Positions 1 through 64,000 of a DNA stretch of 64,000 nucleotides are shown here, in pieces; position 1 is the stretch's first letter; every line of letters starts with the position of its first letter. Source of the stretch: Amphiscolops sp. MND2022 (taxonomy: Eukaryota). The translations under genes were made by a program, and so were the position numbers. The DNA lies in NCBI GenBank assembly GCA_964187785.1, contig OZ076419.1, forward strand, positions 23,560,001-23,624,000, given 5' to 3'. The notes under the pieces are model-generated. The model was given only the letters and a program-made list of their open reading frames with translations, was not told the DNA's origin and searched no databases.

Positions 1-465
1 ACTACTTACTATACATACATGTATGATTAGTACTACTTTGTAGATTGTTGTGCTGTGTTGTGTTTATAGCGTTGCCCCATTGGAGGACGACTATGCTCCC
101 ACCGATGAGGTAACAACAAATACAAATAAACAATCAAATACAAATACAAAATACAAATCTATTTCCCATTTGGCTCTTTTGACACTACCCTTAGGTTTTT
201 GCTCATTTCTCCGGAGGCAGTTTTAACAATTTTGCAATACGACGAATATTGGGTTGATGATTAGAACTGAAAAAGGTGATTTTAGTGTCCTTGATCATAT
301 AACAAGATTCTTATTTCTAATGCACCAAGAGCCAGCATCGTCAATTGAACACTTAGAAATGATATTTTTAAAATAATGGTGATAAAATTTCGTTTTCGAA
401 ACGCACGACTTTTTGGAGTTTTAAGTAGTCACTAGTCCCGTCACGTAGAATTTCAGCTATCAAAA

Positions 466-592
466 GGATCTTTTCTGCTAATCCCCCCAGCAGGGAGAAG
501 TTTAATCGGGCAATCGATTTATGTTGCTGTTAGAGTGTAAAAAAATATTGAAATCTGATTGGTTGTTACTAGGGGATTAACAAAAAAGATCT
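466..592. mobile_element. Short MITE-like element, same family as 15034-15242
   Basis: Imperfect TIRs GGATCTTTTCTGCTAATCCCC (466) and GGGGATTAACAAAAAAGATC (to about 591). Internal AAATCTGATTGGTTGTTA matches the reverse complement of the 15119 region. No TSD seen. Confidence 0.5.
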
Positions 593-3500
593 AAAGTTAA
601 TGTCGGGGATGTAATTTTTTGGATGTTTGCCGAGAAGAAAAGAAAGAGCCAAACCTTATGACGCTTGGATCACGTGATCACCCCCTTTCTATAGCTATTT
701 TCCCTTTCCTGATCACTCCTTTTCCCTCTGCATATTTCACGTGTTCTATTTGATGCACTTTTCTTAGTTTTTCCCTCCTGAAGACAAACAAGGAAACTTT
801 TGTTCATACTTTGTGCATGTGTGCTTGCTTGTTTTATTTGCAGTTTGTTCCGTTTGAATTTGTAGCATTTATGAATTGAATTTGGGACGCACTGATAGGC
901 TAATTAACAAAAGTTTGGTAACTGGCTGTTCTAGCTCTAGAAAGTAAACTGGGGAAAACTTGAAATGAAATCAAGTTAGAAAAATATTCCCAGTTCACAG
1001 AGATCTTTTGTTGTCTTCATGTTTTATTTGTGATACTTTTTAAAGCGTAAGATGATTAAACTTTTCAGTATTCTTCCCGTTTACGATAAACAAGAAACTA
1101 AAAACGTACTGTTCTTTCCACTACAGTCTCTAGTCTATAGGAAGAACAAGTCTCAAATGATTCCGAATTTATTAACAGAATGCAAAACCAGAAGCATGTA
1201 ATAGAAACATTCACGAACAACTTGGACCCATGTCAATGATCCAAAGTGAAACGAAGTTTGAAGTTATCCCCTTAACAAGCCAAGAACAGCTCGAAGTCGG
1301 CGCGAAAAACTGGACACCAGTTAGGTTTGAACCCCATCCTCCTGCTTGGGAAGCCAATGATCCAGTCACTAGGCTAACTTCCATATAAATTTCATGAATT
1401 TATTATCGGCTGGCATATCCGTTTCGTCGTATTCCTGTATGTCCTTAAGAAACAAAGTGACTGTAGTAGTCTGGCCTTTTTAGTTAACTAAAAGTGTCGA
1501 CTGAAAACTAGCTCAGTATTAACCATTCATGAACTGCAATGTGAACAAAGTGCCACTCTGGTTGTTGCTTGAATGACGCCATTTTAGACCGGTGTCACTT
1601 TGAAACTTCGCAGCAATAAAACTGCCGTAACGGTTGGTTAATGGTCGTTCCACCGGTGGTTGAGAAAAATGCTCCCATTTCAAGGATCTTGCTAGAATCT
1701 TTCAAAATCTTGTAAGGGTTTGCATTTCCTCGGATTGCTCGGAAAAATTCATGCATGATCCTCTCAAGCAATGTCTTTTTGGCCAAGACCTTGCAGGGAT
1801 TATTTTTCTAAAAAAAGGTTCTTGCAAGATTTTTCAAGAAATGTATGAACAGCAAAGATCTGGCAAAGTCTTCGCAAGTATTGCATTTTTTATACAAGGA
1901 AGGTTATGATGACAGTTTGAGGATAGAGGAGAGCGTTTTAAGTCTCGGGCCAATCAAACAAATGTGTCGTAGCAACTTGCGAACGTGATATCATTTGTAC
2001 TATGCAATCATTTGTGCTATCATGTGTGAAAAGTTTCTAGGAGTCTAATTTTTTTCAAGGGAGAGAGAAAACAATAAATTGTAAACAGCGAAACTGTGGA
2101 AAAAGGACAGGGTTGGAACCAAGCAGGTGATTAAATGATTCCGGGCCAGGCCGGCGGCCTTACAGCCGGGCTTTTTCGAGCCTAAATTTTTTTCGGGCCA
2201 GGTAAAATAATTCGGAAAATAAATTGAAAATTTATACATTAAACTGGGCGAGATTTTAGTCAAGCGGGTCTTATTCGCACAGCTCGTAGAGCCCAGATGT
2301 CTGCCAAAGAACTGTCTGATGTTTTATTTTTGAATTCTGTTGTACAAAATGGGATTTTTGAATTCTCATGATGCTTATACCTGGTTATCATTTACAATTT
2401 ACTTTCGGGTATCAAATTCGTTTTCAGTCAGTTTAGTCGGGTATTAAAAATGTTCAAAAATATTGGGTCGTGTTAGGATTTCTGCAACAGGCTCGGGCAG
2501 GGCTTCGGGTAGAAAATCATGACCCAGTTTCAACTCTGAATGAGGAATATGCGAAAGGGGATCCTTTGGACACAAAAATGGTTTTCCTAACTGATAAAAG
2601 CGGAAAAAACTAAAGGAGAGATTTTTTGGCATCTTTTATTATGCATTGATCTTGTGTGTGAAGCCTGTAAAAACTGATCTTACGATGTGAAGCCGGTGGT
2701 TTGGAGAAAGTCATCATTGTGATTGGGCGGATTTTCTTATAAAATATGCTGACTTAAAACACCCTTAAAAAGGTAACTTCAGCAGTATTGAGGAATCTTC
2801 ACATATTTTTAATAGAATTGTGATCTTTTTTGGAGTTCACATTTTCAAGGGATTCTAAAGTTGCAAATCATTTTCGGATTTCGCTGAGGAAACTCTTTAC
2901 CTAATAAAGCCACTCAGAGCATTTTTTAGTCAAAGTTGATCCCTGTAGTTATTTGGTTCCCAAGTTTGACTGTCCAAACAAATCGGAAGGATTGCATGTG
3001 AAATTTGATACAATGTAGAGACATCTTTTTGAATTATGTTTGATCAGTTGGGAAATTCGAGTCGTTGTTAAACGAGTTCAAGTTGTTTCTTCTATGTTTC
3101 AGTGTTGATCGAACAGCCATTGAGTATGAGGAAGAGTACAGTCTTAGGTAAGAGCTAGCATCACTTAGACTACTTCGGAAAAAATATACCCTCCCATTAT
3201 GCCATGTAAAACATAGATGGGAAATAAGCAAAAATTTGAAGCTTGACTAGTTTTCTGAGCTTGAAAAAATGTTTCAAAGCGTGACTCAATCATGATCAAA
3301 TCAAATCGCTCATCACTTCGTAAAAAACGTGTATGACGTTAAAACAAAAGTCGTGACCAAACAGAAGTTGAACTTTTGAACACGGAGCTAGATTTCAAAA
3401 ACCAGCTAAAATTGTGGACTACCCGAACCACCATTTGATTTGGTCTAACTTTTTTATCGGTGTTTTAATCTAATAACTTTAGATTGTCCGCTCTTTTTCT

Positions 3501-3627
3501 CAAAAAGTTCCTTCACAGTACCTGTAATTTTTATATATAGCAGAAGGATATGTTTTACAAATTCACGACCAAAAAATCCAACAATAGCCAACTCCGACCC
3601 CCTTGTATAACTCCTACTTTTTTGCAG

Positions 3628-3859
3628 AAACAACAACAGAAATTTAGTTCAGCATCAATCCTCCCTCCCCTCTCAACCCTCTCAGACTCCCCCTGCGATG
3701 GGCACTGCAGTGACGTCATTCCCCAACAACAGAAACTCCGCCCCCCAACACAGATCCTCGCGTCTGTCCAGTGAGAGCGGCAACAGCCACATGAACAATC
3801 AGCAGTACTCCACTGCGCCTCCTATGAACAACGGCAGTGACGCCCATCAACACTCACAG
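3628..3859 (+). CDS. Putative internal exon of a host gene encoding a low-complexity N/Q/S/P-rich region
   Basis: Pyrimidine tract plus AG at 3626-27 (CTACTTTTTTGCAG) and GT at 3860. The frame is open throughout (NNNRNLVQHQSSLPSQPSQTPPAMGTAV...DAHQHSQ). Locally higher GC. Ends in phase 0. Confidence 0.45.
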
Positions 3860-3885
3860 GTGTTGTATTCTAAAAGCTAAGTTAA

Positions 3886-4135
3886 AACAAGACGGGAACG
3901 TCTAAAGTCGGCGTTATATCTAAGGCTCATAAAGCGCAGATTTGAAATATGCGTAGGATGTTTTTATGAAGAACTCCTGTTTTCGGACCTCCCCCTCCTC
4001 CTTACAAAAACGCAACATAGTTCGGATATAACGTCAAAAGTTCGGAAATAGGGCTTAAATTCGGATATTACGAGGGTTGACTTCAATAAAATCGAATAGG
4101 GACCCCATGAAGACGAGGAAAATTTTGAAAAAATT
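3886..4135 (-). repeat. Dispersed non-autonomous repeat family; terminus GCGCCGACTTTTAGACGTTCCCGTCTTGTT in reverse orientation
   Basis: AACAAGACGGGAACGTCTAAAGTCGGCGTTATATCTAAGGCTCA at 3886 matches the termini at about 10160-10197, 21250-21295 and 57245-57289. Internal part resembles 37120-37240. Confidence 0.65.
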
Positions 4136-4689
4136 TCACGAAAAAGATTGAAAGGAAAAAAAGTTTATTTGATTGGGATCATTACACAAAAAAACAAATA
4201 CATATGACTTGAAACGAAAGAAACCAATCAGGACAGGAAAAGAGCCTATTGGCTCGTCAAAGTTTTTGCCCTGAAGAACCAAACTCGGAAAAATTTTTTG
4301 AAATGATGTTTCACAACTATTACCGCTCTCAAGAACTTTGCTTACGTTAAGCACTACTACCGAAAAACTTCATTATCAGCATAATTCCTTTTCAAAGTAA
4401 TATGCAAAGAGATGCTTGTTGTCGACTACATAGTTCGCGGTTATATTTGTGATGAGCTTTTTAACTTGCTAGGTCCTCAAATCTATAAGAATCAATTCTG
4501 CTTCCATTAACCAATTATAAGTTAAGCGAAGGAAATTTTCTAAGGATCTCCTCTTTAGATCAGTCCGACTGTATTGCACCGGCATCAATTTTTCATATCC
4601 CATCGAGTTGTATATGTTCCATCGAGTTGTTAAGGGGGATCCTTTAGCTCATCCGGTTTTGTATGTTACGCTTAAAAAGTAAAAACTGA

Positions 4690-4830
4690 AAGAGGAACCC
4701 TTTGCGATAATTTAGATGCGTTTCCCAGGTATTCGTTTAGTTGAACAAACTGAACAAAAAGTTTGTCGATTCGAGTCTGGCTTGAAGAAAAGAAACAAGT
4801 GACTGTGATAGCCGGGCTCTTTTATCATAT
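4690..4830. repeat. Internal module of the same dispersed repeat family
   Basis: TTAGATGCGTTTC..TATTCGTTTA.TTGAACAAACTGAACAAAA recurs nearly verbatim at 37310-37360. Confidence 0.6.
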
Positions 4831-5210
4831 GTAAAATAGGAGATTCATATCACGACTATACAGTATCAAAACTGAACTTCTAATGAACATAAGATTTAGT
4901 TTCTTTTCAAGTTTGTTTACCAACAACTTGCTAGAAAGCTAGACCGGAACTTGGTAGAGGTTAAGACGGATGAACCGTGTAACAACAGGTACTAAATAAT
5001 GTTGAGAAACTTTAGTTTAAAGCGCACGAAAATATAGGCGGGAAAAAGAATTGAGTTAGGGGTTCAAAAGTTCATCATTTGAGTTTCATTTTTGCAACGC
5101 TTTGTATCAAAACTACGTGTCAAACGTACCATAACGTATACATGACGACACAATGAACAGCAAAAATAGGAATATAGGAAAATGATGAGTAACATATATA
5201 GCTTTGATTC

Positions 5211-5424
5211 CAGAAGTACAAAAATAACACCACAATTTTGACTTTTTTCGACCCGAGTTCGTTTGAATACTTGTGGAACATTTCTAGAAAAATTTGGGAT
5301 ATTCTTTCTATTGTGATAGCTAGAATATCCCATTTTATCTGGGATAGTAATGTTCCACAAGTATTGAAACGAACTCCGGTAGAAGAAAAACATTCAAAAT
5401 TACTATGTCATTTTTGTACTTCTG
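5211..5424. repeat. Foldback or palindromic MITE-like element of about 214 bp
   Basis: Nested inverted arms: CAGAAGTACAAAAA/TTTTTGTACTTCTG, GAGTTCGTTTGAATACTTGTGGAACATT/AATGTTCCACAAGTATTGAAACGAACTC (1 mismatch), TGGGATATTCT/AGAATATCCCA. Confidence 0.75.
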
Positions 5425-5534
5425 ATGGTCTTACTCACTGAATAACGAGTAACATATGGTAGCTTTGATTCCATAATATTCTAGAATTCTCTAAAACATT
5501 CATACGATTGATGACAAGGACATTTTGTTTCTAG

Positions 5535-5700
5535 GGAGACAACCAACCAATTTACCCGTCCCCAGCTGCAGTATCCCCCATGGCCCCTCCCCCCTCGGGT
5601 TATCAACCAATCAGAGTGGCTCCTGACAACAGCCTCAAGAAGCATGGCACCAACTACTGCTAGAATGAACCCCCCCTTCTTTCGAATCATCCTTCCGATC
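5535..5700 (+). CDS. Putative next exon of the proline-rich host gene (end uncertain)
   Basis: Acceptor TTTTGTTTCTAG at 5534. The phase-0 start GDNQPIYPSQLQYP.. joins exon 3628-3859 in frame. A possible frameshift in a C-run would give ..YPPMAPPPSGYQP.. Confidence 0.35.
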
Positions 5701-8700
5701 AGGCTATACCGATCCACTCGAGAACTCGAAAAAGCAGTTGATAAAACATTTTTTTTACTTCTAAAACAGAAACTTTCTTTACTGAATGTTGATTAGGGTC
5801 AAATGAGAGAGAATCAAACACCAAAAAGCCTCAAAAGGTCTATTTTTTCTGCAGTGATCTGATACATGAATAATTCATACATGTTTGCCGGAGTCGAATA
5901 AAGAAGCATGACGTCGCATCTTCGTATTTTTTGTCTGAGTTCTTTCTAGGGTGAACAATTGATCATAACTGACGTAGCTATGTATTTGGAGTCTATAAGA
6001 CTGCCTGCAGATAAAAAATTGCAAAATACAAATTGTTTCCGATAAAAATCATGGAAAAGCAATTTCAGCTGCAAACTACAGCGATGATTCTTTTGAACAT
6101 CCTTTCTTTTCTTGGCATCCATGATTCATGAAGGATCCTGTCATGAGGCTTTTTTGAACAGATCTTTCAACACAGATGTTCTTTCATTGTGGTTTCTGCT
6201 AGTTTTGTTTATGCAAAAGCAACTTGTGCAGTTTTTGGAACATGTTTAGGGTTAATTTATTAAGTATGAGTAAACGACCTCTTTTGTGCATTTTCATTTG
6301 ATCATGTTGGTTTTTACCGCCAAAAGTGTTTTTGGTTCATCAAAGCATGAAATGTTTCAGAAAGTTGATTGATGATCCGGATATCTTTATTCATGGTTGT
6401 TGTAGTGTATTTTTGTTGCTATTAATATTTTTGTAAATTGAAGTATTACAATTTTTATTCTAATTTTGTATTTATTAATGACAATACTTTGGAATATTTG
6501 ATATTTCATTTCATGTCATGTCTGGCATGTTCCATGATAGCGTCGCTTGTTTATGGATCAATTTCATTTATTCAAGACGATACGATACTTTTACTGTTTG
6601 CAATTCAAATATATTTGACTCTATCTTTTTTCGAATATCTGGGTTGCCATGTCAGATACCTCTGGATCAGAGGCCAGAGCTGAGAAAAACCGTGACAAGA
6701 TCTTGAAACAAAATATCTGGCTCCAAGCTAAGATTCCTCTCGGTTCCAGGCTAATAAACCCCTGGCCTCAAGTCTGGATCCAGAGAAATCATGAGAATGG
6801 CATAAAATGAAAGGGGGACTTTTTACACCCCCGTGTCCTCTTTAGATTTTACGCTCAAAGTATATTTTCCATAGCCATGTTGACCAGATTGAAAAAAATG
6901 ACAAAAAGGTACTACAATAGTGATGTTTTTTGTCTCACAGTCTTTCTTTTTTGTCGTCTGATCTTTCTCAGCTTAAAAATCACATTTTTAAGGAAACTAT
7001 TTGTCAAAAATGGTAAAAAAAAGTGATCAGACGAGTTTTAGACGGTTCTTCCTTCAAATGTTTTCACCATCGAATTTTAACTAAAACTACTGGCCAATCT
7101 GAAGTGGTTTTTGCTGGGCTGAGGGTTACCGCGAATGTGTCTGGTGTGAATGGGCTGAGAAGCAGGAGTACGTGGGTTCAAGTCCTGGAACAATTACTTT
7201 CTCTGTTTGAGAGACCAAAGGATACCTTTTTGTCAAGCAGCCGTTTTTTGCAGAAAATTTTCATTCCATTTTTTGAACACAGTTAGTTTGAGATCAAAAG
7301 TGGATTAAGAAGTGCCCAAGAACCCCCGTTTGATTTTATTACATTTTATCAAGATATGTTAGACCGAAGGACCCCCTTCGATTTATTATTTCAAAATTGC
7401 AGCCAATTCAAAAAACTGAAACTGAAAATTTGGTCCCCAAACATCTCTTTTGGCACTGCGCAATATTTCGCGGACAAAATTGACCTAGTTTTTGCATAGA
7501 ACTAGTCCGAGATGTAAAATACATTCAGTAGCGCCAATAGATTCTCATTTCGAATTTTAAAAACAATTTTTAGTGATTGCGAGTGATTGCGGGACCCCCC
7601 ACGTGCTGTTTTTCATCACTGTAACTTTCCGGGAGATTTTTTGTGCAGATAATAGGTTTTGGTGTTCCTATAAAAATCTCATTGTTTTTGCCCGTAGCCC
7701 AGAACTTAGACGAAACTATGTTCATTTCGTTTCTGGACCGTCAGATTAGTAAAAGCAGCTGAAAAGGCTGACTATAGCATGTTTAGTTACGGCTCATTTG
7801 GTTAACTCGGTGTTTTCTTATTAGGCGGTACTTTTCACCAATGAAATATAAAGTAGAATTGACGTCAGCAATAAAATTGATCGTACTGGTTAAGAGAGAA
7901 TCAATTGCTTCGAGCGAGTTTTACTAGGTTTTCTTTTATGCGAAAAAAAATCTGAGGTAAAGAGTGCCATCCCCCTTTTTGAGAAGAACTTTTCCGATCA
8001 AGCTGAAAATTGGCATGCATATACTAGAGGTGTTAACTAAACTTTCGACTCGATGCACCCGACATCGGACTTACCCCAGTACCAAGCTACTTGCACCGGA
8101 AGTGACGTAGGTCAACTTTACGAAACGTCAGCGAAGCATAGAATAATAAGTCATATATTGTATGGATTTGATATCCCATAGGATATTCAGCCATTTTTGC
8201 GGATGTTTTCGGAGCCCTAAGAGACGCGTAGGAGGAGCACGGAACCTATGTAAACAAACCCACAATGTTATGTGAATCCTCACCAGATGACCTAAGGATC
8301 ATGAAACTTGTCAAAGATGTCTACCTACCAATCTAAGTAAAATACTTGAAAGATACATTAATCAGCCCAGGGCGCGCAGAGTGTTGTTTGTTTTTGGCAC
8401 GCGGGACCGGACGCGCGGACCCGACTGATAAAAGACATTTGACCTTGGCTTGTAATACCTCTAACGAACCACAATACCGAGTGTAGTCGACTACTAACGT
8501 GAATGAAGCAGTATTGTAACCTATGTGGGGGAACCTGACTAACGTAAACAAACGATACACACATCATGTATCTCGGGAGCTATTGACCCTAGAACCATAT
8601 AACTTGTAGCAACTTTAGATGCTTACGAATAACTTCAAAGTCACCGGCGGGCCTCAAGGTTGTCTTCGGGATGACACATGAATACATGAAAAAACCTATT

Positions 8701-9825
8701 TTAAAACATGTAAACCAACTACTTCGCGCGTTAATTTATGCATTCCAGTCAGGCAAGAAAATTCGTAATGCACCATTTTTAGAATGTGGGAAAGTACCCC
8801 TCATCTGTAGAAACCATGTAAACCATGTACTTGAAGCGGATTGAGCAATCCTCTCGACATTAAAAATATCTTAGGCGACTTGATTTTTTTTTAAATGTGG
8901 ACCTCGGACAAGATGTTGAGTTCTTTGTCGTTGGCGGCTACGAACGCTTAAATGAAGTATACTTAGATGCGACTGCTATACCATAAACGGAAAAGTTAAC
9001 ATGAAGGTAGAACCGACACCTTATTGTAATACCGACACACCGTATGTAATGTAAATTTCAAGTATGATAGAATGTTAACATGAAACCACACGAAACACAT
9101 GCGATGAGTGAACACAATTGAGGCGGAATTGAAATGTACTGGAAAAGATACAACCGAAATAGAGAGCTTCAAGCAACTCGAGACGGGGGTATAAAACTTG
9201 GCTTAGCGAAAAGAACTCATTCATCGCTAACATAATGAGCTAGAGAATGAGTTTCCACAAGTCGAGAACTTGTGCTTTCCGCTTCTACTAAGTTGGCTGA
9301 ATGGCAAAGAATTGTTGTTTAGTGATTATTCCTAAAGAACCATATTTGACTTTCTTAATATAAAGTAATTCGATTTTTACTCAACTTTCATTGTCATTTC
9401 ATCAGAGCCGAACAACTTGAACAACGGGAGAGATTTTGAGTACACGATAGAAAGAGCCGAAATTACTCACCAAAATCCGGTTTTTTCTGATAGAGTTAGA
9501 TCATTGGGAATCTCTGTCCGCCCTTTCAATCTAAGTTCTAAGTTTCCTACATTTTCCATTATAGTTTTGAACAAAGCTTTGTATCTAAAGTGTTTCCAGT
9601 AGTGTCGAAAGATCGCCCTTTAGTTTGTTCCACCGTTCAAACGAAGTCAAAAAAATGAACGGTACCAAAATTTCCCCTTCAACTAGTTTTCAAGTCGGCG
9701 CTTTTCGTAGAAAACGCAGACTATAGCAGTGACTTTTTTAATGACCAACGAACTGACAGATTCTATAAGCATTATAAGCTGACTTGCACTAACACTAAAC
9801 TCTGCCACACGACTTCTACTGGCAC

Positions 9826-9900
9826 TTGGCATAGAAGTTTATTAGCGTTTTTTGAGGTCTGCGAAGCAGAAGGACGTGAGTTCGAGTCCCGCCCTTGACC
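9826..9900 (+). repeat. tRNA-derived SINE-like head (not an intact tRNA)
   Basis: A-box-like TGGCATAGAAG, anticodon-arm-like CTGCGAA and B-box GAGTTCGAGTCCC. Lies within the dispersed repeat 9690-10197. No complete acceptor stem. Confidence 0.4.
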
Positions 9901-10371
9901 AAAAATTTTTTGTGCAAGTATTTTCGGCTTTCTGATACTTTTTTGCAAATTGTATTCAATTTGCAAAAGAATGGTTGTTCAAAATCTCCCAAAGGGCCCC
10001 CCTTTTACATTTCTTGGCACTATGTGACTTACCGGAGACCAAAAAAAGTCTCGACAGAAGTTTCGAATTAAAGTCGGAAATTTTTTCAATTTTTTCCTAA
10101 TGCAGGTACTGTAGAAGAGAATACTTGACACTTTGAATTCCTTTTGCTATTTTTGAACCTTAGATATGGCGCCGACTTGGGCCGTTCCCGGCTTGTTTCA
10201 GTTTAGTTTGATTAGTTTAGTTTGATTAGAAAAAGCTGACATGCTAAAATCTTCCTCGTTCAACATTATTACAATTTCAACAATTTCAGAAGAAGTTTGA
10301 TACCTTTTTTGAACATAACGATTTCTTCGACAGAAAATGAACTATACCCGAATTGTTTTTCTGATTTTATC

Positions 10372-10749
10372 TGTTACGACTATTGTTCGCTGTTGTTTTA
10401 GAACTAGTCGCAGTGTATGTTTTCACGGGTGTGGACGTTCTCGCTACAGAGATGTTGTCTGGATCAGAGTCAGAATCTTGGACATTCAAACAAACAGGCT
10501 GTTTTTTATTCAAAGGTGCTATAATTTTAGCATTTCCTTTTGATTCTCAGCGAGTATTTTTGTCAAATCTGACATGATTTCTTTTCTCAAAGATGTTTTT
10601 TATTTCTTCTAGATTCTCAGGTTCTACCCTAGGGACTTTACTAGGCCCAGCTATAAGATTCTCAGACGGAGTTTTTCGGCAATAGAAGCTTCAAAGTCTC
10701 CAGAAACTAGCTTATCTACAGCTCTCTTCTTTTGACTTCTAGTTGTCAT
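10372..10749 (-). pseudogene. gag: LTR-encoded gag N-terminus, frameshifted (MTTRSQKKRAVDKLVSGDFEASIAEN..)
   Basis: ATG at 10749. Homologous to the LTR-embedded ORFs at 25909-26259 (MSTTRCQKRR..) and about 57807 (MTTRNQKRK..). Confidence 0.65.
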
Positions 10750-10882
10750 TTTTCAATTAGAAAAGTAGGGTCTTCGCAAAAGGTGAATTCTTCGAAGAAG
10801 TTTTTGTTTAACGTTGAAACAACGGAACATTTTAAGATTATTACAACTCGCAAAGTCAACTAACTGAATATACATGTTTTTT

Positions 10883-10885
<3 letters not shown>

Positions 10886-10945
<60 letters not shown>

Positions 10946-10957
10946 TATATATATATA
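10886..10957. repeat. Compound (TA)n(CA)n(TA)n microsatellite inside the solo LTR
   Basis: Direct reading of the sequence. Confidence 0.95.
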
Positions 10958-12018
10958 CCTTCCTAGCATCAACTGTTCCTCACCTATCACAAAAATCAAG
11001 TTTGTTCATCAAAAAAGCGCTTCTGCTTCAAATAATTTCAGTCCCTCGTCATAAAATCAGGTATCGAAGTTCCTAGTTGCGTTGTTATTCCGTAAACTTT
11101 GTTGAAATCATTTTTGTTCAGGTACTTCCATTTCCTGTTTGCTCTTCAAAATTGTGGCAAAATAAGAGTCTAGTTAACAATTTCATCAGCGTATGCACGC
11201 CGGCGTGATCAATTAGTCAATTTCCTACTTAGGAAGTTGAGATTCGAAGCAATAGAATGACTTGCAAAAAATGTGACGGAATTGAAACCGAGCAAAGAAA
11301 ATCCGAGAACATGAATATTTAAATATTGACGAGGATCACACGATGCTAGAAGGATAATGATAGTTGGCTAATAATTACACAGATTGAATAGATACATTTA
11401 CATCAAACTCAAATTTGGCCTATATGTGGCTTCATCAGAAAAAGTATGAAAAATACAAAACTCGAGGTCCAAATGAGTAGTACAAACTGTAGTAGGCAAC
11501 TAATTCAACACAACAAAATTTATTGCCAACGGAAAGTGTGCGTCGTCCCAGCACAAATCCAGATGAACAGAACATTGGTATTATTGCATGATTGCAATTG
11601 ACTGCATAACAAAATTAAGATTTCAAACGCACGCTTTCCATTACTAAGATGCTTGTTTGAGCAATGATTTAGAGGCAAAGGAAGGATAGCAGCTTGGGAC
11701 CTTGATAACCTTACGTTGCAACTTCGATGTCAATTCTAAATCATAGTTCTTGTGTATGATGTAATGTTTGATTGTAGCAATTTCAAAGTAGGTTATTCGC
11801 AACGTAAGGTTGACGTGACCTCAATAACTTTTTACCGAAAATACGCTTTAAGAAAAGGCTTTTTTTTATCAGAAAAGGCATTTTCATATTCTTCCTTACA
11901 GTACAGCTTTTCCTATAAAGAAGGTATCTCTAAAATCTCTTGAGTAAGTCAGTTCAAAAGGAACTTCGTTTGAAATTCGTTTGCAGCGATACTTCATAAT
12001 TGCGGTTTTACATTCCCT

Positions 12019-12130
12019 CCGTAGATGATCCGTACGTATTAAGATTAGTTACAGCTGAGCAGCGGAATACAAATTTACAATCCGTTCCGTAGATGCTCCG
12101 TACGTATTAAGATTAGTTATAGCTGAGCGG
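12019..12130. repeat. Two-copy tandem repeat (68-bp period) within the solo LTR
   Basis: CCGTAGATG.TCCGTACGTATTAAGATTAGTTA.AGCTGAGC at 12019 and 12087. Confidence 0.8.
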
Positions 12131-15033
12131 CAGTAACTGGCGGAGAGAAAGCGGAGAGCGTAGGCGAATTTATTCTCTTTCTCTCAGCTAAATAGCGTTG
12201 CTAGGATCAACCGAGCATAATTCTATCAGCTTGAGCTCAAATAATTCAGTTAAGAAGCGACGCTATTGGTCCGTAAAAATAGAAACACCCATTACTAGCT
12301 TAGTTGAGTGACGCTGTCATAACGTTGTAAACATTTGCTTAAAATCACTTGATTGAGGTTTTAAGTGGATATTGACAACTACTTTTAATACTGGAAAAAC
12401 AATTCCATGTTATTTTGTATGTTCTTTCATTTTAGATCGGATGAACTCCGTTGCGATATCGGAGTTAATTATTATCTTTGATGTTTTCATTTTAGTGTGG
12501 AGCAAAGAAGAAAATGATCCCATTTAGAAAATGTTTCTGTTTTAATATTTAGATTGGCATGGCAAAATCAGAAGATCAAACCGGAAATAAGAAATAGCGT
12601 TGCGCGTGAAAACATTCGACTGAAAGTTTTAGTTAGTCCAAAATCATTTCTGAAAATATTCCGTGACACTTATGTCGTATTTTGGAACTAGAAAATTATC
12701 TACAAATAACCTGGCTGTACTGTAAGTAGAAACAAGTTAATGTTTTAATGATACTTGCAGTATCCTCGGCCGCGTCCTCTTCCCATCACGAAACACCAGT
12801 CGCAACCACAACCGGGAGCGGGTCGTGACATTATCAGATCTTGCCAGGAAAGAAAGCGCTTCCAGTCATTTTCGATATTTCGTTTTCCAAACACATTATG
12901 GTTTTCTGGCATCACGTATATACCAATCAATAGTGCAGGATAACCGAATTTTTGACCTTGTTTCCGAATTGTATCGAGACTCGCCAAACCAAGGTGGGGA
13001 TCGAGTTTGACCGTTTTCAAACTTCTGTGTTTTTACGACTGGGGCAATATTATTTGTTTTCTGATATGACAGACAAATAAACGCAGTTTATCGGAAGTAT
13101 GGACTTTTCTTCTGAAGTCAGGAGGAAGGTGAGAAATTTTTCATTTTTAATGTTTTTTGGAACCCTTTTTGCATTATTAGTTTTCAGATCTGAAGAGGCC
13201 TATGAAGTTGAATGTATTCCATTACGTTTTCTTTTTCAAACAATTGAGGTATGAAAGTATCCGTGGATTAATAAACGGGTCTTGTAACGAAGCAAAGTGC
13301 GCAAAATTTTGCAGTGCCATTGCACTTTTTGTTTTTTTTCTACCGGGTTCGTAATACACTAAGCGTCATAAAAAGTAACAGAGCAACCAAAAACATATCA
13401 GTTACCACGTAGTTAATCCACTGAACCAACAGTCGTTTGACAACGCCTCAGACGTTCAAAGACTGCTTGGGAATTGAAAAAAATGTGAGTGACATTTCAC
13501 CGAATCAAAGATTTTTCCTAGAGAAAGAAACTAACAAACTCTCTGAAAAAAATCCAAGATTTAGGATCGCATCAATTACAAAATTTTAAAAGGAGCCAGA
13601 ATTTTTACAATCCGAAATTGTTCAAAAAGTCAAAAGTCAATAAATTAAAAACGAACAGAAACGATGTGAAAAATGTAATGTATGTAACGGCAAGCTGTTA
13701 TCGGTCGCTTAACACGTTAACAGAGGTGGAGGAACCTGCCCTTGTTGAAACTGCTTGAACTTTTTGCATGTGCTTTAATGTTGCCAGCAACGTTTATTAT
13801 GATTTTCTAAAACTCTTACGGAAACTTTCATGCGAAAATTTGTGCCTGTTATATTTAACTTTTATCAAGCTGCTTGAAAGATTCATCAAAGTTTTGGCGG
13901 CAATTTTAAGCCTTGAAGTTTTGCAGGTTTCATTAAGCACCAGGTATAATTTTGAAAGCAAATAAGGCGCTATCAATTTTACCGCTAAATCAATGCAAAA
14001 TAACTTCAGTCGCATAATAAACTGCAAGTTAGCGTCATGTCTAGCGTGCTATTTGAGAAGCGGTGATCACATCAGATGAGTAGTTGAGAAACAAAGTGTA
14101 AATACAAAGTGATCGTGTCGGTAATCTAGTGTAATTTATTTCCAATTTTAATTACAATAGTGGAAAATGCAGTGTAATTGTACATGATTTACCAACTGAA
14201 GTTCACTGAATTTTCTAGGTTTTATAAAAAATTACCCTGCATGCATGCCTGCAGCATGTAAAAAGTTCCTGCAGCTTCAACTAGGGTGCAGGAATGGGTG
14301 AATCGCTCGGGACAGGCGCCCATCGCCACAGATCCATTTTGCCTCCAGGGGTGAAATACGTCCCGGGGCCGCGGGTGCTTCGACGAATACTGTCCAACCG
14401 GTCCTAGTCTTTGATTGCTAATAGTAACGGGCATCTTTCTGACTCTCTAAAGACCACCGCTTAACTAGCACATAAAAACAATGCCAAGAATAAGGTAAAT
14501 TTCCAGTTCCAGGGTGACATGTGAATAAGATCTAAAATTGGGGAATAAGATCTAAACTAGCGCTAGCGCTACTGAATACAGCCAAAATCACTGAAAATAC
14601 ATGAAAACTGGCACGAATATGGCAAACCACACAGCTAAAAAGCTGGGGCGCAGGGGCTCCAAGCACCAAACAAGGATCTTTAGGCGAAAAGACTCATTTT
14701 TACGGTTTCCGCTACATAGGGTAGCATAATGCTGAAAATCGACAAAACCGGTGTTAGCACCTCAAAAAGAGTCTATTTTCGGTCGTTCTTGCCGTCTCTG
14801 GCTTCTGTCATGGCGGCGCGCCCGTATTTTTGCTCGTTCTTGCTCTTTGTTGTCGAAGTACCTGCCAATTTCGTGGAAACAGCGAAAAGAGCAATCACAT
14901 GCTCAGTGCCACGTCACACATCGGATTAGAATTTTTGACAAAATTTCTGAACATGTCAAAGTTGCAAAATCGGTTGATATTGCTGTACCAGAGCTTGCCG
15001 TTACAGTATGTTTGGTTATTGACAATTCATTCA

Positions 15034-15242
15034 GGATCTTTTCTGTTAATTCCCCCCCCCCCGCCAATTTAATTCCCCCCAGTTAAGCGGCCAAGAGAAA
15101 TTATCATTGAATTAATACTAACAACCAATCAAATTGCAATATTTTATAACTCTAACTGCATCTGAAACTCATTGCTGATAGTGGTGGGGAATTAAAATTT
15201 CCTCGCTTACTGTGGGGGTGGGGGGAATAACAGAAAAGATCC
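15034..15242. mobile_element. MITE of 209 bp with an 8-bp TSD (hAT-type signature)
   Basis: TIRs GGATCTTTTCTGTTAATTCCCC and GGGGAATAACAGAAAAGATCC. TTCATTCA at 15026-15033 and 15243-15250. Confidence 0.75.
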
Positions 15243-18200
15243 TTCATTCAAATATGTTTGGTTATTGACAATTCATTCATCGGCTGTGACGTAAAGAAAT
15301 GTCAACTTCATTTATATCTTCTGGGATTAACAGAAGAAAACAACTGGCTGTAGTTAATTTAAAAATTTTGAAATGATTAGTCAACAAGAAATGCACCTTG
15401 TTTTTTTCCAAAATGAATCCAGTTAACTTTAAGTCCTAGGTCAAGATCAAACCGCTCTGAAAACAAGATACTCCAAGAAAGGTAACGTCTGTTAAATAAT
15501 TAAACTTCAATAACGTTAAACCGCATTTTCACAGAATAGGGCTGAAATGCGAATTGACGAAAATGACGTCAACACCAAACATGCTTGCTGTGGTACCTGC
15601 CAAATGAATTGAAGGAAGCGAAACAACACAAGCAACGAGAGACCTCCGAAAGAATAAGAAGAAAAGAGAATGGCCTGCTAACGCTGGAGACTCAATTAGC
15701 AGATGCTAATTACACTGAGACGGAAGAAGGACTTTTCTCGTACTTTTAGCATGTGTCCTGCACCATCCGCAACAGTAAGCGCTCCAACATAGCTTGCCGT
15801 CACAAATGGTTTGAGAAAATTTTGATTTGAGCCTTCTAAAAAAACATGATTACTTGCGCTGCCAGCCGAATGTAATATTTTTTGTAACTCTTGCCGATCA
15901 TATATTCGATATAGCGCAATCAAAATCAGTTATGGGGACTTTTTTTTAGAAGCAAATCATCCGCTAACGACTTAGTTTAACTGCGTTTCGGATCGTTTCG
16001 GATCGGGAAAACGTTTCTACAAAAGCATCGTTATACACAGGGTCTGCAATAATGCTCACGGTTGTGTTTTCGGTGAAAACGTACTCAGTCTGTCGTGGCT
16101 AGCTTGACTGGTTAGTTCTTGGACATCATCTAATTCATGGGCGTTCCACATTATTGAACCTTCTCCTAGGGCTATTTCTTCATTCGAACTACAAGGTTCG
16201 AAGTTAGAACCTGAGAGACTGTCCAACCTTTGATGACAATCTTCAATTACACTCATTGTTTCCCGTTCACTGAGTTCAGTGTCTTTAAGCCTCTTAGAGA
16301 CTTTATTGTCAATTTTTGCTAGATATTTTTTCAAACCCTTCTCAGACAAACTAGAGTTTTCGACGAAGCGCTGGCTGCTGAACTCATTGTCATCTCTATT
16401 TTGCTAAGGTAGTCTCTCCTCTATGTCTACACATTGAGACGAGTCGTCAGGCACCCCAAAACGAGTACAAGACAAACAAAACAAAGACAAAAAGAGTCGT
16501 GTGGGGTGGAGGACTTTTCTTGGATCGTTGAAACATGAAGCACATTCTCCCCCACTTTATAGTCCAAAGTATCGTTAGCCGCTGAGGACGATTAGAAACT
16601 TTTCGATCGGACAACGGTACAATGCTCATTTAAGCAAACTAAAACCTAAAGCTGATATTCTGAAATACAGAATCAGAACCTCAGTTTTGCAAGACTATTA
16701 CACATGGGTATTCACTAGGTTTCGAACCTAGCTATCAGCGCCATTATTTAGAGGCGCTTGGAATATGCTCAGCAACAACATTCAAAGATACAGTCTCAAA
16801 AACCGCCTGAACACGACTGGTGGGTGACACTGCTTATTCGCTAAACGTTACATATCTAATCGAAAACGTAGTGAACCATAGGCCCCTCACAGCTGTCCCT
16901 TTTGACCACCGTCTTAAAAAATGATTCCAAATCACCTCATGCAGGGAAGACCGACAGACATAACGCCTACTGCAATTTTAGAATCACGAAACGTCAATCA
17001 GAATCAAAGATGCAACTGTTGAATCTTGCAAGATGGATGATTTACTTTGGGGGTGACTCAGGTGAGATAACTTAGCCAAACTGACACCAAGTCAAAATGG
17101 ACGAGTTTCTTGTTGGTTGATTGCAGTTTGGACATCGATAAAATTTTATACTCCCAATTTCAGTTATCAGTGTGATCATATTGAAGACTAAAGTTTTAGG
17201 AATGCCTAATTAGTAAATATCAAAAACAAGACCTACAAAACTTACCAATTTAACAAGTCGTATTTTGTCGGCGCTTTTGAGAAAAAAGTCTGACTTTTAC
17301 AGAAAGTACCCTTAATTTACCATTTTTTGTTGTAGAGGTTAATCGTTTTAGGGGAAATCAATCAGTTGTGGCGTGTTCGCATCTCTGCTTCAGCCAGCAA
17401 TTTGTGTCGTGCCCTTGCATTTCACTGAAGAGGAGTCGGTGTTTCGAACGTATTGCGCTGAACCGGAATTTTTAACGTTATATCCGAAGTGAATTGCGTT
17501 TCACTAAGGAGGAGGACTAGGTTCAAAACAGGTACTCCCTGGCGGCCCATCACGAAATATCTAAACATTTGACGTCATTATCGGAGGTATATTGCGTTCT
17601 ACTGAAGCGGGTGGAGGTTGCATTAATATAAAATCTTTGCGCTAAATCCGACTTTTTTAGGACCGACGAATTGAGCAATTTCAAAAAAAATTTTAAAATT
17701 TGATTCTAGTACCATCCAACTGCCACTTGTCTCAGGGGTATAATCAGTTCTCCTGGCCCGTTGACGGGATCGGAGAAACAGAAATACGAGGATTCTAGTC
17801 TCTTCTTCTTTGGTTTTCTTTGCTTGCAAAAGAGTAAAAGGGAGACCAACGTATCTCTGGTTTGGGATTTTTTTGGCACTGTGCAGCTTTTTTTTGACAA
17901 AAGTTTGTTTAGTAAAATGGTATATGGATGTTTTTATCTCCAAAAAGGCGTTTTGCAAGCTTAAAGCTCCATTTTGGGCACCATGAAAGTTTTTTTCTGA
18001 AACAAAGTTTTTGTTTTTTTAAATGCGTTCTTCGTTGTTTCCTGTTCGTGGAAGAAATGTTTTCGTATCTTGAATTGATAAAAGTATTAACAAAACGTTC
18101 CCATTTTTAGGAAAATTAGTTTTTTGAAACTTGAGTGGGACTCCGTTTTGGACAGTTCCCGGGTTCCCGGCTTGTTTTTTTGTGATGTTCGATACTATCG

Positions 18201-19516
18201 TATTCAAATCATCAACTTTGGAAGCCTGAAGTGTTCATTTTGGAGCGTATAACCCTAAATTTCCGGATTCATCCAAAAAACTTTAAACGTTCGAAAGAAG
18301 AGAATCAGGGCTTTCAAATCATTTTTTGAACAGCTGGCTCCGGACTTTGCGCCAAACTTGGCACGCCTCGTGTCTTTGACTGCAGTTCATCATGCTTGAG
18401 AACATGCTAGGCCCACTTTGACCCAATCTTGATACCAGTGGGATAAAGTGGCCACAGACGAAAACTTGAAAAAGCGGAAAACCTGTGCTGAACTTTTTTC
18501 TGATTTTTTTGTCCCGTTTTCTGGATTTCGGAGACATCATCTCAATATTCCGTGAAAAGGCGTGCAATGCTATGTAATATCGTCTGAAAATCTTATTCGA
18601 GAGTTTTCTCTACCATACAGTCAGCTGGTGTCTGCAGAAGTTTGCAGAAACTAACTGGTTCGAAATCGTACCATCGTCCATTTAGGGTAAAGAACCAATC
18701 GACTGTTGTTATACCACAAAGTTCGCCAACTTTTGATGAAAATTTTATAGCAGACACGAAATAGAAAAACTTGGCAGCAACGAATTCAACGTCAATAATA
18801 TTGACTATCGTTGGTCCTTTCTTAACCTTTCCATCTTTCATTCTGTCCTGATCAACTTTTAACCTTTTAATACAATAAAGTGAAGGGAAAAAACTTGAAC
18901 GAAGTATCGAACGTGTTTATGTTTTTCTCTCGGCGCAATGTGCCAAAGTGTTTAAATTCAATCGACTGTGCCCGGAATCTTGTCGAAAGAGCTGAGTAAA
19001 AGAATTTCCTGGTCATTCCATTGTTGTCTCTCGAACTCAGTACTTCAGAAAAATTCTTTCTTGTTTATTAAATATATGTACACTAATGAATTTTCAAAGA
19101 GAAATTCTATTCAAATATTTTTCAAACTTTTGTCCAAGATGCATTATATCTATCGATTTGACAACCAAGTGTATTTTAGATCCATTGTCTTTCATCATTC
19201 GACAGATATAAGTCTTTTGTTCACGAGAGCCCCAGAATCCAGGCACACCTTTTTAGAAACAATTTTTGTAAACTGTCTTCAATAGTCCGGAAAAATCGAT
19301 TTTTTTGGAGAAATGGTGGGATTATCTATTTCTTTTCAGGTGTGATTTCACAATCACGCTTGTTATTGTATTTACGTGTTCAATATTTATGAACCTTGAA
19401 AGGCTGGCAATTTCTGTTTGAGCTAGAATTCGTCGGTGGCAGATATTTCGAGAATATTTCATCTATATCAAGGCTTCAAACTGAACAATTAATGACAACA
19501 CTTTCCATGATATGAA

Positions 19517-19837
19517 ATGAACTCAAATTACATAATCAAATTCATATCATTATATGTTTCATCCCTTTTTGCTCTTGGAACGTGCCTCGTGTTCAAAACC
19601 TCACAAGATGTGATAATCGACAACATTGTCTTTGTGGAAACATTAGTCACAATTGTGCCTACAATAGAACCCATGTGTTTTTTCCTGTGTGAAAGAATGA
19701 CAGAGGGTCGAGCGAATTTGAGGAATTACAACCAAAGTACAAACAAGTGTGTTTGTTTTTTCGCGTCAGAAGACTTCCGAGATTCCAGAAAAGTGGCTCC
19801 TGTGGTAGAAGGAGAAGCATTTTTGGCCAACAGTTAG
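19517..19837 (+). CDS. Possible small secreted Cys-rich protein (PAN/apple-like Cys spacing), may be a pseudogene fragment
   Basis: ATG, hydrophobic signal-like N-terminus (IIKFISLYVSSLFALGTC) and a C-x3-C...YN-x3-NKCVC pattern. Confidence 0.3.
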   Translation: MNSNYIIKFISLYVSSLFALGTCLVFKTSQDVIIDNIVFVETLVTIVPTIEPMCFFLCERMTEGRANLRNYNQSTNKCVCFFASEDFRDSRKVAPVVEGEAFLANS

Positions 19838-20265
19838 CAAAATATTTCTTAGCAACATAATAAAGTTTAGTTACAGAATACTGTCAATTGTGCTCAAACT
19901 TCTTTGAATTGTTTCAGCTGCACTGTTTGAGAAAGAAATGATTCGTTAGTATTCTCCTTTTATATTTGCCTTTACTCATAGTCTTGAACTGGCTAAAAAG
20001 ATTTCGCGTTGTAGAAATTCTCAGGGAAAAATTTAGTGACCAATATTGACAGGTTCAAAAATGTTTCCTTTTTCGAAGAACATTTTTGGTTGCTCCAGAT
20101 GGAAGTTGAATTTTTTGGGTACAAGTAATTAGTAGGTTGTGTTTTCACAAAGACTCGTTTTTTATTGGCAGCAGTAAAATTTCTTCGATAATTAAAATTT
20201 CCAGAAAGTTAGGTCATCATTTGTCTTTGTTTCTTTACTAATTTTTAGTAATTGACTGACTATGA

Positions 20266-20619
20266 ATGCCAATGTCTACGATTTCCGTCATTAAAAAATG
20301 CTTTTGTCTGACTTTTTTAGTGTCAGTTTGCAATGTGAAAGTGTCGCCAGATTACAGTCGACAAATTGCGACAATGCAGTATGATGATTTATCAACAGAC
20401 GAGTGCTTGGTGCGGGGTGCGGAGCGGAACGAATCGGATTTCTCTCTCGTCTACTGCCCTGTGGATGGTATTTGTGGATTGGATCTGAAACCTGAAAATA
20501 CAACAACCCTGAGTGAAACTTCTAACAAAACATGCTTTGTTTTCATCCGAAATGTGACATATTGCTCTTATCTCGATGAACACTTGGCTGGTAGGTTCTA
20601 TATTTGTTATTTTCATTAA
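20266..20619 (+). CDS. Possible secreted Cys-rich ORF fragment
   Basis: ATG, hydrophobic N-terminus and several Cys (ECLVR, YCPVDGICGL, TCFV). No clear family. Confidence 0.2.
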   Translation: MPMSTISVIKKCFCLTFLVSVCNVKVSPDYSRQIATMQYDDLSTDECLVRGAERNESDFSLVYCPVDGICGLDLKPENTTTLSETSNKTCFVFIRNVTYCSYLDEHLAGRFYICYFH

Positions 20620-20879
20620 AGAAATGGGAACCATGGTCACACTTTCTGACTATTTTTTGTCAGTGTTCTTAGTACAGATGTTCTATCTTATCACTGTGTC
20701 GACTTATCAAGTGTTTTGTTATTCAGATTTCAATGTATGCGAAGGTGTTGCTTCGACTCTCATCTTAACCCCCATTGTTCACCTTCATCGTTAACTTCCT
20801 CTATCCTCTACAGGAGACGTATGACGTATATGCTTTGTAATAACCAGTCTAATAAATTCGCTTTTACACTAACCAATTT

Positions 20880-21295
20880 TAGTCGGCGCACTTTAGCAAA
20901 ATGAGCCCGACTATAACAGTGGCAAGTTTTTTTTTTTCGTCAGATAACAGAATGTATGCGTAGTGGACACTTTTTACAAAACTACTAAACTACTGGACCG
21001 GCAAACGGAAACGCATCTAAGTTAGTGCAAAGGGTCCCCCCATTCATTTACTACCTTGTTAATGTAAGAAACAAAACCGGACGAGACTATAGGGTCCCCC
21101 CTTCAAATTTTTTTCGGCACTATGCAATTTTTTCCGAAATTATTCGTCGCCAAAGGGCTCCCTTCAATTTCTTTGATATTGTGCAACAAACTGGACTTTC
21201 AAAAAGCTGAAAGGGTCCCCCTTCTTACAATCTTACAAACTTTGCGCGTTTTGAGCTTTAGATATAGCGCCGATTTTAGACGTTCCCGTATTCTT
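20880..21295 (+). repeat. Copy of the dispersed repeat family ending ..GCGCCGATTTTAGACGTTCCCGTATTCTT
   Basis: Shares the GGGTCCCCC(C)TT modules and terminus with 56700-57289. Confidence 0.65.
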
Positions 21296-21700
21296 TGAAT
21301 ACAAACCTCTCAGACGGATATTATAATGTCTTGCACTTCGAATGTTCTTTGATAGATCTAACACTGCAGCTCTATTAGTAGTCTCCTTCGAGGTACTTCT
21401 ATTCGGCCAATCTGTTATCTGAAAAAACGTTAAAGAGGCTAATTTATCTCAACATAACCAATTCAATCCTCTAGTATTTTAGTGTTGAGAACAAATGAAG
21501 ACAATTGACCAAGGTTACGACTGCTACTGTTTTCTTGGGTATGAAAAGCAAGCAGATTAGGAAAGGGGAAGTTCGTAATGCTATGAGACTAACAAATTAA
21601 ATTTCGCAGACGTTTGCCAAAAAGGTTTCGATTTTTACTTTAGCCCTTCTGGATAGCTTTGAATGTGAAATTGAAACATCTTATTGTGCTGATATGGCTG

Positions 21701-22330
21701 TGTGATAATCCTCCCGCTCTGAGTCCTTTTGAAACCATTGAAGCGTCTAAGTCAAGTTCGTTATGATAAAAAAGCTTAGCAGGACGCCTCAGATCTTTCA
21801 TGTCAGAGGCCTTCAGAGAATAACCTTCGTCTTCTGAATCCGAGTTTTGTATGTTAGATCCGCGAACTCCATTAGATCTATCATTTTTGGAGCCCGATGG
21901 TTGAATGTTCTGAGTTTAGTTTATTTCAGACCTAGGTATGGTTATCGTCGATGCGCACGTATTGGTTTTTATCTCTTTCAAGATAGCTTCTAACTTGTTT
22001 TCCAGTTCTTCCCTCATATTCATTATTCTATCATTGTTCTTCTGTTCAACGATTTCGATCCAAACCTGGATCTAATCTGATTGGGTTTGGTTAGCTGAGG
22101 TCGTAATTCGTCTTCACCTAAATTTTCTTGAACAACGTTATTTACATTAGTCAAAGTTTCAGTTTCATTACCTTGAGATGGTGCATCTATCTGCATTTCG
22201 CTCAATCCTCTATCTGGAGATAGTGATTCTAGTCTCCTAGACCTCCTGTTTTTTCTGTTCCCCAACTTGCTCAAGTGAAAAAAGGATAATAGTTATTGGG
22301 GGAAGACTTTGAATTATTCGACAAATTCGA
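21701..22330 (-). mobile_element. Partial LTR (U5 side) of a family related to element 39074-55472, with degenerate gag N-terminus
   Basis: Plus-strand TGTGATAATCCTC at 21701 is the same LTR end as at 39074 and 53836. ORF 22023-22274 (..GNRKNRRSRRLESLSPDR..) is homologous to MVNKRNRRSRRLATPSPER. The far end and TSD were not identified. Confidence 0.7.
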
Positions 22331-22599
22331 GAAAATCCAGTTGACTGGAAACTCGATGATTGTTGAAGGGAACTGCTACCACAGCCTTGAATTCGAATAA
22401 AGATTTGATCATTACTATATTCTGCTAAGATAGAATGAGAATCAATTTTGTGAGTGGGTGGAAATTTTTCGTGTTCATTGAAACAATGTAATTGTTATTT
22501 TGCGCCAAGATATAATTGCGCAGAAAAATCATAATCTGTGTTGCGTTTTTTTTTCACAATTCTGGCAAATCTCCACGATCTCCATAAACGACTTGACTA

Positions 22600-22820
22600 T
22601 TTTTATAGTTACTTGACTATTGTTGACGCATACTCGCTCCAGTATGACGTATGCCCAGAATCTCATTCTCGCATATGCTCATTCTAGTAAATTCCTCATA
22701 GTGACGGATTTAGTAACTAGTAACTAAAACAGAAGAAGAATCTTCCACTAAGATAGTCAAGCAACTAAAATAGTCAACTAAGAAGGCGGAAAACATCCCG
22801 TTGCTTAGCGGGCGTCTTGT
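22600..22820 (+). repeat. HINE/Helentron-like non-autonomous repeat end (hairpin CCCG-N8-CGGG followed by CGTCTTGT)
   Basis: GGAAAACATCCCGTTGCTTAGCGGGCGTCTTGT is nearly identical to 36347-36380. The left boundary is approximate. Confidence 0.45.
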
Positions 22821-23963
22821 GTTATAGAATTTTCTAATTTGTTGTGAATGATTTCCTAATTTTTTGGAGAGGTTCTCTTATCTAGTTGACAGTTTTCTGT
22901 TTATCGCAAAGAGCATTTCCGCTGAAATTGGATTTGTATCGCCATTTGGTATAATGTTGCGATTTGTGAAATTTGAAAAGAGCCTTGGAGCTTTGTACTC
23001 CAATGATGTTAGTTTACCTTCTTGAGTGGGAAGAAATGGAAGTAGCGTGTGATCAGTAAAAAATATAACAAGAATTCTGGGGATATTTAATGCACTGTAA
23101 GGGAGAAAGTCACAGAACAATGTTGAGTATTAATACGAGAGTGTACGAGAGTTTGAACAAACGACTAGCATTTTGTTTTCAATATCGGTTACAACAGGAA
23201 TGCCCCAAGACCAAAGAGAGAGGCGCCTGTAATGTAAATTGAGTGAGTGGTGTTTGATATAGCAAGTTCAGTGTCTTTTTTCAAGATATGTGTGATATCT
23301 TCGAAGAGGTTGTCAAATTTGGTCATCGAGGACAAGAGTCTAATTTGGTTTTCAAGAAATGTGACAACTCTTACTAAAAGTGGAAAAAAAATTAATTGAG
23401 CCAATGGATCTCATCAGTTCTTGTTTATTAGTGCGAGTCTTTAAGTATGTATTCCAGCAATTTTGAAAGTTTTTGTTTGAACGGTGGTTTTGCCTAATTC
23501 ATGAATTAACAATTAACAGTAAGGAAGGAAAACTTTAAAAGATTTTCCATGTGCTGTTTCTAGATTTTTGAAAGTCCAGTTTTGAAGAAATTGAACACGA
23601 ACAAGTGAAGTTTAGCTGAGAAAGAAGGGGTGTATTAAAAAACTCAAAAAACGCGTAGTTATAAATATGATGGCTCAAAGAGGAACAGAGCAAATGCGTA
23701 CATGATGACAACAGCTGATTTGAGTTTTGTTCGGCATGTGCTAAAAAAAGCAGCTAATGGGTCCAATTTTCTAAATCTTGGTCAGTTTCAAATCTGGCGT
23801 CGAGAATAATTTTCACCAAGTCTACATTTTGAATGATAAAGAATAAAATTACGATGGTGGTACGACAATATAATTTATCAGTTTTATTTGAGCCATTCTG
23901 ATAAAATTTTTCTAAGTCGTCGAATTTCTTTTTACTTTTTAACGATAGTGATTTGAGACTTCG

Positions 23964-24032
23964 GTTGGACTTGAAGTTGGACTTGAAGTTGGACTTGAAG
24001 TTAGACTTGAAGTTGGACTTGAAGTTGGACTT
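23964..24032. repeat. 12-bp minisatellite (GTTGGACTTGAA) x5.7
   Basis: Direct reading; one variant unit (GTTAGAC). Confidence 0.95.
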
Positions 24033-24168
24033 TTGTGTTTAATATCATTTCAATGCGTTTCGATATTTAACGAGCCTTCTTCACAGTTTTAGGCATTGGT
24101 TTGCGTAAATGGTAGAAAACTGAAATTTGAGTTCGTGTAATGTCAATCGGAACGTTTGGAAAGAAATA

Positions 24169-25200
24169 CAGTCACTAGAAAAGAAATCGTGACAAAGAAG
24201 TTTTTGTAGATATAATAAAAAGGTTAGCGCTAAAGACTTTTTAGAAGCTGATGAAATAAACAAAAAGAAAGTCAATCTTTAGAGGGATAGCCCCGATGTT
24301 TGAGAACGGCCCGAATCCGTCTCGGGATGGATTGGAATAACTTTTGAATGTAGCTGTTCGAAATGGAACAAAAGTCTTTTCACAAAAAACTCAACAAATC
24401 GTTCAAACTTGTAAATTTCTCGCCCTCCCGCTTGTCACCGAGCATCTTCCGTACGTTTTCAATGACATTCAGGTCGGGTGGCCAGTCGTTAACTACCATT
24501 ATGCCATTTTCTTCCAAAAATGACATTGTTGAAGCAGCTTTATGAGGAGGCGCCTTGTCTTGGAGCAGCAAGAAGTCTTCGTCCCAAATTGGTAACAAAT
24601 TGCCGTTGAGCAGTGCTTGGTACGCTGGTTCATCTCAAGAATTGCAGATTGTAACGAGAATTCGGAACCCGGAGACCAAATTGCACCAGATCATCAACTT
24701 TGAGCTCCTAGTTTTGGTACTTCTGGCTACGTACTGTGGGCGATGACTAAAATCAGCGGGTCCTTTCGGTCGCCAAACAAACTCCTACCGTCCAGGATCC
24801 AGCTCAAAAGTTGATTCGTCGGTTGCGACCCATTTTGAAAGTTCTGTGGGCAGGTTATTTAACATCCGCCTACACCACTTTTTTCATTTTTAAAAAGGCG
24901 GTGTCTTGCGGTAACCCTGAAATTCTTTGGAGCTACGCGTCTGTTCAAGACATATTTATTCAGAACTTTTCGTACGCCATTAACTGTATACAGACGACTA
25001 CCTGTCCGATCATTTTTCAATTGTCGGGATGAAATACGGATGCAAATTGTTGCCATTCCTAACAAATTTCGAATCGATTTCTCATCAGCTTTGTGTCGTC
25101 TCCCTGTACGTGGATTAGGCCCTATGCTGCCAGTTTTTTTGAGATTGACAATGAGTCGATTAACAGAATTCTTGCTGGTGTCTGTCAAAACTGCATTTTT
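24169..25200 (-). pseudogene. Tc1/mariner (Tc1-type DDE) transposase pseudogene
   Basis: Minus-strand motifs: HTH-like region (24859-25188), VATDESTFEL, FVWRPKG, LMIWC, LLLQDKAPPH, DWPPDLNVIEN and IPRRIRAVLKHRGYP. Stops and frameshifts are present. TA|CAGTCACTAG at 24167-69 looks like a Tc1 TIR end; the partner TIR was not found. Confidence 0.85.
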
Positions 25201-25859
25201 TCACTATGTTTTGCCTCGTTGAAAAAACGAAGAATAAATTTTCGAACAGAATACGTAGTATGAGGAGCCATGAAAATTTACTCGAAACGAAGTAATAAAC
25301 TGTCTTTTTTGAGATCAACGAGTGACAAAAATGATATCTGAACATTTGGACAGTTCAGATTTCGACTGGTTGCTAAATTAATTTCATTTTCAATTAATTT
25401 TGTTCGCGCGTCGTGGTTCATTGTTTGTCTCGATTTCAATTCTGATGACTGTATAGAAGAGGAAAGAAATGAAATGGAGATGGTTGAAAATTCAATCGCA
25501 TGCGATTGTTTTTTTGTTGGGAAACGGCGAAAATGTGGTTTGTGTTCTGAGGGTGTGGAAAATAAAGTATGGATTACAGAGATACGAAGTGAACAAGTGG
25601 AGAATAACAAGGTTTAATGTTGGTTGTCGCGACCTCAAAAAGACACTAGGTATCCAAGTGAGTTTTTGAATGAGTGATTTGTTATGATTGAAATATCTTA
25701 AATATGGTGATAATAAAAGGTAGAGTTTAGCTAATTGTTGAAATAAGAATGAGGAACTAATGGAAATATTGTATCCTCAACGTGGGCTTTTAGGTACAAA
25801 GATGTGGTTGGTTCATCAGGAAAGTCAGACATATGTGAAAATATTGATTTGAAGTATGT

Positions 25860-28238
25860 TGTTGCGACTACTACACGGGTCGTCGCTTTGGGTTGGATTT
25901 ATTTTAACTTATCTTGTAGGGGTGCAAAAACTCCTAGTTACATTTTCCGTTTCTTCGTCGATGTTTTCTCTCATGTTTTCTCCTGTTTTAGGTTTCAACA
26001 GTTTCAACATTTCTTTTTGGGGTTCAACAAGAAGATTCTTGATTTCGGATGTGATTTCCTCTTTCAAGGAAACTCTCAAACTTTCCAAGAAGCTACTTTC
26101 AATCCTGGGAGATTTTGGTTTAAAAGGTCCCGCAACAACTACGTCTTGATCTAAGGGACAAAAATTTTCCATTACTACTGGCGAAACAAAACCTTCACTA
26201 ACGATTTCAGTGCTCTCCTGTTGGTTGTTCCTCCTCTTTTGACATCTTGTAGTCGACATTTTTAGATAAAGAGAGTTTGATTTGGAGAATTCAATTCATC
26301 TTTGCGATGTATTTTTAACAAAGTTGAAGAAATAGACTGAGACAAATGAATTATAGCGCAACTGATTTTTACAAGTGCAAAAGGACTGAGTCCCTCAATT
26401 ATTTATAACCATCATATATATACACACCTAGCATCATTTGATCACGAACAAATCCCTAATTTACTTCGAACAATTAGTCATTTCCTGTACTTTTGGTGAA
26501 AAAATCATTACGATCCCAAATCTGCGTCTACATTTCGTCAAATTTTAGGACACGGCAATTCTAATTTAGCCTTAGTCATCAGATATGGTCACATCATTTC
26601 ATTCCGGCGTCCTTTTGTTTCCTCCCAGGCAGGAAGTAGATATTACTTCAGTCTGTCAAACAGGAAATGATTCCTTGTTTTACTGCTTTGGTTCGCGGGA
26701 AATTGACGCTGAGATGACGCTGACGTGAACAACTAATACCTGATTTTGAATTTCAGCTTGACTAAAATGTGATGACTAATTTACGAATTACGACTATTTG
26801 GACGATGCTAGGAAGATATTCAAACAAATGGAAACGATGAACATTTGATTAAAATCCAAAGGTTAACATTTATGAACATTAACGCATAAGTTAACAGCAC
26901 ATCACAATTCTAGCTTGACGCAACAATTGCGACAAAATTCCAAAATTAACAAAGCGCTTCATTTTCATTAACAACCTTTTGGTATTAATGATATAGTTAA
27001 TTTAGGAGTTAGCAACGATAAACTTTCGTGGAAAACATTATCACAGGTACAGTTATGGGACATGAGTTTCGGGTATCAAGTGTGAAAGTATAAATGTACA
27101 ACAATACTATTCTAGTACAAAAAATACGCAATCCGTTTCATTTATGGATATTAACTGTGACCTTCATCTATACATTCACGAAAATTTCATTTTGGTTAAA
27201 TTTTAAGGCTATTTTTTAAAGATATTGGCATTTTGTCTGACGGGAGGTTGACCCATGTTTCAAATACTGTTTTCACTCTTCTAGTCAGGTTGATTGAGCC
27301 CTGAACATACCCTCTGAACCAGGTTCATCAGCACAATTTCTTTTTCAGCAGTTTAGAGGGTATTAGAAAAGCTATTTCGGTGAAGTTACTGCGTAGTCTT
27401 GGCGAGTTTTCCTAATTAGTTTGACGGATTTACTTGATTTATCTGATTTCATAAACTTGTCAGCGTCACGTTGACGAGTTTTCTTGGCGGAACTGATATT
27501 TTGACTATATTGACGCGGTGCTGACGAGTATTTTCGAAATGAGTTTCTAGCTAGCTGCTAGTGCTGTGACGTCAAACTGGCGGAAAATTGGGATGATTTC
27601 TAGTAAGGACATTAAAACAGGCGGATAATCGGAATGTTTTTCTGGTATGCATAGACGAAGCGGTGGCGTCACTTGGTATATTTTCAAAGCTTGTCTACGT
27701 CCTATTGACGACAACTGTACATGTATGCTTATTCTCACCGCTCCCTTGTTTACTTGGCACATCATTGTCGCTCTAAATCATTCTAAATGCTGTTCAAACG
27801 CAATTAACTAGCCTTATTTTGACGAGGCGTAATTTCCTAACATGTATTTCAAAGTGGTTTTTATTTTAGATCTGGATGCGCTCCCTTTTTAGAGATAATT
27901 TTGTATCTGTTTTTCATTCTAGATTAGTCTAAGATTTCGGTCTAAAGACGCAGTTTTAGTTTGATTTTCAGGTACCGGATGTTCTTATTTTGACGTGACA
28001 AAAACGTCCTACCGGAAATTCGTGAAATCATTTTGACTTAATTAGTTTCTTATTCTCGCTTCTATTTGCGAGTTGCGTATGATAGTCGTACGTTTTGTAT
28101 CTCTAGTCACAGTTTATTTTAAGTTATTTTCAAGTTTACCAGATAAAATACGGTTTGAAAATCTCAAATTACCTCCGTGGCCTTTTTCGATTCTCGGTCC
28201 TTGACAACCACATGCCAGACCGGGAGCGGGCTGTAACA
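25860..28238 (-). repeat. 3' LTR (2379 bp) containing a gag N-terminal ORF (25909-26259)
   Basis: Long direct repeat of 32229-34425. Plus-strand ends TGTTGCGACT..GCTGTAACA. Confidence 0.9.
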
Positions 28239-28878
28239 GGGCCGCTCTTATCGGGAAGTTGGCTCTGCCCGGGATTCGTAGTTGAGAGACGAGTATCGGA
28301 GTAGTAGCGGCTTTGTTTTCTCTCTTCTCCAGATCGTTCAGAGGGCTCACTGGTCGTACATCCACTTTCTTCAGCGTTCCAGGAGGAGTGACAAAGTAGG
28401 AGCTTGCGTCGTCTTCTCTTACTTGTTCCAGAAAATCTGCACTATAACTGCACTTGTTACTGATTGTGTACTGGCAGGTATATTACTTTCTACTATGAAT
28501 ACCCCTGAATTGTCATCTGTTTCACGTTCGCCACTATTTTCTAGTACATCAGGGCTTTCTGGGTTCTCTATTATTGCGCTGTGTGTGGTAATCTTTTGGG
28601 CTTAAAGATTCAAGACTCGAATCGAGTCTCATTCGTTTGCAGTTGGATTCCAACGAATCAGCAGAGATTTCAAATTATTCCTCCTCATCAACTAAAGCTC
28701 CGGTTGAGAAATGGGATACTTCTAGTACAATCCTGTAGTTTTCTTGATAATTCCTTGAGACAGTGGTAGACGTCATCTCCCTTTCTGTCATAACTTCTGT
28801 TTCTTCTTCTTCTTCTTCTTCTTCTTCTTCGGCAGAGGAGTTGTCCATGAGTTCATAAACATCTCTGATGTTGCTCAT
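28114..28878 (-). pseudogene. Acidic accessory sense ORF (poly-Glu N-terminus), broken by stops and frameshifts, reading into the 3' LTR
   Basis: ORF pieces 28675-28878 (MSNIRDVYELMDNSSAEEEEEEEEE, a (GAA)n run) and 28114-28365, which crosses the LTR edge at 28238 (..RAA|LLQPAPGLACGC). Same position as ORF 40679-41707 in the giant element. Confidence 0.55.
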
Positions 28879-29262
28879 TTTGTCGTCCTGCTGTCGCTTG
28901 TAATCTGATAGTTTGACAATGATTTTTAGGATTAATAAGGATTAGGGAGAATGGTAGGATAAATCCCTCCATTCTGATTGGTTTGTCAATCGTTTCAATC
29001 CTTTTTGAATCCTGAGTGTTGGCGTTATGCCAACGTCGGGTTTATATTGGCTGCAAAATGAATTAACCAAACTTGTCAACGTTACGTGACGTCAATTTCG
29101 TTGGTTTTAACTAACTTTATATTTGGCACCGTTTTGATGACGTCATTTTAGATTATAGGATTAATATTTTGATCCTGATAACCTTCTTGTCGACGTTATG
29201 CCGACGTCAATTTCGTTTGTTGTTTTCATCTTCGGTTTTGTTTTCAGATTTCTGCTATTTGA

Positions 29263-32190
29263 ATGGATCGAGAATCTCTTCCCCTCCGACGTGACACCGG
29301 CACTCAGAGTGGGAATGATACCCAATACCTCTTCTCTGAGGGAGACATTTACCCCAGTGATGCTGATATTGACTGTCAGCAAGCAACAGGTGAGTCTGTT
29401 ATCCCCTTTCTTTTAAGCTTTTGTGTATAATACTTCAAACAGATAGGCCTTTTCTGAGTCCAGTATTTCCACAGCTTAGATTGTCTGACACGTCATTACT
29501 GGAAGGTTTTATTTTTTTGCTAGATCCGGCATTTTATTCTCCTTTGGCTGAGGCTTTTGTCTCTGGTCTCAAGGCTTCTCTCCCTGGTGACCTTTCTGGC
29601 ATCACTATTGAACCGCTTGCCGATTCAACACACCGAGCTGCTGAAGTTCTAGATGAGAATTCTTCTCTGGTTATTCCTGTTTTACCTTCTTCTTGTTCTG
29701 GCGATTCAGGCGTTCCTCTGGCTGTTATCGCAAAAATTGCTAAGCAACCTCTCACTGTGGACACTCACGGATGTGAGGGGTCATCCCCCCCTCGTCAAAA
29801 TTCTGGAGGCAGTCAGGAAACTGGTTCTCCCCGCTTTTCGTCGTTCCTGCTCCAGGGCTTGTCAATGGGCTGTGATGGAGCTGTGTCGTCAAAGAATGAG
29901 CATAGTAAGTTGTTTTTGCTATTGCTGCCAATTTTTTCTCTTGATGTTCAGGTGGTTGGGAGGGGGTGCTGTTATGGTTGTCATAATTATAGTAGGAAAG
30001 GAATTTCCTCTGTTGTAGTGCAACTGGTGATTCCTGGTGAAGGTGGGTCGGAAGAGCAATCAACGTCAAAACAGCTTTCAGCGTCTACATCAAAAGCCGC
30101 TGCAACAGCTGTTCGATTAGATTCGGCGGACATTGATGATGAGTGTGACGTTGATGCCACGTTGCCTGGTACCTCAGCACAATCAGTCGGAGTGCTAGGG
30201 GCTGCAGTTTCAGATGCAGCGACGAGCCATACTTTGGATCCGTTTGCCGCTCGTAAGTAGAATTCACTTTGGTTTCATGTTGTGTGTTTGTTTTTGACTT
30301 TGGTCTTCTTTTCTGTTTTTATATTTTTCTTCCTTTGTTTTTTCCGATGGGTTTTGAACGTGCGTCTGATTTTGATGTGTGCTTGGTGTAGGGTTTGAGG
30401 AGTTAATCAGCAGGATGGAGCCGACTCTGGAAGGTGTTGATCGAAGTCGCAAGCGAGATTACAGCCCGCGTCATCGTCTCCGGCGAGATATGGTCACTGT
30501 GAACCCTATCTTTGAACTCTTCGTCAGCGTTTCGATTACTGGTTGCAACAAATTGTTTCACTGCATGAATTGTCAGCGAGACGTTTCTATGGAGTCACGA
30601 GGTGCGGCCGAGTTTAGCCGTCATTTCTTTGGGAAGCGGCACTGGCAACTTGATGTCACCTATTGGGTTGCCTGTGTATAATCGCTTAAAGGATCCGATG
30701 GTTTTGAGCGAAAGTCAGTTGGAGGAGTATCGGAACCGCCCGAGCAAAGGGAAAAACGAAGGGTTCTGTTTCCCTGAGGACTTACTTCCCGCCTGTGTGC
30801 AGGTGAAGTCAAGTGTGCCTCTGATGTCAATGGTCAAATGTTTGATCGCGTTGTTGCGGTTTGGAGGCTGTACACCCTGTTGCGGAATTTGTGGGGGTGT
30901 TTTCTGCGCTATGCTTGGCCTTGCGAACCCGTTATACAATGTGCACTGGAGTCGTGCCGAATCCTTGGTTTGTATTTCGTTGTTTGTTGTTTTATATTTC
31001 ATCATCTAGCGAGTGGGGGAGGGTGTGACATGGGGTTGTTTATACTTTGGTGTGGGTTTTATGTAGGAATTTGTTGTTATATTTTAGTCGCTGATCTGTC
31101 GTGCCCTTTTCTCACGTGTATTGCGTGCTCTCTTTGCCCGAATCGCTGTTTTCCAAGAATACAGTGTGTTCTTCGTAGAGACTGGAGGACGTCACAAATA
31201 CTCTGTCCAGGCATTTGATGATCACATTTGTGTGAGGATTGAGGCACCAGGGCAACGTGTTCCGGAAGCAGAATTGGCTGGATTGTCGCGGGTCATCGAT
31301 AGTACTTTTTCATGCCAGATGCCGTTGTCGTGCCAGGGCTGTAGTCCAATTTTGTTGCGAGTACTCAGTGACAACCGTGTGGATGGTCGTGAATGTCTTG
31401 TGTACCGGGAGCTCAGTGTGGACGTGTTCCTTCATTGTTGCCAACTTGCTCATCAGGAGGATTTCGGTGGTTTAGAGACTACCACGATGATTGACTACCT
31501 CATGCTCCGATTACGTGGTGCTGTACAGGAGTCTTGGTGTGAGGGTGTGCCATGTCTTCGATGGTGTATTGTCGCTGGGCGAGTCGAGTTTGCTGATTTG
31601 CGAGGGGTGGTGACCGATCTGATTGCTGTGGGTCGTCAGTCCAGGATTTTGTTAGACATATTGGTCCCCGACATTTCAAGACTGGGACTGGCTGGGTAAT
31701 AAATTTTTCGTTTTCCTTTTCCCTATATGTTGTTTCTCAGATATAGTTGGAGTTTCTTCGTACGATTGTCGTCATCTGTGTAAGTGTGTCCTGATTGCCG
31801 AAAATTCTGATTGTGTTCTGCAGATGCGCGGTAGCGACTGGCATGTTTGTTCAGAGGCTACTGGAGAGTTGCACCTGGGTCTTCTTCTGCATATACTCGA
31901 ACTTCGTAAGTACAGCTCTGGTGTATTGGGGTGTTTGCGGGGTGCGGCTGTTGTATATTGGCCTCCATGTATGTTGTCTGAGAGGGAAAAGGACAGGTAT
32001 TTCGCAATGAATGTGAGCTGGTATGTTGTGTTTTAGACTATTGTTCGTTCAAGGAGCATTTGACAGGGCGCAATGACTACGGCTTCCATGACTACATGGA
32101 GGTATGCCAGTTTGTTTACTGTTTGTTGTCACGCAGTCGCAAGCTTGGTTCCCTCCCGTGTCTGGCTTCATGAGAAGATTATATGGACTA
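29263..32190 (+). pseudogene. Antisense multi-exon zinc-finger gene (hAT-transposase-like), homolog of 43098-47668, truncated at the PBS
   Basis: Predicted exons 29263-29389, 29524-30252, 30392-30967 and 31088-about 31695, joined by GT..AG introns (29390-29523, 30253-30391, 30968-31087) that keep the frame. Contains CMNC-x16-H-x5-H and TMIDYLMLRLRGAVQESW. There are two frameshifts in exon 3. Confidence 0.7.
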
Positions 32191-32216
32191 CCTGAAACTG
32201 GATAACTTTGAGTGTA

Positions 32217-32228
32217 TTGCTGTCACCA
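32217..32228 (-). other. Primer-binding site TGGTGACAGCAA
   Basis: Immediately follows the CA end of the 5' LTR on the minus strand. Its first 9 nt are shared with the PBS at 53821-53835. Confidence 0.75.
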
Positions 32229-34425
32229 TGTTACGACTACTACACGGGTCGTCGTTTTGGGTTGGATTTATTCTAACTGATCTTGTAGGGGTGTAAAAAC
32301 TAGTTTCATTTTCCTTTTCTTCGTCGCTTTTTTTTCTTATGCTTTCTGCTGTTTTAGGTTTCAACAGTTTCATCATTTCTTTCTGGGATTCAACAAAAAA
32401 ATTCTTGATTTGGGAGGTGATTTCCTCTTTCAAGGAATCTCTCAAACTTTCCAAGAAGCTACTACTGGCGACACAAAACCTTCACTAACGCTTTCAGTGC
32501 TCTCCTGTTGGTTGTTCCTTCTCTTTTGACTTCTTGTAGTCGACATTTTTAGATGAAGAGAGTTTGATTTGAAGAATTCAATTCATCTTTGCGATGTATT
32601 TTCAACAAAGTTGAAGAAATAGACTGAGACAAGTGAATTATAGCGCAACTGATTTTTACAAGTGCAAAAGGACTGAATCCCTCAATTATTCATAACCATC
32701 ATATATAAACACTCCTAGCATCATTTGATCACGAACAACTCTTTAATTTCCTTCGAACAATTAGTCATTTCCTGTATTTTTGGTGAAAAAATCATTACGA
32801 TGCCAAATTCGCGTCGACATTTTGTCAAATTTTAGGACACGGCAATTCTAAATTAGCATTAGTCATCAAATATGGTCCCATCATTTCATTCCGGCGTCCT
32901 TTTGTTTCCTCCCAAGCAGGAAGTAGATATTACTTCAGTCTGTCAAACCGGAAAAGATTCCCTGTTTTACTGCCTCGGTTCGCGGGAAATTGACGCTAAG
33001 ATGACGCTGACGTGAACAACTAATACCTGATTTTGATTTTCAACTTGACTAAAATGTGATGACTTATTTCCGAATTACGATTATTTGAACGAAGCTAGGA
33101 ATATATTCAAACAACTGGAAACGATGAACATTTGATTAAATACCAAAGTTTAATTTTTATGAACATTAACGCAGAAATTAACATCACATCACATTTCTAG
33201 CTTGACGCGACAATTGCGACAAGCTTCCAAAATTAACAAAGCGCTTCATTTTTATTAACAACCATTTGGTAATAATAATATAGTTAATTTAAAAATTAGC
33301 AGCGATAAACTTTCGTGGAAAACTTTATCACAGCTACAGTTATGGGACATATGTTTGGGGAATCAAGTATGAAAGTATAAATGTACAAAACTACATTTCT
33401 AGCACAAAATATACCCAATCCGTTTCATTTATGGATGTAAGCTGTGACCTTCATCTATACATTCACGAAAATTTCATTTTGGTTAAATTTTAAGGCTATT
33501 TCAAGTTATTGGCAATTTCTCTGACGGGAGGTTGACGTATGTTTTAAATACTATTTTCACTCTTCTAGTTAGGTTGATTGTGCCCTAAACATACCCTCTG
33601 AACCAAGTTCATCAGCACAATATCTATTTCAGCAATTTAGAGGGATTAGAATAGCTATTTCGGTGAATTTACTGCGTAGTCTTGGCGAGTTTTCCAAATT
33701 AGTTTGACGGATTTACTTGATTTATCTGATTCCATAAACTTGTCAACGTCACGTTGACGAGTTTTCTTGGCAGAACTGAGATTTTGACTAGTTTGACGCG
33801 GTGCTGACGAGTCTTTTAGATTGCCAGTGCTGTGACGTCATACTGGCGGAAAATTGGAATCATTTCTAGTAAGGCCATTAATACAGGCGGATAATCGGAA
33901 TGATTTTCTGGTATGGTTATTCTCACCGCTCCCCTTGTTTACTTAGCATAAAATTGTCAATCTAAATCATTCTAATTGCTTTTCAAGGGCAATTAATTAG
34001 CCTTATTTTGACGAGACGTAATTTCCCAACATGTATTTCAAAGTGGTTTTCATTTTAGATCTAGATGCGCTCTCTTTTTAGAGATAATTTAGTATCTGCT
34101 TTTCATTTTAGATTAGTCTATGATTTCGGTCTTAAGACGCAGTTTTGGTTTGACTTTCAGGTACCGGATTTTCTAATTTTGACGTGACAAAAACGTCCTG
34201 CCGGAATTTCGTGAAATCATTATGACTTAATTATTTCTTATTCTCATTTCTATTTGGGATTTGCGTATGATAGTCGTACGTTTTGTATCTCTAGTTAGTT
34301 TATTTTAAGTTAGTTTCAAGTTTACCAGTTAAATTACGACTTTGGAAATCTCAAATTACTTCCGTGGCCTCTTCCGATTCTCGGTCGTCGACAACCACAT
34401 GCCAGACCTGGAACGGGCTGTGACA
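32229..34425 (-). repeat. 5' LTR (2197 bp)
   Basis: Direct repeat of 25860-28238 with substitutions and indels, including a deletion of about 87 bp in the LTR-encoded gag segment near 32460. Confidence 0.9.
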
Positions 34426-36066
34426 TATGTTTTTTCGATACTCGAAGTGCGTACATGTGAAAGCAAAAGGTATAACATGTTTCCTTTTTGCCGAAGACTA
34501 AGTCAGTTGTGAGTGTTTAAGTGTAAAAGACATAGCTTCGATGTCAAGGGATTCGAAGATGTATCAACCTATCGCATCTAACGTTAGCAACTGCCGTAGG
34601 GGTTATTAAAGTACAGTATTGCCACGTATCGGAGTATGACATGTTACGCTTATGTTACCTATTATAGATACTTCTGCTATATTAACAACAGTGACTATTT
34701 TGTTGTCACCTGATGTCTCCAGGGCATCCTAAAATTTTGAGACGAGGGAATGTTTAGAACTGAGATGAATGCGGCTCTGTCACGAAGAGAAAACCAAATT
34801 GAAGGAGTGATTGCGTTCTTTTGGTAATTTCAAATGTACTTTTTAATTTCAAATGAATTGGGATTTTGTTGAAAGAGAGTTTGCTTTGTTGCATTGCTCG
34901 TGAGTTGATAACAGTAATCTGATGTTGATCTTGTTATCACCATATGAGAATAGTTACCATTCGATCTTTTGAGATTGAGAACAGCGATGGAGTGCCTTTC
35001 GATATGCTGAGCAGATAGAATATGATGTCATGTTTATGATAATACGATTTGGAGGTTACTCAATGATGTGAAGGATATACAAGAGGTAGGTCTTGGCGCT
35101 TGTTTTTTTTGTTAGCTTCAGAAACAGACATGTCAACATGTGATTGGAAGAGAAGGGATGATTCAAATGAGCTAGAGAGATATGTATAACTCTTCTGTTG
35201 TTAGCAATTTTTATTTTCCGACCCCACATTTTACAAATCGGGCAGGAAAATCATGATCTGTGATGTGTTTTGTTTCCAAATTTTTGCCAAAACTCCATTA
35301 CGATACATATCCCCGCAAGCAAGTTCCCAGATCTTGCGACTAGTTGCATTAATAAACAATCACAGTGAGTTGTTATTATGAATACAGTTGTACACTTTTC
35401 TCATATTACACCAAGTGATAATTAGTTACACTGAATGACTAAAATTCACTAATTAGTTAAAGTCTTCTAATCAGTGAGCAATTAGTTCAAGTCATTAAAC
35501 TCTAAATTGACTTAATTAGTTAGTTACACTAAATGACTAGAGTTCTTTTGCAGGCATGTGTCATCCAATGTAAACTTTGGTGTATGTAAGTATGTATTAA
35601 TGTACGTATGCGGTAATTGTTTAATCGCGTAGTTCAGTCAAAGTTATTGTGTAACTTAGTCAAAGTAACTAAACACCAAGCAACTCTTCAATGTAAATTT
35701 ATGTGTTTGAAGTAATTATTAGATTGCCGTAAACTAGTCAAACTTTGACTAATTTACACTTTTCGGTAGTTTTAATAAATGAATCTTCATTAAAAGTGAA
35801 ATTTAATCAAACTTTGACTAACTTACACCTTATTAAATTAGCTTGTAAATTTCGACTGTTTTACACCATTTACTAACTACGCATTTTGACTGGAACTCAC
35901 CGCGTTCATATTTCACTTTGCTGCACCACTGCACTAATGGATTACTACAGTCTTTGACAAATTTACAGAAATTGACTATTTTACCCAATATACTATTTAC
36001 ACCAAGTGATCACTTTCCACTTTTGCGGGACATGTATCGTAATGTCCACCTTATTGTTACTCCACT

Positions 36067-36380
36067 TACTCAGCCTCCCTACTCAGCCTCCCTACTCAGC
36101 CTCCCTACTCAGCCTCCTTACTCAGCCTCCCTACTCTGCCTCCCTACTCTGCCTCCCTACTGAGAGGAGAAAATAATATCTAAAGTAAAAATGGGAATAA
36201 GATCTAAAGGGAGTAAGATCTAAAATTGCAGGACGGGAATAAGATCTATAGGAAATAAGATCTAAAATCACTAAATTTTAGATATTTTTTAGATCCTATT
36301 CTCCTCCCAAAATAGCTATGGCTCAGTTGGTGATAGCGAAAAGGGAGGAAAATATCCCGGTGCTTAGCGGGCGTCTTGTT
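36067..36380 (+). repeat. 13-bp minisatellite (TACTCAGCCTCCC x7, 36067-36161), repeated AATAAGATCTAA motifs and a HINE-like hairpin terminus
   Basis: Direct reading. The terminus CCCGGTGCTTAGCGGGCGTCTTGTT is shared with about 22800. The AATAAGATCTAA motifs also occur at 14524-14556. Confidence 0.6.
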
Positions 36381-36409
36381 TCTCGTCACGAGTAAAGTTG
36401 TCACCACCT

Positions 36410-37085
36410 TTCTATTTTTTGTTGAAGGATATTCGTTTTACCATTCGTCTGAACTCTCAGAGCAAATTGACTGACGTTTTTAGTATACTTCTTACCAAGG
36501 AACAGAATTTCAACTTGTGCCTATTACGCGTTTTTTGTGATTAGACTTCTTTTTAAAACCTTTGTTTGAAACTGTGGAGGCCGATCAAACCAATTAGAGG
36601 CAGTGCCGTGTGTAAGCAAAATACAAGTGGAAATTGTTTTCAGGGCCATGTTAAACACGATTGTGTGTCTATGACTTGCGTTCCAAGTTGAAAAGTGAAA
36701 CGTGAATTCAAAAATGCGAGACGTTTTTCAGGTTGGTATTTGTAGTCCAACTCAATAAAATGTTTAATTGGGCCAGAGATAGCAGCAAAATGAATTCGTG
36801 GCGGCATTTGTTGTCTTTGCATTGCAGATGCAGTTTATGGAGTGTTGCTAAACATCTGAGGAGGAACTGGATTTGGAGGTATACGTGTTGAGTTTACTGG
36901 CTGAGGGAAGTATTCAACATTAGGTTGCACTGAAGCGTATGGAGCATTGTGAGTTGTAGGACAACTTAGTTGATATTGTGGTTGTGGCATATAGTTGTCA
37001 GAAAAATTGGGAGAACTTGTAGTGTTATTGAAAGTGTTTGCCGGCGAACTTCGATAGTTTGGTTGTGTATGTGCTGTTTTTGCTG
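36410..37085 (-). pseudogene. gag: Degenerate gag fragment of a different Gypsy family
   Basis: A Pro/Gln-rich linker is followed by capsid-like PIKHFIELDYKYQPEKRLAFL..TFQLG, GTASNWFDR and AQVEIL..LVKK..NVSQFALRVQ across frameshifts. Recognised by resemblance only. Confidence 0.5.
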
Positions 37086-37488
37086 TAATTTGGTATAAAA
37101 CGAGTATAAAAGTTCGGACCTGCGCCACCTCCTTTCAAAAACGCAGTATAGTCGGATATAAGGTCAAACGTTTGGATATAGCGTTTCTTTCCGAATATTA
37201 CGTAGGGGACTCCAATAAAATCGAAGAGGATCATTTGGAGACATAAAGTTTCGAAAAAAAAGTCTCACAGTGCCGAAAAAAAATTTGAAAGGGGGACCCT
37301 TTGGGATAGCTTAGATGCGTTTCTCAGTTATTCGTTTACTTGAACAAACTGAACAAAATTTTCGTCGCTTCGAGTCTGTCTCAAAAAAACGAGTGGCTAT
37401 AAAAGTCGGGCTCTTTTATATGAAAAAGCGCCGACTAAAACTAAAAAGTGGTAATAATGAAACAGATTCTGGTTGAGTGGTTACAACG

Positions 37489-40182
37489 TGTGTTACAACG
37501 TGGATATGAGTCACAGAATGTTGCGGTGGACCTATTTGAGTAGTCATCAGATGGTTATGAGTAGTTGTATCATTTGGTTGTTGAGTGTGCTAAATGGAGG
37601 TGATAGTAGCGGAGTTTCGAATAATTGAATTGGAGAGAACTTGAAGGTTGGTTAGTGATAGTTGGAAACGGTAAAGTGAAAAAATTGGGATGTGGATTGC
37701 TAATACCGTGTGTATAAATATGAATATGTGATAATCCTCTACCTCAAAGTCCTCCTCAGATATTAATGTTCTATCCAAGTTAGTTTCACTCCTATGAAAT
37801 GGTTTGGCTGGATGTCTAAGGTCTCTCATTTTAGAGGCTTGGAGAGGATAATCTTCGTCTTCTGAATCTATGTTCTCATTATAAGATGCGTGTACTCCAG
37901 TAGACTTGTTAGTTTTGGATCCCAAAGGTTGCATATTTTGTATTTCGTTCATTTCAGACCTTGGGTTTGTCACTGTAGATGCACTTTTGTTTGACTTTAT
38001 CTCTTTCAGAATTGCGTCTAGTTTATTTTCCATTTCTTCTCTCATTTTCGTAATTCTATCGTTGTTTTTCTGTTCGAAATTCTCAGTCCATGCCTGTATT
38101 TCATTGCTCAACTGGCTGGGTTCTATTAACTGAGATCTAAGTTCAAAATTATCTAAATCTCCTTGAATATTAGAATCAACATTAACTAAAGTATCATTAC
38201 CTTGAGGTGGTGTTTCTACTTGTACTTCAGTGAGTATTCTTTCGGGGGAAGGAGTTCCTAATCTGCTGGACCTTCTATTTCTTTTATTTCCCATCTGTCT
38301 CATTGTATTTGGTTGTTGGGGAAGAATTTGAATTTATTCAAGAGAATTATCCAAAGACAATTCAAGAAACGAAGCAAATGTTGATCATAACCGCTTTTAC
38401 AAAGATTGGGTTGAAATTTAAGCAACTGGTAGGTTGGGGGTTTCACATCACGAATGAATTGTCCTTTTAGTTTCACCCCACTCCTCAAGAAATATAAAGA
38501 ATGACAAGCATTTTTACTGATATCATTGACTAAAAGACTAAAAATAGGATAGCGTCAGAATTCCATCATTCTATTTATAATCATCAAGCAATGACATCAG
38601 GACGTCCTGGATATAATCAAGGGGCTCAAATGGTTCCTGGGGAAGCAATTCTGAACGATGTATGAAACGTTATTTATCAATATATAGATGATACATGACT
38701 GCAGAACATTCAAAAGATTATTGACAAAACCGCACAACTGAGTATATACGTTTTACCATGCTCCGCATAATAACGCGTAGCATTGTTTAGGAAAACGCAT
38801 AATTGCGTATATGCGTTAATGCTCAAAACGTACAGTGTGTTACAACGTGGATATGAGCCACAGAATGTTGCGGTGGACCTATTTGAGTAGTCATCAGATG
38901 GTTATGAGTAGTTGTATCATTTGGTTGTTGAGTGTGCTAAATGGAGGTGATAGTAGCGGAGTTTCGAATAATTGAATTGGAGAGAACTTGAAGGTTGGTT
39001 AGTGATAGTTGGAAACGGTAAAGTGAAAAAATTGGGATGTGGATTGCTAATACCGTGTGTATAAATATGAATATGTGATAATCCTCTACCTCAAAGTCCT
39101 CCTCAGATATTAATGTTCTATCCAAGTTAGTTTCACTCCTATGAAATGGTTTGGCTGGATGTCTAAGGTCTCTCATTTTAGAGGCTTGGAGAGGATAATC
39201 TTCGTCTTCTGAATCTATGTTCTCATTATAAGATGCGTGTACTCCAGTAGACTTGTTAGTTTTGGATCCCAAAGGTTGCATATTTTGTATTTCGTTCATT
39301 TCAGACCTTGGGTTTGTCACTGTAGATGCACTTTTGTTTGACTTTATCTCTTTCAGAATTGCGTCTAGTTTATTTTCCATTTCTTCTCTCATTTTCGTAA
39401 TTCTATCGTTGTTTTTCTGTTCGAAATTCTCAGTCCATGCCTGTATTTCATTGCTCAACTGGCTGGGTTCTATTAACTGAGATCTAAGTTCAAAATTATC
39501 TAAATCTCCTTGAATATTAGAATCAACATTAACTAAAGTATCATTACCTTGAGGTGGTGTTTCTACTTGTACTTCAGTGAGTATTCTTTCGGGGGAAGGA
39601 GTTCCTAATCTGCTGGACCTTCTATTTCTTTTATTTCCCATCTGTCTCATTGTATTTGGTTGTTGGGGAAGAATTTGAATTTATTCAAGAGAATTATCCA
39701 AAGACAATTCAAGAAACGAAGCAAATGTTGATCATAACCGCTTTTACAAAGATTGGGTTGAAATTTAAGCAACTGGTAGGTTGGGGGTTTCACATCACGA
39801 ATGAATTGTCCTTTTAGTTTCACCCCACTCCTCAAGAAATATAAAGAATGACAAGCATTTTTACTGATATCATTGACTAAAAGACTAAAAATAGGATAGC
39901 GTCAGAATTCCATCATTCTATTTATAATCATCAAGCAATGACATCAGGACGTCCTGGATATAATCAAGGGGCTCAAATGGTTCCTGGGGAAGCAATTCTG
40001 AACGATGTATGAAACGTTATTTATCAATATATAGATGATACATGACTGCAGAACATTCAAAAGATTATTGACAAAACCGCACAACTGAGTATATACGTTT
40101 TACCATGCTCCGCATAATAACGCGTAGCATTGTTTAGGAAAACGCATAATTGCGTATATGCGTTAATGCTCAAAACGTACAG
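37489..40182. repeat. 1347-bp tandem duplication spanning 238 bp of flank plus about 1109 bp of the 3' LTR
   Basis: The ORF pairs 37590/38937, 37906/39253 and 38300/39647 have identical translations and are offset by exactly 1347 bp. The junction at about 38835 has GTG microhomology. Confidence 0.95.
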
Positions 40183-40722
40183 TGACGTATAATCATATTA
40201 ACAAAATGTATGTTACCGCATAAGCGGATTATCTCAAAACGCATGTTGACGTATAGTTGAAAAACGCATGATACCGCATATGCATAACACCAGTTTACGC
40301 ATAATAACGTATACTTCAAATTCATTTTATGCTTTATTGCGTATACTCGTCACATCTTTTTACGTATAGTGACGTATTTTAGCAGTTGAAAAACGTCCAT
40401 TGACGCTTATTCATAGTTCTAATATCAGTATGATCACGAATAATGAAAACCAAAAATCGCGGATTAATCATGCTTATGTAATTTTCATCATATATTGCAT
40501 TTATGAATGGATTTGAAACAATCAGGGCAGTTCAAAAGGACTTAGGAAAAATTTCCAAAATGGAAAAACATCAATAAAGATAAACAAAGAGCTTACATAA
40601 CAGTACAAAAATATCGTTAAAACAAGTTTTGATGAAGTTTAAAATGTTTCTACATTGGGTTTCGTCAGGTGTTCTTTTTTACTGTTGCCCTACGGACCCA
40701 TCGCATCTCGAGGGATGCGACA
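39074..40722 (-). repeat. 3' LTR (1649 bp)
   Basis: Direct repeat of 53836-55472. It differs by a 20-bp insertion, an 8-bp deletion and scattered substitutions. Confidence 0.95.
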
Positions 40723-41707
40723 GTCTCGCATTTTTGAAAAGGAACAGCGCTGCCTCGAAACCATGGATGAATGCCCTGGATCGGATTGCCCTTTCCTTGA
40801 CCGTTTCACCCTCGTATTCCGTTGCAACCAAATACTCACCTAATGTCTCGAAAGCGATTTGGTCGTAACATTTTCCACAAATGTCACAGTAGCCAGCAAC
40901 ATTAGCCATTACTGAGGGTAAAGGCCTGATACTTTGTCTTTCATGCGCTGGTATGAGTATGAGGTTGGTACTGTGTGTGACGCTGAAGGGAAACCCTAGT
41001 TGTACTGCTGGCTGCGCTGGTTGTGGTACTTGAGGAGTTCCGTGAGAAGTCCAGCTCAGAGTGAGGGGAAATAGCATCGGTGACAAATTGAACCCTGAGG
41101 CGAGTCCAGGTACATTCTGCTGTAACTGATTAGGGTCATTCCAGACTCCTTGTTCCATCGGCTCATTCGCTTGTAGCTGCTGAAACTTTGTTAACTCGGG
41201 TCTGTGATTGGGCGGGTACATCGGCGTTGGCCGAGTTAGTATTCCTCTATCAATGGAACTTGTTCTTGGAGTTGGGGGAATCCTGGCTGTGGGGCGACCG
41301 TAACTGTTCGTCCTTGCGTCAGATTCATTTCCTATTGTCCATGGGAATAGATTTCCCTCTTCAAACTCGCTATCTATGAATGAAGTTGGGGAATTTTCTT
41401 GTTCCTGCTGAAGGTCTCCAATTAGCCCCATGAGATCTTTTTCCAATTGAGTTCCCAAGGCCACTGACACAGCATCATGTTCTAGAGTAGTATTCGTATT
41501 GGGGAACAGAGATGCCGTTGCTGCCCCCACGAAGGCAGACATCAAGCTACTTCCTGCTGGGTTTATCCTGAATCTCTCTTCTAGTTGGACGCGATCACCA
41601 GGTTGGATGGAAAAAGCGTCTTCGGATCCGCTTGATAAGTCCACCACATCAGGCGATATAGGAGAATACAGGCTATCTTCATCGATATTGAACTGGAGTT
41701 TGTCCAT
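40679..41707 (-). CDS. Accessory sense-strand ORF of unknown function (342 aa), with its stop codon inside the 3' LTR
   Basis: Uninterrupted ATG-to-TAA ORF with an acidic, S/P/Q-rich N-terminal two-thirds, a CDICGKC motif and a helical-looking C-terminus. No signal peptide or transmembrane segment. The last 14 codons lie in U3. Confidence 0.75.
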   Translation of the reverse strand: MDKLQFNIDEDSLYSPISPDVVDLSSGSEDAFSIQPGDRVQLEERFRINPAGSSLMSAFVGAATASLFPNTNTTLEHDAVSVALGTQLEKDLMGLIGDLQQEQENSPTSFIDSEFEEGNLFPWTIGNESDARTNSYGRPTARIPPTPRTSSIDRGILTRPTPMYPPNHRPELTKFQQLQANEPMEQGVWNDPNQLQQNVPGLASGFNLSPMLFPLTLSWTSHGTPQVPQPAQPAVQLGFPFSVTHSTNLILIPAHERQSIRPLPSVMANVAGYCDICGKCYDQIAFETLGEYLVATEYEGETVKERAIRSRAFIHGFEAALFLFKNARLSHPSRCDGSVGQQ

Positions 41708-42496
41708 TTTTTCACAATCACGGAGATTTATTTTAAGTTATGGGGTGTTTAGAAGTTTCAAGAGCGACTGAATTGCAAGTTTATGAAGACCATATGGTGA
41801 TGTTTCTTTCAGTCTTTTCCGTCTTTTGGAAAATTCCGCGGAAAAATTGGGTGTCATGCTTTCAGGGTTTAACAGTTTCCTTATAAGGGGGGTCATATGA
41901 TGCAGTCTGTTTAATTCATCAAAAACATTTTGATTCCCTTCGAAGGGGAATAAGCAAATCTTCACTTTAAGTGTTGTTATTTTCTTTTAAGGGAAGCCGC
42001 CATTTGACTCGAGCTCCTCGAAGGCGTTCGATTATTTCAATAGCACATAAACAAAATTATATCAGACTTAAAGGAGTTACATGACTCATAGTTAATATCA
42101 TTGATGAAGAAAATGAATGGGAAAAGATAATTATCCAAATTTTCATGACTTGACGTCTAATAATCTTAGAAAGGTCTTTATTCAAAGTTTGATCTTGTTT
42201 TTTGTGAAACTCAAAACATGCATTGACGTTGTTTTCATTTTAGTCCCTGTTAATTGATAAGTACGCATAGAATATGAAATGCAAAAGAGCATCGTTCCAA
42301 GTCTTGGCTTTCTATAGTAATATATTGTATAAATGTTCTTCGTCATGTTTATCAGTTATTGCATACGGTAGCTGGTTTTCACATCGTATTACGTAATCAC
42401 ATGCAATTCCCCAGCCGCTGCTATGCCACTGTCTTTGTAGGTCCGCATATTCTTGTGGATGCATGGATGGTGATTCCGTGTAGTGTCGTATGGCAT

Positions 42497-42676
42497 ATCT
42501 GCAACTCCGCATATTGCCGCTTATGCGTTTATAGTAGTTCCGCATAATACCGCATAGGTATATCAGCAATTCCGCATACTGCCGCATATGCGTTTATAGT
42601 AGTTCCGCATAATACCGCATAGGTATATCAGCAATTCCGCATACTGCCGCATATGCGTTTTTAGTAGTTCTGCATA
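42497..42676. repeat. Tandem array with a 65-bp unit (about 2.7 copies, 4 CCGCAT per unit) in the divergent spacer
   Basis: ATAGTAGTTC at 42531 and 42596, and the variant TTAGTAGTTC at 42661. Confidence 0.9.
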
Positions 42677-43097
42677 ACGCATTATATACTTTGGCATAAG
42701 ATTATATCTAATCTTCTGATGCTTGCCGGTTTCTCACTGTACAAAGTGACATTTTGCAAATGCCAATTACGTAATCAATCATACTGGCAGAGATGATTGA
42801 CACTTTGATTGACCAATCACATTAAAGTATTCTTTCAGCCCTTATCTCATCGTGCAAAACATTTGCTTTTTTGCCTTTTCTGAATACGCCACGCCTTTGT
42901 TGTATGTTGATCAACTTTAAAAATTCTCAATTTGTATTGTCATTTTCGTTAGATATATTTCATTGAAGTCAATTAGTCAGTTTATATTGTCTCACCAATT
43001 CTTCCTCTGGTTATCTACCCGTTTAAGTTCAGTGTCTAGTTTTCTGATTTCTCCACAACAATTGTCCATTCGTCTTTTGTATTCCTTACTCCCCATT

Positions 43098-46000
43098 ATG
43101 GATCAGCAAAGAAGGTCTCGATATCAATTTACTTCGCGACGGCAATCTTCATTCTGGGATAGCGATTCTCCTCCTGGCATCATTTCCAGTGAGTTCAACT
43201 TTCAGATTTTGTTTGAATTGTTTTCGATTTGATTGTCTTTCTGATCAGAAATTTAGATTGCATAGCTGGCCAGGCTAGCAAAACATGATTCAAAATTTTT
43301 GTTTCAATTCGAATTTTAGAGCTTTCGCACTCGATCTGTTTCTAAACGGAAGTCGCTCTGAAACAATTTCTACAGTATATCCGGTTTCATCCCTTTCTCG
43401 AACTTCCGATTACCAATTTGAACTTCCGTTTTTACACTTCAGTTGTTCGTTTGTTTCAGCTGAACCTGAGTCTCCTCAGAAAACACCGGAACAGTCACCA
43501 GAAAAGGTTTATACCCCTTTACGAGTCGCGTCGCCTACTCAGTTTCCACATTCTGGTACCCAATCGGCTGACATCTCTCCCGCAGCGTTAACAATCTGTG
43601 ATTCTGGAGCCGAAACTGAGAAGCTTCCAAATTGCGACGTTGTCTTGCCACTTCAAAGTACTTCCGCAATCATGATTGGTCAATCTCCCAGTAAAGCTGT
43701 CCATGCTGAACCGGATATTGAACCAAAGTCGCGGGTTGCCCAGGGTGAGTCTTTGTCACCTCGATTTTCCTCATTCCTAACCCGTGGAACCACGTTTGGG
43801 AGCTTGATTGGGAAAACCCAAATGGTCAATCCAGTCGACCCACCAGCCCCCCGCGAGGAGGGCAAAGTTAGGAAAGACCCGGCTCTTGTAGAGCAGGTAA
43901 TTTCCACGGCAGAAGGAGGTAGTCATCACGTCACTGTGACGAAACAGGAAATACTTGCCCTTACAAATGTTTTGAACAGGATCCCCCGTTCGTTTCTGAC
44001 AGGTGAAGGTACCTCTGGGGAACATGTTTCGCTAAATGTTGTCAACGACCCCCCAATTTCTCCAACTCGGCCTCTAGCAGGATCAAGTCGCGACACTGTT
44101 ACCACTAGTACTGGAGAGGAAACTAGATTGTGTTCTAGCGGGGAAGAAGTAGTTGTGCCTACCGGTAAACGTCAAAGACCCAAGTATTCCTTGAAGACAT
44201 CTATGTTACGAAAACATCCTGTTCTCCAATTTTCGGCAACTGGACCTATTGACCGTGAAAGGTCTCCATACAAATGGTGGTGCCGTGTCTGTCGCGTGGA
44301 GCTTTCGCTAATGAGCAGGGGCGTCTTAGAACTTTTGTCCCACTACCGAACGGAAGGCCACTTGGTGAGGGAACACCGCATACGGCTTGAAACACCTGGT
44401 GCCCCTCTATTTGATCAACATGAAAGCGAATTATTGGGAATTGCACTCCAAGAGGCTAAAAGGATAGCGAAGGAAATGTACCCAATTTCTCCTCAACTCG
44501 ATTCCTGCAAGCTGTTAGTTGGCCAAAAAAGATTACTTGACCTCACTTCAACCACTAGCCCCAGTGAGAGCATCATCGCTCAGATTAGCGTTCTTGAGCA
44601 TGGACTTCGCAATGGCGGTCACATCGATTGTTTCATTGGGATTTGGAACGAAATGGCGACCCACACATTGGGAACTTCAGAAGCCAGGAATTTTAGTTGG
44701 AATCACCCTCGTTTATTCGTAAGTGTTGTTTTTTCTTTTCATCACTGCGTAGGGTACTCACTGATTCCCCCTTTTAATCTATTTAGGCTATGGTGATCTA
44801 TATGTTCAGAGAGTTGCTGAATTACTGTGTTACTTCCATCTCGGTGTCCGGCTCCTATTCTTTATCAGTTCAGTACACTTCCACTCACAATTATGTGTAT
44901 GTGAATTTTTGGTCAGGAAGTGTATACTATCAGATATGTCTTGGCTCGGGGCCCAGAGGACTCTTAATCCCGAAGAAAATTCTCACAGTCATTTCTTCAT
45001 TCGTCACTTTGTTCGAGTCTGTTCCGTCTTGTATTAGTTAATTGATTGCAGTGCTAGACTAGAAGCTTGTTTGTTGTCGTCGCTCCCAGGACAAAAACTT
45101 CTCAGTGCTCTATGTAGTTTTGGCCCTACTGAATTCGAGAGGTGTTTGTCAGTCCCAACTTCCAAGATCCTTGAACGTCACGACTTCCGTACAATTCTCG
45201 ACTTTTTACTCATGAAACTGCGTACGGCCTTGGATAGAGACTGGGTTCATTTCTCCCTGTGCTTCACAAAGTAGTTCTACTCTTTTCTTTTTCTCAAGTT
45301 ATATTCTTGACCACAGATTCACTTTCAGTTTTGTTTAGAGTGTACTTAGTCTCGAATACTCTCTGCAGGAAGCTTCCAACCTAATCGAAATTCTGTCCAC
45401 TCATTGGGACAAAGTTATTGACCATTTAGACAAGATGTCACGATTGCCAGTTTTCCGCTTCCACATGCGAGAGGTAATTTCTTTTTTGCTTTTATAGTCA
45501 AAACACATATATGTATACATATGTATTCACTTATGTTAGATTGTTCTTCATATTTACACAGTTTCTTCATTCTAGCCCAGTCCACTGGACGAGTGTTTCC
45601 GGCTCGATACAGCTTATCTGGCGAGACTATTCGTAATCTGATGTGTAATCGACCATTGTTAGTAATCTGTTTCTTTTTGGAAAATTTTCCTTTTAATGTA
45701 CCGATGTGTTTCTTTTCAATTAAGGCCCAATATCACAATAGAACCTTAAAGTGGATTAGAACAAATCTTTTTCGTAATTTCCGACCTTTTACACGTGCTT
45801 CATATGTGAATTTCGAACTCAGATTGAATTTCACGCGTATAGAGGCAAAATCATAATTTCCGCATAATTGTGCATAAGCGTCGTCCCTCATTCCGCATGG
45901 TGACGCATAGTTGAATTTCCAATTCCGCATGGTTACGCATATACGTCACACCTCATTCCGCATGGTGACGTATAGTTGAATTTCCAATTCCGCATGATTA

Positions 46001-47668
46001 CGCATATGCATCATACCTCATTCCGCATGATGGCGTATAGTTGGATTTCCAATTCCGCATGATTTTGCATATGCATCATACCTCATTCCGCATGATGACG
46101 TGTAGTTGGATTACAGGACTCGTACAGTAATGTACAGGCGTGCTCTTGATATACGGTGACGTACAGTTTGAGACTAGTTCCCGCATAAAGACGCATATAC
46201 ACCGTACTGCCTTCCGCATAATGGTGTATACCCTGAAATTGGTTTCCGCATAGTGACGCATGTACACAACACTGCTTTCCGCATAATGGTGTATAGTATG
46301 AAATTGATTTCCGCATAGTGACGTATATACACTATTCTGACTTCCGCATAAGGGTGTATAATTGATTATACAATTTTGCATAATATCGTATGATCAGGTT
46401 CCCAATTCCGTATAAGTCCGTCTAATGAATATTAGACACGTGTTTTACCACAATGTGGTGCGTTTAAACATTCTTGGCTTTAAGTGTGAGTCATGTTGTG
46501 GTAACTTTTTAATCAATGGATCTTAGAATGGTAGAAGATCTGTTTGTATTGTACTTATTAATCTTTCTTGTGTTTAAGATTGCTCCGTGTTCTCTGAAGT
46601 GAGACAACAGTTTGGGAATGGGAATGTACAATCAGTTTGCGGTGTTTGTATATTCCCAACTCCAAAGTATTTTGCCCGATAACCTTCTGGGGGACATTTC
46701 GGATTGGGACAAATACCTAACACTGGATCTGAAGCGGACAGATCTTCCATTTAAAACACCCGAAGAGTTTATCCTCAACAGTGATTTCCACCAATTGGTA
46801 TTATCCAGCAAGTTGCCTCGGCCAGGAAAATTTGTCGAACAATCAATCGCCTTTTACAAAACCTTTTGTGGGATATTGTTGTCACACAAAATCGTTACAT
46901 CAGGCTTGATTCGCGGATTATCTTGTTTTGAAAGTCATTTTGGAAGCTACTGAAGAAAATTACATTTCCTGTATTGAACTGCTGACTACCCATTTTGTAG
47001 AGAAAGGGTGGATTTCTTCAAGTGAGAAAACAACAAGTGTGAGCCAGTACCGATCCCTTGTGGCTAATTTTCGATCGAGTGAAGTCACCGCTACAGAAGA
47101 TTGGTTTCACTTTTTATCTTCGCATTATGAGCTACAGAATCGGAATGAATTACACCGACTGTTCAAACTCGCTAGTCTTTGTTTGCCGCCTTTGGTCAAG
47201 ATACCAGTTCCCTTTGTTATCCCCATATCTGAGCTAGAAGGAGACGAGGAGGCGTTCAAGTCTCACATAAGTAGTGTGCAAATGTCTTACAGTTCTGTGC
47301 CAAATGTTTCAAGTTTGTATAGAGATCCCTGATCCATCAATCGTGTCTTCCGCTTACTGGGGAGAAGAACGAATTTGTTGTTGGACCGAAGATTCTCGGC
47401 TTGGAATTTCCTTAAAGGAAGTATCTCAAGGAGACAGTCTTTGCAGGTAAAGATGTAGACCGCCTACAAGAGTGCTGTTATTTCTGCTGATGACTTTTGT
47501 TACCCCAAGGACACCGAGTCTGCTGGAGGGAGTCGGTCGAGCAGTACCAGTTCTTGATCTCATGGGCCGCCTCTCAACAAAGCTACTCTGAGTGTACCAA
47601 GGTGTAGTGGTACTGCAGCAGTTCAGGAAGATCCAAAATCGAAAGGGAAGAAGAGCAAGAAAAACTAG
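43098..47668 (+). pseudogene. Antisense intron-containing zinc-finger, hAT-transposase-like gene or genes carried inside the retrotransposon; damaged in this copy
   Basis: Predicted exons 43098-43188, 43460-44718, 44787-about 45290, about 45340-45473, 45562-about 45631 and about 46600-47668. GT..AG introns 43189-43459, 44719-44786 and 45474-45561 keep the frame. Contains CRVC-x16-H-x5-H and a basic C-terminus KSKGKKSKKN. There are in-frame stops or frameshifts at about 45040, 46930, 47330, 47460 and 47555. Confidence 0.72.
45855..46410. repeat. Two adjacent TTCCGCAT-motif arrays, each with a 65-bp period
   Basis: CCTCATTCCGCAT at 45886, 45951, 46016 and 46081. TTCCGCATAA at 46212, 46277 and 46342. 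A second motif copy lies about half-way through each unit. Confidence 0.9.
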
Positions 47669-47840
47669 AAGGAGATCGATTCTTGCTCCTTGTTAACTTT
47701 TGTATTGTTGTTGAACTATTTGCTCATTTGTATTGTGTTTGTGCTTGCTTATTATCTGTTATAGTTGAAAAAAGCGAAAGAGACCAAGAAGAGAAAAGGT
47801 GAAAGTTTGAGAAAAGATAGTATTTCAATCTTTTCCGTTT

Positions 47841-49175
47841 TCAGTATCTGTAAGAGTCTGAGTAATTTGGGTTAGGGTTAGGACGTAAGTTGTATTTTTC
47901 AACACGAGTATTTATGGGTTTTTCTTGCAATGGGGTATTTTCGGAGTTTTCTGGGGTTTCTTGGGTTTGTATTTCTGGTGTATTTTCTTGTGGGGTTTTT
48001 TGGGAATTTTCTGCTTCATCATCATGGGTTTCTTGTGGAATTTCATTGTGGCTTGTTTTTTCACGTTCAGTGGACTGCTCCACTGGGCTCCCCCACCATT
48101 TTTTGGCAATGAGGGGGAGGGAGGGCGGCTATTTTCAGGTTCTTCGATAGGAACGTATTCAATATCCTCAGTGTGTTGTACATAATCCGGAGGATTAGCC
48201 TCGAATGGGTTGTGGCCAAAGTTTGTGTTCCATGATTGAGCATATAAGTCGTCATGCGCCACCGGCATTTGATCATCTTTTTGCCAATCGGTTTCTCGGA
48301 CAAAAATGTCAGCTAATGGTGCTTGCGGTGTAAATTTCTTTAAACGGATTCTGTGTAAGAGTTGCGTTTTGTTTGTCCCCAGTCTCCTAACTATGTAATT
48401 ATTATTAGGGAGTACTTTCTCAACTTTGTAAGGACCCTGCAATCTGAATTCCCGAAATGGTATTTTCGTAGCTTGTGTGTCAGCCTTCGGGTTTAAGATG
48501 TAGCAGTAGTCCGTTGTTTCTAATGGTGGTGCTTTTGCTTTCCGATCATAATAGGCTTTGTATTTAAGGTAAGACTGCATTATGTTCTTTTTGGTTTGGT
48601 CTAAGAGTATTCTCTTACGTCTCTGTATTTCTTCAGCCACATCTGTTTCGGGTGGATATTTTGGGTTGGGATTGTATCCTAATTTGTAATCTAGGATGTT
48701 GTGTGGTATGCGCCCATGAAAAACTCGTGAGGGATCGCAACCAAGTGATGCATGATAGGTTGTGTTATTGCACTAATACTGGCAACGGGAGAAATTTATG
48801 CCAATTATGTCGGAACTCTCCAGTTGCTGCTTTGAGCTGCGTTTTTACTGAAGCATGGGTTCTTTCCAAGAGTCCTATTGTCTGAGCATGTTTCATTGTT
48901 GCATGTTTAAGCTCAACACCTAGGACAGCTGTAACTTCATGGGTTACTTGGGCAATAAATTGTGTGCCAAGATCTGTGATGATTGTTGTTGGAAGGTAGG
49001 TATGTTTGCATAGGATGCCCATTATGACTCGAGCCACTGATGTTGCAGTGATGCGAGCTACTGGGTAAGCAAACAGGTATCGTGAGAAAACGTCGATTGC
49101 TGTTAATATATGATCGTAGCCACCACTGGGTGCGAGATTATGTAAGATGTCCATTTAGAGGATATCTTCAGGACC
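47841..49175 (-). pseudogene. pol: Integrase core and C-terminal tail of pol, disrupted
   Basis: AIDVFSRYLFAYP, ITDLGTQF and ERTHASVKTQLK (DDE) in 48765-49154. GPY/F-like GPYKVEKVLPNNNY in 47912-48640. The true end KYNLRPNPNPNYSDSYRY* is in 47841-48083. Stops and frameshifts lie between the pieces. Confidence 0.9.
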
Positions 49176-52100
49176 TAGGTCCCATTCGGGGCAATTGAGT
49201 AGTTCGGTTCTGAGGAGGTCATTGTTGATCTTTTGGTTTGAATGCAAGTTTGGCAGTCACTGACCCATTTTTTAATGTATTTTGCAATACAAGGGTAGTA
49301 ATATTTCTGTCGAGTTTCTTGTATCATCTTTGTAATGCCTGGATGATTCGAGTTGTGACCATGTGAGGCTTGAAGTAGTTCTTCAAGGAGTTGCGTTGGG
49401 AGTAGAATCTGGTAATGCGAAGTGGTCCCTGTGTCTGTGTAGTATTTGCGGGTCAGAACCTCTTGCTTGATTTCGATTCTTGTAATGTTTTGTAGATAAT
49501 GGTGATATCTGTAGTCAGATGCTAAGTCGTTTTCGTCAAAGGGGTTTCCTTCTATTTTGGCTCGCAAGTTTCTGAGAACTGTGTCATTGTTTTGTTCAAG
49601 TCTAATCCTTGCATTATCGCGGAAATATCCTTCAGAACAGGTGTTGAGACCTGATGTAGGTTTGTGGAAATGTTGGAGTTCCGTGACGTTATTTTCTGGT
49701 TCATTGTGGGTTTCAGTTTGAGCCTGATGTATAATATTTTGCTTTTCTTCCCAAAGCTTATTTTCGTCAAATTCCTCGTCGGGAAGAATGTAGATCTGTT
49801 CTTCTTCTACTATACCTGATGATTGTATGTTGACTTCGATGGCTCTCGTTTGAATGTCGTTACGTATGCTCATTTCGAGTTTCTCGACTTGGTTAATTTC
49901 TGTTCTGGACAGAAAGTCCGCTGCGGTATTCATTGAACCAGCTACATGGGCAATGACAAAATTGTATTGCAATACATAATCGCATGCGTTCCAGAGCGCT
50001 GGAGGGATGAGTTTTGCTTGGAAGAAGCGGGTAACTGACCTGTTGTCTGTGAAAACTATGACTGGAAAAGTGCTACCCCACATGAGGTGTCCAAACTCAA
50101 CGAAAGCAAAGTAAAAAGAAAGAAATTCTTTTGCATATATAGACAGTTTCGTTTGTGTTGGATTAAATGTTTTAGAGCCAAATGCAATTGATGCATATGT
50201 TTTACGCTTGGACTGGAGTTTTTGGTTAGGATCATCTTCTATCATGATAGCATATCCTGCAGCTGTAAAGGTTGCATCAGACATGACTATGAGTTGTTTA
50301 TCTTTGAGAGGTTGTCTCAGGGCTAATTGGCATGAGTTTTCAAGAAGTTTGTTGAGGTTGGTGAAATCTTCGACCAAATTAGTGGGTATATAGATTTTGG
50401 AGGTTTCTTTAAGAAGTTTGAAGAATGGAGAAAGACGTTCAGAGAGTCTCGGGATGTAATTGCGGTAATAGTTTAGAAATCCTATATACCTTTGAAGTGC
50501 TTTTTTGGATTTGGGGACTCTCAAATTCGACAAGAAATCTTTGACTTTGTCAGCTTGAGGTGCCACGCCGGCGGGTGTAATTGTTCGACCTAGGAAGTCG
50601 ACTTGTTTGACTCCGAAGTGGCATTTGGACATTGTGAGTTTAAGACCTGCATTTCTGATGCATTCGAAAACTGTCCTAATGTTGGCACATAGCTGTTTTG
50701 CATCGTTCGCTGCTATGCCGATGTCATCGATATATTGTGCACATTGATCAGCTTTGATTGCTCTGTCAAGGTACTCTCTCATGAAGCTTGAAAAAACCGA
50801 TAGAGATCTGCTAAGACCTTGGGCAAGTTGTCGGTAGGCGAAGGTTCGGCTTGCGAAGTTGAAGGCAAGCATCTGGATGGATTGGTAATCGGCCATTTGA
50901 AGGCAGTGGTAAGCTTGGGAGCAGTCTAATTTGCAGAAAAGTTTTTTGCCTGCCATAAGTTGTGCTGCGTCCGATAGTGTGCTTACCGGGTGGTTGTTGT
51001 TGATGTAGTCTTCGGTGATTAAGTTGTTGATTTTCCGGAGGTCCACTAGGAGTCTGAGTCGTCCGTTTGGTTTGCGTTGCGCAAAAATTGGACTAGCGTA
51101 TTTAGAAAAGGGTAGTGTTGTTATGATTCCATATTTATGTAGAAGTGCCAGTTCGACTGTAATGTCATCTTTGAGATTGATTGGTGTTGGCAAACTTTGG
51201 CTATATGCTGGTCTATCATCGTTTGGTGTGAGTTTGACCATAAATTCACGATTGGTGCCAATGTCGAATCGGTGTCTGGCAAAAATGTCGTGAAATTCGA
51301 TGAGAATTTCTTCGATTTGGTTCCGCTCATCGGTGTTGAGAGTTGTATCGGTCCAGTCAAAATTTGAAAGGAATGATTGTCTTGATTCTTCATTATCTTG
51401 GGGATTAAGTTGTTCGAGTTGTTTCAGTTCGAGGAGTTCGTTGTAGATCCGCTGTTGGATTGGGGTATATGTTGTAGGATCACCTGGGTCGTTTCGTGTT
51501 GGGAACCAATAGGATTCTTGATCATGGTCTTGGGAAGGAACTTTCAGAAGCTCGTTTATATAGATTTCAGTTGTATCTTCATGTTGGATCATGAATGATA
51601 ACATTGCTGGGTCGACAGGTTGTATGTGCTTGATTTGTTCTGGTGTGAGGATTTTGAAGTCTGCTAAATGGGTGTCGCAGAATATTGTATATGGAAATTC
51701 TGAGAAGTTGACTACCTGATAGCCGATAGCATTATTGTTGACCGTGCTTAATGATGATGTGATGAAAAAGCTGTCGTGACTTTCGAATTGTGGTGAAGGT
51801 GTGACTATTCCTGTTGCATCATGGTCTAACAGGTGATGCATTCTGCTTGCTATGGCGAGAGTTTCGCCTGGTTGTAGTGTGTATGTATTTTCAGCATACA
51901 AAGGCGTTGCTTGACGCAATGGTACTTGCATGTCTGGTTTTAGTTGCATTGAAAGGTATGGAAAAGTTAAGATGCCTTGTGTGACATCAAAAACTGCATT
52001 GTTTCTGCGCAGGAAGCAGAGACCTATGAGTGGGTTTGGGAGATTTTTCATGATGATGAAGTTTTCTCGTAACATGAAATCAGCCACTTCAAATTCAAGA

Positions 52101-52723
52101 AGTTCTGTACCAATTGGTACTTCTAATTGACCATTGGCCACCATAATTTGGAAATTTGGCGGTGGGCCAGTGACTTTTATTGCTTCATTGGCAAGTAATT
52201 TGATTTTGTTAAGATCTTGTTCAGAAATGGCACTTGTCAGGGCTCCTGTGTCAATGCGTCCATCAAGTGTGAGTCTTTCGAAGTCCATTGGCATATAGTA
52301 CATGTGACGTTTTCGTTTCAATGTTAGCGAGGTTGACATAGGTAGGTATGACAGGTTGCGTTCCTGATCAAACTGTATGTGGTTTGCGATGTCTTCATCT
52401 AGAAGGGGTTGTTTTTGTTCCTTGCAAGAAGAGGTACTCGGGAGGTGGTTTTGTGGTGGGTTAGCTGTAAGTTCGGGAGAGTTTTGGATGTTGTCTGAGA
52501 AATACTTGTCGGGAGCATCTCTCATAAGTTCATAATACGATTCTTGTGTGGGTTCATTGTTGTCTGAGTTAGTAGATGTTTGTGGGTTGTAGTCTGGTTC
52601 TGTGGTTAGTTGTTTGAGTTGTATGTTTACTGTTTCCACTTGACGCTGCCAGTCGTCTTGTGGTTGTGAAGTTTTTATTTTTTGGGCGTATTGATTATTA
52701 AGTCGTGGCGTTTCTAGTTTAAA
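49175..52723 (-). CDS. pol: Pol polyprotein: aspartic protease, RT, RNase H and integrase HHCC zinc finger
   Basis: DTGA (PR); LLVDLRKIN, KLDCSQAYH and YIDD (RT); VMSDA, EF, TDNRS and ADFLSR (RH); H-x6-H...C-x2-C (IN). 1154-aa ORF that stays open upstream to the slippery site and is frameshifted near 49190. Confidence 0.95.
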   Translation of the reverse strand, partial: FKLETPRLNNQYAQKIKTSQPQDDWQRQVETVNIQLKQLTTEPDYNPQTSTNSDNNEPTQESYYELMRDAPDKYFSDNIQNSPELTANPPQNHLPSTSSCKEQKQPLLDEDIANHIQFDQERNLSYLPMSTSLTLKRKRHMYYMPMDFERLTLDGRIDTGALTSAISEQDLNKIKLLANEAIKVTGPPPNFQIMVANGQLEVPIGTELLEFEVADFMLRENFIIMKNLPNPLIGLCFLRRNNAVFDVTQGILTFPYLSMQLKPDMQVPLRQATPLYAENTYTLQPGETLAIASRMHHLLDHDATGIVTPSPQFESHDSFFITSSLSTVNNNAIGYQVVNFSEFPYTIFCDTHLADFKILTPEQIKHIQPVDPAMLSFMIQHEDTTEIYINELLKVPSQDHDQESYWFPTRNDPGDPTTYTPIQQRIYNELLELKQLEQLNPQDNEESRQSFLSNFDWTDTTLNTDERNQIEEILIEFHDIFARHRFDIGTNREFMVKLTPNDDRPAYSQSLPTPINLKDDITVELALLHKYGIITTLPFSKYASPIFAQRKPNGRLRLLVDLRKINNLITEDYINNNHPVSTLSDAAQLMAGKKLFCKLDCSQAYHCLQMADYQSIQMLAFNFASRTFAYRQLAQGLSRSLSVFSSFMREYLDRAIKADQCAQYIDDIGIAANDAKQLCANIRTVFECIRNAGLKLTMSKCHFGVKQVDFLGRTITPAGVAPQADKVKDFLSNLRVPKSKKALQRYIGFLNYYRNYIPRLSERLSPFFKLLKETSKIYIPTNLVEDFTNLNKLLENSCQLALRQPLKDKQLIVMSDATFTAAGYAIMIEDDPNQKLQSKRKTYASIAFGSKTFNPTQTKLSIYAKEFLSFYFAFVEFGHLMWGSTFPVIVFTDNRSVTRFFQAKLIPPALWNACDYVLQYNFVIAHVAGSMNTAADFLSRTEINQVEKLEMSIRNDIQTRAIEVNIQSSGIVEEEQIYILPDEEFDENKLWEEKQNIIHQAQTETHNEPENNVTELQHFHKPTSGLNTCSEGYFRDNARIRLEQNNDTVLRNLRAKIEGNPFDENDLASDYRYHHYLQNITRIEIKQEVLTRKYYTDTGTTSHYQILLPTQLLEELLQASHGHNSNHPGITKMIQETRQKYYYPCIAKYIKKWVSDCQTCIQTKRSTMTSSEPNYSIAPNGT

Positions 52724-54403
52724 TCCTTGGAGGAGGATTGTTGAGGTCGTTCTAGTTTTGGTTTTATGGGTTTTCGGGCTTGTTTGTAAGCTTCGATGAC
52801 TTTCTTTTGAGCTTCAGTGAGATTCAACTTCGGCCGGCGGTTTTCCATGTTGGCACCGAAGTAGCAGTTTTCTTCTTCATGTCCGGGTGTGTTGCAATTT
52901 TGGCATTTTTCTGCGTCCGGATCTTCGTCAAGTTTACGCCGTTTTGCTAGTTTGGGGCAATCAGTCATCATATGTCCTGTCTCTTTGCAATAACGGCATT
53001 GGTCATTTTTGAGTGTTTTGTTAGGTACTGTTTTTTGAGTCTGAGTTTTAGACTTTTCGGTTTGTTTTTTAGTTGCTTTTTCAGCATTTTGTTCTTTTTT
53101 AGTGACGGTCATTTGGGTTTTGAGTGACGGCCCGTCTGCCTCCAAACCGTTTAGTTCCATCTCCCTCTCGAGGTGTTTTACGATCTGGTCGTAAGTTCCA
53201 TTCTCGAGATAGTCTTGGTTGATGGACTTTTTGAGGTGGGGGGGGGCATTTTTGCATAGAGTAAGATTTCTATCATCTGATATGCGTTGTCCCCGAATGC
53301 TTTTTCGGCACTTCTTGAAGTTCCTCTAAGAAATCCGGTAGCTTTTGGTTTTCGGGATCAAAGAAAAGTCTATTGAATCTGTGTTTTGCCGAAGCGCTAG
53401 ATTCTGGTTTGACATATTTTCTGCGGAAGACTTTTAAGATGTCTTCTAGTGTTGTAGATGGTGTTCGTTGTATGTTTTTGAAAGTTTTCAGAGCCAAACC
53501 TCTGAGGTGTGCGTGAAAATGGTTAGTTTTCATTTCTTCAGTTAGATTCGGCTGCATGCGAAGCGTTGTATGGAACAAGTTTTTGAAGTATTCGAATTTC
53601 TCATTTTTCTCATTTTTTCCATTGAAAGTCAATGTGTTTTTCGGATGAAACAGTGATTGTGGTGCATTTTTGTTTGCTAGTTTCTCTATTGCTTGGGCAA
53701 TTTGGTTTACTGGGTCAGAAGGTGTTTCTGTCATAGTTGACGTTTGTCTGTCTGCATGGGATCCGATAGTATCATTTAACGAGTGAGGATTGTGAGAACT
53801 TTGTCTATGGAGTTGTTTGTTGGCTCCTGTCACCATGTGATAATCCTCTACCTCAAAGTCCTCCTCAGATATTAATGTTCTATCCAAGTTAGTTTCACTC
53901 CTATGAAATGGTTTGGCTGGATGTCTAAGGTCTCTCATTTTAGAGGCTTGGAGAGGATAATCTTCGTCTTCTGAATCTATGTTCTCATTATAAGATGCGT
54001 GTACTCCAGTAGACTTGTTAGTTTTGGATTCCGAAGGTTGCATATTTTGTATTTCGTTCATTTCAGACCTTGGGTTTGTCACTGTAGATGCACTTTTGTT
54101 CGACTTTATCTCTTTCAGAATTGCGTCTAGTTTTTTTTTCATTTCTTCTCTCATTTTCGTAATTCTATCGTTGTTTTTCTGTTCGAAATTCTCAATCCAT
54201 GCCTGTATTTCATTGCTCAACTGGCTGGGTTCTATTAGCTGAGATCTAAGTTCAAAATTATCTAAATCTCCTTGAATATTAGAATCAACATTAACTAAAG
54301 TATCATTACCTTGAGGTGGTGTTTCTACTTGTACTTCAGTGAGACTTCTTTCGGGGGAAGGAGTTGCTAATCTCCTGGACCTTCTATTTCTTTTATTTAC
54401 CAT
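52714..54403 (-). CDS. gag: Gag starting inside the 5' LTR, with one frameshift near 53310 and two CCHC zinc knuckles
   Basis: ORF 53273-54412 continues as ..AEKAFGDNAYQMIEILLYAKMPPHLKKSINQ.. into 52714-53160, which has CRYCKETGHMMTDC and CQNCNTPGHEEENC. Confidence 0.9.
52717..52723 (-). promoter_or_regulatory. -1 ribosomal frameshift slippery heptamer U UUA AAC at the gag-pol junction
   Basis: Gag ends GAT TTA AAC TAG. The -1 frame (TTT AAA CTA GAA..) is open and continuous with the pol ORF. Confidence 0.8.
53821..53835 (-). other. Primer-binding site TGGTGACAGGAGCCA (tRNA-Leu-like)
   Basis: Directly after the CA end of the 5' LTR. Resembles the complement of the tRNA-Leu(CAG) 3' end, TGGTGTCAGGAG (11/12). 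Confidence 0.75.
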
Positions 54404-55472
54404 CTGTCTCAAGTGAAAATTGTATTTGGTTGTTGGGGAAGAATTTGAATTTATTCAAGAGAATTATCCAAAGACAATTCAAGAAACGAAGCAAATGTTG
54501 ATCATAACCGCTTTTACAAAGATTGGGTTGAAAATTAAGCAACTGGTAGGTTGGGGGTTTCAAATCACGAATGTATTCTCCTTCCAGTTTCACCCCACTC
54601 CTCAAGAAATATATAGAATGACAAGCATTTTTACTGATATCATTGACTAAAAGCCTAAAAATAGGATAGCGTCACAATTCCATCATTCTATTTATAATCA
54701 TCAAGGGATATAATCAAGGGGTTCAAATGGTTCCTGTGGAAGCAATTCTAAACGATGTATGAAACGTTATTTATCAATATATAGATGATACATGACTGCA
54801 GAACATTCAAAAGATTATTGACTAAACCGCACAACTGAGTATATACGTTTTACCTTGCTCCGCATAATAACGCGTAGCATTGTTTAGGAAAACGCATAAT
54901 TGCGTATATGCGTTAATGCTCAAAACGTACAGTGACGTATAATCGTATTAACAAAATGTATATTACTGCATAAGCGGATTATCTCAAAACGCATGTTGAC
55001 GTATAGTTGAAAAACGCATAATACCGCATATGCATAACACCAGTTTACGCATAATAACGTATACTTCAAATTCATTTTATGCTTAATTGCGTATACTCGT
55101 CACATCTTTTCACGTATAGTGACGCATTTTAGCAGTTGAAAAACGTCCATTGACGCTTATTCATAGTTCTAATATCAGTATGATCACGTATAATGAAAAA
55201 CAAAAATCGCGGATTAATCATGCTTATGTAATGTTCATCATATATTGCATCTATGAATGGATTTGAAACAATCAGGGCAGTTCAAAAGGACTTAGGAAAT
55301 ATTTCCAAAATGGAAAAACATCAATAAAGATAAACAAATAGCTTACATGACAGTACAAAAATATCGTTAAAACAAGTTTTGATGAAGTTTAAAATGTTTC
55401 TACATTGGGTTTCGTCAGGTGTTCCTTTTTACTGTTGCCCTACGGACCCATCGCATCTCGAGGGATGCGACA
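53836..55472 (-). repeat. 5' LTR (1637 bp)
   Basis: Starts TGTCGCATCCC and ends GATTATCACA on the minus strand, followed by the PBS. Confidence 0.95.
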
Positions 55473-55899
55473 GAATAAATCTTTAAAATTACATGTAGAT
55501 AGAAGGGTTTTTTGAAATTTCTGTCAATACTCATAAAGTGGAAATTGAGGAGTCTGGAATGATCAACGTGGAAGTCAATTAACTTACAAAAAAGGGTGTT
55601 TTTTAGCTTCCTCTGAGACGACAAGAAGAAGTTCTTGTGTTTGAAAAGGCGCGGGGAAATTAACAAAGGCATCTTGATCAAGTGGTAAGGTTCAAATGGT
55701 AGGGTTTTTGCGTTGGGTATATATCAAATGGTAAGTATGAACAAGCCGGGAACAGCCCGTAAAGGTTCTTAGATATGAAATGAACACTATTTTGCAGTGG
55801 TTTCCTAAATTTACAGTGCACAAAAACACGAGAATGCATAAGTATCAGACTCGAACACCGCCTTTTCCTGTTTTGAAACATCAAAAAACGGTTTTGTTT

Positions 55900-57289
55900 T
55901 AACAAATGAGATTCTTCGAATATTTTTTTCAATCAAAAATCTAACAGTGCCGAAAAAGATCTTGCACGCTCGCAAAACACTTTTTTCACGCGGAAAACAT
56001 TTATCGAAGTGAAGGTACAGTTTGATCATGTGAAAATTGCATTGAAACAAATGTCGCAATGTGTCGAGACAAACTGTAGAACTTTTCCACAATCTTTGTG
56101 AAAGCTCATCAGCCGAAAAGCGCAACAGAGGGGACCCTTTGAGTTTTTTTATTACCCAGTTTTGTGCACAAAATCAAAATAACCAAAGAGGGAAACCCTT
56201 GGCGACATAAAAATATTCGGATGATGTCTCATAATGCCAAAAAACTAGTGAAACGAAACTTTTTGTAGTATCTAGTAACAGAAAAAGCTTTTAAAACTAT
56301 GGTACCCAAAGGTGGCACCGTTTGGAAGCACCAGAGTTTTCTTTCTAGGGAGGCCCACAGAAATTCTGTGAAAAGTGGACCTTTCGGTGTCAGGTCTGTG
56401 GTTGGGAGAAAAAAGTCACTGTAAGAGTCGGGCATTTTTGTTTCACAAAAAGCACCGACTAAAAAAAGTTCACCATTGATTAGGTAATACAGGATATTAA
56501 AAGTTCGGATTACTTTACGGGAGACATGATTGGTCATACTTATTTTAGTCATTTCAGAAAACGCGGAACACTTAGGTTGCCAAAACAGCTGAATGTTTGC
56601 AGTGATTGAAAAATATATTCAGATGATTTGAGGAACCTTATGATTTTGAGACACTCCCTCCAAAAACTGTTTTTAGTCGGCGCTTTTTCCTTTAAGGAAA
56701 AAAACCCGACTATTACAGTAGCTAGTTTTTTTTTCTTTTTTTTTCGTCAGACCACAGAGCTCATCGCGTATGTACCACTTTTTACAGAAACTGATAAGAC
56801 TACTCAGGCCAAGTCAGGCCAATGGAAATTTAGTGCAAAGGGTCCCTTTGCTTTCATTTTTTACCTTTTTTACGTAACCTACAAAACTGGAAGAGACCAA
56901 AGGGGCCCCCCTTTCAATTTTTTTTCGGCACTGTGCGAAATTTGTTCCAAAATTTTTTAAGGTCTCAAAAGAGTCCCCCCTTCGAGTTTTTTGATATTTT
57001 GCAACAGAATGTATGTTAATGAATCCCAAAGGGCCCCCCCTTTTCATTTTTCGGCACTATACGACCTTTTCGAAGTTTTTTTTCATAAAATTTTTCAAAA
57101 AAAAATTTCAAATTTTGTTCCCATCCGAGAAACAGTGATTTCCAGTCATATCGAGCATTAAAGGCACACTTTGGGTGTCTCGAAAGTGTTTTCAAAGCTT
57201 TTCATGAATACGTCCTGAGCATATTTATAAAACTTTGCGCTTCTTGAGCCTTAGATATAGCGCCGACTTTAGACGTTCCCGTCTTGTTC
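55900..57289 (+). repeat. Cluster of the dispersed modular repeat family, ending GCGCCGACTTTTAGACGTTCCCGTCTTGTT
   Basis: Shares modules with 3886, 20880 and 37250. Boundaries are approximate. Confidence 0.55.
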
Positions 57290-57453
57290 ATTTTTGTACA
57301 TTGGCTTTTCTTCGGTGGGCTGGATTTTTTGTAACATTAGACTATACATTAGTTAGCTAATTACAACTATGAAATTGGAAATTTGCCAAATTTTGTCGGA
57401 AAAAAATTGATTCATTTGCATTCTCCAAAGTTTGAATGTGGTCGTAAACTTGC

Positions 57454-59684
57454 TTTTACGACTTACAAGAGGATTGTTGCTTTGAGCAGTCGTTTTAGTT
57501 CTCATAGGAGTAGACGTAAGGACAACTAAAATATTTTCAGCCTCAGACTCTGTATCTTCTAGGTTTTGAATCAAAAGTTTGATTTGAAGTGGGAACTTTT
57601 GATTTTAGCATTTCCTTCTTGTTTCCAGTAAGTATTTTTGTTAAGGCAGACATTATTTCCTGCATGAGAGACAGTTTAAACTCGTCTAAAGTTCCAGAGT
57701 GAAGTTTAGAAGATTTTCTAGGACCACGGAATTGGTTTTTCAACAGCATTATGTTCAGCTATAGACTTCTGAAGCTCGTCAGGGACTAGTTGCTCTACTA
57801 CTTTCCTCTTTTGATTTCGAGTTGTCATTTTTGGTTAAAACGAGAGTTTTTTGAGGAGTCTCAAAATCCTTGGCTAAATCGTTTCAAAATTGATGCAGCA
57901 ATGAAAACAGTGATGACTAACTTATATTTACAACCAAACATAATTTTACTTTTCTAGCATTATTTTTTCCTCAGCTAAAATTACCAAGGTATCAGAAGAA
58001 ATGGACTTTTCACCGAAAACCCTTGTTGATTCATATATTTCAGTTCGGTGTTTGAAATTCAGGTACAAAATACCTAGTCGCGCTAGCCATGCGTCATACT
58101 TGCTGAAAACGATTCCTTACCGCATCTAAATGGCGGTCACGTTAAACTCCGTTTGAACTTTGACGATGAAGGCACGCTAGGTGTGAACAAAAACTCAATT
58201 CTCAACCGGGACGTTTGGAACCAGAATGATGACATTCTAAATGAAGAAGCGCACTTAAACGGAAGAAAGCTGCCTTAGAGACAAAACAGCTACCTGATAT
58301 TGGATAGAAAAAAACACTAGAAGATCACACTTTGAAAATGAAAAAACTCAAGTAAGTACAACATATTCAAATTGAAGAAGCTTAGTCATGAACAATTGCA
58401 CAAAACAACATTATGCATTCTCCTAGTCAGAAAAGTCATAGAACAGCATTAAATAAAAATGCAACAAAGGCTTTACGCTCATCAATCAATTAAACTCACA
58501 TACTCAAGAACAACATTTCTTGGATAGCAGTTCAGGGAACAACGATTCACAGTTTTAACAAACAACACTAATCTTCGAAACTTTAAAGTCTGTAAATAAC
58601 AATAATGGCGTATTTGATTGGAATTGGTTATTTGTGATGTTGACCTTGAGTGTCATGTGGATTATACAAAAGTAGAAAATTGAATAATTTGTATTCTATT
58701 GGATGTTTATATAAATATTAGGGAAACGCTCTCCAGTGGCGTTTTGTCCACGTGTTTTTCAGGCAACTTGTAGTTTAGTTGTGAGTGGGAATCATACAGC
58801 ACCTCAAGTGAATATTCTCGACGAACGACAAATAGTTTCATGTCTCATCTTACAACATTTTTCTCGAGAGTCAAAGCACGCAATAAACCATTTTACATTA
58901 TTTAATAACTACATTGATCTCTGTGGAATTACTTTTTATTGAAAAAAAAAGCTCACGAGTAAAGCCAACCTTAAAATGCAACGTAGCGTCAACGTGAGTC
59001 CTAAGATTATTTACGGTTGACCCAAATTGACGGAAGAAGTGTGTCAGGCTTCGGAAAACTGGTCCACTGCTCTTTATTAGTGACATCACAAAAACTCAAT
59101 CCTATAGGATTGAGTGCAATTGTATCGTTCCAGCAGCGACGCCATTGGTTCATTTATGTTGGCAAATCTGAGTTTTGATTTTGCTATAAGACGTTGCGTC
59201 GTTAATATTTTTGTAGATTATGTTCGTCTTAGAATAGACTGACAATGCTATTCGAGGATTGTTTGTTCGATTTTTTCAGGTCATATTTTGTCAGTTGAAA
59301 CGCAGGTAGAATGTTTTTTAAAGTTGTTTATGTTGCAAAAATAGATGGATAAACCTTCCTTTTCCAATCTGTCTCTGTTTTAATGTTTAGATTGTTATGT
59401 ATATTGATTGAGAAGAAAACCGGGAATGCAGAGGCGTTGATCTTGACAAATTACACCGGAATTTTGTTACAAAATTTCACTAAGTGGGAAAATATCAGTT
59501 CCGGTCACCCTTCAATCAACTATTCGTCGTTCTAATAAACATCCTTACCATTGATTTTGATGTGTTGTAAGTAAAATTTTCTTACTTACTTGAAAAGTTT
59601 TGCGTTTGCCCTGACCAAGACCGGTTGTTTTCCGTTGAATCCCCTGTTGACAATACGTACGCCAGCCGGGAGTGTGCTGAGACA
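57454..59684 (-). mobile_element. Older solo LTR (about 2.2 kb) with a degenerate gag N-terminus
   Basis: Right end GTTGACAATACGTACGCCAGCCGGGAGTGTGCTGAGACA resembles the other LTR ends. Left end TTTTACGACT is a mutated TGTTACGACT. ORFs 57543-57749 and 57353-57574 are gag-N homologs. No matching TSD. Confidence 0.65.
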
Positions 59685-62461
59685 TATGAATTGTTCCTGC
59701 TTTCAAGGAGCCAATTGGTAGCGTGTCACTTGGTTTTTCGAAGGTAGTAACTAAAGTTGATTGGAAAACAAGCGATCGTTTTTGTTTAAGGTTTGCAGTT
59801 ATCGTTGTCAGCTGTAACTTCGTCAGTCGGATATGAACATTCTAGCACATCTTTTGAGGACTCCATAGACGGCGGTTTCACTGTTTACTTTACCGAGTGT
59901 TCTGGGATTTGTGAAAACACGGTCCTGTTGTTGTATGGAATGCCGCTGAGTCGCGTCGATAAAGTTGCAATCATTGCAGGTATGTGTTTATCTTTAGCCA
60001 ACGTCCTTATGATGACATTAAATGATGACAGTTAAACCGTTTGTGAAACAATTTGGGGTGTGAACTATTCCAGTGCTCAAGTACAATTGTTTTCATTGTT
60101 TTCATTGTTTCGTACTCAGTAAATTTTTTCAGTACACTTCAGTCCGGATCTCTTCGTCGATGTATGTGAAGATGTTGATGGAGAAATCACATGCACGTTA
60201 TGTGGCCAAACGCCTTCAACAAGCGACCCCAATTCGCCTAAGTGGATGAATGTTACTTGTAGTCCGGCATTTGAAGGAACGAAAATTATGGTGACAAAAA
60301 CAACAACCAGTCCCCTCGACTGCATGCCCAAAATTTGCGAAGTCGTCGTTCACGGGGAAAGTAGGTCATCTTTGAAAGAATAAAGCTCTGGGGTTTTGAT
60401 TGCTTGTTAACACTTGATGCAAAAAACGAGCCGAGATCAAAATTGACTTCTTGGTATTACGCCTAAAGAACACCTAATAAATCCAAACTCATATCAAAAG
60501 GTTGTTATATAAACGTTGTCATATGAAACAGTTTTTGAAGAAAAACGAAGCGATATAAAATTCCATGTAACACTTCAAAGTGTTACATGAAATGTTGATT
60601 TTTTCCTTTCCTCTGACTTCTAAAACTTTTTGGCCAGTCACAAAGATTTGCCTTTTGAACTACAACTTAACTTAATTTGAGAGAAATTCTTTGAAATTGG
60701 ACAATAAAGAATCAATCTGTCACAGTGTGAAGCCTGTAGATAGGAAGTACAGTACTGATAAAAACATAGAGTTTAGTTTTCATTATTCATCAGCAAAAAA
60801 TCAAAATGATAAAATTGTCCATGTTCAACTTGTGCATTCCATTTGATTCGAATTTTTCAACGCGTTGTTCCATTTCGTTTCTACCAGCGAGTTCGAATAA
60901 TGGTATGAAGTCCATTCGCCTTACAGTGAATATAAAAATAATTGAATTTTACGATCTTTCAAAACTGTTGGATGCGTGCCAACGGTAAAATTACCCTGTT
61001 TATTCGATTTCTCTTCACACTGCTGTTTCAATCAATACAAATTTTGTCTATTTTTCTAATCAACGTTACATAAAAATTACTCTACAAGTCTTTTTCATTG
61101 TTGTTTCAGTTTTAGAGAGATGAACTCTACCACTGGGAATTGGGACTTCAAGTAAGAAACTAAACCCATGGATGTTCAAACTCAAATCAGTGAGAACTTT
61201 CACTGAACATTCAAGTTCTACCATGCTTCAAAAACATTTAATACTGGCATGTGCTGTCAAAAACCGACTAAAAAACAAGACAACAAAAATCAGATTGTGG
61301 ATAATATTTTTAAAAGATTATCAACTTTGCAACAATATTGTGCCAGCTTGTTTGGAGAGTGGCGTGTTTTGGGATGACTTGAGAATACACCACTGGGTTC
61401 TGCAGTTGCTGTGTGAAAGCAAATCAATTCTATATTTTCTTCTCAGGTCTTTTGAACGTATTTAGAATAAATGCCTTCAAATTGCGATGAAACCTCATAC
61501 TGCAACTAGGTCTCAAAGCGAAAGTGAAGTGTGCTTGAAACGTCTTGAAAAACACAGAGGAACTATTTTCCCTGAATGAAGACAGTTTTTGGTTAAACAG
61601 TTTACCAACTCTGCGATAGCATTGCGGTAAGAACAAAATGGAGATTACAGGTGATTAAATTTCATTGGTTCATGCAAGATAATATAAGTCTAAAACAATT
61701 CACAGTGATGTGATTGGTTTTACTTATTATAGTGGCATCATTCGACCGGGTTTTGAAAATTCAATACAAAGGTCAGCATCGGTGATTAGCATTGAAAACA
61801 ATACTGTCCTTCAGTTGGGTATATGATATAACTGTTGCGATTCACTGTCGAAGTTGTCTAGCCTGAGTTAATTTGTCTGGGCATTAAAATTTGTTGATGA
61901 ATCACTTTGTCAGTGTCATCAATCGTCAAGGGTGTTCCATCAATGAACGACCATTACGATAGACAGTGATACGACCTTGGGCAACCAACTTTTGGATTGC
62001 TAAAGACAATTGCTTGAACCAACTTTGCTAGTTCTAAGCAATATAGTCTGTTTCGGGAATTAATTAGGAGTACCATACTGGCTGTGGTTTCTGCCAACGT
62101 TATTTGAACGGCTGAGTTAGCAATTTCAGTAAGATTCGTTCTGCCAGTATTATTCCACTAACCATGAGTTTGATTATTTTGTAGCCTGTGCCTGCATCGT
62201 CATAAGTCAAACTAGTCTCGGGCAAAAAGATGGTTAATCTCAGCTCTTGAATGATGTTTCCACACGAGCGAAATTATTGTTTTCCGAATGATTTGACAAT
62301 AGCTGAAGGTTTTGTTTCGTCTTCTCTGTGGCATTTCGATAAAGTGTTTGATGCCTGCTTGTGCGACTATTCAGTTTCAATAAAAGCCTTGTAGAATTTG
62401 TTTCATGTGCAGAAGAGACTTTTACTCCTTTTTACTACCAATGAGTTTTTTAAACTCTAGC

Positions 62462-62692
62462 TCAGTAAAACATATGCGCGCTGTCGTAAATTTGAGAGCA
62501 GTAACTCCAATTGGAGCAAAAACGTGTAAATTCTTCTGGACAAGACACGGATGAGTTCGTACTTGTGGTAGTCGAGTCGCTTTGACTCATAGAAGGTATA
62601 AAGATAGGTGTTGTAAGAATTGCGACCATAATTATAAGGTAAAAAGTACAGACAAAATCAACTATTTCCCGTTCATTCTGATAAAAGGTCAA
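62462..62692 (-). pseudogene. Possible secreted-protein fragment (signal-like segment, Thr/Ser linker, CPEEFTRF), followed by degenerate coding-like DNA to about 61860
   Basis: Hydrophobic stretch and a CP-x2-F motif reminiscent of C-type lectin starts. The downstream frames are broken. Confidence 0.2.
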
Positions 62693-62749
62693 TCGTCTCA
62701 GATAATTTTTACCGAATCAACCTTTGGTATGTTTAGAACATGTTTCTTA

Positions 62750-62815
62750 TCCTAGTGGTGGGAAACTTTTCTAGGCCTTATCTGAGGCCTTGGGTTTGAA
62801 TCCCGGGCTTCGCTA
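62750..62815 (+). repeat. Degenerate tRNA-derived (SINE-like) segment
   Basis: A-box-like CCTAGTGGT and B-box-like GGGTTTGAATCCC. No cloverleaf. Confidence 0.3.
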
Positions 62816-64000
62816 AAATTTTTCTCCACGACTACACACTTTGGAAAAATTACAGTCAATAAACAAAACTAATTATAATTCAGTAATTCTCATCGAATCT
62901 CGAAACAAAATTCACCAATATTTCCAAAAGTTTTTTAATGATTTCCTGATTGTGCAATTTTTTGTCAAGTATATATCCAAAAAATAACTTTTCTGCTAGT
63001 GAAAAAAATTGACTTGTTTCACAAAATGTGTCGGCCTTTTTTCGTTCCGTGTTTTGATTATCATTGGCAATGTTTCCAAGTTAAGATAAGAACTTTTTGC
63101 ATTTATACATACGAAAATGAAGAATCGAATTTACTAGAATAATGGTTGCTTGTGCATTTACTCGGAAACTAATTCTCTTCCAATTCACTGCGATACTTTC
63201 TCATATCTTCTATGAACTTACTCGAAATCCACATTCGGAAGAGGCTGACAATTTAAAACAACCATTCGAAGCGGTTTTTTTCAATTGTGGAAAGTTTTTT
63301 TACACTTCGAGTGACTAGTCTCAAATTCGAAGATGAATTTCTGAAATTTTTAAATTTTAAGCGGCTTGCTCCTGAATGCTCTCTGAAAGGATACAGCACA
63401 AATTGATTCTCTAGGAAACAACTCGTCCCATTATATGATACAATTTTTTAAACTCAAACACCGATTTTGACGGAAACAACTGTGGATGGAGCCTTAAACG
63501 CAAGCTGAAGACATGACGCATATGATTGCAATTTTATGTTTAGTTTCAATTGATTCAATTAAAACATGTAAAAAAATAATTACAATTCATTGTACGCAAT
63601 AATTTTGTGTATTACATTTTGTGTGCAATAATTTTTTGGAAGCCTATAGCTTCCTTAACAATCGCTCAACACTTAAAATGTTAGCTAATGAACTGTTTGC
63701 TTTTTTATTCACCGAATAATTGATGCCGAAGAGTTTAGTCAAAGGTTTTGTAGCATTAATTATTCGGCGCTTATATTCGATAAAATCTTTCCGTCGTTTT
63801 ATCAACCGGGTCGAAGTGTCCAGAAAAGTTCTACAAACTTTCAACTTTTAACCCAAAATAAACAGAGAGCCAACAAGGATAGTTTTAGGATAGTAAGTTT
63901 AAGCTCATGGGAAAATTCTTGATTTTTGGCACTGTGATTTTTTGGATCCTTTTGGTCTTGCCTGACGGTGTTAGGTAGAATGTCTAGGATCGATTCTATC

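Follow-up and report, generated by a model that had tools for sequence, protein, structure and literature searches.

The window, the whole stretch of 64,000 nucleotides analysed here, contains an LTR retrotransposon (element A) with three tandem arrays that, judged from their aligned units, are copies, since diverged, of a single 65-bp dimer and not independent repeats. A looser form of the same repeat occurs in the LTRs. We propose, with a probability of roughly 0.45, that the element's own transposase-derived antisense protein binds the sites in the LTR, the intergenic region and an intron and thereby regulates the element, much as VANC or TnpA do.

Architecture of the host retrotransposon

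Element A (39074..55472, minus strand, 16.4 kb) is a Ty3/Gypsy LTR retrotransposon flanked by a 5-bp target-site duplication, GAATA. Pfam searches of its minus strand detect RT, RNase H, integrase, protease and a zinc knuckle, with gag, protease, RT, RNase H and integrase in canonical order; TG...CA LTR ends, target-site duplication and PBS are all present, and the check for a polypurine tract before the 3' LTR found a short purine-rich run only. The two LTRs are 95.8% identical over 1659 bp. The 5' LTR (53836..55472, minus strand) adjoins the PBS TGGTGACAGG at 53824-53835, and the 3' LTR (39074..40722, minus strand) carries on its minus strand a TATA-like TATAAATA at 39919-39926, of presumed promoter function, together with an AATAAA near 39680. 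The gag-pol region (47912..54454, minus strand) has frameshifts in this copy, and its gag frame begins within the 5' LTR. ORF-X (40679..41737, minus strand), a sense frame of 352 aa ending within the 3' LTR, is acidic, rich in P and Q, and has a cysteine motif at its C-terminus; it gave nothing above cut-off in a Pfam search and no convincing match to a second LTR element in the window, element B (25860..34425, minus strand; TSD TATGT), which lacks gag-pol. Neither LTR pair shows an excess of CpG transitions, which makes anti-silencing through methylation a doubtful role.

Period, units and motif of the arrays

As the initial annotation had stated, all three arrays have a period of 65 according to TRF: at 42495-42677 (94% matches), 45858-46112 (88%) and 46177-46360 (83%). 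Array I (42441..42699, plus strand) lies between the divergent ORF-X and the antisense gene and has five intact monomers (42505-42667) with decayed edges; its units are 95% identical, which points to recent duplication. Array II (45858..46117, plus strand) comprises eight intact monomers in four 65-bp units of 84% mean identity, and array III (46179..46437, plus strand) six intact monomers (to 46373) with 75% mean unit identity, followed by two decayed monomers. Arrays II and III are one array, linked by a decayed 61-bp unit (29+32 bp; 46118..46178, plus strand) whose register was set by eye.

The core TTCCGCAT occurs 17 times on the plus strand of the window and never on the minus strand, each time within a TRF array, as against a mean of 1.6 and a maximum of 5 in 30 Markov simulations of the window with both strands counted. 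All 19 intact monomers of arrays I-III (ten 33-mers and nine 32-mers) lie on a single strand in strict 33/32-bp alternation, and positions 3-8, 15 and 18 are invariant in every one of them. The 65-bp dimer contains five CGCAT-type half-sites, in pairs 10 bp apart and with a quasi-palindrome in the 33-mer only. An inverted half-site (positions 19-23, at most one mismatch) is found in 10/10 internal 33-mers and 0/9 32-mers, and in 4/5 of the 33-type LTR units against 0/5, a pattern picked post hoc from the same data, in repeat copies that are not independent. The contrast of CCGCAT with TGACG in the initial annotation is not clean, because TGACG itself lies within seven monomers in arrays II and III.

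At 10.5 bp per turn, 32.5 bp corresponds to 3.1 turns and 65 bp to 6.19, a shift of about 69 degrees per unit, and the sites therefore lose phase along the array; strict helical phasing along the whole array is rejected. The earlier description of a motif every 32-33 bp stands as a strict 33/32 alternation. Of the notion of phased sites for a multimeric protein, one part is supported: with invariant cores, linkers close to random and a fixed geometry, the arrays resemble DNA that offers a protein many binding sites.

In the LTRs, a looser 33/32 array with a 187-bp higher-order period occupies the presumed U3 of the 3' LTR (40108..40423, plus strand), some 180-500 bp upstream of the TATA-like box, with its counterpart at 54858-55173 in the 5' LTR. 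Its unit lengths (32, 33, 31, 33, 25, 33, 32, 33, 31 and 33) vary, so the exact period that had been claimed applies to the 19 intact internal monomers and not to decayed or LTR units. Array II aligns with the LTR at 67% over 167 bp (E 2e-10, in an alignment against the LTR alone). Matches to a PWM built from the internal arrays are confined to the arrays and LTR sequence, and the motif is limited to three non-coding compartments of element A: LTR, intergenic region and inferred intron.

Common descent and unit length

The units had been described as different in sequence, yet they are homologous: in-phase identity is 0.61 between arrays I and II, 0.54 between I and III and 0.62 between II and III, and once the two conserved boxes per monomer are set aside, the between-array identity is 0.32-0.42 against a chance value of 0.26. 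Common descent accounts for the common period, and independent convergence on 65 bp is rejected.

The claim that spacing is constrained independently of sequence is not supported in that form. The evidence on length is borderline: the 19 intact monomers show no length change despite at least 80 substitutions, where some 2-4 changes are expected, 4.3 of them at the local indel rate (P0 0.013 to 0.11, with 0.11 at the lower indel bound). Length is altered in 4/7 decayed edge monomers and in 3/5 LTR 32-type units, and the deficit disappears when the decayed edge units are counted in. An additional constraint on unit length, beyond descent, is therefore suggested at a borderline level. Direct repeats are prone to loss during reverse transcription. 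Unit divergence in array II (16%) and array III (25%) is far above that of the LTR pair, whose members differ by 41 substitutions over 1626 bp, indicating that these arrays persisted through many replication cycles.

The antisense gene and its hAT-like features

The antisense gene begins with an open exon (43279..44718, plus strand) that encodes a low-complexity N-terminus and a C-x2-C...H-x5-H finger at about 44281-44361. Middle exons (44787..45661, plus strand), placed by tblastn of relatives and by splice motifs and thus with inferred boundaries, would encode an RNase H-like part and then a helical part, separated by introns of about 65-90 bp; this copy has a frameshift near 45036 plus a stop. 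The last exon (46579..47670, plus strand) resembles a hAT C-terminus, has 13 relatives of 49-92% identity and carries a frameshift near 46934 and stops. Relatives align to the window from 46615 (P0264, P0273) and 46598 (P0263) onward, their N-termini diverging upstream of the last exon. The homologues and splice-site motifs place arrays II-III in a putative long intron (45774..46578, plus strand; the donor may be 45662 instead), in agreement with the earlier view that they lie between coding blocks, and the gene is apparently spliced. The finger exon has 233 clusters (50% identity) at E<=0.001; none of 346 candidates proved to be a longer homologue of it, and metagenome contigs (searched with protein and array pattern), viral contigs and prokaryote genomes yielded no related DNA.

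The zinc ligands of the finger are conserved across relatives and its model has a pLDDT of 88.5. Pfam zf-BED is reported in 3/54 family members as against a different C2H2 model in 6/54; one relative, P0074, passes the zf-BED cut-off, the window's own exon has no match to it, and no antisense ORF of the window has a Pfam match. Fold matches of the finger are weak (E about 2.5), and for its region the best VIA match is TUT4, an RNA-binding protein (Z 4.5, rmsd 3.1, 64 aligned). Atlas features score 0.90-0.95 to unnamed and hAT-type clusters. The predicted structure of a relative, P0136 (mean pLDDT 54), and not of this copy, places an RNase H-like core at residues 278-369, after the finger and a helical domain. 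Foldseek listed Hermes at ranks 2, 5, 7 and 8, with no match at E<=0.001 and an NTPDase as best match; the RNase H-like fold is common to many non-hAT proteins, and Hermes is absent among the 50 matches listed in a separate comparison. For the last exon, Atlas gives a Dimer_Tnp_hAT lead of 0.88, and 13 members have no Pfam match. PDB sequence searches with two family alignments returned nothing, and the homodimer prediction scored 0.22 (mark 0.32).

The order of finger, RNase H-like part and C-terminus fits hAT. These signals, individually weak but converging, suggest that the antisense protein is probably derived from a hAT transposase, which brings the proposed parallel with the subterminal repeats of hAT elements nearer than the initial annotation could know. 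No acid is conserved at the end of strand 4 in 67 sequences (strand 1 has a variable E/D) or, in 13 sequences of the last exon, ahead of its invariant RVF, sites that we take, from hAT motifs and not by structural superposition, to be those of the hAT catalytic residues. Judged from these alignments, the protein apparently lacks the DDE catalytic triad of an active hAT transposase.

Element B carries, between its LTRs and oriented as in element A, a homologue of the antisense gene that is distant and truncated. Its finger has diverged from that of element A and its LTR motif also differs, a comparison of two families: TGACG is the top motif of the element B LTR (13 against 1.7 expected), and a 65-bp period was not found in this element.

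Discussion

As a plausible mechanism, one ancestral 65-bp dimer of candidate protein-binding half-sites would sit in the LTR promoter region and would have been re-amplified in the intergenic region and the intron, with homology observed and binding proposed. The reader would be the element's own antisense product, with a BED-like finger on a transposase scaffold apparently without catalytic acids. Several fingers of an oligomer could engage the quasi-palindrome together with half-sites spaced by 10 bp, an arrangement that would favour retention of the 33+32 geometry; the output, by analogy with VANC/TnpA only, might be family-specific transcriptional control (activation or silencing escape) of the LTR and accessory genes. 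This reading draws on invariant cores amid linkers near chance, the restriction of the inverted half-site to 33-mers, the confinement of the motif to non-coding compartments as for VANC sites, the unchanged length of the intact monomers, the hAT-like protein signals with their fitting domain order, and the pairing of a diverged finger with a different LTR motif in element B. Against it count the period already expected from descent, the length changes in decayed edge and LTR units together with the P0 of 0.11, the phase drift, the weakness of each hAT call and the fact that element B has the gene, albeit truncated, but no periodic array.

Much of the same evidence could point to an LTR enhancer that a host transcription factor, or ORF-X, binds and that was copied internally for the accessory genes, with the antisense protein doing something else. 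Repeated enhancers are common in U3, and the looser copy does lie upstream of the LTR TATA-like box, while array I lies between two divergent genes; TGACG, a bZIP-type half-site, is present in the arrays and is the leading motif of the element B LTR. We consider this unlikely, since it leaves unexplained the retention of a transposase-like DNA-binding scaffold in many families and the position of the tightest array in the antisense gene's intron. Passive expansion, in which LTR repeats copied inside were re-amplified by slippage or unequal exchange and have little present function, appears somewhat less likely still. Common descent is clear, and ancestry with homogenisation would yield an equal period; the near-identical units of array I speak for recent duplication, decay at the edges with altered lengths is what homogenised arrays typically show, and counting it cancels the indel deficit; plant Retand elements, too, commonly have tandem arrays, of unknown function, in their pol-3' LTR region (PMC11963269). 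Neutral drift, however, would not predict that positions 3-8, 15 and 18 stay invariant in 19/19 monomers amid linkers near chance, and the diverged units of arrays II and III outlasted many replication cycles.

An RNA signal for packaging or dimerisation, the alternative in the initial annotation, or for export, which the finger might read as a matrin-type module that binds RNA, is improbable. The arrays are within the genomic RNA, the H-x5-H spacing and the TUT4 match permit RNA binding, and the 33-mer palindrome could pair RNA to RNA; but folding is not in excess (z -0.52 and -0.32), structured RNA being rejected, an Rfam search gave no match, the module also occupies a DNA-level position in the presumed U3 upstream of the TATA-like box, and sites 10 bp apart are well suited to double-stranded DNA. 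Another candidate, a hAT DNA transposon inserted in this one copy with the arrays as its subterminal repeats, would fit the hAT-like protein and the repeats near its 5' end but is largely refuted: none of the 74 candidate inverted pairs (TIRs) around the gene has an 8-bp flanking duplication, arrays II-III lie inside the gene, the LTRs contain the same module, and the homologous gene of element B has the same orientation between its LTRs. We reject this candidate.

Returning to binding by the element's own protein, a wider and more tentative possibility is that a Gypsy lineage captured a hAT transposase with its binding repeats, lost cutting and uses the pair as a family-private lock and key. 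If so, each family's finger would read its own motif in the 33+32 geometry, activating or protecting its own copies, and a class II end-recognition machine would have been domesticated by a class I element and diversified across many families; the 233 finger-exon clusters offer a large family for reading a protein-DNA code.

A long-standing puzzle posed by Gypsy elements is the presence of antisense genes and tandem arrays in the region from pol to the 3' LTR. In Retand, a plant Tat-type Gypsy element, antisense ORFs and tandem arrays occupy this region, and the report on it calls their origin and function unknown and describes its TRP28 domain as restricted to flowering plants, without similarity to known transposons (PMC11963269). 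Element A shares with Retand, as described there, the long pol-3' LTR region, an antisense gene with predicted DNA binding, family-specific arrays and non-autonomous derivatives. It differs in its inferred introns, its hAT-like architecture and the homology of its array to LTR repeats, and Pfam scans of window ORFs and relatives gave no match to TRP28 (PF04195). Here both origins appear traceable, the array to LTR repeats and the gene probably to a hAT transposase. In a literature search outside Repbase and most subscription journals, no hAT-derived antisense gene carried by an LTR retrotransposon was found.

In Hermes, a hAT element, BED domains bind a quasi-palindrome cooperatively and require exact phasing (PMC10368747), which lends weight to reading by the element's own protein. 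Common to both would be the BED-like finger, the RNase H-like scaffold, the quasi-palindrome with directly repeated short sites and, here only proposed, the dependence on exact phasing. Hermes sites (AAGT) adjoin TIRs and serve cutting, whereas element A has no TIRs, its sites are periodic, internal or in LTRs, its motif is another and its catalytic residues are apparently absent. Spm TnpA-type regulators are likewise transposase-derived, have lost catalysis and act on cognate copies; such regulators stay in DNA transposons or become host-domesticated, and 'LTR' and 'retrotransposon' are absent as whole words from the main text of the report (bioRxiv 10.64898/2026.08.24.746577). The carrier here, by contrast, is a retrotransposon. 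In Arabidopsis VANDAL elements, VANC sites are described from introns as well as from intergenic and terminal regions (PMC5735166), and element A resembles them in an element-encoded protein, a short motif tandemly repeated in these same kinds of region, and family-specific motifs. VANDAL is a DNA transposon and VANC, with proven binding, acts on DNA methylation, whereas binding in element A is inferred and a CpG-transition excess absent. If the proposed reading is correct, sequence-specific transposon-encoded regulation extends from plant DNA transposons to retrotransposons.

Organization of element A and position of its arrays

Element A is a 16.4-kb Ty3/Gypsy LTR retrotransposon on the minus strand (39074-55472), whose interval between pol and the 3' LTR holds an antisense gene and a sense frame, ORF-X (40679-41737, minus strand). 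Array I (about 42441-42699) lies between these two divergent genes, and arrays II (about 45858-46117) and III (about 46179-46437) would occupy an intron of about 800 bp in the antisense gene, whose remaining predicted introns span 65-90 bp. The LTR copy of the array lies upstream of a TATA-like box, at a distance of 180-500 bp and in a putative promoter position. In this LTR array (40108-40423), a 187-bp higher-order period can be seen, and arrays II-III show a 191-bp offset; both may be due to chance, and both values are close to a nucleosome repeat length. The gag frame starts within the LTR, about 600 bp in, and continues across the PBS (53836-54454; 39074-39680), so that both LTRs contain gag-like coding sequence. 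Part of the 3' LTR and its flank form a 1347-bp tandem duplication (37488-40184, 99.9% identical), either very recent or an assembly artefact. ORF-X enters the 3' LTR, stands in place of a clear polypurine tract, and encodes an acidic, P/Q-rich product with a cysteine motif, making it a second candidate regulator.

The arrays share a period, an alternation and an origin

Tandem Repeats Finder (TRF) returned a period of 65 bp at all three array sites, bearing out the shared period of the initial annotation, and the underlying alternation of 33- and 32-bp monomers is kept in 19/19 intact monomers. The motif TTCCGCAT occurs 17 times in the window, always on the plus strand and within the arrays, against a simulated mean of 1.6 (30 simulations). 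In each monomer, four variable bases separate TTCCGCAT from a second, CGCAT-like site, placed 10 bp beyond the first, and a linker completes the unit; the 19 monomers do not vary at positions 3-8, 15 and 18. Only the 33-mer carries an extra inverted half-site (positions 19-23), yielding a quasi-palindrome, a pattern picked post hoc that, allowing at most one mismatch, is present in 10/10 33-mers versus 0/9 32-mers.

In-phase identity between arrays is 0.54-0.62, and non-core positions retain 0.32-0.42 against 0.26 by chance. Arrays I and III align equally well in the swapped register (0.56) and in the chosen one (0.54), so their register rests on the palindrome. A decayed 61-bp unit links arrays II and III. 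Matches to a matrix built from the monomers are confined to the arrays and the element A LTR, and array II aligns with a stretch of that LTR at 67% over 167 bp, so the arrays are copies of one ancestral dimer. The 65-bp coincidence is accounted for by descent; three convergent solutions are ruled out by the homology of the arrays with each other and with the LTR.

The annotation had further held that spacing is constrained independently of sequence. Intact monomers have accumulated at least 80 substitutions (parsimony) and no length changes. At the local rate (12 indels per 222 substitutions in the two LTR pairs of the window), 4.3 changes would be expected (P0 0.013; lower bound 2.2, P0 0.11), in a test that left out seven decayed edge monomers. 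Compensating gaps give the best alignment in 5 of 26 between-array unit pairs. With registers set by eye, four of the seven edge monomers show a change in length or internal spacing, and of the five 32-type LTR units three measure 31, 25 and 31 bp (two events); once these are counted, the indel deficit is gone. Moreover, the unit corresponds to 6.19 helical turns, so that phase drifts along the array. A local geometry is thus probably favoured, but an exact, sequence-independent period is not supported.

The antisense protein

The antisense gene, on the plus strand and presumably spliced, would encode a putative BED-like finger, an RNase H-like part and a hAT-like last exon; in this copy it is disrupted by frameshifts and stops. 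The finger protein family is conserved: the finger exon has 233 relatives (50% cluster level), the middle exons 80 and the last exon 13, and the ten finger-exon relatives looked up were all unnamed ENA records. The finger matches ZBED1, Hermes and TUT4 weakly, and the finger of one relative only passes the zf-BED cut-off. The relative P0136 carries the finger and middle part in a single frame, and its language-model features lie nearest unnamed eukaryotic clusters (0.95, 0.93), then hAT-type clusters (0.90-0.93). For the RNase H-like core predicted in its second half, Foldseek placed Hermes at ranks 2, 5, 7 and 8 (E ~0.01), with an NTPDase ahead; VIA-align returned RNase H-like and actin-like folds of a generic kind (the best with Z 7.8, rmsd 3.3, 86 aligned), Hermes being absent among the matches listed. 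The last exon has no Pfam match and a Dimer_Tnp_hAT lead at 0.88. Combining all tests with the domain order, none decisive by itself, we consider hAT ancestry of the protein likely. No catalytic acids occur at the positions corresponding to the hAT acids, as placed by motifs that we take to mark them, and catalysis appears to have been lost. That the gene is itself a nested hAT element is highly improbable; none of 74 candidates provided a TIR with an 8-bp duplication flanking it.

Regulatory model and alternatives

As a plausible mechanism, the antisense protein, acting as an oligomer, would bind the arrays and regulate its own family, a reading to which we assign a probability of roughly 0.45 by analogy with known systems. 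In the available parts of the sources, Hermes BED domains bind a quasi-palindrome cooperatively, a shift of 1 bp not being tolerated (PMC10368747), VANC sites are tandemly amplified in introns, intergenic and terminal regions, as are the arrays here (PMC5735166), and loss of catalysis can turn transposases into regulators (10.64898/2026.08.24.746577). Neither LTR pair shows an excess of CpG transitions, which makes a methylation-based form of this regulation less likely. The arrays might instead be enhancers bound by a host factor, a less probable reading, or products of passive expansion, which we hold slightly less probable still. A role as an RNA signal is improbable, as the folding z-scores (-0.52 and -0.32) speak against it.

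Element B and other repeats

Element B (25860-34425, minus strand), an LTR element with LTRs of 2.2-2.4 kb and the same PBS start as element A, TGGTGACAG, lacks gag-pol; of the antisense gene it retains a distant homologue in truncated form. Its LTR contains 13 TGACG motifs versus 1.7 expected and no 65-bp period. The gene homologue ends before the region matching the intron array, so element B is uninformative on that array. A sense frame runs into its LTR, with no detectable similarity to ORF-X. The stored protein P0182 matches both the element B middle exon (31244-31696) and a stretch of element A pol (51015-51113), 97%, which suggests a nested or chimeric copy elsewhere. A fragment at 21690-22800, which shares 69% identity with the gag-in-LTR part of element A, has scattered TGACGCAT-like sites and no array, and may be a solo LTR from a third family. 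Short dispersed repeats in both orientations (3882-4100, 4634-4825, 20877-21299, 37113-37419 and 56671-57288) are probably non-autonomous DNA elements, and a 12-bp and a 13-bp minisatellite lie at 23964-24032 and 36067-36161.

Comparison with known systems

The same arrangement is not described in the accessible portions of PMC6431247, PMC7264820, PMC12859917, PMC6338049 and PMC12789967, and we found no precedent in the literature searched, although Repbase or supplements could hold one. It is unusual for one retrotransposon to combine LTR-derived arrays and a transposase-like gene, and this combination is open to direct test. Plant Retand elements, as far as the part of PMC11963269 available to us describes them, have the same layout as element A but contain TRP28, which element A lacks; the likeness is one of layout, with membership not established. 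If the proposed binding is true, the element A system would work like VANC and TnpA while being a member of neither.
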